Part shown: in pieces, positions 1-64,000 of the stretch | How the letters are laid out: each line of letters opens with the position of its first letter | How positions within the stretch are numbered: the stretch's first letter is position 1 | Source: Octopus sinensis | Lineage: Eukaryota | Assembly: GCF_006345805.1 (NCBI RefSeq) | Contig: NW_021835957.1 | Coordinates: 1-64,000 of the forward strand | Length of the DNA stretch: 64,000 bases | Direction: 5' to 3' | Position numbers and translations under genes: made by a program | The notes under the pieces: generated by a model | The model's database searches: none | The model's input: the letters and a program-made list of their open reading frames with translations, nothing else | Told to the model about the DNA's origin: nothing

Positions 1-1669
1 TCTAGGAAATATTTTAACCTATTAAAAATAGCAGGAATATGTACCTCAAATCCTTATCTATCTCAAAGGATACATTGAATGATGTAGTCCTTGGTATAAA
101 AAAAAATAGAAAATCCAAGAAACCAAGGACCTAGAGTTTATTGGTTTTGTTATATTTCTATTTTAATATTCACCACCAGAGGGCACATTACTTCTTGCTT
201 AGCTTCAAGCACAGCAGTTAAATTACAACTTGAAAACTCATGAATATAAGTAGTGTTCATAATTATAAACATGGTAACTAATGAAAAAGAAAAAAAAAAA
301 AAAGGCTACTACCCCCATCCTATATTGATCAGCCATTTCGACAAAACAAAACCGTGCTGTATTTTATAGTTTATTTCCAGAATGCTACAAGTTTTGTGTT
401 AGTTAACCTCGCCGTTTTGTTTTGTTTTTTTTTAACTACAGTACTTTCTCATTTAACTACAGTAAATTTCAATCAGTCTATTTATTTTCCAATAACTTGT
501 CATGTCACACTTCAGAATCCCGGGCAACAACAAGAACAAAACCCACAGGCAAACGTAGGTGGCATGGCAGATAAAAGCATTGAAACACCAGTGTTCGATA
601 GTTACATAAAATCTGCTTCTTTATTTTGTTCGATACTCTTATAATATGGTTGCTGTTATAATTATGTTCTTCCTGAATTGAGTAACAATCCACTAGCATA
701 CTGTCCATCCCTAATGAGTCAATTAAAACTAACAATATATAACAACACTTCACCATTAGCAAGGTTCATTTTCTCTCAACAACAAAAAGTCACAATTTAC
801 TTCATTCACTCATACAACATACCACATTTCTGAGTGTGTGCATGCTTTTCCCTACCTACTTGCAGTCCTCATACCAATACAACAGCCAACATTAAATTAT
901 ATAGCCTAAACCCCACTAAGCATTTCCCTTAATTAACAGGCGTAAAGATCAAACAAAATCTTATCCCAGTTGCAATTGTGATTTGAACCTTTCTCTGCCC
1001 AGGTCTAGAGTTTATACTTATTTGGTCATTGAGGTCATATCTAATATTTAATCAAATTTCAGGTTAATCTGCACCAACACAAATTTCCCAAGTCTCTTTC
1101 TTTCTTTTTCTTCCTACAGTAAGCCTCTGACTCATGGCCTGCACTAATCTGAAGCTAAATAAAGTTCAAACACATTGACCTCCTACTAAAAATAATAAAA
1201 CAAAAAAAAAAATAAAAAGAAAAAAGACAGGGGGGTCCACATATGAATACTTAACTCAAACTACTGTCCCTGTTAGGTCTTTTATATGACTTAGTAATAA
1301 CAATAATAATATTAGAGGTTTGAGTGAGAGATAGAGAGAAACACACTCAACCAAAATAATATGTTTTTAATGAAAACACAGACAGGCCTTCAGAAAGGAA
1401 AAGGGAAGATCTAACAACCATGCCTCTTTAAAGAGCATTAACAAGGCTCCATCTGAGGTTTTAGTCAATTGTATTGACTGCACTGCAGTACTGTCTTATA
1501 CTTTCCTTTTAATTTTTTTTTTTTTTTTTACCAACCCTCTAAGATGAAGTGGCAAAAAAAACTAGCCTGTGCATAAAGGATGTAATCAATAGGGAACTAG
1601 ATATCGCAATATATTTTTATTTGAAACATTGATGTTGCCATTCAAAAGAAAAAATGTACATCCACTATA

Positions 1670-2472
1670 CAGCAAAAAGTTCCAGGACAAGTTATGTTCA
1701 ATAAAAAATAACTTATTTACCTAAGTTTTAACTTCATCTCCTTCGAAATAGTCACCTTGCACAGCAATACACCAGTCCCAGCCTTCCTGCCACTTTTGGA
1801 ATCTGGCCTGGAAGTCGTTTTCCATAAGCTAGTCAAGGATCTTCTGCAATTCACTCTGGATCTCAACAACAGTGTTAAAATGGCAACCTTTGAGCTGTCT
1901 TTTCATCTTGGGGAAGAGATGGAAGTCTGCAGGTGCCAAATCTGATGAATAGGGCAGGTGCAGAAGCAATATGTTTTTGGCAAGAAGCTCACAAGAGAGG
2001 AGAGCTCAGTGACAGGATGCATTGTTGTTGCGAAGAACTGGATTCTTCATGCTCCACAGATCTAGTTACTTTCGCTGAATGTCCTCCCTCAAATGCGTCA
2101 AAATATCACAATAGAACTTTCAGTTGACAGTTTAGCCCTGGGGAGGAATTCTCGATACACAATGCCACGGATGATAAAAAAACAATGAGCATTCTCTTGA
2201 GATGCGACTGCCGTGCGCCTGTGCCACATGAAACATTGGCAAGCTTATAGTGATGAGGTAATGGGTTGTATGCAAAGCATAGCCAATACAAACTACAGCA
2301 TATATATGATCACAAAAATATAAATTTCACAACTTGTGAAGTAAACACAGCAATGTTACTTAGCACACTGTCTCATGAAGGGCACTGCTAGCTCTCACTG
2401 TGCATGCAACCGTGTGCTGCCATCTGTTGGCGCACTATAAAACTAGCCCAGGAACTTTTTGATACCACCTCG
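1670..2472 (-). mobile_element. Degenerate, internally deleted mariner (Tc1/mariner) element, copy 1
   Basis: Colinear with 5873-6737. The minus strand encodes the mariner C-terminal motif ...VQGDYFEGD. The right TIR GGAACTTTTTGATACCACCTCG is followed by TA; the left TIR is eroded. Confidence 0.85.
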
Positions 2473-3279
2473 TACATATATTTATGCACACAACCCAAAT
2501 ACATATATAATTTTATGCCTGTTTTTCTACGTTAGCACAATTTGAATGAATACGTATTGAAGCATTACTTTACAGCCAGATGCTATCAGCATTGCCTGCT
2601 TTTCAATTTGTGAAGTATCTTTTCACTTTCTCACCTGCAGATGAGCAGAGCTACAAAATAATCTATTTGCAGGAAAATTAATCAAAAGCTTTTTTTTTTT
2701 TTTTTTTAATGAACACTTTCATGCAAGGACATGAAATGTAAATGTTCACACAAATACACACAGACATCAGGTTTCCATAAAATGTCTGACTACAAATTCT
2801 ATTCACAAGGCACTGCAGAAGAAACATACTCAAGACGCCATGCAGTGAGAGAGAACTCAAGACCATATGGTCACAAAGCAAACTCTGTATCCATACAGCT
2901 ATGTACATACATTTGTTATATGTGAAAATAGCACTGCCATCACTCACATGGGTATGACTTACTTGGTAATCAGAACTAAGCTTTTGATAATTGCTTACAT
3001 GCTTGTGTAGTCACAAGATGTAGACACACTTGACCTAGCAGAATATCAAGAATGTAAATAACTGGAGAAAGGGAGAGCTGCACCAATAGTCAGTTGGTAC
3101 TCGTTTTCAATTGGGTCGTCTGAAGCATCATGAAATAAAGTACCTTGCTCAAGGTTACAAAGTGTTATCCAACAATGCTTGTATGGGCTAGACAAATACT
3201 TACTGAGGCATGTTACAACCAGATGCCCTGGTCAAACCATCCAACCCATGCCAGCATGGACAACGGATGTTAAATGATA

Positions 3280-3331
<52 letters not shown>

Positions 3332-3510
3332 CACATACATATATCTGTGTGTGTGTGTGCATATATATATATATATATATATGTGTATATAAAACTACAG
3401 TTTACCTTTTTAAATTACCTGCTGCTGTATGCCAAGGACCATACTTACTGAGGTAATTACCAGGAGTGCCTCTGGATACTTATCCCTTAGAGGGCTTAAC
3501 CCTCTAACAT

Positions 3511-3557
<47 letters not shown>

Positions 3558-4319
3558 CAAGCCTTTCCTAGTTTCTGTGTATTGAATTTTACCCGAAAGA
3601 CTTTAGTTGTCCTGGGGCAATGAAAGAAGGCACTTGGCCCTAGAAGCTATGTAATGGGGTCTACCCTGTGGTCACATATTTACCACACAGGCATTGCCTG
3701 TGCCCATTATTCATACCTTTTCTTTTTCAGTAAAACAAAAAGGTGCAATTTCAAATACTTATGAAAATAAACAAAGACAAATGTCATTGTCCCTCGGAAA
3801 ATCAACCTATTCTAAAACATGTAACAAGTTGAACAAGTTTATTAGTCATAGATAGGCAACTCTCCACTCTCACAGTTGCAACTTCATAAAAGGCAGTATG
3901 AATACTTGTGGTTAAAAAGCAGACCTGAGAAAATGGTGATGGGGTGATAGTACAAGCTGCCTTTTTAAACAGCAATAGGTTAGTGGGTCTGTTTCAGTTA
4001 GGAGCACAGTTTTTTTTTTTCTTTCATAGTTGCTATGACCTCAATGCACAACAGTGACAGATCAATCATGTAAATATGCTACAACCCATTGATCAGCTGG
4101 TAATTGTCAATAATTTCACAATTGTTGTGTCTACAGGCTGTACACCACAATCATTTACAATTTTAATATCTTCTTAAACCAGGTCAACCCTACTCATGTA
4201 TTCGAGCAAATGTTATGGCACAAAGATATCTTCATCAAATGAAACTTTCTAAATATGCCCATCCCAACTCCCTCATCCCATCCATTCTTTTTGCTAGTAC
4301 TTGTTGCCTTAATATTTAA

Positions 4320-4531
4320 CCCTTTAGTATTCAGATTCCTGTCAAATGTAATATTTACTCACATTGATATGAATTAGTCATGCATTACCTTGTAACTGAG
4401 AATTGAATGACGTGATTGTTTATTTTTAGCATAGTATTGTAGAGTAAGTGTGAGAGGTTAGATCTGGCCAGTTAGAAAATAAAACAGGTAAATTATTTTG
4501 GCCGGATATGGCCAGTTTAAATGCTATCAGG
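4320..4531. mobile_element. piggyBac-type MITE (TTAA target)
   Basis: TTAA at 4316-4319 and 4532-4535. Short terminal inverted repeats CCCTTTAG(C/T)ATT...AATGCTA.... Homologous copies at 59376-59588 and, partially, ~50765-50900. Confidence 0.7.
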
Positions 4532-4898
4532 TTAAGGAATTAAGATATGTGATGCCCTTTTAAAAGGCAGTTCGAGAGATTTGCCTACTACGACCACTGT
4601 GTTCATTACAATTTAATTTTTATGATAACAACAAATTAGCAAATCCACAGAAAAATATATTTGAAATATAAATTACAGAAACATGGATTTTAATTAGTAG
4701 CAGTACACTGCGGTAGTTGCCAACATAGTAACTAAAGGGATACAGATACATGTTTGGTAGAAATTCACAGAGCCCAGAAAGGAATCAATAAAACACAAAC
4801 AACCTCTGTGTGTTGCCAAGTTAGAAATATATTTAGCAAAGAAAGAAAATCTAATAAAATCAATTATACACACCCATGTATATATATGTATTGCACAT

Positions 4899-5245
4899 AG
4901 GTGTATGCATGGGCAAGTGGTTAAGAAGTTAACTTTGCAACCACATGATTTGAGGTTCAATCCTACTTTACAACACCTTAGCAAAGTGTCTTCCAGTGGC
5001 TTGTGAATGAATTTGCCAGAAGAAAACTGCATAGAAACCTGTTGTGTGTGTGTGTATGTGTGTTCTCCATCATTGCTTGACAAACAGTGCTGGTTTGTTT
5101 ATGTCTGTAACTTAGTGATTCAGCAAAAGAGACCAATAGAGTAAGTATCAGACTTTAAAAATTTTGTCGATTTGTTCAACAAAATGGTCAAGGCAGTATC
5201 CCAGTATGGTTGCAATGCAATGACTGAAACAAGTAAAAGAGAAAA
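4899..5245 (+). mobile_element. tRNA-derived SINE family A (diverged copy)
   Basis: Same head (GTGGTTAAGAAG...GGTTCAATCC), internal (TG)n and 3' end (TGACTGAAACAAGTAAAAGAG) as the copy at 17730. Confidence 0.75.
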
Positions 5246-5872
5246 GCTGGTGGTAAAAATGACATCATAAAAGATAGTTTCAAACGAATACACAATCTTC
5301 TGTCAGCCTTCATTTAAGGGACATACAACATATCTTAAAGAATATTATTTACTTTATTTTTGCCTTTGAAAAGTTAGTAGCTATCTATACCTGTATTTCT
5401 TTAATCAGAAAGATGAATGAACAGTACAGGGTTGCTTATTGTTCAAAATGAATTGCTACGATGGGTATACATTTAATATACATTAAATATATAGAGAAAT
5501 TCAAAACTCTTAACATTTAATATAAAACCAGCTAACAAGCAAGGTCAGTTGAGCTTCTTAAATGCACCCCACTGCATTCATTAATCTCCTTTCACCAGTT
5601 TATAGCTACAGCTCAGTAATTACCATATAGCTGGTCACAAGCCCTGTAGCTTGTACTTTCAGCCCCAAAACCTCCAAGAAATTGAACTTGCTATATGTGG
5701 ACAACTGAACAGGATTACTGCTATTTTGTACCATATTTAGGACAATGAATATTCGCTCATCTTCTGGTAATGATACTTTTCTAAAATATATAGAAGATAT
5801 ATCAAAAGGTATTCACCACAAAATAGCAAAGAGATTATTAAAAATATACACAGGCATAATTGTAACAAAATA

Positions 5873-6737
5873 CAAGGTGGTATCAAAAGGTTCCAGGCCT
5901 AGTTATGTTTAATAAAAAATAACTTAGTTACCTAAGTTTTAACATCGCCTTCAAAATAGTCACCTTGCACAGCAATACAAGTCCCAGCATTCCTGCACTT
6001 TTGGAATCTGGCCTGGAAGGCGTTTTCCATAAGCAAATCAAAGACCTTCCATAATTCATTCTGGATCTCTACAACGATGTTAAAATGGCAACCTTTGAGC
6101 AGCTTGTTCATCTTGGGAAGAGATGGAAATCTGCAGGTGGTAAATCTGGTGAATAAGGTAGGTGTGGAAGCGATAACGTGTTTTTGGCGAGAACTTCCAA
6201 GTGAGGGGAGCTCAGTGACAGGGTGCATTGTCACCATGAAGAATCCAGTTCGCATTCCACAGATCCGGTTGCTTTTACCGAATGTCCTCCCTCAAATACT
6301 TCAAAACATCACAGTAGAACTTCCAATTGATGGTCTGGCCCTGGGGGACAAATTCTCAATGCACAATACCACATACCACATTTTCAGGGGTGACACTCAT
6401 TGCAGGTCTTCCAAGGATGTTCTTCTACTTTTCAAGTGCCCATGCCACTCGAAACATTGAATACAACCGATTGTCTTATTGCCATAAGCTTGCCACAGCA
6501 TGCTCAATACCTCTGTAGCAGACTTCCCAAGTTTAACACAAGATTTCACATTGGCTCTTTGTTCCTGTCCATGACAATATCGCAGACTAGAGGATGCACG
6601 TGAACACAAAAACAATTTAACAACTTGCAAAGTAAACACAATGAAGTCACTGCTAGCTCTCACTGCACACACAACCTTGTGCTGCCATCTGTTGGCACAC
6701 TACAGAAGTAGGTCGGGAACCTTATGATGCTACCTCA
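5873..6737 (-). mobile_element. Degenerate mariner element, copy 2 (transposase pseudogene, internal deletion)
   Basis: TA-flanked TIRs CAAGGTGGTATCAAAAGGTTCC / GGAACCTTATGATGCTACCTCA. Minus-strand peptides EQRANVKSCVKLGKSATEVLSMLWQAYG (mariner N-terminal HTH) and CIAVQGDYFEGD (mariner C-terminus). At ~865 bp it is shorter than an autonomous ~1.3-kb element. Confidence 0.9.
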
Positions 6738-7949
6738 TAGAAAATGAAAATTTTATATCATTTAAGTGCTAAAAGGACTTCTGAATTACTACATATATTT
6801 GTATGTGTATACATGCACACACACATCCATTTAGTCATGCTAGTATGGACTAGACAAATACTTATTGATGCATTATGTTACAACCTTCCTGGTGATGACG
6901 AGTGAGTGCGTTTTGCAAGATTCATGTCAAATCATGAACTGAAACATTATTGAACTGACACCTGTCTCTGTTTCACTATAACCTTTCATCATCTGACAAG
7001 ATCACCTCCTTCAATGCTCCCATCCCAACTGTCAGTGCAAATGCCACTTAAAAGCACCCAGTCCACACTGTAAAGTGGTTGGTGTTCAGAAGAGTACCCA
7101 GCTGTAAAAAGCACTAAGTCTACTCTGCTGAGTGATTGGTGTTAGGAAAGGCATCCAGCTGTAAAAATCCTACCAAAACAGTCACAGGAATCTGGTGCAG
7201 GCTTCTGCCTGGCCAGCTCTCATAAACTGTCTCACCCATGCTAGTATGGAAGAAGCACATTAAACGATGATGATGGTAGTTATAGTTCACTTTCTTAATA
7301 ATTATGAGCTGTATACAACTATAGCCTTCTCAATGACTACCTACAACTAGTTCCCTTCTCTCTTTATGCTTAGTATTGATACATATTTTTTGTGTGTGCA
7401 TTTGTATATAGGGTGTAGTTTATAGCAGGAATTAGGTATCCGTGTCTGCAAGTGTAAAAACAAAATAAAAAACATTCATTTATCACCATATATAGACACA
7501 GCACCAACACCCCATTTACAGAACTACATATACAATATTTAAATATGTCCACTCTGCTGGGTGGTTGATCTTAGGAAGGGCATCCAGCCGTGAAAATCAT
7601 GCCAAAACAGACACAGAAATCTGGTGCAGGCTCCTGCCTGGCCAGCTCCAGTCCAACCATCCAACCTATGCCAGCATGGAAGGCAGACATTAAATGATGA
7701 TGATGATGATATAAATACCAGACATACACAAAAAAGGAAGAAAGCCATTTGTGAGTTAAACCATTAACTAATTAATAAAGTAAACTACAAGTATTTGTTT
7801 CTTATAGACAAAATGATCTTTCATATATATATTTATATTAGACCAGTGAGAACAGTCAAAATCAAAATCAAACCAATCAATTCATATATCAGAAAGCAGA
7901 ACCAAATGAGGTCGATCAACATCAGTGGGAATTGCAGCTGTGGTTAAGC

Positions 7950-8410
7950 GAACCATCCGATCGTGGTCATTGCTGGCGCCGCCCCGTCTAGCCTCCGTGT
8001 CGGTGGCACATAAAAGCACCATCCGTTCGTGTTCGTTGCCAGCCTCGCCTGGCCCCCGTGCCGGTGACACGTAAAAGCACCATCCGTTTCATGGCCGTTT
8101 GCCAGCTCTGTCTGGCCCCCGTGTTGGTGGCACGTAAAAGCACCATCCGTTCGTGTCCGTTGCCAGCCTCGCCTGGCCCCCGTGACGGTGACACGTAAAA
8201 GCACCATCCGTTCATGGCCGTTTGCCAGCTCTGTCTGGCACGTAAAAAGCACCCACTACACTCACGGAGTGGTTGGTGTTAGGAAGGGCATCCAGCCGTA
8301 GAAACACTGCCAGATCTGACTGGGCCTGATGAAGCCTTCCAGCTTCACAGACCCCCAGTTGAACCGTCCAACCCATGCTAGCATGGAAAACGGACGCTAA
8401 ATGATGATAT
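7950..8410 (+). mobile_element. Retroposon 3' fragment (family B, (ATG)n tail) with internal ~60-bp tandem units
   Basis: Shared block GGTTGGYGTTAGGAAGGGCATCCAGC...CCAACCCATGCTAGCATGG...(ATG)n also at ~7050-7275, 7550-7710, 16960-17180 and inverted at 63630-63750. The unit CACGTAAAAGCACCATCCGTTC...TTGCCAGC recurs about every 60 bp at 8007-8250. Confidence 0.7.
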
Positions 8411-8921
8411 ATATATATATAACACACAATTTTGTGTGTGTGCATCTGGTGATGAGAACTCAGTTGATCGATTAAATGAGTAACCTTCCCCTGAATTATT
8501 AACATCTAAGTGGCTGAGCAAGCCAGCTGGCCATTTGTAGCCTCAATGTAATACTGAGGCAGAATCAGCTTCACAGTATGTAACAGGGTTGCACTTTTTC
8601 TTTTAATTAGACGATATACAATCCATCAAATAAGCTTCTATATAGTTTTTATCAATTCAGTTTAACTCACAAACTAAAAGTTAAGCTGAGGATAAGAAAA
8701 GGATAATCCAAAAATGATAGTAAACTTGTGTGCAGGACCCTGTAGTTGTAAAGTGAATGCAACCATTTGGCCATACAGTACCTACAAATATATATATATA
8801 TATATATATACACACATTATCATCTTTTCATGTCTGTCTTCCATGCTGGCAAGCCAGAGGACTGCACCAAGCTTCATTGTCTACCTTGGCATGATATATA
8901 TATATATAATTTAATAACCAA

Positions 8922-9090
8922 TGTTTTTATGTGCTACTATTAGTTTTGTGTTCAGAACATGCCAAACAATGTTTTATAACACATCTGGTGTCCCAGCACA
9001 ATCATCAGACCATGCCTGAGACACCAGATGTGTTATAACCATTGTTTAGCATGTTCTCAGCACATGAAACTAATAGTAGCACATAAAAAC
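8922..9090. repeat. Palindromic (foldback) short element with degenerate hammerhead-like motifs
   Basis: Arms TTTTTATGTGCTACTATTAGTTT...ACATCTGGTGTC and GACACCAGATGT...AAACTAATAGTAGCACATAAAAA. CTGATGA on the minus strand at ~9002-9008 and GAAACTAATAGTA on the plus strand. Confidence 0.7.
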
Positions 9091-10077
9091 CTGTTTATTG
9101 AATAATTTTATCTTCCACTAGATGGGATACTTTTTTTTTGTTGATCTTACCATATATTCTTCCCACTCTCTTCTGTTCTTTTCTCCTTTTAATCCTAATT
9201 TCTCTCTACATTTATATTCTCCACTCCTACTGGGCTCTCTACACACATTCTGATTGAATCTTCCATGTGTAAACACGTACCTCCTTGCAATAATGTAAAC
9301 TTTCATTTAATCAAGATATCTTTGGCTTAAAGCATAGCCTGTGATATACACCTCCCTTGGATATTTACCACTTCCAAGGTTCCACTCACTATGAAACATA
9401 TGTAGCTTGGATCTTATGTACTTCATTCCTTAACTCTTGTATATCATCATCGTTTTGGTAGGACGGTTGATAGGAGCCAGCCAGGTAGAAAAACTACCCT
9501 AGGCTACTGTGTCTGTTTTGGTTGAGATTTTTACAGTTGGATGCCCTTCCTAAACCAACTATTCCACAGAGTAGACTCTCCCTCTCTTATCTCCCTATGT
9601 GACCGGTGTTCAACCAAGCCTGATCTTTCTTGGTTCGGCCATTGTCCATGTAACATCTATATTCCTCCCTGTGCCCGTGAAATCCTGTATCCCTGCCATA
9701 AGGCTTTATTTCCACACACGCCAGCTTAATTTAATTCATCCTTAGTCGAAAGGCACCTGTTGTTATGTCCTGTTATTTGTATTTGTGTAACAGTCTCAGT
9801 TTTTTTTTTTCCGTCCTTGTTTTCATATACATTCGCTGCTTTCTTCCAAGGAATCTAATGCTCTTAGCTTAGTTCTTCCTTGGGGCTGGCCAGATTGGAG
9901 CAATCTCAAGTATAACCAGCCAAAATTGCAAAGAGAATCTGGAACTCGACTGAGGAAAGAAAACTCCAAATGATCCGTCCTCGTTTTCTTTGTATCGTCT
10001 ATCTGGATGTTTCTTTGTCCCATTTTTGTATCACCTAACTGTCTGGATGTTGTGCGTTCTTGTCCCATTTTGTATTT

Positions 10078-10127
<50 letters not shown>

Positions 10128-10128
<1 letters not shown>

Positions 10129-10482
10129 AACAGGCATGATTGCATGTTTCAGAAGCTCACTTTGCAACCATAAGGTTTCAGTTTCACTTTGCAGCACATT
10201 AGGCAAGTGTCTACTATAACCCTAGGCTGACCAATGCCTTCTGAGTGAATCTGGTAGATGGAAACTGTGTGAAGCCCGTGTGTCTTTGTATTTATGCCCC
10301 CTTCAACTTGACATCCGGTAACTGGTATTGGTTTGTTTACACTCCCATAACTTAGATGTTCGGCAAAAGCGACCGACAGAATAAGTCCCAAACTTATGTA
10401 CTGAAGTCGATTTCATTACCCAAAACCTTTCAATGCTATGTCCCAGCATGGCCGCAGTCCAACTGACTGAAACAGGATAAAA
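10128..10482 (+). mobile_element. SINE family A copy
   Basis: GGCAAGTGTCTACTATA...GGTAGATGGAAACTG...CCAGCATGGCCGCAGTC, homologous to the copy at 17730. Confidence 0.75.
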
Positions 10483-12090
10483 CAATACATACACACAAAA
10501 TATAGAACTGTATACACACAAAAGATTTCATGAATGGATCTGTTTCAACAATGAGTATTCCAGTTGTTTGATCAACTGAACTGACTATTCATTGAATATA
10601 TATAGTGAGGGTAGTTACAACTTAAACGGAATTCTTAGGTAGATTCAGCGTGACCCAGTGTGAGAAACTTAGCGTTTTGTATTAAAAGTTCTGTCCATCT
10701 GTCAGGCTGTCATAGTTCCTACTTAACCAATTTAACTCACAAGTGTGGGTTAGCTTGTGGTTAAGGTGAATAAACACTTGACCAAGAGACCACAGGGTGT
10801 CATCGAACCTGCAGCACCAAACTTGTACGAAACCAACTTCTTAGCGTCTATACTAGTCATAGGCAATCTGCAGGACTTTCTTCGTGACACGCCTAATGAA
10901 AAATTACCTTGAAATTTTTCAGTAGTGCGGCCTGCTTCTCGAAAAAGAATGCCCAAGCCTCATTAGACCGTGCTTGGGTTCATAAACATACGTCATCCAT
11001 GATGAAACCGAACCGGCTAGAACATCATAATGGAAGCGCAAACAGATGAAAACAGATCAACAGACTAGAAGTAAAATTGATTTTTCTCTATGAATAACTA
11101 ATTAACAAGTAGAAATAATGCAAATCAAATCATAAATGAGCTAAAAAAATTATTTTTTTAAAAAACGCTATAAAAATATGTTCAGTGTAGACGAGTAAGT
11201 AGACATTAAATAGTTTAGTGCATTCCTCACAGTCGGAGGATGATGATGATGTAGGCAAGTCTGTTATGTGAAACGAGGAGGAAGCAAATAGCCGATTTTG
11301 ACTACAGGCGATTCAGAATACAACCAGCTTAGCATATAACGGAAAGGAGTGATGGGAAAGATGATGAGGAAATACTTAGAGAGTCAGTCCTACACGCATA
11401 CCAATATGATAAAAAATAATTTTGAAAGCTGCTGCTGATTACGATGGTAAAGATTGGAGAAAAGATGAATGATGGATTACTAATATTACATCCGTTTTGA
11501 GTTTTTCGTTTGTTTATATTTCGTAAGTGCTAGTTAAAAGGTGTCAGACAGCAGCTGATTTCATGATAAAGATTGTAAGAATATACTACTATACATGCGC
11601 ACAGGGCAAAACTGAGCCATCACAATAGGCAAGACCTTTATAACATCATCACCAAACGACAACTGATTGAAAAGGGGGTCACGAGGAGGACATAGTTGGA
11701 GAGAAATGGGTCAACGTATGGGTGGAGCAACACAGCTTCCTCGCACATACAGCCTCGCCCAAGATCCTATTATGACGCAAACAACTGTTGGTTGTCTGCT
11801 GCCAATTTCACCAAAAGACAAGAGTGGAGAGAAGAAATGCAAAAGGAGATACTGTTACGCATCCTCTTCAAACACACTTATAACTGCCTAAAATCTGGTG
11901 AGAGGTGGAGGTGCGGCCTACTCTTTCCCTCCAAATAATACAAACCAACTCTCATAATCGTAAATTCGATAGCGCACGTGTGTGTGTGTGTGTGTGCATT
12001 TAAGTATATGTCTGGGCACAAAGTGATCAATGGATTCGCATCCATAAAGGGCCTTAGCCCCACGAACGATCGTCAGACTGAAGCCGAAGG

Positions 12091-12134
<44 letters not shown>

Positions 12135-12410
12135 TACTGAGCTAATTGAACGAAACTTCAGTAACGGTGACTTTAATGCTTGATGTTATTTCATGTGAAA
12201 TCGAAAGAATACCAAAACCCTAACCCTAACCACCGGGCATATATATTTTTTATCTTCGCCGGTTTTTGTTCGTGTGTGGACAAACGGAAGAAAAGGTCGC
12301 TAAGACGTCTAGTAGCAGTTACAGGTATTATTTAAAACAGTTTGGTTGGGTTTCGAAATACTTCAAGTAGCACAGAAACCGAATCAAACAGTTTTGAATA
12401 ATAATAGTAA

Positions 12411-12457
<47 letters not shown>

Positions 12458-13257
12458 CTGAGTTTCGGAATAAATACAATAACTAAATGTTACTTCTAGA
12501 AAATGTAAGATTTTCGGCTCTCTTCGTCACATAGGAGAGGGGGTTTTTTTTGAAATGATTTATAAATAAACTTTAATTCATTTCCGTTTTTTTTTTATAT
12601 TTCTTTTTCCACGAAAATAATCTGCGCTAATTGAACTCGAAATATTTTTGGGGAAAAAACCACCACACACGCACAGTTACAACTATTCTAGTATCATATT
12701 GGAATATACTTCCACAGGTTTTATATATAGGGAAAATAAAAGAGAAAAAACGTGTAGAAAACACGATAAAAAAAAAATAAGAATTGTCAAGCTATGAGTA
12801 ATTGCAGTTCACGATAATGAACATTCAATGATATTACGGATGTACATAACAAGCACATACATTCCACAGGCAAATATACGTTATTACGGGTCTAATATTT
12901 TGAATTATTTATATATATATATATATATACATATATTATTTCCCTAATTATAAGGAAATAAAACTATTTTACTTTTCGAATGACCGGAGAAAATATATTA
13001 ACTTATATGTGAGCATAATTATACACACAGACACACATAAATATATATGCGCGCGCACGCACACAGACTAAATACACATGTAAAAGATATATATGCATCG
13101 TACAAATGATCTTGAGTATGAATGTATTGTTTAGCCCGAGGTCACCATCATGGGGCTGAATCAAGTACGTTCCAGCTATGACCACACACCATTTCAAGAC
13201 AGTGCATCTAGAACAACATCATTGGGCATTCTTTCATAAGTGTGTCCCTCAAAATAG

Positions 13258-13302
<45 letters not shown>

Positions 13303-14284
13303 AGACCGTAGACTCCTTTCTTATTTTGCGAACGAGTGCTCACCGACCACAACAGAATGTAGTATACTCAAAAGATATATTAAGAGAGCATGGTATGTAT
13401 AAGGTCCGCTGAAAATATGAAAGAACGAAAGTAAAACTACAACAATATACTCAATGAGATAAAAGAAAAAAATTTCAGCCAAACTCCACCCAAACACAAC
13501 CCGCCTCCCTTTTTATTATACACATCAGAGATTAATCTTTCAATAAACGAGGGTTTACATATGCATCGTCACACACACACGCAGATAGGCATGCATAAAT
13601 AAATATTACATACAATATACATGTGAATATATTTCTGACACTATACGCCTGTGTGTATGTATGAATGATTTACACATACACAGGCAATGTTTCGGAATAA
13701 GTACATGACGTCAGTTATGAGTAAGTGCAGACGAAAGAATGTTACACACTCACTCATGACTTTTACCGAAAGATTGCCCATACACAATATATACGCGTGT
13801 TTGTGTGTGTGTGTGTGTGTGTGTACACACACACAATATACATACATACGGACTGTAACATCATTCCCACCTGTTTATATATGAAGTCGTTTACTATACA
13901 AATATCACACACAACCAAATCTCTAACGTCTTGAAAATTAAATAGAAATTTTAAAATAAAAATTGGAATTCTCATGATTAGAATATCCTTGAAGTATTTG
14001 CCAATGATGACTTGGATAGACACTCACTACTCGTCCACAAGCGAAACTTCGATACGGTGGACACTGATAGATTTAAAATATCTATTTTCTTTAATACATA
14101 AAAGTAAGGACTGCCTTACTTACAGAATAAAGCACTCAATACATGGTATAGTCTAATATTTATAATAATTTGAAAGTAAATTTGGGCGAGCTTTAATTTT
14201 AGGTACATGTAATCTGCAATACCAAAAACACCTAACTTTGAAGTTTGTTGCAAAGTTTAAATGCACAGCTGACGAAAGTTCGAG

Positions 14285-14339
<55 letters not shown>

Positions 14340-14402
14340 TATACACACACACACATACATATAAAAAAATAAAAAACCAGAGAAATTTCAGACAAAACTT
14401 AC

Positions 14403-14491
14403 TCTCTCTGCGTTTCCTCGGCTTTCGTCCGCCAGTACTTCACCTCATCTTCCTGCGAGGCAAACCTTATATTTGAATCGAGAACATCCAT
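14403..14491 (-). CDS. nudE: First coding exon of a nuclear distribution protein NudE homologue (NDE1/NDEL1-like), partial
   Basis: ATG at 14491 gives MDVLDSNIRFASQEDEVKYWRTKAEETQR(E), matching the F.S.E.E..YW N-terminal signature of NudE proteins. It ends in phase 2 at a consensus donor GA|GTAAGT, which matches my recollection of the first coding exon of vertebrate NDE1/NDEL1. No later NudE exon was recognised in 1-14400, so intron 1 is probably >14 kb. Confidence 0.8.
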
Positions 14492-15159
14492 CGTGAAGTC
14501 CTTGAGTTTTGTTGAGAGGGCCAAATGAAAACCCTCCCTTGTAATTAAGACAGTAACAACAGGCTTTCTATCAGCCCTCAAAGATTGATTAAATCACACA
14601 CGGTGTATGCTGTTTATAATATTTATAATCTATGATGATATTTGAATATATAATTATATATATATATATACATATAATAAGGAAGAAACCGAGTTAAACG
14701 GTTTGCCAAAAAGAATTACTGGAATATTATAGAAGCGATGTTGTAGATGAAAAGACAACTATGAAATATTGTTATTTAGACATTTAGGTATCCGAGCAGA
14801 AGGTTTAATTTCTTGGACTCACGACATAACGGTTAGATAGATGGTCTCTTCAAATCATGTCTGGTCTCAAAATAAGAAAACAGAAGAACTGGTGGAGTCG
14901 TTAATGTTGGTTTTTGGTAGGAAAAATACTCCTGGAACGATTCCAGCAGTAATATATTTCACTGTTTTTTGTCTCTCTCCCAGATGATGAAAGAAAATAC
15001 AGCAATTTGTAATCCAGACTGGAAGTTTTCTGCGAGGAAAGCAGACAGAAGATGAGGGGGAAAAAATAGAGATAAAAGGTTTCTAGGACAAAATTTTAAA
15101 ATTCAAACAGGCGAACGAATTAGAACGATAGCAGCGTTGGCAGCTGTGGTCACCACTGA

Positions 15160-15200
15160 TGCTTCTGCGCATGGCATGACATGTAGTACTTCCGGTAGGA
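15160..15200 (-). promoter_or_regulatory. Putative housekeeping-type promoter of the nudE gene
   Basis: ACCGGAAGT (ETS/GABP consensus; plus-strand ACTTCCGGT at 15188-15196) and TGCGCATG (NRF1-like, 15166-15173), about 700 bp upstream of the ATG in a locally GC-richer, repeat-free patch. Confidence 0.5.
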
Positions 15201-15384
15201 AAACCTAACTCATGTTACTTTTATTTCTTTTCTCACCCACCTTCTCTTGTTTGCTGAAAGTTATTTTCTAAAATTAGATTTGTATATTACATAAATATAT
15301 ATATATATATATATATGCCTTGTGAGTGGATTTGGTAGACGGAAACTGTAAGGAGCCTGTCATATATATGTATATATATATATT

Positions 15385-15773
15385 CTCTCTCTCTTTTACT
15401 TGTTTCAGTCATTTGACTGCGGCCATGCTGGAGCACCGCCTTTAATCGAGCAACTCGACCCCGGGACTTATTCTTTGTAAGCCCAGTACTTATTCTATCG
15501 GTCTCTTTTGCCGATAGTGACGGGGACGTAAACACACCAGCATCGGTTGTCAAGCAATGCTAGGGGGACAAACACACAAACATACACACACACACTTATA
15601 TATATATATATATACATATATACGACAGGCTTCTTTCAGTTTCCGTCTACCAAATCCACTCACAAGGCATTGGTCGCCCAGGGCTATAGCAGAAGACACT
15701 TGCCCAAGATGCCACGCAGTGAGACTGAACCCGGAACCATGTGGTTGGTTAGCAAGCTACTTACCACACAGCC
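15385..15773 (-). mobile_element. SINE family A, near full length, minus strand
   Basis: Reverse complement of the 17730 copy over the whole length. Confidence 0.9.
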
Positions 15774-15793
15774 ATATATATATATATATTATA

Positions 15794-15835
<42 letters not shown>

Positions 15836-15842
15836 GTGTGTA

Positions 15843-16057
15843 TATATTTGTGTGTCTGTGTTGTCCCCCAAGCATTGCTTGACAACCGATGCTGGTGTGT
15901 TTACGTCCCCGTCACTTAGCGGTTCGGCAAATGGTCCGATAGAATAAGTACTGGGCTTACAAAGAATAAGTCCCAGAGTCGATTTGCTCGACTAAAGGCG
16001 GTGCTCCAGCATGGCTGCAGTCAAATGACTGAAACAAGTAAAAGAGTAAAAGAGAGT
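15843..16057 (+). mobile_element. SINE family A 3' half, inverted relative to 15385-15773
   Basis: GCTTGACAACCGATGCTGGTGTGTTTACGTCCCCGTCAC...GACTGAAACAAGTAAAAGAG. Confidence 0.9.
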
Positions 16058-16222
16058 ATCTATACACACACCCACACACACATACATATAATATTATTTA
16101 TTTACCCATTTCTTAAGCCTCGTTTTTACTACATTTTTGTTTAGTTTTGTAGAATGAAATACCAATAAGTGTAAAAATTTCAGATGTAAAATTATACATA
16201 AATATTTTAGATAGAAAAATAT

Positions 16223-16265
<43 letters not shown>

Positions 16266-17729
16266 TCACTGGTTTCATTTTTTACCATTTTTCTATAGTT
16301 TTAGTTTGCTTTTGTACATTTGCACCATACACACATACACACACGTGTAGATCCTCGCATTTGTATACACATATCATAATCATCATTTTATATCTGTTTT
16401 CCATGTTCCATGCTATCATGGGTTGGACACTATAATCGGGTCCAACAAGCCAAAGGAATGCATGGCGCTCCAATGTTTACTTTAACATAGTTTCTACAAC
16501 TTGATGCTCTTCCTAGTGCCAACTACTTTACAGCATGCACAGTGTGCTTTTGTTTTCTTTTCATCCCTCTAGTGAGGTTACCAAGTAACTTACAATACAA
16601 GTTTCCTTGGTAGAGTGGGAGTGTAAAAATATAAAAATAAAAAAAAAACAGACTATACACACATATATCAAAAGCTAACTCATCATTTAGGCTCCGACTG
16701 AGCTGGCACATGATCAAAACCATTCCAGACATGACCATTTCATCTTTATTCAAGCATGACTATCAAAGACTACATTATGTTTCCTCTGCTGTTTCTTTTT
16801 TTAAGACACTAAACTGTGACATGGCTGCCTTTTCTAGCTGGTCAAGCAGACACCTAGAGATTTCCATAATGATTTTCCAATAACCATATGAATTCTTGTT
16901 AGCTGATATTTCTACAAAGTTGTATTGTACATTTTTTTTTTTTTTTTACTTCATCCACCAATCCGATCGTGGCTGTTGCCAGCCTCGCCTGGCACGTAAA
17001 GAGCACCCACTACACTCACGGAGTGGTTGGCATTAGGAAGGGCATCCAGCTGTAGAAACACTGCCAGATCAGACTGGAGTCTGGTGCAGCCTTTCCGGCT
17101 TCCCAGATCCTAGGTCGAACCGTCCAACCCATGCTAGCATGGAGAACGGACGTTAAATGATGATGATGATGATGATGATGTGGCTTTGTGTTGGGTGTTA
17201 AGAGGCTAAAGTACGACAGAGACACAGCAACAAATGTCTTATTGTAGGGCTACCCTAGCAGGAAAGGGAGAAAGAATGATGGAGATGATGTGTCAAGGCA
17301 TACCTTCAAGGTACAAGGTGGTGGATAAAGAGAGAATAGGGACAGAGAAGCAAGGATGGGTAGGTTCCTGAGAGCAGGAAAGGAGAGTGACAGATGAATG
17401 GAAATGGCTGTAGAGGTGAATACAGTAATTGGTGAACATGGACAGGGATATGGTCAATGGTGAACTTCAGTTTGGTGGGGAAGGTAAAGGGGAAAAAAAT
17501 TGGAGTGAGTCAGAGAAAGGGAATGATATTTGACAGTATGTAAAAGGGAGAGAAGGTGAAAAGCAATGGTATTACGAAACTAGAAACATATGAGAAATAG
17601 AGAGATGATTTTCAAGTTTGAAGGAGAGAGAAGGGTTTACAGTGAAGGGACAGAGGTTAGAGGTACATGGGGGTAAACATAAGGGGTGACAAAGATAAGT
17701 GGAGAAAACTATCAATGGCAGATTTGAGA

Positions 17730-18167
17730 GGCGCAGGAGTGGCTGTGTAGTAAGTAGCTTGCTTACCAACCACATGGTTCTGGGTTCAGTCCCACTGCAT
17801 GGCACCTTGGGTAAGTGTCTTCTACTTTAGCCTCAGACTGACCAAAGCCTTGTGAGTGGATTTGGTAGATGGAAACTGAAAGAAGCCCGTCGTATATATG
17901 TATGTATATATATATATGTATGTATGTGTGTGTATATGTTTGTGTGTATATGTTTGTGTGTCTGTTTGTCCCCCTGACATCGCTTGACAACCAATGCTGG
18001 TGTGTTTACGTCCCTGTAACTTAGCGGTGCAGCAAAAAGAGACCGATAGAATAAGTACTAGGCTTACAAAGAATAAGTCCCGGGGCTGATTTGCTCGACT
18101 AAAGGTGGTGCTCCAGCATGGCTGCAGTCAAATGATTGAAACAAGTAAAAGAGTAACAGAGTAACAG
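17730..18167 (+). mobile_element. Full-length tRNA-derived SINE family A (~440 bp)
   Basis: tRNA-like head GGCGCAGGAGTGGCTGTGTAGTAAG...GGGTTCAGTCCC (A/B-box-like), internal (TA)/(TG) tract and (GTAAAAGA)n-type tail. More than 10 copies in the window. Confidence 0.9.
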
Positions 18168-18324
18168 AAAGGGATGTTCAGTGGAAAATAAATTCATAAG
18201 GGACAATGTTAAAATGCATGATGGGTGACAAGAGAAGTGATTCCAAGGAGACCTTTAACTAGTAACACAAAACGATGATGGAGTGAAAGATGTGCAGTTC
18301 TGCTCTCGTAAATTACAGCATAAT

Positions 18325-18635
18325 GGGACTGCAGTATTCGTCCCATGATCACGAAATCGTGAGTTCAATTCCCAGCAATGCATTGTGTCCTTGAGCAAGA
18401 CTCCTTTATTTCACATTGCTCCAGTCCACTTAGCTGGCAAAAATGAATAGTAACTGTATTTCAAAGTGGCATTCTTGTCACATTCTGTGTCATGCTGAAT
18501 CTCCACGAGAACTATGTTAAGGGCACATGTGTCTGTGGAGTGCTCAGCCACAAGCATGTTAATTTCATGAGCAGGCTGTTCCATCAATAAGATCAACTGG
18601 AACCCTTGTCATCATAACTGACAGAGTGCCAGTTT
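18325..18635 (+). mobile_element. tRNA-derived SINE with CORE/V-like central motif (family D)
   Basis: GAGTTCAATTCC B-box followed by TGTGTCCTTGAGCAAGAC...TTTATTTCACATTGCTCCAGT. The same central motif is seen at ~46040-46100 (-) and ~46670-46730 (+). Confidence 0.6.
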
Positions 18636-19168
18636 TAATGGGGCTGCATTATGTTCCCACTCCTATGAATAAACAATGAAGGGCCGATGGATGATGTGAA
18701 AGGACTCCAAGAAATTGTAGGGAAAGAGAAAGTGCAGACAGAACAGGAGATGGACTTTGACTATATGGAACATGCAAGTGATAATCTGTTAAAGTCCAAA
18801 TTTAGAATCTATGGACAACTAAACTTTAACTACTAAGTCATGAGCACTTTTTTATTCACCAACACTTGGGTCACTCATGGACAGACACCCCTCTTTGCAA
18901 CACCTTATTGTATGCATGAATAGGCCAGTGAGAAAATAAAGAAAGGGTCTTCATCATCACCATCGTCACCATTATCTTTAAAGCATTGGAAAAAGTAACT
19001 TGCAGCATTTGCTCAAGCTGTTTATGTTCTGACTTCAAATGCTGCTGAAGTTAACATTACCATTCATCCCTCTGAGATTAATGAAATAAGTACCAGTCAA
19101 GTATCGACTAATAATATTCCATAAAATCTGTAGACCAAATACCTCAATTATGGACAATTATTAAAGGC

Positions 19169-19543
19169 AACAAGAGCACTCAGAGAGAGAAGATTTCTGC
19201 CAAGGCAACACCAACGTCATCTCAATGATTAGCCAGAGATGATTTTTTATTGAGAATATCCGAAATAAACTTGACTATTCTCACAAACGAGAATACTAAA
19301 AATGAACCCAACCGCTCTCAAAAATTAAGTAAAAAAAAACAGAAAAATAATACAGAATCCTTGTCCAGTACCAGATCGATCCCAAAATCTAATAAGTTCA
19401 TGCCAGTCATGAGACCAAACATCCCTGAAAGCTTCATCTGAATCCATTTAGCAGTTCTTGAGATATCTTGTTCAAGGACAAAGAAAGAAACAAACAAACG
19501 TGACTAAAACAATACCTCTGCCTTCGCTAAGACAGAGGTAATA
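19169..19543. mobile_element. Non-autonomous Helentron-type (HINE-like) element nested in the head of a family C SINE
   Basis: One end is AACAAGAGCACTCAGAGAG...TCTGCCAAGG and the other is the hairpin TACCTCTGCCTTCGCTAAGACAGAGGTA. The flanks read AAAGGC | GCTGGCAGAATC, i.e. an interrupted SINE head. The class is assigned from recalled HINE end structure. Confidence 0.5.
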
Positions 19544-20338
19544 AGCTGGCAGAATCATTACAGCATTGGATAAAAATGCCTTGAGTTATTTGTTCCATCT
19601 CTTTACATCCTGATTTCAAATCTTGCTGAGGTCAACTTTGCTTTTCATCCTTTCAGGGTTGATAAATTAAGTACCAGTGAAATACTGGGGTCGATGTAAT
19701 CGACTAGTCCTCTCCCCCTAAATTTCCGCCTTGTGCCTAAAGTAGAAGGATTATTGTTACTATTATTATTATTATTGAGTGAGAAAGCAACACATGCCAT
19801 CAAAGTGACACTGGGGTACAAATATACAAAGTCCAATATACTCATCATGACTACCCATCTGATAAGGGAACATGAGGCACATGCATTACAACCATATGTG
19901 CACAACATGGTGATCTCATATCAAGATAAATAGCACAATGACCTTGCAGGTGGGGCACAGTTAGAATTTTCTTCAAGTTGAGAAGCTGATCCTGCTCAAA
20001 AAGTCCCTGAATAAGGGTTGTTTAAGGATGATGAAACACCCATATTTCCAGGAGTGAATTGGTCAAACCCCAAAGAATCCTTCTCACACATGGCTGTGAT
20101 GCTCTTCCACTGCTCCTGCTCGTGATCAGAGATGCACATATCATCAGCCACTAAGGGACATGCTCAACTGGTTAAGGTCAAACAACTGACAAGGAAATCT
20201 ATTGTAGAGAGCAGAATATTTGCTATGGCCTATCTTTTATACACCAGGACAAAACAGGCACATGATAACACTTCCAATAATTGTCATTACAACTACTACT
20301 ACTACTACTACTACTATTATCATTACTATTATCATTAC

Positions 20339-20383
<45 letters not shown>

Positions 20384-20755
20384 GGTGGCGAGCTGGCAGA
20401 ATCATTAGTATGCAGTATTTCCCCTGTCACTACGTTCTGAGTTCAAATTCCACCAAAGTCGACTTTGTCTTTCATCCTTTCAGGGTCGATGAAATAAGTA
20501 AGAGTTATATACTGGCATCAATATAATCAATCAGCCCCACCACCCCAAAAAAGTCAGGGTAACCATGGTCTTTTTTTTTATGGGGTTTTTTCCATGAGCA
20601 GCCCTCAAACGTCTCCACCCTATTGAGGATCACACATTGTTGATTTTTAAAAAGTCTTCTTAGTCTTGTTTACACGCAAAACCCTCACAACGTACACTCA
20701 CACACATACACATACATTCTTTGTTTTGTCCTGTACCATCCATAATGTTTTTCTT

Positions 20756-20766
20756 AATGTAAAACC

Positions 20767-20804
<38 letters not shown>

Positions 20805-20871
20805 TACTATTATTATTATTTTTTTTTATTATTATTATTATATACGTAAATACCTTTTTTAATGTAAAACC

Positions 20872-20912
<41 letters not shown>

Positions 20913-21075
20913 TGCTATTATTATTATTATTATTATTATCATTATTATTATATACATAAATACGTTGTTTAATGTAAAACCTTTATTATTATTATTATTA
21001 TTATTGTTGTTGTTGTTGTTGTTGTAGTTGTTATTGTTGTTGTTGTTGTTGTTGTTATATACGTAAATACCTTGT
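20756..21075. repeat. Compound minisatellite, 3 units of ~105-110 bp with internal (TTA)n/(TTG)n
   Basis: AATGTAAAACCTTTATTATT starts at 20756, 20861 and 20971; each unit ends TATAC(G/A)TAAATAC. Confidence 0.85.
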
Positions 21076-21352
21076 TTCATGAAACTTATGCTTAATGTTA
21101 ATATGACTGCTGATGACTCGAGTTATTTATTTAGAATTTAGGAAATGACACATGAATGCAGTTAACGGGTGCTCATCAGATATCAACATGTGGTTCAACA
21201 ATATTTATAGAAAAAGAGAGTTTCTGATTTGAAAGTGTGACTGCGTTTGTGTGCACACACCCATACATATATACATAATTACATACATACATGCATATCC
21301 ATAGACACACAGATACACATGCACACATACATACATACATACATACATACAT

Positions 21353-21385
<33 letters not shown>

Positions 21386-21751
21386 TAGACAGACAGACAG
21401 ATCTAGTCCATCACTGGAACTGTAGGAATCTGTAAAACTTTCCAGAAGTTTATCATTTAAATATATATGAGCATGTCTAGATATGCAACTATATGCATGA
21501 GAATACATACATAAAACATACAACTCTGCCCATACATACATACAAAAATACACTGTTGTTGATGTTGAAATTCCAATGATGTAGCCTTGGATCTAGGTTA
21601 GAAACTGGTTCTTCCTCTATTGGCAAGAAATCTTGAAATAAACTGAATAATGATATACGTACATACAGGATGCACCAGCTGAAGGAATACAAAAACACCA
21701 AAAGGGAAGGACAATATATCCCCTAATAAAACACATTCATTCAACTAAATA

Positions 21752-22171
21752 GGCATAGGAGTGGCTATGTGGTAAGTAGCTTGCTTACGAACCTCATGGT
21801 TCTGGGTTCAGTCCCACAGCATGGCACCTTGGGCAAGTGTCTTCTACTATAGCCTCAGGCTGACCAATGCCTTGTGAGTGGATTTGATAGATGGTAACTG
21901 AAAGAAGCCCGTCGTATATATGTATATATATATACACAAGTATGTATGTGTTTGTGTGTCTGTGTTTGCCCCCCCCCCCCCCCCGCCAACATCACTTGAC
22001 AACCGATGCTGGTGTGTTTACATCCCTGTAACTTAGCGGTTTGGTAAAAGAGACCGATAGAATAAGTACTAAGCTTGCAAAGAATAAGTCCTGGGGTCAG
22101 TTTACTTCAATAAAGGCGGTGCTCCAGCATGTCCACAGTCAAATGACGGAAACAAGTAAAAGAGTAAAAAA
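21752..22171 (+). mobile_element. Full-length SINE family A
   Basis: Colinear with 17730-18167. Confidence 0.9.
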
Positions 22172-22989
22172 GATTATACATACATACATGGTGGTTGCCC
22201 CACCCCTTGTTATCGAGTATGGCCATTGCGCGAAGCTTAATCAATGTTGTTATGCAATGCCTGTGCAACAGCAGCCACAATCCGAAAAGAAGAACAAGTC
22301 AACATCATCGGTAACCACTGAGCCGCAGTTTATGTCAGAGTTATCCCAGTTACCTGAGTTACCTTCTCCTAGAAGGATGCCCTAACAAAGGCTAGGAGTC
22401 CTTCACTCCCAATGGTTTAACTGCGAGATCAGGTATTCAGTCCGATTATTTCTATGTCCCCGCGCATGATACAGCCTTAAGACATTTATTGGGTGGCCCT
22501 TGCCTCTCAAGAGTTCCTCCGCCCTTTGACGGGTTTTGTTTTTCATCCCGCAGGGTGTCCAACAAACACCCTCCTCACCAAGCAAGCTTGGTGGGGTTGC
22601 TGGTTTAGTCACTGATGAGGGAACTTCCGGCAGGCCTCCCGGAAGAATCCAGCTCTGCACATAGGCACTGAAGACTTCCAAATTGGCGTCACTACACATT
22701 CATACATACACACATAGTCACATGCATACGAGTTGTCTCACACGTACAAATTCTTCTGTGCAGACTCACACTTTATATTAGTCTTACACACAAGGCCATT
22801 AAATTGTTTGGACCTCAGTCAGGAGAGCGGCCTGAAGCTCAGGGAGCCAAGGGAGGATTCGTGTTGATTTCTTGATCCCTTCCTAAAAAAGTAAAAGTTC
22901 TTGAATTTTGAAAGGAATCCCAACCTCCTGCCGTCTGAAAGCAATCTTGGTCTGCGATGCGAAATTTATTTTGAGGTCTTGTTTACACG

Positions 22990-22991
22990 CT

Positions 22992-23027
<36 letters not shown>

Positions 23028-23310
23028 GCCAGCATATGCGCACAAAAACAGACACGCACACCACACACACAAATACACATGCACACACAACAGCACATAA
23101 ACACGCACCGACACACACAAATACACACACGGATGCATATACATGTTTAAACACAGACACACACGCATACACATATACAAACACATACACACGCACACGT
23201 GTACACATACACAAACACACACACACACATACAAACACATATACATACAAGCTCAAACATTCACACGCCTACATGCAAACACACACATACTTACACACAC
23301 ACACACACAA
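22990..23310. repeat. Degenerate (CA)n-rich microsatellite
   Basis: Direct reading. It is the source of several spurious HT/CV ORFs. Confidence 0.9.
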
Positions 23311-23819
23311 ATAGTCTGTTGCCCATCTTCACCGCAACCACCACCAACAATAGCAACACATCAAACCAGTCACACGCTAATCTCAGTTAATCCACCTGCC
23401 TTCTCATCCACCGTGTCTCAACATGGTTGGTAACAAGGAATATCATACTTTGTAAATCTTTGTTGAAAGATATTTAAGAGATTTTCTTTACATTCCCTTC
23501 ATGCAAATATTCGTACCATTGCAACGCCATCATCATCATCATCATCATCGACGACAACAACAACATACTGATAATGTCATCGTCGTTGTCGTCGTTACTA
23601 TTGTCGGGGTCAATGTTATTGTTGTTTTTATTCATTAAGTTTAATCAGCAGTTTAATTAATTACTTACAATTAGCGATTTTAAGCATATTCTACAAATTC
23701 ACCGTTTGATATAGATAAGGACCACCGAAGAAGATGTAATTTTGTGTGTGTGTGTGTGTGTATAAGTAGATATGCATTAGTTCTATGTTGCCGTGTGCTT
23801 CTTTTCTGTTCTCCAAGTA

Positions 23820-23856
<37 letters not shown>

Positions 23857-23920
23857 GAGTAAACACATAAATGTGAAACAAGGTGGAAAAAAGAGTACTC
23901 AAATACCAGGGGTAGAGTAA

Positions 23921-24027
23921 TATGCTTTATTTAAAAGCAGCAGAAATTCAACAAAACCTGTTACTCGGAGTTTCACGTGAAACTCTGTGTAACAGGTTTT
24001 GTTGAAATTCTGCTGCTTTTAAATAAA

Positions 24028-24032
<5 letters not shown>
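23921..24032. repeat. Near-perfect ~110-bp hairpin centred on TTTCACGTGAAA
   Basis: CTTTATTTAAAAGCAGCAGAAATTCAACAAAACCTGTTAC...GAGTTTCAC|GTGAAACTC...GTAACAGGTTTTGTTGAAATTCTGCTGCTTTTAAATAAAG. Confidence 0.85.
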
Positions 24033-24061
<29 letters not shown>

Positions 24062-24065
<4 letters not shown>

Positions 24066-25087
24066 ATGAGTAGGTCAATTCGGGAAACAAATGCTATGAC
24101 CTACTTTGCTCGTTGTAGTCTGAAAGTCTGGGATATAAAGTTATTGTCCTTTGTTCTGCCAGATTCACGAAAGAGTAATGACTTTCGGAGAGACCTCTGC
24201 CCTTTTTCCGGTCAAAGGAGGGTCGAGGAAGCTACCCTTTAAAAAGCGACGAGCTGTGAGTTTGGGACAGTTCGGCCGGAGACAGTGAGTTGGTAACAGG
24301 GCAGTTGAGGAGTTCTGCTGAGACAGCAAAAGAGGCCGGAGGAGGCGGTCAGTTGAGAAAGACAGACAGACCATCTGAGGGATGACAGGCGAGAGAATGA
24401 CAGTGAACTGAAAGAGGAAAACAGGCAGATGGGATTACAGCGTGAGGCGGCGACGGCGTGGAGGAAGACAGACAGATAGTATTACGGAGCTAGGAGAGAG
24501 GGACTACGGTGTAAGGCATTGGCTGTTGTACGGTATGTGTTTACTTATGTTCAGATATGTGAAAAAAAAGGAAAAAGAAATGTAAAAGAATTGATGAAAA
24601 AAGAGAAAGAAGGAAAAAGAGATTATAAAGAACATTGTGAATTGTGTTGATACGTGTTGAAAAAGAAAAGAGAAGGACTTTAATGTGATTTGAACATTGG
24701 ACTGTATCGTGAACATTAATTGATCTGAAATGTATTGAACTGTATCTGCATGTTTAAATGCTTTGATTTGTTGTTTTCTTTAATGTATACCTGATGTATT
24801 TTTGATTTATTTGATGTTGTAATAATTGTATAAACTGTTGTTAAATGTAAGCCAAATTGCCTTCCACCGTCTCTCTCTGTATCTCTTCCTCCTGTTGTTG
24901 TTGTTGGTATCTCCGATCGCCGGTTGCCGTGTTTGCTGCCGCTTTCCCCCCACCGAGTTCTCTCCCTCTCTTAGTTCCGTGGCGAACTCTCCGATCGATC
25001 GGGCCGGTAAATCGTCGTCGCTCGACTTGGTAGGGTCCCGGGTTTTTCCCGAAGAGTTTGAGCGACGGCAGGTGGGATTCCGTAACA
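24062..25087 (-). mobile_element. Solo LTR (Gypsy-like), 1026 bp, inserted in a (TA)n tract
   Basis: Termini TGTTA...TAACA (TG...CA inverted ends), ATAT on both sides, AATAAA on the minus strand at ~24806, and no internal pol sequence. Confidence 0.75.
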
Positions 25088-25695
25088 ATATATATATATA
25101 TTACGGAGATGTACTTGCATAGCAAGTGATTTGATCTGAGATCGTGTGCTGAAACGAAAACAATTGCAGCGTGGAAGGTGTTTGTAAGCTATTCAAGAAA
25201 CACACAAAAGCCGTTCGATTCACTACAACATTTAAGTTTAATTTGTCATTTGTGTTTGTGTGTTGTGTTTGTCCCCCCCCCCCACACACACCAACATCGC
25301 TTGACAACCGATGCTGGTGTGTTTACGTCCCCGCAACTTAGCGGTTCGGCAAAAGAATAAGTACTAGGCTTACAAAGAATAAATCCTGGGGTCGATGTGT
25401 CGACTAAAGGCGGTGCTCCAGCATGGCCACATTCAAATGACTGAAACAAGTAAAAGAGTATATATAATATGATATAAATAACATACATACATACATACAT
25501 ACATACATACATACATACATACATACATACATACATACATACGTATGTATACAGGATGTCACCTGTAAACAACATGAAATACAAACGAGTTAAATACGAA
25601 AACAGGACAAGTGACAGAAAGAACAACCCTTCATCAGTTGTCGGCTATCAATTCCTCATTTCGACCATTTAGTGATGATATAAACCTTCGAAGAC

Positions 25696-25757
<62 letters not shown>

Positions 25758-27727
25758 TGATGATGATGATGATGACAACAAAAGAATGAGACGGTTTTTC
25801 ATAGCGTCTGTTGCCATTAATAGCCGACGAGAATGCTTTGTAGCTCTTCGCCCCGACGTTCGAAAAGTGATATAGAGAAATAGTTCTGCTTTTCGGTGGT
25901 AAATTTGCGAATAAACCACCTTTATCATTTATAATTTTCACTTTTACCATTTATGAAATTAGTGTGAGATTCCTACGGTAACTCTTATAAACTAACAAAG
26001 CGAGCTAACTTAACCCTAGGCCGGGTAAGAACCACTGACGATCATTAATAAAAATGCGAAATCACTGGTGATGTGGCTATGCTTCGGATGCTGTCGTGAA
26101 CTTACCTCCCTTGTCAGTCTTAAGATAAGTACTTTATTGTGGTTAAGAGTTGTTTTTGCCTCTTATTTCTAGCAATGCTGGTGCTAACTAGCACTGTTAG
26201 TCACCTTAGTGACGTCTATAGTTCTGCCTTTCGGTTACACACATACTGAGATGTGTGTTCGTATGTATGTGTGCATGCATATATGTGTATACGTAAGCAT
26301 GTATCGCTAAAAATAATGTGTGTCTTTAAAATATCTTAATTTTGTATGCATGTCTGTGTGTATTTGTTATCAGTGAAAATGATATCGCGATAATTTTAAC
26401 AATCTTACTCAATTTATGTTCCCACCCAGTTTGTTTTCAGTTTGGAATTTTCTTCCTCGTAAATTCCATTCCAAGAGCATGAAATGAATCGTCAATCCAG
26501 TAACCGTTTTTTACTTTTATTGGAATTGCTTACATCGCCTTTGCACATCTTTAGGCAATTGTTTTCTACCATAGTCTCGGGTTGACCACATTGTGAATTG
26601 AATGTGGAAAAGGGAAACTGGCCAACAGCACATATGAGTTTTGTATCCATGTTTGTGTTAATGTGTGTGACAACACTGCTGGTTACAAAACGGTAACTTA
26701 GCTGATCCATAATATAATGATCGATGAAATAAGTAAAACAAAATTATTAATGACATAAATAGAATTATTTGATGAATACCGAAGATTTGGTGGTACCATA
26801 CGAGTTTCGTAAAACCAAAGAAGTTGCTAATTTTTTTTACAGAAGAGAATCTAAAATGTAGATCAATAAAATACAGTAAAACCACCATAAACTAGAAACC
26901 TTTTAATAAGTATTAATCTAGCCGGAATTAGAATTATGTAATATCAATGTATGGTATAAAATATGGTATAAAATAAACAACGAAACCACCATAATCAAGA
27001 AACCAAAGGACCCTTTGACAAGTTCAACCCTATGAGAATGAAGGACAACTTAAATCAACGAGAACATAAAATATAAAGATTTATAGACCACAGGAACATA
27101 AAACATAAACTTCCATCATCAGCTTCCAAACAGATATCATTATGGTTTCGACACGTGTAACTGTATAAATACTCTATTACACAATAATGATCAATTTCTT
27201 GATTACAAATATTTATATCCTATTGTGTTGCATAACACAATAAAAGGTACTTTTTATTTTTATTTTTAGTGGTCCGCAAATTTATACTCGTGTATTTTGT
27301 GAACCATATTCTGAAAAGTGTTGCGCTTTATTGATTTAGTGACTTTGCTTTTTATCCCATGTAATCTACAAAATTAAAAGCTATTAACTTTTAATATATG
27401 TCTTTTTAAGCGAATATATGTTCATATGCAAATATAAGAAATCACCTGTTTATTATGACAAACTAGATCGGTAAGAGATGATAGATGGAAAGAAACCTAA
27501 GCAAAATTCTTCCTTAGTATTTAGTATGTATCACATAATTGGATGGCCGTTGACTCTCCTGAATTCATTTTCCATTTCACGGGTCTTGTTATTCATCTTG
27601 TAATAGTGTATGTAAGCTAAGTTCTAAAGTTAGGCGGAGTGATCGCATAAAAAAAGCGCCATGACACATACCAAACAATTTTAACTAATTTCTCTTATGT
27701 CACGCGAAATATTTCAATAGTTATAAC

Positions 27728-27788
27728 ATTAGTGAATGTAGAATAATATTACGTATAACATACGTAATATTATTCTACATTCACTAAT
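27728..27788. repeat. Perfect 29-bp inverted repeat with 3-nt loop
   Basis: ATTAGTGAATGTAGAATAATATTACGTAT-AAC-ATACGTAATATTATTCTACATTCACTAAT. Confidence 0.95.
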
Positions 27789-29817
27789 TTCCTGATTCAG
27801 TAATAATGTCATTCTGTCTAAAACCTACAACTACGGATATCGGCGTGACGTGAAAAAGATGAAATTCCACGAGATAGTCCAGTATCGAGAGGTTACTACA
27901 TCAGGGTTTGTTTTGGTTCTTCCACCTTCAGCGGCTACCAACAGAGAAGATTGAGCAGCCAGTTCAAAAACAAATGAGGTTGGCTAAATAAAGTAATAAC
28001 TCCAGTAAGTTTTTTCAAGGCCATGAAATTAGCAAAAAATTAAAAAGAACGATTCGACTTTTATCGCACACGTAAACTAAAGAGTTAAAAAATTGTTGAA
28101 AAGGCGCCAATTTTGAAAAATATGCTTGGGAGGAGGGGTCGCTCTCCTAGCATCCCTATTTGTTACTCCACTGCCCACAGGATGTCCACCATGCACACAA
28201 TATGCGGTTTATTAACTTTTACCGCACAACTAATTTTAACTTGCTTTCCGATTCACTGGAATATAATGACTTGATTTAAAGTTTTCATATTCAGTATTAC
28301 TAACCTTTATCAGTATACTACTAACAACGATAATTGTGTTTCTCATTCTATCGTTCTGTTTGTTGTCTTAAGTGTCAATGACAGTTTAGACTGTGGTACA
28401 AGGATAACAAGTCAGAAACTAGAAGATCAGGCATAAAGTTTTAAGTATTTGTTATCTTAAATGATTTTATAGATTGATTAAACTACGTGTCAAATTGTTA
28501 CTAACTACAGGGTCATTGTTGCACGTCCAGGAAAAGATGCAGGCTAATTCATCTACGAACTGTATTTCTGTACTAATCTTAATATAGATGTGGAATAATC
28601 GTTTCTTTTGTGAGGAACGACGATGAATATCTAATAGTTGTGTGTGTATGTTTGATTATTTGTTTTCTATGTTCATATTATGTAAACAAATATACGCGTA
28701 TATAAAACCCAGAGCATAAGAGAAAGGAAGGAGCGAATTAAAAAAGAGAAAAAACGACAATCATTTGAACAATTTTGAAAGAGAACTTAAATTACTCAGA
28801 TTCTTATGCCAAGAATGTCTTTATTCTCTCAAAGATTAGAAGTTGGATAAATAATGCTGTTGTCAGTCATAACTTTGGTATGGATGCTTCCAGAAAAAAC
28901 AAAAAAAAAAAAAGATGTTCGATGATAGTGATTCTTCAACATCGCGCGCGCGTGCACGTGTGCTTTTGCGCTCACATATGTGTGTAAGTGTGTAACGACA
29001 TAACTGGGAGGCGACGTCAATGTAACAAAATAACGATGAACTTTGAATGATGACGCATCGGAGAAATGAATGGATGAAGAACAATATTAATTATAAAGAT
29101 GACCATTTATTTAGTAGGTTATATACATACATATATGTGTACAACGAAAAATACGAAGTACGACTACATGGAATACGAACTGTTTTTTCGAGCAACGAAA
29201 GACACAAATAGAAAACAAGACAAACAACATAAAGAACGACCTTTCATCAGTTGTTGGCTGTTTTTCTACTCTCGTATTTCGAACATTTAACAACAAGATA
29301 CGCTTTCGATAAAACAGTTGCTCCCGCAAAACAAATTAAATAAAATTTGGGATTTTGCGGAGGGTCAAAATTGGTAACACAAACAGGAAGGGCTGCTAAG
29401 CCTAAACGAGGTTGTGGTGGCGAACGCATAAATCAAGCTTGGACAGGAGACAGACAAGAAGACGTCTTCCTTGTTCCAGCTACAACGTAGAGAAAGAAAG
29501 AAACACAAGTTAGGAGAAGAAAGAAAGATGGTCACGTGGGAGCCGCGTGAGCAAGGGAGGGAGAGAGTGTGACAGAGTAATAGAATAGAGTAGTGGGAGA
29601 TGAGGAGGTAAAAGAATAAGACAGAGAAAGAGAGAAAAACAAAAAAGTGAGAAGATAGTATAGAGTGCGCATCAGAATTATGAAGATAAAACTTACTTGG
29701 AAGAGGATGCGTGGCGTTCAATAATATAACAATATAAATAATACACACACACACACATATATATATAGTCGTCATGATAGATCGAAAACGATATATGTGC
29801 GTGCGCGTGTGTGTGTG

Positions 29818-30440
29818 TGTAACAGTTGGTATTCGTTGCAGTCGAGGGTCACCAATCATAACGGTTAAACAATAAAATGGAACGTCGGAGTCATCACCAA
29901 TTGTAACGGTTGTTGTTGTTAAGGTGTTGGTAGCCAGTATGCAAGATGGAAGAAGAACAGTGATCGAAGTTGTAAAGAGATACTTATTTACCGTTACTTT
30001 GTATATATCCAAAACCACGATGGGTTGGTATGTATAATTAGTAAATGGAAAAGCATGCGAGGTAAAAAGAGTCAATTTCGGTTGGTATATGTGTACACGT
30101 TCTCATAGTAGTATATATAGGGAGATATGGTAATGTTGCAGAGAAAAGAAAGTGTGTTAGTGAAAGTGAGAGAGTTGAGGGAAGTTGCATCACATAGTTG
30201 CTGATTGTAACTTTCTTTTCCCCCTCTGGCCGTTTGGTCTCTAGTGGCTGCCTGCTTGTGACCATGACTCTAGTTGTCTGAAAACATTTCCTTATTCAAA
30301 TTCCATTCTGTTCTATTGAATGTTAACGTTCAAGCTGTGTAAATGCTCTCATCCTGGATCGGAATAAATCCCTCTTGTACATGAAGTCTTCTCAAATCTA
30401 ACACGAGTTGTTGTTGTTCCTCACTTGATTGATTCTAACA
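29818..30440 (+). mobile_element. Possible solo LTR
   Basis: TGTAAC...CTAACA ends, TATA-like at ~30112 and AATAAA at 30363. No TSD seen. Confidence 0.3.
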
Positions 30441-30473
30441 GCAATCAAAGGATGACCGAACATTATATTAAAT

Positions 30474-30777
30474 TGTTGTTTGTTCCTTCTCAAGCCACAC
30501 CTGGCTCATAGGGCCGGTTTCCCGGTTTCCTTGGCGTATAGGTTCCCCACCTGGACGGGACGCCGGCTTATCGCAGGTGAGCTGCAAGATGCAGGAAGAA
30601 AGAGTGAGAGAAAGTTGTGGCAAAAGAGTCAGTAGAAGTTCGCCATTATATTCTGCAGGAGCCTCGTGGAGCTTAGGTTTTCGCTCATAAACACGCACAT
30701 CGCCCAGTCAGAGATTCGAACCCGCGATCTCTCGACCGCAAGTCCACTGCTCTAACCACTAGGCCATATGCCTCCAC
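30474..30777 (-). mobile_element. tRNA-derived SINE (family E) with intact A/B boxes
   Basis: The minus strand starts GTGGAGGCATATGGCCTAGTGGTTAGAGCAG...GGGTTCGAATC and has a (CAA)-type tail. The 3' part recurs at ~55043-55175. Confidence 0.8.
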
Positions 30778-31029
30778 TTATATTAAATTAGTTGACTAAA
30801 AACCCGCTAAAACATTTTCCTGTCACCCCCATCAATTTTGCCAACCACCATCATATTTTGTTGTTGTTGTTTTTCTTTCTTTCTTTCTGCTATTGGCACA
30901 AGGTTTGAAATTTTTTGGAGAGGGACTAGTCTATTACATCGACTTCAGTGCACCGAAAGGCAAAGTCGACCCCGTGCTAATGATTCTGTCGGCTCTCCAC
31001 TTTTTTACTCTTTAATATTAAGATAACGC

Positions 31030-31444
31030 CAGGCAAGCAAGCTGGCAGAAACGTTAGCACGCCAGGCGAAATGCGTAGCCGTATTTCGTCTGCCGTTTCG
31101 TTCTTAGTCCAAATTCCGCCGAGGTCGACTTTGCCTTTCATCCTTTCTGGGTCGATAAATTGAGAACCAGTTGCGCACTGGAGTCGATGTAATCGACTTA
31201 AATCTGTTTGTTTGTCCCCTCTGTGTTTAGCCCCTTGTGGGTAGTAAAGAAATAGGTATTTCGTCTGCCGCTACGTTCTGAGTTCAAATTCCGCCGAGGT
31301 CGACTTTGCCTTTCATCCTTTCGGGGTCGATAAATTGAGTACCAGTTGCACACTGGGGTTGATATAATCGACTTGATCTGTTTGTCTGTCCTTGATTGTC
31401 CTCTCTGTGTTTAGCCCCTTGTGGGTAGTAAAGAAATAGGTATT
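31030..31444 (+). mobile_element. tRNA-derived SINE family C with internal ~180-bp tandem duplication
   Basis: GCTGGCAGAAACGTTAGCAC head. The block GTATTTCGTCTGCCG...GTCGACTTTGCCTTTCATCCTTTC...AAAGAAATAGGTATT is present twice. The central motif resembles the MetaSINE/Sauria-type domain (from memory). Other copies at ~19545, 20383, 41790(-), 42600(-), 46196(-), 46930. Confidence 0.8.
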
Positions 31445-31477
31445 ACAGTTCTATATTTAAAAGATGAGGAATTATGT

Positions 31478-31939
31478 ACATTATTTACATTTGACGAATA
31501 TTTGTCCTCGTCTTGTTTGTTGTTAGCACAACGTTTCGGCTGATATACCCTCCAGCCTTCATCAGGTGTCTTGGGGAAATTTCGAACCTGGATTCTCATT
31601 CCTAAGGTATTTTTCGATGTTGTTGTTATTATTATCATCATCATCATCATCATCATCATCATTATTATTATTATTATCATTATTCAGGTCACTGCCTGGA
31701 ATCGAACTGGGAATCTTGGAGTTAAGAGCGCGGACAACTAACCTCAAGATTCCGAGTTCGATTCCAGGCAGTGACCTGAATAATAATAATAATTACAACA
31801 TTGAAAAATGCCTTAGGAATGAAAACCCAAGTTCGAAATTTCCCCAAGACATCTGATGAAGGCTGAAGGGTATATCATGCCGAACACTGTACTAACAACA
31901 AACAAAATGAGGACAAATATCCGTCAAATGTAAATAATG
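31478..31939. mobile_element. Head-to-head palindromic element: tRNA-like head + (AAT)n + Penelope-type hammerhead-bearing tail on each arm
   Basis: Arms 31478-31713 and ~31745-31939 are reverse complements. There is a B-box GTTCGATTCC on both strands near the centre and a CTGATGA core on each arm. Confidence 0.8.
31525..31570 (-). ncRNA. Minimal type I hammerhead ribozyme motif
   Basis: The minus strand reads GACAC-CUGAUGA-A-GGCUG-GAGGGUAUAU-CAGCC-GAAA-CGUU^GUG. Catalytic boxes are intact, stem II has 5 bp, stem III is a palindromic minimal AACGUU with a GUU triplet, and stem I is CAC/GUG. Confidence 0.65.
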
Positions 31940-32776
31940 TGCTTAGCAGTATTTCTGAAAGCTACAAGGGAACAAAATCGGTGGGACACACATGAGTAGG
32001 TATGCCTGTTTTGTTTATTTCCTTTGGGGTGGGAATCGATAAAGTAAATACCAGAAATATTCCTAGAGTTGTATCTGTAGGTTGTACCTATTCCTTCTCT
32101 AAAATGTGTGGCTTTTGCAAATTGAAAACTCGATCGATATTTAAGGAAACACTCAGGAACTTTTGCGAAGAAAAATAAACAATGGTTACCAAGACAAGTC
32201 GAGACATGTTTCCGACTTCCATATTACAGTTCTAATCCTCTTAAATTAGTGACTAGATAAGACTAGTGTGACCAAAAGATTTAACAGCATTAGGAACATA
32301 GACATTGAAATGACTTTATGGTGGCAATTCATGATAAGCAATTGAAAACTTTGAATTTTCATTTTATTTGACAATGCAGTAGCTTGCTAATCTTTTTTAC
32401 TCAAATAACAAGGAATCGTAAGATTTATGCTTGGCTTGTATTTTCCAGATGACCGGTGCATTTCCTTATGTATGACACGCTGTTCTAGTGTGTCTGGCTT
32501 TTCTCACGAAAGGGTATTTTTAAGCAGCGTTGCAATCTATTTAGAGTTAGACTGACACAGTTGTTAGAAGTTGAGCATCTCAGCTATGGACAGTATAGTG
32601 CTGATGACAGGATCGAACAGTCGGTCTCTCGGCTGGTTCTCCGATATTCTATCGGCCTCCAACTTCTGTGAATACAATCCCAAAAGATTATTAGTATTAG
32701 TAAGAAAGATATCGAGTCAAGAAAATTAAGTTATTTTCTGCTAAGCTAGTAAGCACTTGTAGCAGACCCTTAGTGA

Positions 32777-32779
<3 letters not shown>

Positions 32780-32865
<86 letters not shown>
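32780..32865. repeat. (CT)n microsatellite
   Basis: Direct reading. Confidence 0.95.
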
Positions 32866-32869
<4 letters not shown>

Positions 32870-33822
32870 ATATATAACATAAATACAAACATAGCAGATA
32901 ACAGCTAACATTCGGCCGCTTGGACCCTGTTGGGTCCACTACTTTGATTGCTTGGTATTGGCGCAATTTGTCTCTTGCTCTATTACGCGCCAATGTGCAA
33001 CCCAACCAATCGCAGCCTTCTAATAAGATCCGTGACACAGTTTTTCTAAAGCTCTGTTTGAGCCTATAATTTGCTATAAAACTTCAGCGATTCACTGTAT
33101 TTCGTCTTTGGTTCTAGACCTTCTAAAGTCTAACCACTGACCACAGAGCACTCAACCAGTTCCAACGACTACACCAGTAACAACTTGGAGGAACATCAGC
33201 ACTTCGTCTAGCAGGATTCGGGCCCTCCATCAACGTCGCCATCATCTTATCGACGCCAACATCTCTACATACACAGCATCATTCGCTCAAGTTTAACTCC
33301 TCACTGTTTGTGAATTATTTCACTATGGTTAACAGTAAGCTCAACCTGCGAGAACCTTCAGTACCAAGTAACCCAGCAGCAGCATGGTAGCCACCACTTC
33401 TTCGTGCAACACGTACTGCACAGGCTCTGCTATTTCGCCTCAACTTCTTGTTAAAGCACTTCAACTATTGTGTACCTTACTACAAACTGGTATTTATCTT
33501 CATTGTGTCTGAACTTCTTCTAGCGTTCTGTTATAGACTCTTTATTTTATCTCACACATACACACTTGTTTGTACACTCATACACATTATGTATGCATGA
33601 CGGCCTGTCTATTGTTATTATTATATATGTACTTATGTCGTACACACAGACACACACTGCTAACACAAATAAAACCTTTCTCTTAACATTCTATGGTTGT
33701 GTTGTCTTTCTTTTCCTTCTGGCACTCATACTCCTCCATTTTTGCTTTTATTGTAAGCGACCATGCAGTGTATTAAAGGAGTCATTCATTCGTCACCTCT
33801 CCTTTCACACGGTTGTTCTACA
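32866..33822 (+). mobile_element. LTR-like repeat (probable solo LTR), homologous to 43463-44409
   Basis: Begins TGTTA and ends CTACA, with AATAAA at ~33668. Colinear blocks (ACCCTGTTG.GTCCACT...CCAACCAATC...AGACCTTCTAA.GTCTA..CACTGACCACAGAGC) are shared with 43463-44409. Confidence 0.55.
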
Positions 33823-34139
33823 CACTCTTTTTGTATGAATGAGTTAGGTCATGTGTCATTCGTCGATTTTAGTTCGGCGTGTTCACCAAATGGTGGATGG
33901 GTGTTATGTTATTATGTTGAGTCTTGAGCAAATAAGAAATTATCTTCAGTCATGTTTTATTGATAACACTAAACATAATACTTTGCAATATTTTCACTTG
34001 TCGAGGATGTATTATTTATAAATCACTTAAAAGTTCTCAGAAAAATTGTTAGTGGTAACAGGAATAATTTTTCAGTGGAGATTTTGAGAGATGAAAATTA
34101 TCTTGTCAAACGCAAAACGGGAAATCCACTTAGCTTGCA

Positions 34140-34520
34140 TCTCTCTCTATATAAACGGCAGTTTGTCTGTGCGTGTTTCTGTGTGTCTGTTTGCTTGTAC
34201 CCTCACCCTGACCACGGCTTTCAACCGATTCTGATGAAACTTGACACACACATAGCCCAATGTCATAATTCAAAACTAACGCAGCGAAAATTTTGAAAAG
34301 TTCCCCCAGTTCTGAAAAAATCGATAAATTCGACATGGGGTCGAGAATCAGAAACACAAACCGCAAACTGTCTAGGGGACGCAACTCCACCTTTTTTAAC
34401 TAAAAAAAAATTTACCATCGTTTTTTTCCATTTTTTTGTTATTTTTTGGCTATAACTCTCTAAAAATGCTTTATAGTTATTTCCCTTACAAACCTGAGCA
34501 ACGCCGGGGGATACTGCTAG
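34140..34520 (+). mobile_element. Short non-autonomous Helitron (381 bp)
   Basis: A^TC 5' end (TCTCTCTCTATATAAA), subterminal GC-rich hairpin CCTGAGCAACGCCGGG, and a 3' CTAG^T end. This is the canonical Helitron AT-target structure. Confidence 0.75.
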
Positions 34521-34869
34521 TTTATATATAAAAGTGAAGTTGTGTGTCTGTCTCCTACGATTTAGATTCCTAACTACTCCCACATTTTGCGGTGCAGTGT
34601 AACCAAAAGCGGGTATCTTATAGTCGTGATTCATATCGAGCCCTTCCGGGTATTAGCGCGCGTCTACGATGAGTCTACGATTTAAAAAAAAAATTAGCAT
34701 CATGTTTTTCCATTTTAATGCATTTTTTTCGTTATTATATAAGGGAAGTAACTCTCTAAAAATGTCTACGATGAGTCAACGATTTAAAAAAAATTTACGA
34801 TAATTTTTTTTCCAATTTTAATGAATTTTTTTGCTATTTTTTGGCTATAACTCTCTGAAAATGCTTACA

Positions 34870-35271
34870 TTCTTCTTCTTCTTGTTTCAGTCATTTGACT
34901 GCGGCCATGCTGGAGCACCGCCTTTAGTCGAGCAAATCGACCCCAGGACTTATTCTTTGTAAGCCCAGTACTTATTCTACCTGTCTCTTTTGCCGAACCG
35001 CTAAGTAACGGGGACGTAACCACACCAGCATCGGTTGTCAAGCAATGCTAGGGGGACAAACACAGACACACAAACACACACATATACATATATACACATA
35101 CATATATACGACAGGCTTCTTTCAATTTCCGTCTACCAAATCCACTCACAAGTCATTGGTCGGCCCGGGGCTATAGTAGAAGACACTTGCCCAAGATGTC
35201 ACGCAGTGGGACTGAACCCGGAACCATGTGGTTGGTTAGCAAGCTACTTACCACACAGCCACTCCTGCGCC
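34870..35271 (-). mobile_element. Full-length SINE family A, minus strand
   Basis: Reverse complement of the 17730 copy, ending CCACTCCTGCGCC. Confidence 0.9.
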
Positions 35272-35434
35272 ATTATATATATATATTCTCTCCCAATTTC
35301 GCAGTGTGTGTATGTGCATAAATAAATGTATTTACGGTAATGTATCCCATTGCTTAGGTTATAATATTTCATTAATATATGTTTTGATGAACGTCAGATC
35401 TGATAACAAGATTGCTTTACACCATTCAAGGCCT

Positions 35435-38400
35435 CAGAGATCAAAGAGGAGTGCCGACAGAGATCAAAGAGGGGTGCCGACAGAGATCAAAGAGGGGTAC
35501 CGACAGAGATCAAAGAGGGGTGCCGACAGAGATCAAAGAAGGTGTCGACAGAGATCGAAGAGGGTGCCGACAGAGATCAAAGAGGGTGCCGACAGAGATC
35601 AAAGGGGTGCCGACAGAGATCAAAGAGGGGTGCCGACAGATATCAAAGGAGGTCCCGACAGAAATCAAAGAGGGGTGCCGACAGAGATCAAAGGGGGTGT
35701 CGACAGAGATCAAAGAGGGGTGCCGACAGAGGTTAAAAAGGGTGCCGACAGAGGTTAAAAAGGGTGCCGACAGAGGTTAAAAAGGGTGCCGACAGAGATC
35801 AAAGTGAGTGCCGACAGAGATCAAAGAGGGGTGCTGACAAGGATCAAAGGGGGTGCCGACAGAGATCAAAGAGGGGTGTCGACAGTGATCAAAGAGGGGT
35901 GCCGACAGAGATAAAAGGGGGTGCCGACAGAGATCAAAGAGGGGTGCCGACAGCAATCAAAGAGGGTGCCGACAGAGATCAGAGGGGTGCCGACAGAGAT
36001 CAAAGAGGGGTGCCGACAGGAATCAAAGAGGGTGCCGACAGAGATCAAAGAGGGGTGCCGACAGAGATCAAAGAGGGGTGCCGACAGAGATCAAAGAGGG
36101 GTGCCGACAGAGATCAAAGAGGGTGCCGACAGAGATCAAAGACGGGTGCCGACAGATATCAAAGGGGGTGTACAGAGATCAAAGTGGTGCCGACAGAGAT
36201 GAAAGAGGGGTACCGACAGAGATCAAAGAGGGGTGCCGACGGAGATCAAAGAGGGATGCCGACAGAGATCAAAGAGTGGTGCCGACAGAGATCAAAGAGG
36301 GATGCACAGAGATCAAAGGGGGTGCCGACAGAGATCAAAGGGGGTGCCGACAGAGATCAAAGGGGTGCCGACAGAGATCAAAGAGGGGTGCCGACAGAGA
36401 TCAAAGAGGGTGCTGAAAGAGATCAAAGAGGGGTGCCGACAGAGATAAAAGAGGGTGCCGACAGAGATCAAAGAGGGGTACCTACAGAGATCAATGGGGG
36501 TGCCGACAGAAATCAAAGAGAGGTGCCGACAAAGATCAAAGAGGGGTACCGACAGAGATCAAAGGGGGTGCCGACAGAGACCAAAGAGAGTGCCGACAGA
36601 GATCAAACAGGGGTGCCGACAGAGATCAAAAAGGGTGCCGACAGAGATCAAAGGGGGTGCCGACAGAGATCAAAGAGGGGTGCTGACAAAGATCAAAAGG
36701 GGTGCCGACAGAGATCAAAGAGGGGTGTCGACAGAGATCAAAGAGGGGTGCCGACAGAGATCAAAGGGTGTGCCGACAGAGATCAAAGAGGGGTGCCGAC
36801 AGAGATCAAAGAGGGATGCCGACAGAGATCAAAGAGGGGTATCGACAGAGATAAAAGAGGGTGCCGACAGAGATCAAAGAGGGTTGCCGACAGCAATCAA
36901 AGAGGGTGCCGACAGAGATCAAAGAGGGGTGCCGACAGAGATCAAAGAGGGGTGCCGACAGAGATCAAAGAGGGGTGCCGACAGAGATCAAAGAGGGGTG
37001 CCGACAGAGATCAAAGGGGATGCACAGAGATCAAAGGGGTGCTGACAGAGATCAAAGGGGGTGCCGACAGAGATCAAAGAGGGTGCCGACAGAGATCAAA
37101 GACGGGTGCCGACAGATATCAAAGGGGGTGTACAGAGATCAAAGGGGTGCCGACAGAGATCAAAGAGGGGTACCGACAGAGATCAAAGAGGGGTGCCGAC
37201 GGAGATCAAAGAGGGATGCCGACAGAGATCAAAGAGGGGTGTCGACAGAGATCAAAGAGGGATGCACAGAGATCAAAGGTGGTGCCGACAGAGATCAAAG
37301 GGGGTGCCGACAGAGATCAAAGGGGGTGCCGACAGAGATCAAAGAGGGGTGCCGACAGAGATCAAAGAGAGGTGCCGACAGAGATCAAAGAGGGTGCCGA
37401 AAGAGATCAAAGAGGGGTGCCGACAGAGATAAAAGAGGGTGCCGACAGAGATCAAAGAGGGGTACCTACAGAGATCAATGGGGGTGCCGACAGAAATCAA
37501 AGAGAGGTGCCGACAAAGATCAAAGAGGGGTGCCGACAGAGATCAAAGGGGGTGCGGACAGAGACCAAAGAGAGTGCCGACAGAGATCAAAGAGGGGTGC
37601 CGACAGAGATCAAAAAGGGTGCCGACAGAGATCAAAGGGGGTGCCGACAGAGATCAAAGAGGGGTGCTGACAAAGATCAAAAGGGGTGCCGACAGAGATC
37701 AAAGAGGGGTGTCGACAGAGATCAAAGAGGGGTGCCGACAGAGATCAAAGGGGGTGCCGACAGAGATCAAAGAGGGGTGCCGACAGAGATCAAAGAGGGA
37801 TGCCGACAGAGATCAAAGAGGGTACCGACAGAGATCAAAGAGGGGTATCGACAGAGATAAAAGAGGGTGCCGACAGAGATCAAAGAGGGGTACCGACAGA
37901 GATCAATGGGGGTGCCGACAGAAATCAAAGAGAGGTGCCGACAGAGATCAAAGAGGGGTGCCGACAGAGATCAAAGGGGGTGCCGACAGAGACCAAAGAG
38001 GGTGCTGACAGAGATCAAAGAGGGGTACCGACAGAGATAAAAGAGGGTGCCGACAAAGATCAAAGAGGGGTACCGACAGAGATCAAAGGGGGTGCCGACA
38101 GATGTCAAAGAGATAAAAGAGGGTGCCGACAGAGATCAAAGAGGGGTACCGACAGAAATCAAAAAGGGGTGCCGACAGAGATCAAAGAGGGATGCCGACA
38201 GAGATCAAAGAGGGTGTCGACAGAGATCAATTGGGATGCCGACAGAAATCAAAGAGAGGTGCCGACAGAGAGCAAAGGGGTGCCGACAGAGATCAAAGGG
38301 GGTGCCGACAGAGATCAAAGAGGGGTGCTGATATAGATCAAAGGGGGTGCCGCCAGAGATCAAAAAGGGTGCCGAAAGATATAAACGAGATCAAAGAGGG

Positions 38401-39977
38401 GTGCCGACAGAGATCAAAGAGGGATGCACAGAGATCAAAGGGAGTGCCGACAGAGATCAAAGGGGGTGCCGACAGATATCAAAGACGGGTATCTACAGAG
38501 ATAAAAGAGGGTGCCGACAGAGATCAAAGAGGGGTACCGACAGAGATCAAAAAGGGGTGCCGACAGAGATCAAAGAGGGATGCCGACAGAGATCAAAGAG
38601 GGTGCCGACAGAGATCAATTGGGGTGCCGACAGAAATCAAAGAGATGTGCCGACAGAGAGCAAAGGGGGTGCCGACATAGACCAAAGAGGGTGCCGACAG
38701 AGATCAAAGAGGGGTGATGATAGAGATCAAAGGGGTGCCGCCAGAGATCAAAAAGGGTGCCGAAAGATATAAAAGAGATCAAAGAGGGGTGCCGACAGAG
38801 ATCAAAGAGGGGTGCCGATAGAGATCAAAGGGGGTGACGACAGAGATCAATTGGGGTGCCGACAGAAATCAAAGAGAGGTGCCGACAGAGAGCAAAGGGG
38901 TGCCGACAGAGATCAAAGGGGATGCCGACAGAGACCAAAGAGGGTGCCGACAGAGATCAAAGAGGGGTTCCGACAGAGATCAAAGAGGGGTGCCGACAGA
39001 GATCAAAGAGGGGTGCCGACAGAGATCAAAGAGGGTGCCGACAGAGATCAAAGAGGGTGCCGACAGAGATCAAAGAGGGATGCACAGATATCAAAGGGAG
39101 TGCCGACAGAGATCAAAGGGGGTGCCGACAGAGATCAAAGAGGGGTGCCGAAAGAGATCAAAGAGGGGTGCCGATAGAGATCAAAGAAGGGTGCCGACAA
39201 GGATCAAAGAGGGTGCCGACAGAGATCAATGGGGTGCCGACAGAGATGAAAGGGGGTGCCAACAGAGATCAAAGAGGGGTGCCGACAGAGATCAAAGGTG
39301 GTGCCGACAGAGATCAAAGAGGGGTACGACAGAGATCAAAGGGTGTGCCGACAGATACCAAAGAGGGGTATAGACAGAGATCAAAAAGGGGTACCGACAG
39401 AGATCAAAGAGGGATGCCGACAGAGATCAAAGAGGGGTGTCGACAGAGATCAAAGAGGGATGCACAGAGATCAAAGGGGGTGCCAACAGAGATCAAAGGG
39501 GGTGCCGACAGAGATCAAAGAGGGGTGCCGAAAGAGATCAAAGAGGGTGTCGATAGAGATCAAAGAAGGGTGCCGACAAGGATCAAAGAGGGTGCCGACA
39601 GAGATCAATGGGGTGCCGATAGAGATCAAAGAAGGGTGCCGACAGAGATCAATGGGGGTTCCGACAGAGATCAAAGAGGGGTGCCGACAGAGATCAAAGA
39701 GGTGTGCCGAGAGAGACCAAAGGGTTGCCGAAATAGATCAAAGAGGGTGCCGAGATCAAAGAGGGTGACAGAGATCAAAGGAGGTACCGACAGAGATTAA
39801 AGGGGATGCCGACATAGATCAAAGAGGGGTGCCGACATAGATCAAAGAGGGGTGCCGACAGAGATCAAAGGGGGTGCCGACAGAGATCAAAGAGAGGTGT
39901 CGACAGATATCAAAAGGGGTGTCGACAGAGATCAAAGAGTGTGCCGAAAAAGATCAAAGAGGGTGCCGAAAGAGATC
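35435..39977 (+). repeat. Satellite/minisatellite array, consensus GGGGTGCCGACAGAGATCAAAGA (23 bp, variants 19-23), roughly 200 units
   Basis: Direct reading; the copy number is estimated as length/unit. Each unit contains AGATCAAAG and GCCG. Confidence 0.97.
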
Positions 39978-40986
39978 TTCCCTTACAAACCCGAGCAACG
40001 CCGGGCGATACTGCTAGTCTACAATAAACAGAAAGTTCTCCCACCCTGAGTATTGACTCCCAGATTTTTCCCCCTTGGAAATTCTTGAATCTTCTGGCAG
40101 CAACTTGAAGTGCGAAAACAAAAAAGTTTCCCTTGGGTTAGCATACCTACCACCAGCAGACATCGAAGATGGTTGACTAAATATTACCATATATAGTATT
40201 GTCACAAGAGTGGTTGTCACGGTGGTAGTCGTGGTAAGTTGATGTTCATGCACTAAATGAATTTTAACGTTTTTTGTTTTTTTCTGGCTACTTTTCTGGA
40301 TCGAATATCACCAAATGTTGCTTGGTGGTGGTTGTTTGTTCACTTCGTTGGGTGTCACCAGTTGTTACGAGAGTGGTGTTTGGGCGTTTCGTCAAATGGG
40401 GCAATGGTAGCTGTTGAGTTGGTGAATGGAAATGTATTTTTCAGATTACTTGAAGAAGTAATTAACACTCGCAAACAATTAACAGAAGATTTCATTACTG
40501 TATATTGTGTTTTCTGGTTGTTGTTGTTTTTTTTACAAATACTAACAATAATTACATACCGAGAGAGACACGCTGCTTGGGATTTACATGTTAACCAATA
40601 TAGCAATTTGTGGTCGGCCCATCATAACTGGAAAATAATTGTGCTCCATTCGAGGAGACGAACATTCCTGTCTACTATCTGCCAGGTGCCTTAATCAGCT
40701 GAATGTAGTAATGAGAATGGAGACGTCATGTGGCTACCTCAACATTCTGCGGTTACCACTTTTATATAGGACACAATGAGAAAGTTCTAGAAAATCAAAT
40801 CACGCCATGGCTTGACGTTGATTAGTTGCTTAATAGACCGATCACGTGAAACTACTGAGATTTGATCGTGATGTCTGCTTGGCTACCTAGAGATTCGGTT
40901 TTGAATCACTGCTACAATATTGTTCTTTCCACACAACACTACTATATATATATATGGTCTATATTGTCAAATATAGTAATGTTGTT

Positions 40987-41425
40987 CTTTTATTCTTTTA
41001 CTTGTTGCAGTCATTTGACTGCGGCCACGCTGGATCACCACATTTAGTTAAACAAATCAACCCCCAGGACTTATTCTTTGTAAGCCTAATACTTATTCTA
41101 TTGGTTGTTTTTGCCGAACCGCTAAGTTACAGGGACATAAACACTCCAACATCGGTTGTAAAGCAATGATGGGGGTGCAAACACAGACACACAAACATAT
41201 ATTCACAAAAGACGAAGACAGGTGGTGTAGACAACAAACAGATGTATTAGTATAAAGCTCAGGAAGTGAAAGTCTTTAAAGTTTCGAGCCTACGCTCTTC
41301 TACAGAAAGGAACACAAATAAACAAAGAGAGAAAATAAAGGATATGTATAGTGGCTAGTGATCTATCATGGCGAATGTATATACATACATATATATATAT
41401 GTGTGTGTGTAGATATATATATATG

Positions 41426-41520
<95 letters not shown>

Positions 41521-41675
41521 CGGGCTTCTTTCAGTTTCTGTCTACCAAATTCACTCACAAGGCTTTGCTTGGCTTGAAGCTATAGCAGAAGACACCTACC
41601 CAAGGTGCCACGCAGTGGGACTGAACCTGGAACCATGTGGTTGGGAAACAAGCTTCTTACCACACAGCCATGCCT
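40987..41675 (-). mobile_element. SINE family A interrupted by a ~180-bp hammerhead-like element (~41200-41377) and an expanded (TA)n
   Basis: The SINE 3' half is at 40987-41200 and the 5' half at 41520-41675. The intervening foreign block contains minus-strand CTGTAGA-A-GAGC-GTAG-GCTC-GAAA. Confidence 0.8.
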
Positions 41676-43462
41676 GATTTTGAACATTCAAAAAAAAGTT
41701 AACTGTTGTACTCTATACCAGACATGAACAACATTTTTCGAGAGACTTCATTTTTTTTTTTCTTTTCTAATTTTGACAATAAGGAAGCTATTTTGAAGGG
41801 AGACGAAGTCGATTACATTGAACTCAGTACTTGACTGGGACTTATTTTAATGATCCCGAAAGAATAAGGCAACCTGACCTCGGTGGCATTTGAAATCAGA
41901 AAATAAAGAGCCGAAGAACTGCTGCTAAGTATTTACTCCAGAACTGTAACGATTTTGCCAACTTGCCCCCTTTGAGTTTGTTGTGGTATTGTATCGATGT
42001 ATTTTAAACATTGTTGGAGTTGATGTTGCTGTATCAGTTGTGGTGAGTGATCAGGCTGGCTGTGTATAATATGACAAGGCAAACTCAGGAACATTTAACA
42101 GATTTTATTAAGGAAAAGAGAAGCATGTATACATACATAAATTATCAAATCCTCATTGGTAACAAACTAGGAGTTGGGGATTAACTTAACTGTATTTTCT
42201 CAGTCATTAGTTATCTGGAAAATGAGAGACTGCCGAAACCTGAAGCTTTTTCCTTGATTTCCTTGGTAAAAGCTGAAATATGTCCCGCTTGAAATGCCAT
42301 TAGAGCTCTACTTCAGTCTGGCTTATGGTGAGAGATGAGATGTGTGTTCTATGTGGTGGTCTCGACCTTCTATTCTGAGATCTTCGCGGCACCGCTTATC
42401 ATGCAAGGTAAATGCATGAATCTCAAGAAAATTTGAGATGATGTTCATGACATGGCTTCAAGCTGTTTGGTCAATATTTAGGTTGTTCACGTAAAACTTG
42501 CATGTTGCAATTGTAGCTTACTTATGATTGTGAACTAATTATTTTACGGTTGGTGTTCAAATCCTTACAATTTCAATTTAATGTTGACTTCTAAAAATTG
42601 AAACAAACCCCAAAATTTAGGCGGAGGATATAGTCGATTAATTCGATCCAGTGCTTGACTAGTACATTGTTTTATTGACCCAGAAAGATGAATCGCAAAG
42701 CTGGCCACGACAGGATTTGAACTCAGAATGTAAAAGATTTTAGTAAAATTCTGCAAAGAATTTTGTGTGACCCGTTAATAGGATTCTGCTAATCCACCAC
42801 TCTTTTTATATATATTTCCATAATATTGGTAATTCCAGAAACAGAAAAACAAAATACAAAAACCATTCTAACTAGAAATTCATGTCAGAGCATTGAACTA
42901 AGCAATTATAAATGGTATAATTAGTTAAGGAAATAGGAGAAGCAGGGGAAGTGACCTCATAACCTTTAAAGACCCCCAACTAGACTTGTGAGAGTGATGT
43001 CATTGATGGCATGGTGGAATATTGTCATGTCGATATCTGTAGCATAAATATGGGTGGGGAAGAAAATAGGAACCTATTTGCAACGCATGCAATAAAAGAT
43101 ATTTCGCTAAAGACATCGAGAGATTGGGTGATGGTATTAAACCAATTAGGATATGAGGGCAGTGGACGACCAGCCAAGAAGTCAGCTGATTGAACCAAAC
43201 AGTTTTATCGTTTTATTACCATTCAGTGGTCTTAGGTCTTAAGATATCTGATTTTTACTTCATACTTATTTGTCTTTATAGAGCGAATGAAATACTGATT
43301 AATAGTCATAATCTCTTAATATAGTTCCATTAATATCCAGGATGTTTTATAATAATATTGAATCAACTCATTACTAGGTAATCAGAGAAGCATAGTTGAT
43401 TAAGACAAGTCCTGAACTCAGGAATGATCTCGTTTGAGATTACAACCATCTTTGTCTAGTTT

Positions 43463-44409
43463 AACCCTGTTGTGTCCACTGCTCTGATTGGTTGGCATTT
43501 GGCGCAGTTTGTCTTCCGACTTATTTCGCGCCAGTGTGTAGGCCAACCAATCATGGCCTTTGGATAAGGTCTCGTGACACTGTTTTCCTGATCCCTCATT
43601 TGAGCCATCTAAACCCTATAAATAATCCAGCATTTCACTATTCCTGGTCTTTCGGCTTTAGACCTTCTAAGGTCTAGTCACTGACCACAGAGCTACTCAG
43701 CCATGTTCCAGTTTGAGCGACAGACGACCAGTCAGCCAGCCAGCCATGCTACTGCTCCAGCCATGAAGATGCTATTATACACCAGTGACAGACAGGATGT
43801 TCTCCATCTCCGCCACCGTCATCACCATCGCCGACGACTTCATGTACACAACATTCACACACGTTTAAACTCACGCTGTTTGTGAATATTTCACCGAGGT
43901 AAAACAGTTCCAGTCTACCCGAAAGAACTTTCTGTACCAAGAGACTCGGCACAGCATAATAGCCACAACTTCTACACGTGTAGTAACCGGTCTCTGCCAC
44001 GTGACCCCCCCCCAACATTTTGTTATAGAACTCTTGCTATCATGTACCTCACTTATGAACTGGTAAACTAATTCCATCTTAACTCAATATGCTGAGACAT
44101 TCATCTTATGCTCAGTATTTTGTTCTATACGCATACACCTCTGTCACATACACGAACTCACAGGTACAAACACTTATCGCATGCATCTAGACACAATACT
44201 GCTAGCACTCACAACGCACTATCTTTGTACACATTGTAAATAAAGTCTTCTCTCTCTCAGACAGTTGAACGGTTGTCGTCCATCATTTATTCCTTTTGGC
44301 ACTGTATTTTATATTATGTATTTGGCTTCATAGTTAGTTAGGGGCGACCGTGCGGCGTTCAAAAGGAAATATTTGTCACCAACACCCCACGTACGGTCGT
44401 ATTCCCTAC
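43463..44409 (+). mobile_element. LTR-like repeat, second copy of the 32866 family
   Basis: Homology to 32924-33822, AATAAA at ~44239, ends CCCTACA. Confidence 0.55.
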
Positions 44410-44489
44410 AAGAGAGAGAAAATTCTGTGCTACTTTTGCATACAGTCTAGTGCAGTATCCATAGTCTCCACTGTGAAATGACTTGATCT

Positions 44490-44650
44490 GGGTTAGGAAT
44501 AGGGTTATGGTTTAAGGTCAGAGTAGGGATAGGGTTTAGAGTTAGCTATTAGGGCTTAGGGTTTAGGGTTAGTTAGGGGTTGAGTTTTGGGGTTATGGTT
44601 ATTTTTTTAGGATTATGGTTAGGGTTAGATTTTATCGTTATGGTTAGATT
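44490..44650 (+). repeat. Degenerate (TTAGGG)n-like tract
   Basis: GGTTAGG/TTAGGGTT/TAGGGTTAG variants. A short (CCCTAA)2 also lies at ~12218. Confidence 0.6.
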
Positions 44651-45519
44651 GCACGCAAAAGCGTAAATGACCAGGTATAACGTACTCTAAAATCTAAAAG
44701 GCCGGGTTGACCGCAGTTCTTAGTGTCTACATACAGAGTAACTGTTTCCTAGTTCTTCCTCGTCAAATTGTTCTGAGTAGCTGCTGGAATTATCTCCCTT
44801 GCTTTCTTATTTAAACGTAAATAGATATTGGATACACATGGCATGTGTTATAGTCGACTTGTTGCTTGAATAATATTCATTAGTCGAAGTTTTTCAACGC
44901 ATATTAGATGCCAGACTATACCATACGAATATTTGAATCCATTAACCGAGTTCTATTCCCTTCACTCAACAACAAACTCCCCAAAGTAAGACACGGACGT
45001 TTAAGATTCAAATTTTCTCACAGCCATAATTTTTACGTTCTTTTGCCTGAAAAAGAAATCAATTTGAGACAGAAAGGTTTTTAAAAAACAAATTTATGTG
45101 AGAATATAGATTTTTATCGCTACGTAGTAAAAATATGTGTAACAAATAAAGAAGATGAAAACAAAAAGCTGTAACTTAAAATATAAAATAGAATAAATAA
45201 ATAAATAGCTATCAGACGAGCAATATTTCAGTATTTTCAATGAATGGTTGGTTCGATAACGTAGCTTCTTTCAAAACAGGTGGCTCACACAACCTTCTAA
45301 CAGCTGTTGAAAATATCTTTTTGAAACCATGTGGTACAACCTACGCACTACTATACATCATTCTACATTCTGTGAATGTAAGTGTGTGTGTGTGAGAGAG
45401 AGATGGAGGCTGTTTCCTCTTGAGTTCTTTGGATTCTATGGTTAAAAGAAAGATACCTTTGCTTGAAACATATTTCGGTTCTCCTCTTAGCACACAAACT
45501 TTATGAATTTCACACAACA

Positions 45520-45564
<45 letters not shown>

Positions 45565-46195
45565 TGTGTGTAATACTTTCTAGGGCTATGTTAAGCACTC
45601 GACCCGGATTCCCTTTAACTATTTATTACGAAATTCTATGAGAGTCATCAAGAGAATCTTTAATTGAATACTCGACCAGCTAGAAATAACAACCAAATTT
45701 CTCTTAGATCATATCCTACTGCTTTAAATACGTAAGACATACAGAACAAATGGAAGTAAATATCGGTGTCATGTATCGAACACCTTGCAGCGTATTGTCC
45801 ACTCTTGTCCGTCCATATGCTAAGTGTAAAAAAAATATGCAGTGAACATTGCTGCTCATTCGTCTGAATTAGCGTTCAGCAGCAGTGACGACGATGACCT
45901 AAGAAGTTCTCCGAGGCATAAGTGTGGGTAAGGCTGTTTACAGAAGACCGGCAGTTGCCCATGCATATCAGCCTTTCCTCTCTACAACACCAATGTTATC
46001 CAAGTAAAAAAGCAAAGGCTTGGTAACAGTGACGTCACAGCTCATTTCTACAGCTGAGTTAACTGGAGCAACGTGAAATAAAGTGTCTTGCTCAAGAACA
46101 TCACATAGAGCCCAGTCTGAGAATTGAACTCATTACCTCATGATTGGGAGCCCAATACTCTCACCACTGAGCCATGCGCCTTCACATATTATTAT

Positions 46196-46417
46196 TATCT
46201 GTTTCTTTATTACCCACAAGAAGCTAAACATAGAGGGGACAAACAGATTAAGTCGATTACACCGACCCCAGTTCGTAACTGGTACTTAATTTATCGACCC
46301 CGGAAGGATGAAAGGCAAAGTCGACCTCGGCGGAATTTGAACTCAGAACGTAACGGCAGACGAAATACGGCTACGTAGTTCACCCGGCGTGCTAACGGTT
46401 CTGCCAGCTCGCTGTCT
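46196..46417 (-). mobile_element. SINE family C with 16-bp target-site duplication
   Basis: CTTCACATATTATTAT at 46180-46195 and 46418-46433 flanks a reverse-complement copy of the 31030 family. Confidence 0.85.
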
Positions 46418-47513
46418 CTTCACATATTATTATCATAATTGATAACACTGATTCAGCTCCATACAACTTAGTTTTGTAGGCTTCTCATATAAGTTTAGCT
46501 CATCAATCACCTAAGCCTGATGAATGAAATTCATATGATGAGCCTACGAAACTAAGGTGCGTGGAGCCAAATAATACAATTTACAAAATAAAAATATATA
46601 GCTCAGTGATCAGCGCGTTGGGCTCACAATCATGAAGTAGTGAGTTTGATTCTCGGACTGGGCTGTGTTGTGTTCTTGAACACAACACTTTATTTCCTGT
46701 TGCTTCAGTTCATTCAGCTGTAGAAATGAGTGGCAACATCACTAAAGCCAAGCGGTATCAGCTTTTGCCTTTCCATTAGATGACACAGGTGGTATGGAGA
46801 GGGGAGGCTTCTATGCATGGGTGATTGCTGTTCTTCCATAAACAACCTTACCAGGACTTGTGCATTGGAGGGGAACTTTCTAGGTGTATCCCATGGTCAT
46901 TCATGGCAGAATTATTACTGTGCCAGGTAAAATCCTTAGCAGTATTTCTTTCATCTGTCTTTACATTCTGAGTTCAACTTTGCTTTTCATCCTTTCAGAG
47001 TCAATAAAATTAGTTAGCAATTGAGCACAAGAGTTCTTGTCCTCTGAAGTTGCTGGCCTTGTGCCAAAATTTTGAAACCAATACATGTAAGCCCAACCAA
47101 ATGTGTTGAGTGCCACTTTTGTTTGACCACTCAGTTATATATGTGTATATATATATATGTTTATGAATTTATTTAGCAAGATTCCTGATGTGGGATGGAA
47201 GAGTCACTGAAGAGGTCACAGGTGTGTGACAAAAAATTTCCAGAGAGTGGGAAAAAAATATGAACAATAATAAATGAGTGAAGAACAAATATATAGTGCA
47301 TAGGTTTATTTGGCAAGAATATAAAAAATGGTCATTCCGAAATACAATAATATATATATAGATACACATCTGAGAATGTAAAGATAAATAAAGACTACAA
47401 ATGTTTCATAGCTAAACTCTTTTTATCATATATCTTCACCTTTTGTCATCTGTACTAGCTGTATATATGCTCGAAGTTTATTATCTTCATACATAGACTA
47501 GTGTATGTATATA

Positions 47514-48301
47514 CGTAGTCTGATCAATAAGTATCTAGACGGTTGCCATAGTAATGAATCTAAAACAGAGTGAAACCACTTGGCACTGATTGACCTTGAA
47601 CTCTGCTGCACATGTGCACCAAGTTTTAACATTCTAGCTCACTTCCCCTGTTTACAGCAGTGCTTGGAAGGAACATGTGTAGCATGTGATCATCGTATTG
47701 ACCAGGACAGAAAAAGCTGAGCAGAGAATCTGCATTAAATTTTGACATAAGCTTGGTGATACCTGCTCAGAGGCTTATGCAAAATTTTCAAAACATGTTC
47801 ATTGTTCTCGCCACAGTCAAGGAGATCTTGTGCAACTGAAACCTGAGTATCTTTTCGGACTGAACTGAACCATAACTAATCTGTACATCCTCTGATAACT
47901 CACAAATGATTTGATGATTTCCCCTCACAGCTGTGATGTTTTCCACATTTCTGCTGGTTGCAAGTGTCCCAGAACATTCGTCAATACCAACATTTTTTCG
48001 GCCATCTTGGAAACATCTGAACCACTTGTACACTTGTGTGTGGCTCATACACTGCTCTCCATACACTTTCTGCAACTTTGTGTAGGCCTTTGAGCAGGTA
48101 TCGCCATGGTCAATGTGACGATCACACGCTACACATTTTCCTTCCAAGCACTGCTGTAAACAACAGAAGTGAGCTAGAATGTTAAAACCTAGTGTGCATA
48201 CACAGCAGAGTTCAAGGTCAATCTTTGCCAAGCAGCTTCACTCCGAATGCTTTAGCTTTGTTATTATGGCAACAGTCTAGATACTTATTGACCAGATCTC
48301 A
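47514..48301. mobile_element. Mariner-derived foldback MITE made of two inward-facing 5' ends
   Basis: TA-flanked TIRs (CGTAGTCTGATCAATAAGTATCTAGAC... / ...GTCTAGATACTTATTGACCAGATCTCA). The left arm (+) encodes EQRICIKF*HKLGDTCSEAYAK. The right arm (-) encodes GDTCSKAYTKLQKVYGEQCMSHTQVYKWFRCFQDGR (mariner HTH). Confidence 0.85.
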
Positions 48302-48305
48302 TATA

Positions 48306-48357
<52 letters not shown>

Positions 48358-50940
48358 AAGTTAATCCAAACATCAAAGCACAAAAAAAAACACAACAACG
48401 CGAGGAGGTGGAACAAATATAGTATTATTGGACGCTCAGGAAAGAAGGAGGGATAACATTTCGAGCTGAGCTCTTTGTCGGAAACATAGAATGAAAGATC
48501 CAGAGAAAGGAAGACAGAGGAAAAAAAATCGCTAACGGTACACACGCGGTCACATTTTGAATCATATATATATATGTACTTATACTTTTGTCCCCATGGG
48601 TAATATGAGGAAATATGGCACATATACAATAATCGTAATTAAACTTTTATTCAAATCTCTCAAAATGATTGATAACACAAATACTAAGTTTTAGAAAATT
48701 ATTTCATACTGTCTCTCAATCTTTCTATATAATGTACATCATGACCGGAGAATTCAACCAACAGTTTCATTGGCTAATATATATAATTTAGACTTAGGAG
48801 AAGGGATAGAGCTTCCTATATCTTTTCTAGGCTTTACTCATCTGGATAGGAGCAAGTGCCAAGTGATATGTTTTGAAATCTTTGAAGGCCAATGGTTCAT
48901 GGAAAACATTAGGTTAGGGCTTAGGTGAAACACAATAAAGAGGAAATACATGAGGATGCTATCATTTGACTGTGTGTTCACTGAGATATTAATTGATGAT
49001 ATTGCAACCAGGTTTTGTCACTTTTTTGCTGCTCTCTGTGAGTCAGTGGAACTGAGGCATGATCACTCTTTGATGATACAAGACCAGCTTTTCCCCCCAC
49101 CTTCCACTGTTCCTTGCATGGTTGTCTTTGCCTGACATGGCTATACCATTTCAGTTTCCTTGTCTTCATAATTGTCAGCAGATCCTTGTGGTCAAATAGC
49201 CTGTGTTATTCTCATCCCCACATCATCATGTTCTTTGTACAAGCCATCTCATCTTCATTGTGCTTACCTTTTTTCTTTTCCAATTCTTTTAATGTCCAAG
49301 CATTGCAGGTGTATAGAAATATGGATATCACAAATGAGGATAAGATTAGACAGAACGGTTATGCAATATCAGAACCCAGTAGTATTCCTTGATAACTATG
49401 TATATTAAGCATGGTTGTGTGGTTTAGAAGCTCCTTTTACAACCCTGTAGTTTTGGGTTCAGTTCCACTATGTGGAAATTACCTTCTACTAGAATTCCTG
49501 ACCAATGAATACCTTGTGAGTGAATGTGGTAGCTAGAAATAGTGAGGAAGCCCATCATATATGTGTGCATGTATTCACTTCTACCACCACTGCTTGACAA
49601 CCTGTTTTGGTCTGTTTACATCCCTGTAATATAGCAGTTCAGCAAAAGAGATTGATAGAATAAGTACCAAACTTGAAAACATATACTGGGGTCAATTTGT
49701 TTAACTAAACCCCTTAAAGTAAGTGTTCCAGCAATACTGCAGTTTAATGACTAAAATAAATAGATAAAAGATATGAACAGCTTTGTCCAGCAAAACCTGT
49801 CTTAATTGATTTTAAGCTTCATTAAGTAACAATTTTTGGCTCTCACTGTTACCAAAGGTATCTCCTGGTAAAAGCACAACCTTAACAAAGCTAAGATTTC
49901 ATTCCAGCAACTACCCATGCCCTTCAAGACTAGAAGCTACTTCAGCTCCTAACATTCTGCAAAGCTCAAATGAGGCTCTTTTCTCACATTTGAGACAGTG
50001 CTGTTGCAATACACACAGATATACCTCTCGTTTTTAGTAAAAATTACTGAATGGTAGTATGAATGGAATAAAGTGTTTTATCACAGTCTCCATTGCAATT
50101 AGTGACATTTAAAACGGAGTGTTCAGGGCCAGCTTTTTTTTTTCTTTTTTGCATTTAAATTACTCCTGCTTCTAGGATGATTCAAATTACATTCTATCCA
50201 GACATATGAAGTAGTTCTATAAATCCTAACAACTGGATACCTTTTATGAAGTCTACTCTATATTTGAGCCTGTACGTGGTCCTTAGAAATGCTAGAAATA
50301 GCAGTCAAATCTCCCACAAATTGAAAAGAGAACATGATGAGCAATGTTATCCAAGGTCTCAGCTGGAATGCTTCTGGTTATAGTATAACTGCTTTACAAT
50401 GATCCATTCATCCTATATTTAAGGAATTTGATTATGCCATTGTCCAACGACAACAGTAACTATCAGGTGTTGCTGCTTAACTTCAAGTGAATGATCGAAT
50501 GTATACCAGCTGTGACCATCCCATCATTATAGGGACAAATAGGATTACAACAGCTAATGTCAGGGGAATGATTTCATTGCAGGATGTGGGTCACATAAAC
50601 TGTCATAAGTTTCTAAAACCCTAAATAGTGGTGAGGATCAAAGCCTCAAGTTCAAACAATATAGAGGTGCTCACCAAGGAAATCATGAAATTATAAAACA
50701 TTCAGTTTTTTCTCAGCAAAGAACCCCTACAAACTTTTATGCATTTGTAAGTTGCCAGTAGTACTTAACTGTTTAGCACTCAGATTATTGTCAAATGTAA
50801 CGCTAATTTATTAATATTGTTTTGAATTAATCATGCATTATCTCATAGCTTTGAGATTTTGATGATGCGATAGTTTGACTGGTTTAAAAGCTAAAAGGCT
50901 AATGAAGTTTCTGGACACAGAAACAAGTCTTAGATAACTA

Positions 50941-51286
50941 GGAGCGGCTGTGTGGTAAGTAGCTTGCCTACCAACCACATGGTTCCGGGTTCAGTCCCAC
51001 TGCATGGCACCTTGGGCAAGTGTCTTCTACTGTAGCCTTGGGCCGACCAAAGCCATGTGAGTGGATTTGGTAGACAGAAGCTGAAAAAAGCCCATAATCT
51101 ATATGTGTTTGTCCCCGCACATCGCTGGTGTGTTTACGTCCCCGTAACTTAGCAGTTCAGCAAAAGAGACCAATAGAATAAGTACTAGGCTTACAAAGAA
51201 TAAGTTCTGGGGTCAATTTGCTCAAATAAAGACGGTGCTCCAGCATGGCCACAGTGAAACAACTGAAACAAGTAAAAGTAAAGAGT
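50941..51286 (+). mobile_element. SINE family A
   Basis: Colinear with the 17730 copy. Confidence 0.9.
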
Positions 51287-52600
51287 AATATTCTGTTATG
51301 CTTGATAGTAAGACAAATTAGTGATTGCAATATTTGTGACAAGTCTATTTAACTACGGACTGATTGAATAAGCCATAAGTCAAAATCTGCAACAAGAATT
51401 TTGCAATAAATTTCAGTTTCAATATTGAGTTCCTCATCAGTAAATTATAAAGTTGCTTTAAAATAACCTCAACGTAACATTTGTTATACTAAATTACGTC
51501 TATTCTTTCAGTGGTTTAATGATCATCTATTTAATGTCAGAGAATTCTGCAAATGTTAGCAGTTCACATTTTGAATTAGGTGGCCATAGTCATCTTCCAT
51601 CCGACAACTAGTCAGTATTACTGATCATTATTTGATTGATTTCTCTATGCTGCTTCCCATGGTGATTCTAATTTAGTCTAATCTCTCACCTATAGTTGTT
51701 TGGGTCATAGGAATAATGGAAATCCCACTACAACAATCAAGATAAGAATCATTAAATTTAAATCAATAATGCTGATAAATAGCAATCTTTTATTTTTAAC
51801 AATAAATGGAAAGTACTTTCCCATTTTTTCATGTTTCTAACCAAACAGCAATCATCAGATAGTACATTAACTGGGTCCCCCTACCACTGCAATAAAATAT
51901 ACAATGTGTTACTACTACTACTCTACTACTGAGTTCTCTTTCACATACTATACAGAGACAAACATTCTTTCCTTCTAAATAAGCTTGGTATAGCAAAATA
52001 ACTGTACGCTGTTCTTGAAGAGTTATCGAACTTGCTCAAAGCAAATGAAAAATAATAATCAGTAAATGCAATCTTCACTATAGAAAGAACTTTTTGTTTC
52101 GGTACAAGATCTTTTGTACAATATGGTGGATAAAGCAGTGACTTGCAGATATTTCATCAATCCCTTGTATCTTTGCGAGATGGATTGTTTGCACTTTGTA
52201 GCTGAACAACCTGCACAAACGATTTGTTTATAGTGAACAGCACACACCCTCCATCAAATTGACATTACCTGAACAGGTACATGGTGTATCATGTCAGGTG
52301 TCAAGGTAACCAGAACGTGAGATGAGGTTTTTGGTGCCTGGCCCAAGAGCAATCATGAGTGCCACATCCTAACTTCTAAGTCACGAGTTGTTTCAACCCC
52401 CAATAACAAAACCAAACTATACCAACCAGTCTCTTGACTGTGGAGTTTCCATACAAATACCCATTACTTTGATTAAATCAATAACAAAAAAGATACCTAA
52501 ATTCAAATTCTCTGTGGTCACCTGATTAAAAAGTTCACTAAGTAGATATGTGGGGTTCCAGATTTGAACCACCACTATGCTGTATCTTGGGCAAGTGTCT

Positions 52601-52964
52601 TCACCAATAATCACAAGTGATTATATCTGCAAATGGAATTTACAGCCATGCTAGCATGGAAGGTGGAAGTTAAATGATGATAATAAAAAATCATTGTCTG
52701 TCAGTGTTTACACTGTCCCAATTCTTCACCAAGACAAAACCAAACCCCACCAAAAACCAGACCACTCAATATTGTTTAAGACAATCACCAATAATCACAA
52801 GTGATTATATCTTGCAAATGGAATTTACAGCCATGCTAGCATGGAAGGTGGAAGTTAAATGATGATAATAAAAAAATCATTGTCTGTCAGTGTTTACACT
52901 GTCCCAATTCTTCACCAAGACAAAACCCCACCAAAAACCAAACAACTCAATATTGTTTAAGACA
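52601..52964. repeat. Direct tandem duplication, ~184-bp unit, 2 copies
   Basis: TCACCAATAATCACAAGTGATTATATC starts at 52601 and 52785; both copies end TATTGTTTAAGACA. Confidence 0.9.
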
Positions 52965-54714
52965 TATTCTTTTATGTCCCACAAAAGAACACATCTCTGA
53001 GATTCATGAGCTGATATGATAAAAATCAGACCCTTGAAAGTGATGCAAAAACATGGCAACACACTACTACCATGTCTGAAACAAGTGAAAGGATTTAACA
53101 TTTTTTAGCATCAATCAAACAAGAGATCTAAACAGTTTCTACATGGTTAAATGACTGGAGAGAAACAGCTACCAAATTTTTGTCTTGCAAGGGAGAAAAC
53201 ATTGGGCAATGTAACAAGATAACTAATACCCGCTGGATTTCTATTATCACAGATCTGTCCTAGGGCTAAAATCAACAACAGAAATTATGATCATTGCAAT
53301 TTTGATTCAACATTAAAAACAAAATGACAAAGAATTATCTATGACAGCAGAAATTTTTAGGATTTGTCATTTTATTCAAATTATGTACACAATAATTTGG
53401 TTTTTGTAATACTTGCCAACACCCACATACCAAATTTTCTTAAAGGGGAAAAAAAAACCCATCCCCAGACAAAGACAAAAATTATACCTGTAAGATTACT
53501 GTGGTTTGAGGTAACTGTGAGCTGGTTGCCAGCATCTAGATTGATTAGTAATGAAAAACCAGCTAAAGCAAGTCAGATGTGTTAAAAGATAGAAGAGTTG
53601 ATTTTATTGATGCATAAATATACAGTCACCGCAAGCTTTCTAGCAAGGAAAACGTGAGTGAAATTAATTTGGAGGAAAGAGAAGACGTGAATTTTATATC
53701 TATATATATTCATTTATATAAAACTGTAATTGAGTTAGATCTCCTTGCAGTCTAACATCCATTGTTATTAGTTCTGATGGGAAAAATAAGTTAGAAAGAA
53801 AGAAAAATTTAGTTTGCTTTATATTGTATGTATTAAGTCATTTGGGTAATGTTTACATTTGATGATGAGGGGGATGGAGGTAGCAATGATGAAAGGGCCA
53901 GTGAAAAGAGAGAAAAAGACAAAAAAAAAAAAAACCCCACCCCTTTATCTAAAACAGAAACCAGATGAAGTCAGTCAGTGAAATAAAATTTAAATTAAAA
54001 ATAAGTTTTCTATTACTTAGGGAGAAATTGTATAAAGTAATGTTGCATATATTCACAGTATGCAGAGTCAAGATTAGGTGACTAACAAACACTATGGAAG
54101 GGTTAAGATTTGCTCAGCTCTTGATGGACCCAGCAGTTGTTTTGTACAAACTGTACAGATCACCAATGACTCAGTGATGGTGGATAATAATGCTGATTGT
54201 AGCTATTAAAATATGTGTATATCACAGACACACAGCAATGTAATATTCGTCATTTCCATTCTCTGTCTGATTTCTTCATTTTCAATGCTAATAATTGTCT
54301 TAAGCATTAAGGAGAGATGCAACAAATATCAAAACAATTTAATACAGTTTATGATTTCAGTCAGAAAACCCAGAGAAACATGAGAAAACAGTCTCCAGAA
54401 TAATTACTATAGGTATCAGAATGGTATTTGCTTTTCTTTCCACTTCCAAAGTAGTTGTTTGTCCATCTTTTGAAACACTTCCACGTGCAGATTACAAAAA
54501 AACCCAGCTGGAATTTCCATAGTAACAGCAGGTTAACTACAAATGGTTGCAGCTAGATGACATTTCAGAACTGATTGCTATATATAAAAAAAAGGGGAGA
54601 AAAAAAAAGACAGGAAGAGTTTTTTGTCAGTTACAAAGATTTTCTTTTTTTTTTTTTTTACAGGAACTGACAGCTGGTCTGCTCAGAGTCGGCACTTGTG
54701 GTTGACACAGTAGC

Positions 54715-54823
54715 CTACCTTTTGCTATTACTGTGTCCCATTCCCCTAATGGGCATTTTGAAATTGGCAGCAGCCTGATACTGGAGTTGATATGCTAATG
54801 GGTGAATCTTGAAACCATATAAT
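54715..54823 (-). CDS. CSNK2B: Casein kinase II subunit beta, last coding exon
   Basis: Acceptor TTTTCAG|A; (R)[35 protein letters not shown]. Matches the CK2-beta C-terminus, with the invertebrate-type AAANFKMP. Confidence 0.95.
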
Positions 54824-56115
54824 CTGAAAATATATATGAATACGAGATAAGATAATCAGATGAATACAGACTGCTATCAGCAGATTCAACGGTTTAAAAA
54901 AACCCCCAAAACGCAAAACATAAATTACTTCAAGAACAGTCTTGTAACATTCTTTAAACTCTCATACAAAGAATTCAAAGTATTTTAAAAAACATATACC
55001 ATCAGTTACTTCTCAAGAACACCTTCATTCTATTTCCATAGTTGTTTGTTCCTTCTTGAGCCATAACTGGCTCATAAGGGCCGCTTTCCTGGTTTCATTG
55101 GTGTATAGGTTCCCCACCTGGACAGGACATTGGACCGTCGCAGGTGAGCAGCTAGAGGCAGGAGGAAAGAGCGAGAAATTCTACCACTTCCTTGAATTTC
55201 TAGTGTTAAAGAAGCTGGATAATGTAAGCAAAACTGAAGATTTATTTCTTTTTTCAAGAAACTGAACCAAATCATTGCTGTGATTAAAGTTGAAGTGGTA
55301 GAATTTCTAACTTGAATTAACCTGGAGATTTGAAACTTCTAAGGAGATATTGGCCAGAAGAACTGTGCTTTAAAGCTATTTGCACTACTTCCTTGTTTAT
55401 TTCACTCCAAGTCATATATAACAGCAAGAATGAATTACAAAATGAAGAGAATTAAGAGCATTTTTGCAATAAATAAAGGCATTTAATAACAAAATAATGT
55501 AGTCAGAGAAATAATATCATGTCATGATATTTGAAAAAAAAAAAAAAAAAAATTTCAATAACTAATGTTTTACTATTTTCCAGTACTATCTGTAATTAGA
55601 GTAGTCTGAGACAAAAATTCCATAATAGATATATGCAAAAACTTAGTTGTGTTCCAAATATCACTTTTATATATTTTGATAAATGAAAAAATTTGTTTTA
55701 TGAAAGCAGTCCATATTTAATTTAAGCACATAGAAATATAGTAATGAAAAGGTTTAACTCCCTTCCATACCACTTCTGGGTCTTTGATACACAACATCTA
55801 AAATGTTTAGATTTCGAAATAAACTTTCCATCTTAATATGCTAGAACCTTTTGTTAAATCATTTTCCTAACACTAGCTTTGCAATGAACCAATTGTTTCA
55901 GCAAATCCTAAATTCTCAATTGTTTTTGAAATAAACAAACACACAAGCTGTGTATTCCATTAGAAATATGGCCACAACATGTTGAAGTCCCTGTGAACTA
56001 GTAACATGTCTTAAGCTCAAGTAACTGGTTGTTTCTTACACAAAAACTATTCATATACTTCTGATGACAGTAAGGATTGCAATTACATTGAATTTATATT
56101 TTTTATGTATGTATA

Positions 56116-56495
56116 GGCACAGGTGTGGTAAGGAGCTTGCTTCCCAACAACATGGTTCTGGGTCAGTCCCACTGCTTGGCACCATGGACAAGTGTCATTT
56201 ACTCTAATCTTGGGTTGTTGTTAGATGGAAACTGAAAGAAGCCTGTCGTATATGTGTGTGTGTATATACATATATATACACACACACACACATGCATGTG
56301 TTTGTTCTCCACAATAGCTTGACAACCGATGTTGGTGTGTTTACGTGTTTGTAACTTAACAGTTTGACAGAAGGGACCGATAGAATAAGTATTAGGCTCA
56401 TAAAGAGTATGTCCTACGGTCAATTTATTCAACTAGGAGGCAGTGGCTCCTGCATGGCCGCAGTCAAATAACTGAAACAAATGAAAGAGAGAGAG
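56116..56495 (+). mobile_element. SINE family A (intronic)
   Basis: Diverged, colinear with the 17730 copy. Confidence 0.8.
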
Positions 56496-56595
56496 TGTGT
56501 GTGTGTATGTATGTATATATATATATATTATACACACCACACACACAAATTCCTACTCTCAGATTATTGCTGGTGAAAAGCAATCAGCACTCTAC

Positions 56596-56784
56596 CTTGG
56601 AATAAATTGGTTTGCAGGACGCTTAGGTCTGTATTCAGGATGGACCATGAACAACATGTGTGGGAAACCAGTGCCGAAATATGCTCCATCCGTGTGGTGA
56701 TGACGAGAAGACTTAGGTGTGTAAACATCTTGGCATTTTGGACAGTACAGCTTTACCATGGCTTCACCAGGTACATCATGAGAC
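56596..56784 (-). CDS. CSNK2B: Casein kinase II subunit beta exon (second zinc-finger CPKC pair); apparent 1-nt deletion near its 5' end
   Basis: Acceptor TTTAACAG|GT; [61 protein letters not shown]; donor AG|GTAGAG. It is 189 nt, one short of the 190 nt needed for a phase-1 G-L-S-D start. Confidence 0.95.
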
Positions 56785-59375
56785 CTGTTAAATATACAAG
56801 GGGAATAACTTGAATAGTTGCAGTTATCAGAACAAAACAATAACAACAAAATATATCTGCTTAGAAGGAAAAAATAAAACCCACAAGAATTAGAAAATAT
56901 TAACCCTTTTTTCTTTTAAGGCTCACTATCAGCATTACAATACTGATATTTTTAAAGACAACTCTGTAAAGTCACACACTGGTTTTCAGCAACATGTTTG
57001 ACAAAGTAAAATTTAAACTGACAATTTTATGAATAAACCAGTCAAAGACATTCCTACATTTAATACAACCACTAAACCCTTCAAATAAACTCCATGTGCC
57101 CTCAGTACAAGGTTTTCACTATGCATACAGGTTAACACATAAAACGATCCAGTTTCACTTAGCTGCTTCATTAAGCAAGTCAGCCTGCCAGTGGCCACTA
57201 GACAATGAATTATATCTCTTAGCCAGTCCCTCAGCAACATGACATGACAGCTAAGCAGTAAACACTCAGTTAAAAAATAACTAACATAGTCATAGTTAAT
57301 CTGACCATCCAAATTCAATGTTAAGAAATTTTTAATAGATTCACTTCCAATTTGTCTGAAACTACCTTCTTTCATTAATACATAAAAGGGACAGCGAATT
57401 GTTTGAGCAGTCATTTTTATATAACTATCACCTTCATTTTAACTTGAGTGTGTACACATGAAACAGAGCTCCTGCTGGGCTAAACCTATAATCCATTTGA
57501 AAAGTAGCTATTTTATTTACATTACTCATGAGCTGAGGAAAGGCATGAACATTTCAAGTTACCATTTCATGTTTTTGAAAATCGATCAGATTAATTAGAA
57601 AATATACTGAATACAAATGTATTAGGATATGCACAATATGAATCCTTGCAAATTAGTTTTTCTAATCAACGGGGGTTTTTTTTTTTTTTTTTTTTCTCAG
57701 AAGCTTAGTCAGAGAGGGAAATGTCAATGACCATTTTCGAAGCTCCCACTTCCAAGTGCTAAGTGATGTTGATAAACTGACGATGGACTGGTATTAGCTT
57801 CTAGGTAATTTTTTAAAGTTTAATTCTATAGCTGTCTATATTCTTATAAAGATAGAGGTTTATAATTATTCTATACTAGTTTAGATGCTGAATTAGAATT
57901 TCAATGCATTTGTTTCTGCAGTAAAGCAAGTTTTCTAAAGCTACATATCATATAATAATTATGTTCCAAACATAAAACAAAGAATATAAATTTTAAAAAT
58001 TGAGTTTAAGGAATGCATAAATCTATTTGCAAGTGTAGAAACCATTATCCTATATTTAGAATAAATGTTTATATCATTAATTATAGTTGCATAGCTACAA
58101 ATTGAGGGGAAAGAATAGTCAAATCAACCCCAGTAGTTAACAGGTGCATGTTTAAATCAACAGCAGCAGCAAGATTGTATAAGGATGGGACTAAATTCTG
58201 CAAGATTCATTTTGAAGGAATGTTATTGATGATAATAGAAATAAATTGAACTATTGCTTTTGATTCACCCTGGATTAAAATGCACTTCGTTTCATGCTTG
58301 AAACCAAATTTTCCAGAGACTTTAGCATGAGAAATTATTAATCATTCTTCACATACCTACACATTTCTATGGGCTGATGCAGCAAGAGTGGCCCAGGATC
58401 TTGCTAGCATGTAAAATTAAGAAGAGATTTCCCCAAGGGCTAAATCAACAGTAATAGCAATATGTCTAAAGTACATTTTGGATAATGTTTACCATAAGAA
58501 AGTAATATACTTTTACTAGTTTCAGTCATTTGACTACTTCAACTCACTTAAGGTCTAGAGTGACTCACAGCTATGGTAGAAAACAACCTGCCTAGCATGC
58601 CTTGTAGAAAATGAATATGGAAGGCGATGTGAACTTTTTATCCAGTTGGTCAGTGTTTTGATTAAGTAGACCTATAGTCAGAGGCATTCAACCATGATCA
58701 TACCAATGGCTTAAAGATATGTAGGACTTCATTATCCAATGTGTTCTTTTCTTTTCTAAGACAGTAAAGTGTAATTTTAGAGAAATTTGGCTGCTATATG
58801 CAGCAAATCAAACAATCATATAGGAGACCTCTCTGTTGAAACTGGTAGTACAAACAGGTCCATTCTATAAATGCATTTTTACAATTCTGTTGTCAATTTT
58901 TACTTAAGATATTTCCAACAGCATTTATTAACATTTGATAAAAAAAGTTTTTTTCAAATATTCACAAAAATTGAAGCAGTAAGCAGTAAGAAGTATTTGC
59001 TAATTTTTTGCATGCCCTAAATGAACTAAAGATTTAATTAAGATGTAAGAGTGGAGACAGTTAGTACCATAGTTGGGATTTATTGGGTGTAGAAAACAGG
59101 AATAAACCACAGAACTTAAAATGATGGTTTAGTAAGCAGAAATAAAATACAGCAATCATGTAGCCAAACCAAGCTAACAAACCCATTACAACTACCTAAC
59201 CATACTAAAATGGATGCAGCTGTATTCTTAGATATTCACTCCCAAAGCTAGATGAAGTTTTACTAACTGATGAAAAGATAATTAGGTTGATTGAGACAGA
59301 ATATCTTCAAAATTTAGACCCATAGTTAATTCTGATAAAAATTCATATTCAAACAACAGGAGATGATCATTTTAA

Positions 59376-59588
59376 CCCATTAGCATTCAGATTACTCTGT
59401 CAAATGCAACACTTATCCATTGACATGTTTGGAATTAATCATGCATTATCTCATAGCTCAGATTTCGATATGATTATTTAGTTTCAGAACAACATCGAAG
59501 GTAGATGTGAGAGGCTGGATCTGTTTGGTTTGAACATAAAACAGGTAGAATATTTAAGCCAGACATAGCTGGTTTAAATGCTAATGAG
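59376..59588. mobile_element. piggyBac-type MITE (TTAA target), intronic
   Basis: TTAA at 59372-59375 and 59589-59592; homologous to 4320-4531. Confidence 0.7.
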
Positions 59589-59765
59589 TTAAAGAAACTG
59601 TTAATATTAACATTCCATTCCCAACCCTCTTTAAACGATCTCAAAGGGAATTAAATGTGTGTGAATACGACTACACACTAGTTGGAAGCCTTAAGCTAAA
59701 TCTGAAAATGTATTTTAAATAGAACAGCAATGAAAATAAAAAAGCTGGTTAACGGCTAAGCTTAC

Positions 59766-59881
59766 CATTTGAGCTATGCCCCTATTTGTCATTATGTAAC
59801 GTGCATGGATCAAACCATACAGCATCTCAGCAGCTTGCTCAATCAAATCACTTTGGTTTGGATTATCTTCAAGTTCATCAT
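59766..59881 (-). CDS. CSNK2B: Casein kinase II subunit beta, canonical acidic-loop exon (116 nt)
   Basis: Acceptor TACAG|; (D)[38 protein letters not shown]; donor ATG|GTAAG. Confidence 0.97.
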
Positions 59882-61385
59882 CTGTATAAAGATAAATCAT
59901 TTACAGCCATCAACTCTCGCCCAACCAATTCCGATCAACAAACCCTGCAGAAACAATTACTGCGCACGGTGTGTGTGTGTGTGTCTGCGTATGTGTAATA
60001 AAAAATAAAACAGCAAAAAAAGAAAAAGGAATTTTGGAAACGGATGCAAACTTGCAAAATTCATATTTAAAAATAAATAAAAAAATAAACACCACTACAA
60101 AAATTATAACCAGAAATTGCGGAGGAGAGGAAAAACACACAACTCCTTTAATCATATCTAAATTCTCTAGATAAAAAAAGCCATGCCTCTAATGGCAATA
60201 AAATATATTGAATTGCAGTATATGACATTCAAGATTCTCAGGACTAAGTAATTGTCATGATTTTTCTAATCAGTTGATTAGTTATTAGTTAGTTCATGTA
60301 TTATCCATACTTCTTATATCTAGTTACTAAATCTACATCATCATAATCATTTTAACACCCTCCCTCTCTTTTCCATGCGTGCATGGAGTTTGAGGCAGGT
60401 GTTCTATAGCAGGACGGTCTGTTTGCCACTAATTCTCACCCATTTCCAAGCAAGACATGTTTTCACAGAATGACACTGCTTACATGATGGTGACATTCAT
60501 TTACAACCACCACACAATGTCAAGACAAGGACACATGTAATCACATTTCGAATCAATCATTCACTGTGGTCCTGTACTTTTGGTTTTCGTTTGCTTTCTT
60601 CCACAGTACGTAAATTTCCTAACTAAAGTTGGTCTGTTATCAAGATTGAAAAAAACCTTCAGTTGTTGCATCTTCAGTGCCTACATACAACAACACATAT
60701 ACATATATATACAATGGGTTTCCTTCAGTTTCCATCAACCAAATCCACTGATAAGGCTTCGGTTGGCTCAGAACACTTGCCTAAAGTGCCATGCAATGGG
60801 ACTGAATTCATAACCATGTGGTTGGGAAGCAAGTATTTAAAACTCAAATGGCTTTAAGATCTTGCAATTGGTCAGTTAATCAAACATCTTCAATTTTCTC
60901 AGACTATTAGAATCCTTTTGCTAAAGAAAATACATGTGTCATAGAAAATGCCACTTCCTTAAAATATGTATTTATCTGCTACATAATTCTGCAATATCCT
61001 AACTGCCAACTGTTGAAGCACCTATCACCTGCATCAATTTCATACATCTTGATTAATGGTTCTAACTAATCATAAGCTAGAGGCAAACCCTTCATCTCAG
61101 ATGCAATGCAATAAATTATATAAATATGAGACACTAAAACATATTCTATTTCAGTCTAAAGACAGCAGTAAAATTTAGCTGTCCTAAATATTATCTTCAG
61201 ATTTTCCCCCTCTCCTTCCATGAAACAATTATAAAGTCAGACAGAAAAACAAACACACTTGAAGGCAGTTCAAATTGAGAATGTCATATTATGCAAGGTG
61301 TGAGACAAGAACAACAAATTTCTTTTGAAAACAAAATGAACATTCCATCAGACAGGGTCATGGCAGGAAGCAGACAAATTCTTAC

Positions 61386-61499
61386 CATAGTACTGAGACC
61401 AGCATTTGTTTAGGATATATCTAGCATGAATCAGTCCATAAAGCATGTCAGCAGCCTGCTCCAGCTGGTCTTTATTAACGCAGTCATCCCCATCATCGT
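61386..61499 (-). CDS. CSNK2B: Duplicated, divergent CK2-beta acidic-loop exon (candidate mutually exclusive alternative exon; +1 nt in this sequence)
   Basis: Acceptor TTTTCTTGTGTTAG|; (D)[29 protein letters not shown], then TNAGLSTM if one A of an AAA run (plus-strand TTT at 61409-61411) is removed; donor ATG|GTAAG. Same splice phases as 59766-59881 after that correction. Confidence 0.8.
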
Positions 61500-63826
61500 C
61501 TAACACAAGAAAACAGATCTTCACAGTGAAGAAGCTTGGACAGATACAATGTGATAATAGAGTTTACACAAGCTATTAACAGCCAGCAGTCACACTTAAA
61601 TTAGAACATATACAATCACAATACAATTTCAGTAAAAATTAGTTCTGAAAACTATCACATTTTCATTTGCTTTGCAATTAAGAACATGACAGTCATAGAA
61701 AACTTACCTATTTCTTTTGGTTAGTACATTCGTGTTAGTGAAGGAGTATACACTGCCTAAATTTGTGAAGGTAGCAACTACTCTATTCTCTCTCTTACTT
61801 TTTCCTGAATGTCTTTTTTTTTTCTAAACAAGGAAGCTCATGTGCCCTGATTAGAAGCGAGTTCTGATGTTATGAACAGGACTCTTGGTCCTTTTTAACA
61901 TTAAGATGACTGTATGGAGGTGCAAATAAATTCTAAACTATGGACAAAGCACGTTTGTCCATCCATATATGTATACTGCGACACTAAAACGAAGTTACCT
62001 CCCTTCTATACTATAACTTCACAAACACATGGAAATATATTTAAAACATCTCAACTATATTTTCATGTTCTTTCCCGAATGCAAAGCGACATATTTCTCA
62101 TGAAAATGGACTGCATTTGAAACTAATGTAAAAGCTTTGTGCATTATCACATCCAAGATCTGCTGTGCTGAAGTGAATTAGGAATGCAACAATCTCTGCT
62201 AATTTCTTATGCAAGCTCAAAGTGCAAATATTACAACAGTTTATCTGTGAGAGAAATGCTGACTGATGTCACAAGAAAGCCATCACAACAAAGGAATACA
62301 ATGTGCAAACCACTGTAAACTTATCTCCTAAACATAAAATATTTAATGATTGACATTTACAGAGACATCAAATTTATTAGATTAATACTAGTAAGGAACT
62401 GTTTTGATCTCACCAAAAGCTACTGGTTTTACTAATAACCAGTCAACTGTAATGATATATTTTTATACAACAGGAATAAATGCTGGCATGGCTATATGGT
62501 TAAGAAGTAAACTACATTTTACTGTTCATTCCCATTGTGTGGGTACTGTCAGTGTTTTCTACAGACATGGGTTGATCAAGCATTGTGAGTGAAGTTGGTA
62601 GATGGAAACAGTGAGAAACCCATTCCATATACATGTGTACTTGTGAGTGTGTCTTCCCCTGTCTTAACAGGTATACACTAATTGAAAAAAAAGTCATCAT
62701 TCATATAGCATCATTTGTTTACAATATATCCAAGTAAACATGCCAAGCCATTGAGTTGTTCAATGTTGAAGTAAGATGGGGAAAATGTTACTTTCCTCAA
62801 AAACAGAAGAGTGCTGGTAATAGGAAGAGCATTTGGCCACAGAAAATCTACCTCAAACAAGTTACATCTGCCCCATGCAAGTATAGAAAAGTGGAGGTTA
62901 ACACGATATTGAAAATTGCATCTCTCCTGCAGCTGATGCTTTTGATATTTTAAATCTAATTAGCAACTAATTTCTCTGATTTAGAGAAACCTCATTATAC
63001 TTGCTTAAAGTTCAAACTGAATAACCAGATGAATTTTTATCTCCAGTTATAATATTTCTATATTTCTGTTTTTTTTTGCAATGTCTCATGGTCAAAAGTA
63101 TTCCATGATATTGAATGGTCTTAATGCAATAAGCGCTTGTATATACTAGTCACCACATTCAGAGTCTGCAGTTAAAGAGTTCAGATCAAACTTTGATCAG
63201 ATTGATCTGATACCTATCCTCAGCTGTAGGCTTAAGCTGTGTCACAACAAAGTAAAAGGGTTTTGATACAAAACACAACAAAAATAAGTAACATTTTAAA
63301 AGATTTTGTTAAAGCAGAGCAAGGTAGCACCCATGAAATTTTTGCAGGGTTTCCAAAACTGGCAAAGAAAGCACCCACGTGTTATCTTCAGATTGGAGAC
63401 CTTAACTGAATGTTTACAACATAGTAGATGAAAAGGTAATAAAGGGGTGAAACGGAGATGAATTAGTTCTATTGAATTTCACTGACAAGGCTTGGAACGA
63501 CTCAAGGCTATGAAAGAAGCCACTTGTCCAATGTACTGTGCAGGGGGATTGAACTGGGAACTTCTTAACCATAAAGTCATTCATATCCCCAAGTGCACCT
63601 AGTTGAATATCTTGATCATTTTGTCATATCATCATCATCATTTAGTGTCTGCTTCCATGCTGGCATGGACTGGACAGTTCGACTTAAACTAGTAAGCCGG
63701 AGAGCTGCACTAAGTTCCAGTCTGGTTGGATGCCCTTCTGACACCAACCATTCTAAGAGTATAAAGGATGTGTCTCACAAAAAAAAAAAATTTAAGAATC
63801 AAAACAAAAGCCAATAGATTGAGTAC

Positions 63827-63929
63827 CTGGCTCAAGGTCTAATATCATATCCAGAGCCTGCCTATAATGAGGGACTTGTTCATTGAGACCTGTTAAGTTG
63901 AATTTGTCTTGAATATAATCTTCATCAAC
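63827..63929 (-). CDS. CSNK2B: Casein kinase II subunit beta exon (103 nt); the upstream start exon lies beyond the window
   Basis: Acceptor TTGCAG|; [34 protein letters not shown]; donor CAG|GTAC. Confidence 0.97.
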
Positions 63930-64000
63930 CTGCAATAAATAAATAAAAGATTAATTACACAAATTACATGCTAAGAAAGTAAATAGCAAAGGTATGTATC

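Follow-up and report, generated by a model that had tools for sequence, protein, structure and literature searches.

A minisatellite resembling bipartite TCF sites, carried as cargo by a young composite Helitron in Octopus sinensis

Canonical non-autonomous Helitrons are defined by a 5' TC, a 3' CTRR and, some 11 bp short of the 3' end, a 16-20-nt palindrome (PMC4067079). Helentrons are set apart as a group by having subterminal inverted repeats and targeting TT. In Caenorhabditis, Helitrons carry HSF-1 sites and hold 61% of all genomic heat-shock elements (HSEs), with binding and gene activation demonstrated (PMC6927752). A study of Wnt reporters describes natural Wnt-response elements as devoid of the high-density clusters of perfect HMG sites seen in TOPflash (PMC3916239). 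The best-bound HMG/helper geometry is AK6, with KK0 second-tier, and methylation of the helper CpG strongly lowers TCF binding in vitro.

The window analyzed here, a 64,000-nucleotide stretch of Octopus sinensis DNA (NW_021835957.1, positions 1 to 64,000), contains on its plus strand a minisatellite array at 35435-39977, made of about 203 units of 21-23 bp with the majority unit AGAGATCAAAGAGGGGTGCCGAC. The extent, period and copy number given in an earlier note on this DNA were borne out by TRF (35435-39977, period 23, 202.3 copies) and by our own segmentation, which gave 203 units; higher-order duplications of 984 bp and 428 bp lie inside the array. The same note had claimed a TCF/LEF site in almost every unit. 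The array is real, but that claim was overstated: AGATCAAAG is present in 137/203 units and the perfect reporter site, AGATCAAAGG, in just 34/203. Measured against the HMG site CTTTGWWS / SCTTTGATS, the ATCAAAG core occurs in 156/203 units, a density of 34 per kb, and the flanking S in a minority, the commonest unit having A rather than G/C beside CAAAG and the majority unit departing from consensus at 2 of 11 HMG positions; AGATCAAAGGGGGT was found in 21/203 units. For the helper half, GCCGAC is present in 133/203 units and RCCG in 78%, core and RCCG jointly in 59% of the 198 clean window units, and the commonest unit has six of the seven helper bases (GCCGACA). The two perfect GCCGCCA motifs reported earlier, at 38349 and 38737, are indeed the only ones.

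Like the TOPflash and 6xHMG-Helper (POPHHOP) reporters, the array has head-to-tail HMG sites and an akimbo helper (PMC3302780, PMC3916239). Of the 23 bases in the 6xHMG-Helper unit, the 22-bp majority unit shares 20 and one window unit 22 (PMC3916239); this best single unit (38335-38356, plus strand) equals the 23 synthetic bases minus one. In comparison with the reporters, the family is natural, reaches about 350 units, is mostly imperfect beside CAAAG and at helper position 5, has a spacer 1-2 bases shorter, and no adjacent promoter was found. The motif geometry, AK4-5 plus KK0, is close to AK6, but it is largely forced, since the motifs take up 18 bases of a 22-23-bp unit and just 4-5 remain to share out. 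When units of two lengths were shuffled (300,000 times each), AGATCAAAG arose at 3-4e-4 and AGATCAAAG together with a 6/7 helper at 2e-5; the match is thus rare per unit, yet it represents one founding event, and the figure is uncorrected for other satellites or motifs that could have matched.

The array lies within a 5,878-bp composite Helitron (34140-40017, plus strand), which has defined ends and an arm repeated at other loci. The element sits between the host bases A (34139) and T (40018) and shows no evident target duplication; its ends read A^TC ... hairpin-CTAG^T, and the 3' terminus (39978-40017, plus strand) includes a 16-nt hairpin of -4.5 kcal/mol at 39990-40005, which stops 12 nt short of the end, and CTAG at 40014-40017. 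Counting the window, the 3' end precedes a host T in 18/18 copies (17 CTAG, 1 CTTG), and a 5' TC after a host A is clear in 13/18, three copies blurring into (TA)n and two having no 5' match. The 1.3-kb left arm recurs at 16-17 array-carrying loci besides the window (93-99.8% identity). Flanks, judged by eye, are unrelated in 15 of these copies; one further locus is the other haplotype of the window, 99.3% identical over 15 kb and also carrying the array. An empty site was recovered for none of them. The element occupies 17 places including the window, 15 of them on two chromosomes (11 copies on C8 at 1-21 Mb, 4 on C16 at 12.5-13.7 Mb); its arms differ by 1.8% pairwise, and its arrays are 90 to 334 units long. 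By its ends, hairpin, AT target and dispersed copies without evident target-site duplication, the host element is a canonical non-autonomous Helitron. The Helitron context was absent from the earlier note.

With canonical Helitrons the element shares the 5' TC, 3' CTRR, 16-nt hairpin, insertion between A and T, lack of duplication and captured DNA, but it is built of two short Helitrons joined head to tail and, as cargo, carries a SINE-bearing fragment plus 2-7.5 kb of satellite (PMC4067079). With the Cg_HINE Helentrons of the Pacific oyster it has in common that a mollusc rolling-circle element spreads tandem arrays, there as central repeats; it differs in its canonical ends and in a satellite of which at least 34 further arrays exist free of the element (PMC7492417). 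Assignment to the Helentron/HINE class (DINE-1, Cg_HINE) was rejected, the target being AT, not TT.

The composite structure can be traced to its parts, all on the plus strand. Module A (34140-34520) is a complete short Helitron with 5' TC, its own hairpin and CTAG, and is the source of the 5' end; it is borne out by a 3' end match and by a copy that stands free at C2:197.03 Mb (89.8% over 400 bp). Module B (34521-34869) belongs to a second short Helitron, represented by its 5' part and split by the cargo: the copy at C16:13.30 Mb lacks the interruption (87% over 349 bp) and continues to the identical 3' end. The captured host fragment (34870-35434) comprises a repeat at about 34874-35271, which we take to be SINE-like, and about 163 bp of low-copy DNA. 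It matches C14:53.886 Mb (96.3% over 568 bp), where neither Helitron nor array is present. The Helitron-free array nearest in unit make-up is C14:54.78, with an overlap of 0.24 versus at most 0.10 for the other 33. It is likely that the cargo was patched in from two C14 templates 0.9 Mb apart, presumably as filler captured at a break in module B. The Helitron would then have been mobilized in trans and hopped locally on C8 and C16, and array length may have shifted by unequal exchange or slippage.

An assembly artefact or reporter-plasmid contamination, which the likeness to synthetic units might bring to mind, is refuted by locus-specific variants in 52 arrays, nearly all on large chromosomes, by natural Helitron junctions, and by unique cargo beside the array that is covered in 4/4 public sequencing runs; we give it practically no credence. 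Contigs of these four runs pass the left junction by 24-25 bases only, against a bar of 31. At least half of the words of the arm were found in each of 14 public runs, RNA entries holding only small shares.

Both neighbors named in the earlier note lie where it had placed them, outside the element. CK2-beta (54718-63941, minus strand) has exons at 56595-63941 and its last coding exon at 54718-54855; its stop codon is 14.7 kb from the array, which is beyond the 3' end of the gene. On the other side, 21 kb away, is an exon at about 14402-14491 (minus strand), which we take to be the first coding exon of a nudE-like gene; it gave no Pfam match itself, and NUDE_C matches appear about 50 kb further along the corresponding chromosome, C8. 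No hidden gene near CK2-beta or between nudE and the array was recovered when 98 of 227 candidate frames and controls were scanned, the sole frame above the cut-off being a Mos1-type transposase HTH at 47791-48237. The positions of both genes, the presence of the array on both haplotypes and its location upstream of nudE, in intergenic DNA that has retained its CpGs, fit an enhancer or sink dedicated to one of these genes. However, the array is the recent insertion of an element found at 16 other places, with dozens more arrays in unrelated contexts; it lies 21 kb from the nudE start and past the CK2-beta 3' end, and nothing distinguishes it from the other copies. Being multi-copy Helitron cargo from a dispersed family undercuts a gene-specific role, which we regard as very improbable.

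A genome search for more arrays of the unit, as the earlier note had proposed, showed that it is not unique to the window. It belongs to a 22-23-bp minisatellite family of 50-plus dispersed arrays, of which 52 arrays with 6,627 units were examined, the estimated total being about 9,000 units; a metagenome scan gave no matches. Helitron-free arrays adjoin unrelated DNA, including telomere-like tracts, a 9-bp satellite, broken rDNA and microsatellites. An origin in the rDNA spacer, prompted by a 28S match beside one array, was rejected, the junction lying just past the 18S 5' end, within the gene region; an array is present at 4 of 30 loci with that rDNA stretch (three places, one counted twice), and 16 of 30 continue rDNA-like without units. 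Two hints that the unit might derive from a SINE, a 19-base likeness at 30985-31003 and one array that ends in a SINE, are too short to judge. Perfect sites make up at most 28% of units in every array, the C2:13.81 array has lost both motifs from most units, and of some 590,000 cores expected across the genome the family supplies about 1%.

Comparison of variability inside and outside the motifs gave a divided answer. Among the 23 possible 7-bp windows, ATCAAAG varies least in each of the three array sets, and it remains lowest after context correction. The core/other ratio in Helitron-free arrays is 0.45-0.62 (rank-test p <=0.003), or 0.47-0.62 in 33 such arrays with the context correction applied. 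The helper, in contrast, is no quieter than background (ratio 1.18-1.29 in Helitron-free arrays): helper-breaking G18C/T variants reach at least 20% in 9 of 34 array groups, and 16 high-frequency variants are located at C23. The TCF idea survives at the level of the family, and the motif match is closer than had been claimed in its geometry, its reporter bases, its quieter core and the predicted C-clamp TCF of the host, but the helper half is not conserved.

These data bear on whether the family serves as a docking repeat for TCF, its HMG-box and C-clamp binding kept by selection. For the host, the arrays would be mobile Wnt-responsive enhancers, bending domains or sinks; for the repeat itself, open chromatin would aid amplification and Helitron movement in Wnt-active germ or stem cells. 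The quiet core, the near-AK6 and KK0 geometry, the similarity to a working reporter unit and a C-clamp TCF in the genome speak for it, as does the precedent of HSF-1 sites in C. elegans Helitrons (PMC6927752). Against it, besides the helper result and the forced geometry, the core signal falls short of significance both when the window array is taken by itself (p 0.13-0.31) and across the 17 arrays carried by Helitrons (p 0.08-0.30), the core ranks 2 of 23 under an alternative CpG treatment, and the loss of one site in 200 would be nearly invisible to selection. We consider such selection possible but doubtful.

The state of the CpGs has been weighed on both sides of this question. Array CpGs show no excess decay (O/E 0.38-0.53 versus SINE CpGs), and flank CpG o/e exceeds 0.45 for 17/17 Helitron copies; the DNA looks unmethylated, and both values count in favor of docking, given the weaker TCF binding in vitro once the helper CpG is methylated. 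On the other side, CpGs of the arms hardly decay either (0.18 vs 0.14 events per site). Across 51 arrays, CpG decay did not correlate with CpG depletion of the flanks (rho -0.04).

Alternatively, the TCF likeness could be coincidental and the arrays unbound in vivo, the core being quiet through context mutation bias or through another DNA-binding protein. Such a protein could be a zinc-finger, GATA-type or nuclear-receptor factor. Mutation rates by trinucleotide, tabulated from dispersed repeats, predict much of the observed profile (rho 0.64), and the position profile of private young variants follows that of standing ones (rho 0.89; p=0.11 in the standing/private test), so mutation bias suffices for low core variability. 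The unit matches even the reporter's spacer bases, which shows the reach of chance, and its majority form misses two HMG positions. Yet the core remains the lowest window once context-corrected, and ATCAAAG is dense in apparently unmethylated DNA. We judge coincidence rather unlikely.

A short degenerate pattern search located a TCF-type HMG exon at C6:82.244 Mb and a C-clamp exon at C6:82.276 Mb on the same strand, from which we infer that they belong to one gene and that the genome encodes a C-clamp TCF. The best PDB match was the SLC2A4 regulator (E=0.006); a Pfam PF08347 search for TCF gave no match, and no TCF was among 30 HMG loci retrieved.

We incline, without great confidence, to the view that the array is a copy of a dispersed minisatellite in a young Helitron, probably taken up as filler during repair and then dispersed by rolling-circle transposition, a predicted TCF-binding passenger and not a selected enhancer. 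Judged from sequence, host TCF can probably bind these mobile passengers, with a selected host role probably absent. This reading is supported by the motif loss at C2:13.81, the helper-breaking variants, the low share of perfect sites in every array, the similar profiles of young and standing variants and the small fraction of genomic cores; optimal sites never sweep. The quieter ATCAAAG counts against it, because a neutral passenger would not predict low core variability. The A-to-G change that creates a perfect site was seen in 215 of 1,544 distinct units, versus 38 of 1,696 at a same-context A; this excess and the rarity of shuffles matching both bipartite halves were also counted against the passenger reading. 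A selected Wnt role for the array itself appears unlikely, if worth keeping in mind.

What has been found is a natural, partly mobile family of thousands of near-consensus HMG-plus-helper units. Tentatively, and against our own expectation, it might be a natural mobile Wnt reporter, a minisatellite composed of bipartite TCF sites, maintained because TCF binds it and recently copied by a Helitron to at least 17 loci with 90-330 sites each; every insertion would then be a potential beta-catenin-responsive enhancer or DNA-bending domain, able to rewire neighboring genes. The Caenorhabditis HSE Helitrons likewise hold dense clusters of one transcription factor's site, but there binding and activation were demonstrated (PMC6927752), while here the factor is TCF, its sites are predicted, and they amount to about 1% of the genomic cores. 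If TCF occupies the arrays, they would be the Wnt counterpart of the nematode heat-shock Helitrons, with some 17 young insertions of differing length as a built-in test; if TCF is absent, the family would show how chromatin excludes it from dense sites. Either way, the locus documents the capture by a Helitron of a pre-existing satellite whose likely templates are still traceable.

A single tandem array with a period of 23 bp (202.3 copies, 83% matches) was identified by TRF at 35435–39977, with the same bounds and unit length as in the earlier note. Segmentation gave 203 units with the majority unit AGAGATCAAAGAGGGGTGCCGAC. The 9-mer AGATCAAAG, said to lie in almost every unit, is present in 137 of the 203, or two thirds, and does not occur in the rest of the window. 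The TCF core ATCAAAG was counted 156 times among these units, GCCGAC 133 times and AGATCAAAGGGGGT 21 times. Judged by its SINEs and genome size, the host looks like an octopus. The TOPflash reporter site AGATCAAAGG (sequence confirmed in the accessible part of PMC3302780) does recur, but in one in six units (34/203) rather than in many, and the two perfect GCCGCCA units are found at 38349 and 38737, as described.

The array is carried by a 5,878-bp non-autonomous Helitron (34140–40017). An identical 38-base end is present twice, at 34483–34520 and 39980–40017, and the 154-base stretch bordering the array on its left matched 19 places: the window, 17 others that continue into an array and one on chromosome C14 that does not. 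One of the 17, at C8:4.28 Mb, is the other haplotype of the window (99.3% over 15 kb); the contig as a whole (1–64000) looks like an alternative haplotype of the C8 segment at ~4.25–4.31 Mb. The left arm shared by the copies begins at 34140. Among 18 copies, the 5′ end is A^TC in 13, blurred into (TA)n in three and without a 5′ match in two; the 3′ end is CTAG^T in 17 and CTTG^T in one, and 12 nt away from it there is a hairpin of 16 nt. These are the canonical Helitron marks (5′ TC after A, 3′ CTRR before T, hairpin near the 3′ end) given in the available portion of PMC4067079. The copy on C6 has a different, longer 3′ tail.

The element is composed of two short Helitrons, each of which also has a free-standing copy, and the array, together with a fragment of 565 bp, interrupts the second. 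The fragment matches C14:53.886 Mb at 96.3%, where there is neither Helitron nor array, and the unit make-up nearest to that of the Helitron arrays is at C14:54.78 Mb (overlap 0.24, next 0.10, among 34 Helitron-free arrays compared). Two templates 0.9 Mb apart on C14 would have been joined within a broken Helitron, which fits filler-DNA capture during break repair. Pairwise arm divergence among 16 aligned copies is low (1.8%, a figure uncalibrated for rate that assembly errors may inflate), and the spread is therefore recent. On C8, eleven copies fall within the first 21 Mb, and on C16 four share a stretch of 1.2 Mb, a distribution that suggests local hopping.

The proposed genome search for this unit, by pattern and similarity, yielded at least 34 Helitron-free arrays on C1–C8, C10, C11, C13, C14, C16 and an unplaced contig. 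The parsed sample comprises 52 arrays with 6,627 units; one further array was seen. A 12-mer counted 5,137 times genome-wide (1,288 for the reversed control) and 2,825 times inside the sample puts the family at roughly 9,000 units. Free arrays begin and finish in any phase, and what borders them is unrelated from place to place: microsatellites, tracts resembling telomeres, broken rDNA or a 9-bp satellite. Some have flanks in common, so that not every array is independent. At C14:55.276–55.289 Mb (loci L082, 5030–10000, and L133), arrays of opposite orientation stand on both sides of an orphan piece of rDNA that runs from the 28S 3′ end through the spacer to the 18S 5′ end; the same junction of array and rDNA is seen again at C6:83.96 and twice at C10:34.52. 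Arrays at L092, L093, L099 and L102 lie within or beside degenerate telomere-like (CCCTAA)n, mostly far from contig ends. The 9-bp satellite, GACATTCCW, often adjoins the array (L073, L074, L079, L083, L101, L102) and alternates with it in ten blocks at C13:54.50. Four arrays (L041, L061, L095, L133) contain internal inversions, with units head-to-head or tail-to-tail. At C14:52.45, array and microsatellites interrupt (L081, near 4100 and 5750) a fragment that we take to resemble a Penelope-type reverse transcriptase.

In the accessible part of PMC4154663, the best-bound HMG–helper arrangements are AK6 and FF0 (IC50 5.1 and 9.4 nM), followed by KK0 (39–67 nM), with HMG-only probes at 292 and 969 nM. 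By the standard of these probes, every helper in the array has the AK4-5 arrangement with one site and KK0 with the following one, a geometry partly forced by unit length; 9/11 HMG bases and 6/7 helper bases agree. The reporter unit in the available text of PMC3916239 equals the 22-bp majority unit at 20/23 bases and window 38335–38356 at 22/23. A TCF-type HMG exon is present in the genome and is followed, 31 kb downstream, by a C-clamp exon of the same strand, a pair that agrees with PMC4999783 as far as accessible. Shuffled units match both motifs at 2e-5 per unit, uncorrected for the many other satellites and motifs. That the likeness is coincidence, or marks a different binder, we consider rather unlikely.

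A comparison of motif with other positions, as the earlier note proposed, found the core less variable and the helper not conserved. Across 34 array groups (33 free arrays, one near-duplicate dropped, plus the pooled Helitron arrays), ten motif-core positions vary at 0.43 (G/C, p=0.002) and 0.56 (A/T, p=0.012) of the same base class elsewhere; several test definitions were tried, and all bootstrap intervals are too narrow because arrays share ancestry. Correcting for sequence context with trinucleotide rates tabulated from dispersed repeats leaves ATCAAAG at 0.55 (p=0.013), second among 23 circular shifts, while RCCG is not significant (0.78, p=0.27). When CpG is given the rate of non-CpG sites, ATCAAAG has the lowest value among the 23 windows in each of the three array sets: 0.47–0.62 in the 33 free arrays and 0.45–0.60 in 20 arrays found otherwise than through the motif (p 0.003 or less in both). 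This persists without the G-run. Taken by themselves, neither the 17 Helitron arrays (p 0.08–0.30) nor the window array (p 0.13–0.31) show a significant effect.

Functional TCF docking across the whole family, to which the low variability of the core would point, is a possibility we rate at distinctly less than even. The six matching helper positions show no conservation (1.18–1.29), helper-breaking changes at the R position reach 20% or more in nine array groups, and of the 18 units in the C2:13.81 array, 33% contain the core and 17% RCCG. Substitution toward a perfect helper is rare, with A22C in 20 distinct units as against G in 65 and T in 47, and perfect HMG sites reach at most 28% of any array. 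The change that makes a perfect HMG site is enriched (215/1,544 vs 38/1,696), which the neighbouring G-run could also cause. The 251 copy-private variants, whose calls may contain reshuffled old variants, vary along the unit in the same way (rho 0.89; p=0.11 in the ratio test). Selection therefore fits no better than mutation bias or than protection from a bound protein.

CpG o/e in the window is 0.1–0.39 at 1–8 kb, 0.45–1.26 at 22–47 kb and 0.03–0.48 over the CK2-beta region (47–64 kb). The 16000–22000 stretch between nudE and the array is CpG-depleted (0.26–0.45) and could represent a gene body or 5′ intron so far unrecognised; Pfam gave no match there. A Mariner/Mos1 transposase fragment (HTH_48, E=6e-8) lies at 47791–48237 (−), and two more, apparently intronless CK2-beta-like matches, possibly retrocopies, at C6303:305053–305696 and 482881–483368. 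CpGs in SINEs mutate at two to four times the rate of other C, those in the arrays at no higher rate, and flank o/e exceeds 0.45 for 17/17 Helitron copies, so that by this proxy the arrays look unmethylated. Unmethylated CpG keeps the helper usable, according to the accessible part of PMC4267635. Arm CpGs behave much as array CpGs, and the unmethylated look therefore reflects location. As a TCF sink the family is small: outside the window it holds 5,211 cores in 6,428 units, compared with ~590,000 expected genome-wide by composition.

The closest cases are oyster Helentrons, likewise satellite-carrying (PMC7492417, available part), and Caenorhabditis Helitrons with HSF-1 sites (PMC6927752, available part); the accessible portion of PMC8896005 on the latter mentions neither TCF nor POP-1. 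Among the papers listed by the literature searches, which covered few subscription papers, none describes this repeat or any natural satellite built of TCF sites, and the family may already be catalogued in repeat databases or genome-paper supplements. Helentrons with satellites reportedly figure in a second oyster study too. We hold a local enhancer to be very improbable and give an artefact practically no credence. On balance, and by a slight preference, we read the array as a satellite captured as filler and spread by a Helitron, with predicted TCF binding and without a selected role at CK2-beta or nudE.

Follow-up and report, generated by a model that had tools for sequence, protein, structure and literature searches.

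A tandem duplicate of the acidic-loop exon in the CK2-beta gene of Octopus sinensis, likely one half of a mutually exclusive exon pair

The regulation of the constitutively active kinase CK2 is a standing question, and its regulatory subunit CK2-beta is among the most invariant of animal proteins. The DNA analysed here (the window: positions 1 to 64,000, i.e. 64,000 nt, of contig NW_021835957.1 from Octopus sinensis assembly GCF_006345805.1) carries a CK2-beta gene in which the exon encoding the acidic loop, exon 4, seems to occur twice. A first-pass annotation made from the sequence alone had taken the additional copy for a hidden, mutually exclusive exon that rewrites the regulatory loop; the same copy reads out of frame by one extra A. 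Is this second copy a working exon of the gene, and if so, what would it change in the protein?

The gene lies on the minus strand of the window, with the exon order 3, A, B. The relevant features are as follows (window coordinates unless the main scaffold is named):

63827..63929, minus strand: exon 3, 103 nt, its donor joined to B or A
61386..61499, minus strand: exon 4A, the alternative copy, 114 nt in the window and 113 nt on the main scaffold
61409..61411, minus strand: AAA run with the extra base, a contig error absent from G000:C8 and from RNA contigs of X9, X10 and X14
59882..61385, minus strand: A-B intron, 1,503 nt on the main scaffold
59766..59881, minus strand: exon 4B, the canonical copy, 116 nt, apparently the dominant form
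57816..57817, no strand: gap site with about 330 nt missing from the window contig; exon 5 sits here on the main scaffold
C8:4304720-4304645 (main scaffold): exon 5, 76 nt, present in RNA contigs
56596..56784, minus strand: exon 6, one base short in the window contig, 190 nt on the main scaffold
54715..54823, minus strand: last coding exon, to the stop codon

Exon B corresponds to residues 60-97 of solved human CK2-beta chains (E 3e-19), from which the residue numbering used throughout is taken; only 2 of its 38 residues differ from the human chain. Exon 4A encodes residues 59-97 in human numbering, with a loop shorter by one residue and with Ala92. It lies 1.5 kb upstream of B in transcript sense, and both exons run from phase 1 to phase 0, have valid GT-AG ends and are of similar size (113/116 nt). 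Aligned with one 3-nt gap, A and B are identical at 69 of 113 bases, and the genome search retrieved the intact copy of A at E 9e-7, so the likeness is not due to chance. Comparing 37 codons from the 3' end, the residue is the same in 21 and differs in 16; among the 19 same-residue codons able to vary silently, 11 have done so, which bears out the earlier claim that the helix is conserved with synonymous codon differences. The A-containing model (P0003) matches PF01214, and the exons encoding the zinc finger and the C-terminal tail are common to both forms. The paralogous exon with good AG/GT sites proposed for this place is thus confirmed as a real duplicate, and its predicted peptide is obtained once the extra A is passed.

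The extra A had been explained either as a consensus error or as recent pseudogenisation. The genome search found two copies of the exon pair, one on the window contig (C12428, 96 kb) and one on a 107-Mb scaffold (C8). On C8, exon A (G000:C8:4308517-4308405) is 113 nt long, open and free of the extra base, and RNA contigs of three runs (X9, X10 and X14) cover exon A, likewise with no inserted letter. The extra A is therefore an error of the window contig, and pseudogenisation of exon A by a +1 base is ruled out. Elsewhere, too, the gene is damaged in the window: exon 5 is lost to the gap of about 330 nt, exon 6 is one base short, and the contig carries its own garbled 'CK2-beta-like' RefSeq model (P0157). 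The two copies align over 13.1 kb at 99.1%; mismatches number 13 and indels 79, and a second octopus CK2-beta gene on C12428 is ruled out in favour of a redundant copy of C8. Single-nucleotide homopolymer changes make up 55 of the 79 indels, a pattern as would be expected of an unpolished long-read contig; the copy may be of haplotype origin. The case shows how a redundant, error-rich contig can give a good exon the look of a pseudo-exon.

Two side observations concern the assembly. Other apparent frameshifts in the window are suspect too, the contig being a redundant, indel-rich copy of G000:C8:4.29-4.32 Mb. Further, contig G000:C6303 (959 kb) holds two CK2-beta-like genes of about 50% identity (L103:2530-3227 and L104:2186-2956). 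The DNA around them is dense in genes, and its introns appear to be very short; the contig looks foreign to octopus and may derive from a parasite such as a dicyemid.

Transcription was examined in seven different runs of the 24 listed. All are coded runs with no tissue label, available as assembled contigs; none of the listed runs is recorded as RNA, and those used were guessed to be RNA, a guess supported by their GT-AG joints; such contigs show presence, not absence, and rare variants drop out of them. In three of four runs a contig passes from exon 3 through B into exon 5, with GT-AG sites at the joints, at depths of 279-532. The joint of exon 3 to A was found in one of the seven runs (X14, depth 2.1), where the loose end of the contig is the end of exon 3, set at the AG of A. 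Only 29 letters of exon 3 stand on its short side, below the tool's bridge bar of 31; with 31-letter words, a fork between A and B should leave an overlap of just this length. The contig continues into the next intron and thus represents partly spliced RNA. Of the two junctions that had been named for comparison, 63827-61499 was accordingly seen once at low depth and 63827-59881 abundantly. Exon A is spliced to exon 3, and it appears to be the minor form, with the B path dominant.

The downstream side of exon A is less directly covered. Contigs of X9 and X10 contain exon A together with 130-150 nt of upstream intron, at depths of 25 and 15 (other intronic contigs of X9: 2-8), and both break off two letters beyond the donor of A. 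AT is the start of exon 5 and of exon B alike, after which the two diverge; a fork between an A-B and an A-exon 5 path would explain the stop, a hint that both joints occur. The A-exon 5 joint was not among the joints listed in the seven runs of contigs, nor the A-B or exon 3-exon 5 joint among those listed in four. X11, X17 and X24 had no contig on exon A among the contigs listed, and X23 covered only three bases of it. Of the proposed mutually exclusive splicing, then, the entry into A was found in X14, and the exit from A into exon 5 was not among the joints listed; it is implied by the RefSeq model with A and by the contigs that break off at the A donor.

The frame logic can be followed on the main scaffold. 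Joining the C8 exons yields 221 residues via B and 220 residues via A. Neither 113 nor 116 nt is a multiple of three, and the frame shift predicted for messages with both exons or neither is borne out by early stops: with A and B together codon 109 is a stop and lies 343 nt ahead of the last junction, and with neither the stop is codon 60, 261 nt ahead of it. Nonsense-mediated decay is triggered by a stop more than roughly 50 nt upstream of the last junction, and both messages are therefore decay candidates.

The A form is not new to public annotation, contrary to the earlier impression of a hidden exon. RefSeq isoform X2 of Octopus sinensis (XP_036361111.1), an automatic gene model, has A in place of B and agrees residue for residue with our A form from the conserved start. 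The A path makes up the end of this model (P0003) exactly, and the B path the ends of P0009 and P0004 (isoforms X1 and X3). Isoform X2 is the only A carrier among 12 cluster members; among the entries listed for this cluster, those from O. bimaculoides, O. vulgaris and Argonauta all have B. The A form thus already exists in automatic annotation, with no described function there.

How could A and B be kept apart? Steric hindrance does not apply to an intron of 1,503 nt, and the A and B donors (gtaagaat and gtaagctt) are both of the major type by consensus, so both the short-intron and the mixed-spliceosome routes are ruled out. RNA pairing as exclusion device likewise left no sign when the splice-site windows were paired with the introns: all 40 shuffles were beaten in 1 of 12 tests, and in 1 of 6 controls as well, so that pairing at the splice sites was not above controls. 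Since none of these routes finds support, acceptor competition combined with decay is left. Competition between splice sites would favour B, and nonsense-mediated decay would clear messages with both exons or neither, as in the U2AF1 exons Ab and 3.

Two elements of the surrounding introns deserve mention on their own. Exon A is flanked by inverted 67-nt repeat arms of 76% identity (L010:3409-3475 and 5297-5363), which could loop A out; they are the longest pair listed, and both lie in repeats with high run cover. The intron stretch directly behind exon A (window about 61385-61290) is unchanged between C8 and the related record P0002 over 33 codons of frame, with differences farther out in the flank, and may contain a splicing regulatory element.

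What the exchange would mean for the protein depends on the segment concerned. The acidic loop comprises residues 55-70 and binds the basic substrate region of CK2-alpha in neighbouring tetramers; it also serves the binding of polyamines and polybasic peptides (PMC9608649, PMC8533506). Neutralising residues 55-58 is described as hyperactivating CK2 (PMC9608649), and Glu61 and Glu63 are named as residues of the polyamine site (PMC8533506). The exon border falls in codon 59, and hence residues 55-58 are common to both forms. Within residues 55-70 both forms have eight acidic residues, A gaining one Lys and losing one residue; over the whole exon, A and B each have eight acidic and two basic residues. 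Depending on where the gap is placed, Glu61 and Glu63 are either replaced by Asp and Gly in A or shifted by one. Positions 89 and 92, Leu and Ala in A, belong to the helical part. The variants Glu77Lys, Tyr80Asn, Arg86Cys and Met97Ile, which lie within exon 4, appear in a list of human neurodevelopmental disease variants (PMC9608649); exon A keeps Tyr80, Arg86 and Met97 and has Asp in place of Glu77.

The notion that exon A rewrites the regulatory loop is accordingly overstated. The loop is shortened by one residue, and its acidity is kept; the A loops of gastropods differ little from that of B, and the octopus A loop is strongly unlike the snail A loop. The difference that is conserved in A is thus loop length together with Ala92, not a loss of acidity. 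As the zinc finger and the C-terminal tail are encoded by shared exons, the A subunit is predicted still to dimerise and to bind CK2-alpha with an equally acidic loop. It would differ in the length and shape of the loop and in the surface around residue 92, and thereby in the docking of basic substrates, polyamines or neighbouring holoenzymes. We infer from the sequences that the A-specific loop length and Ala92 may alter the docking of basic ligands or holoenzyme polymers. Arg92 is given no role in the papers covered and has 0 occurrences in PMC9608649, and a structure predicted for the A form reached a mean pLDDT of 47, too low to draw on.

Conservation was examined in a related genomic frame (P0002) and in other molluscs. 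In P0002, exon A shows 0 residue changes in 38 and the flanking intron frame 14 in 100 (Fisher p 0.008), a test of constraint that is weakened by the first 33 codons of the intron frame behind exon A, which are also unchanged. A-type exons, for which a search in other molluscs had been recommended, occur in two gastropods and in one further record: the gene model of Pomacea canaliculata (P0001) has an A-like segment directly upstream of B, that of Nucella lapillus (P0051) shows the order exon 3, part of A, B, and an ENA frame (P0052) contains a complete A-like exon followed by M-V, consistent with a donor. In the P0001 and P0051 models A and B are fused within a single protein, which suggests that alternative exons went unrecognised in these annotations. 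Octopus and gastropod-type A exons share the loop one residue shorter than B, and Leu89 and Ala92 where these positions are covered. From the silent divergence between the copies, P0002 and the gastropod A exons, both copies appear to be conserved under selection.

In 92 metagenome loci found by a motif pattern that is unable to match Nucella-type A exons, 0 have two whole copies of exon 4 within one gene; the entire intron between exons 3 and 4 and a mollusc/annelid-type exon are present in 33 of the 92 loci, with seven distinct exon sequences. From the absence of a second whole exon 4 in these loci, the pair is not general among such animals. In one metagenome locus (L062:1528-1575) the 3' end of exon 4 is partially repeated just behind that exon. 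An apparent insect case in Timema (P0050) was discarded, its second copy being a repeat of exons 4-5 at the C-terminus.

Taken together, exon 4 of the octopus gene is present as two intact tandem copies, A of 113 nt and B of 116 nt, and we hold it to be quite probable that they form a mutually exclusive pair from which the canonical 221-residue subunit and a rarer one of 220 residues are made. Provided that exon A is functional, a single old origin of the duplication, common to octopus and gastropods, is probable, and an origin shared with snails is plausible from the sequences at hand. The strongest competitor concerns this history. Exon A might be functional and yet have arisen by independent duplications of exon 4 in octopus and in gastropods, with the shorter loop and Ala92 acquired by convergence. 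In a tree of 22 rows and 39 columns, the three gastropod-type A rows form one group (94/91) and octopus A stands apart from them; its branch is long and lies next to a ctenophore sequence (98/96), and its place is unresolved when the ctenophore row is removed; octopus A and gastropod A are grouped in 0 and 3% of bootstrap trees. The strong difference between the octopus and snail A loops points the same way, as does the lack of an A-type protein among the bivalve and limpet entries listed (partial lists of proteins, not genomes). Against this, the A-like exon occupies the same place upstream of B in Pomacea and Nucella, and it carries the same shortening by one residue, to 13 residues compared with 14 in 169 of 184 measured loops. 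Ala92 argues likewise: of 224 motif matches found in 227 proteins, 193 have Arg at position 92, 25 Ser, 4 Ala and 2 Asn, and all four Ala belong to A-type exons in this sample, which is biased by its queries. The tree test does not reject a single A clade (p-AU 0.147), nor do 39 columns show one. We regard independent duplication as rather unlikely, at a level that still merits attention.

A second alternative would make A mainly a poison exon, placed before B to shift the frame, send the message into decay and tune the dose of CK2-beta, with the A-only protein as a minor by-product. The stop at codon 109 of the A+B message, well ahead of the last junction, suits this idea, and the ends of the X9 and X10 contigs at the presumed fork are a hint towards it. 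A poison exon has no need of protein conservation, yet the helix residues of A are kept with silent changes, its protein is unchanged in P0002, and the gastropod A exons keep both frame and motif; we consider this explanation very improbable. That exon A is no more than a dead or drifting copy, its splicing mere noise, as the frameshifted window copy, the rarity of its junction in the seven runs examined and the long octopus branch might suggest, is the least probable of all, given that only the error-rich contig has the frameshift and breaks constitutive exons too, that A has diverged from B at 44 of 113 bases with no stop or frameshift in the main-scaffold copy, and that P0002 shows 0 of 38 compared with 14 of 100 changes.

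The favoured reading, a mutually exclusive pair, places the octopus gene in a known class, that of tandem-duplicated mutually exclusive exons with a splicing mechanism of known kind. The closest parallel is U2AF1, whose exons Ab and 3 are tandem duplicated and mutually exclusive, with stop codons and decay if both or neither are included (PMC5224494). Like the octopus pair, these are tandem homologous exons that are not multiples of three, and they give a minor and a major form of a conserved regulatory subunit, as A and B are likely to do. U2AF1 differs in being another gene in another phylum, with both exons 67 nt long, seven residues differing and its regulation worked out (PMC5224494); the octopus exons measure 113 and 116 nt, and 16 of the 37 compared codons differ in residue. 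Dscam-type pairing of docking site and selector, named in the same source, likewise serves a mutually exclusive choice among duplicated exons. Unlike in Dscam, splice-site pairing around A and B beat shuffled introns no more often than controls did.

Within CK2-beta itself, the nearest comparison is Drosophila. The fly gene is described as having five splice forms, alike in the core and distinct only at the C-terminal tail, and the fly paralogues beta-prime, SSL/beta-Tes and Stellate, all separate genes, as having an altered acidic micro-domain; such transcript diversity of CK2-beta is stated there to be unreported in other metazoans (PMC5374408). Fly and octopus are alike in that the regulatory subunit has been diversified, the acidic micro-domain differing among the fly paralogues; they are unlike in that the fly changes the acidic region through separate genes, as far as that account goes (PMC5374408), whereas the octopus swaps an internal core exon within one gene. 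No description of an internal exon swap in CK2-beta was found in the literature covered, mainly titles and abstract openings, and the terms sought had no occurrence in PMC9013439.

The acidic loop is central to both the polymer and the polyamine models of CK2, according to PMC8533506, and a natural alternative version of this segment in octopus and snails offers a ready protein pair for polymer and polyamine assays. Tentatively, and with doubt prevailing, the finding could mean that a switch in the splicing of the CK2-beta core goes back to the ancestor shared by cephalopods and gastropods and has been kept in molluscs. Such a switch would provide a second type of holoenzyme, with a shorter acidic loop and Ala92, in which self-inhibitory polymerisation and the response to polyamines and basic substrates may be altered, and which may serve certain kinds of cell, for instance neurons or germ cells.
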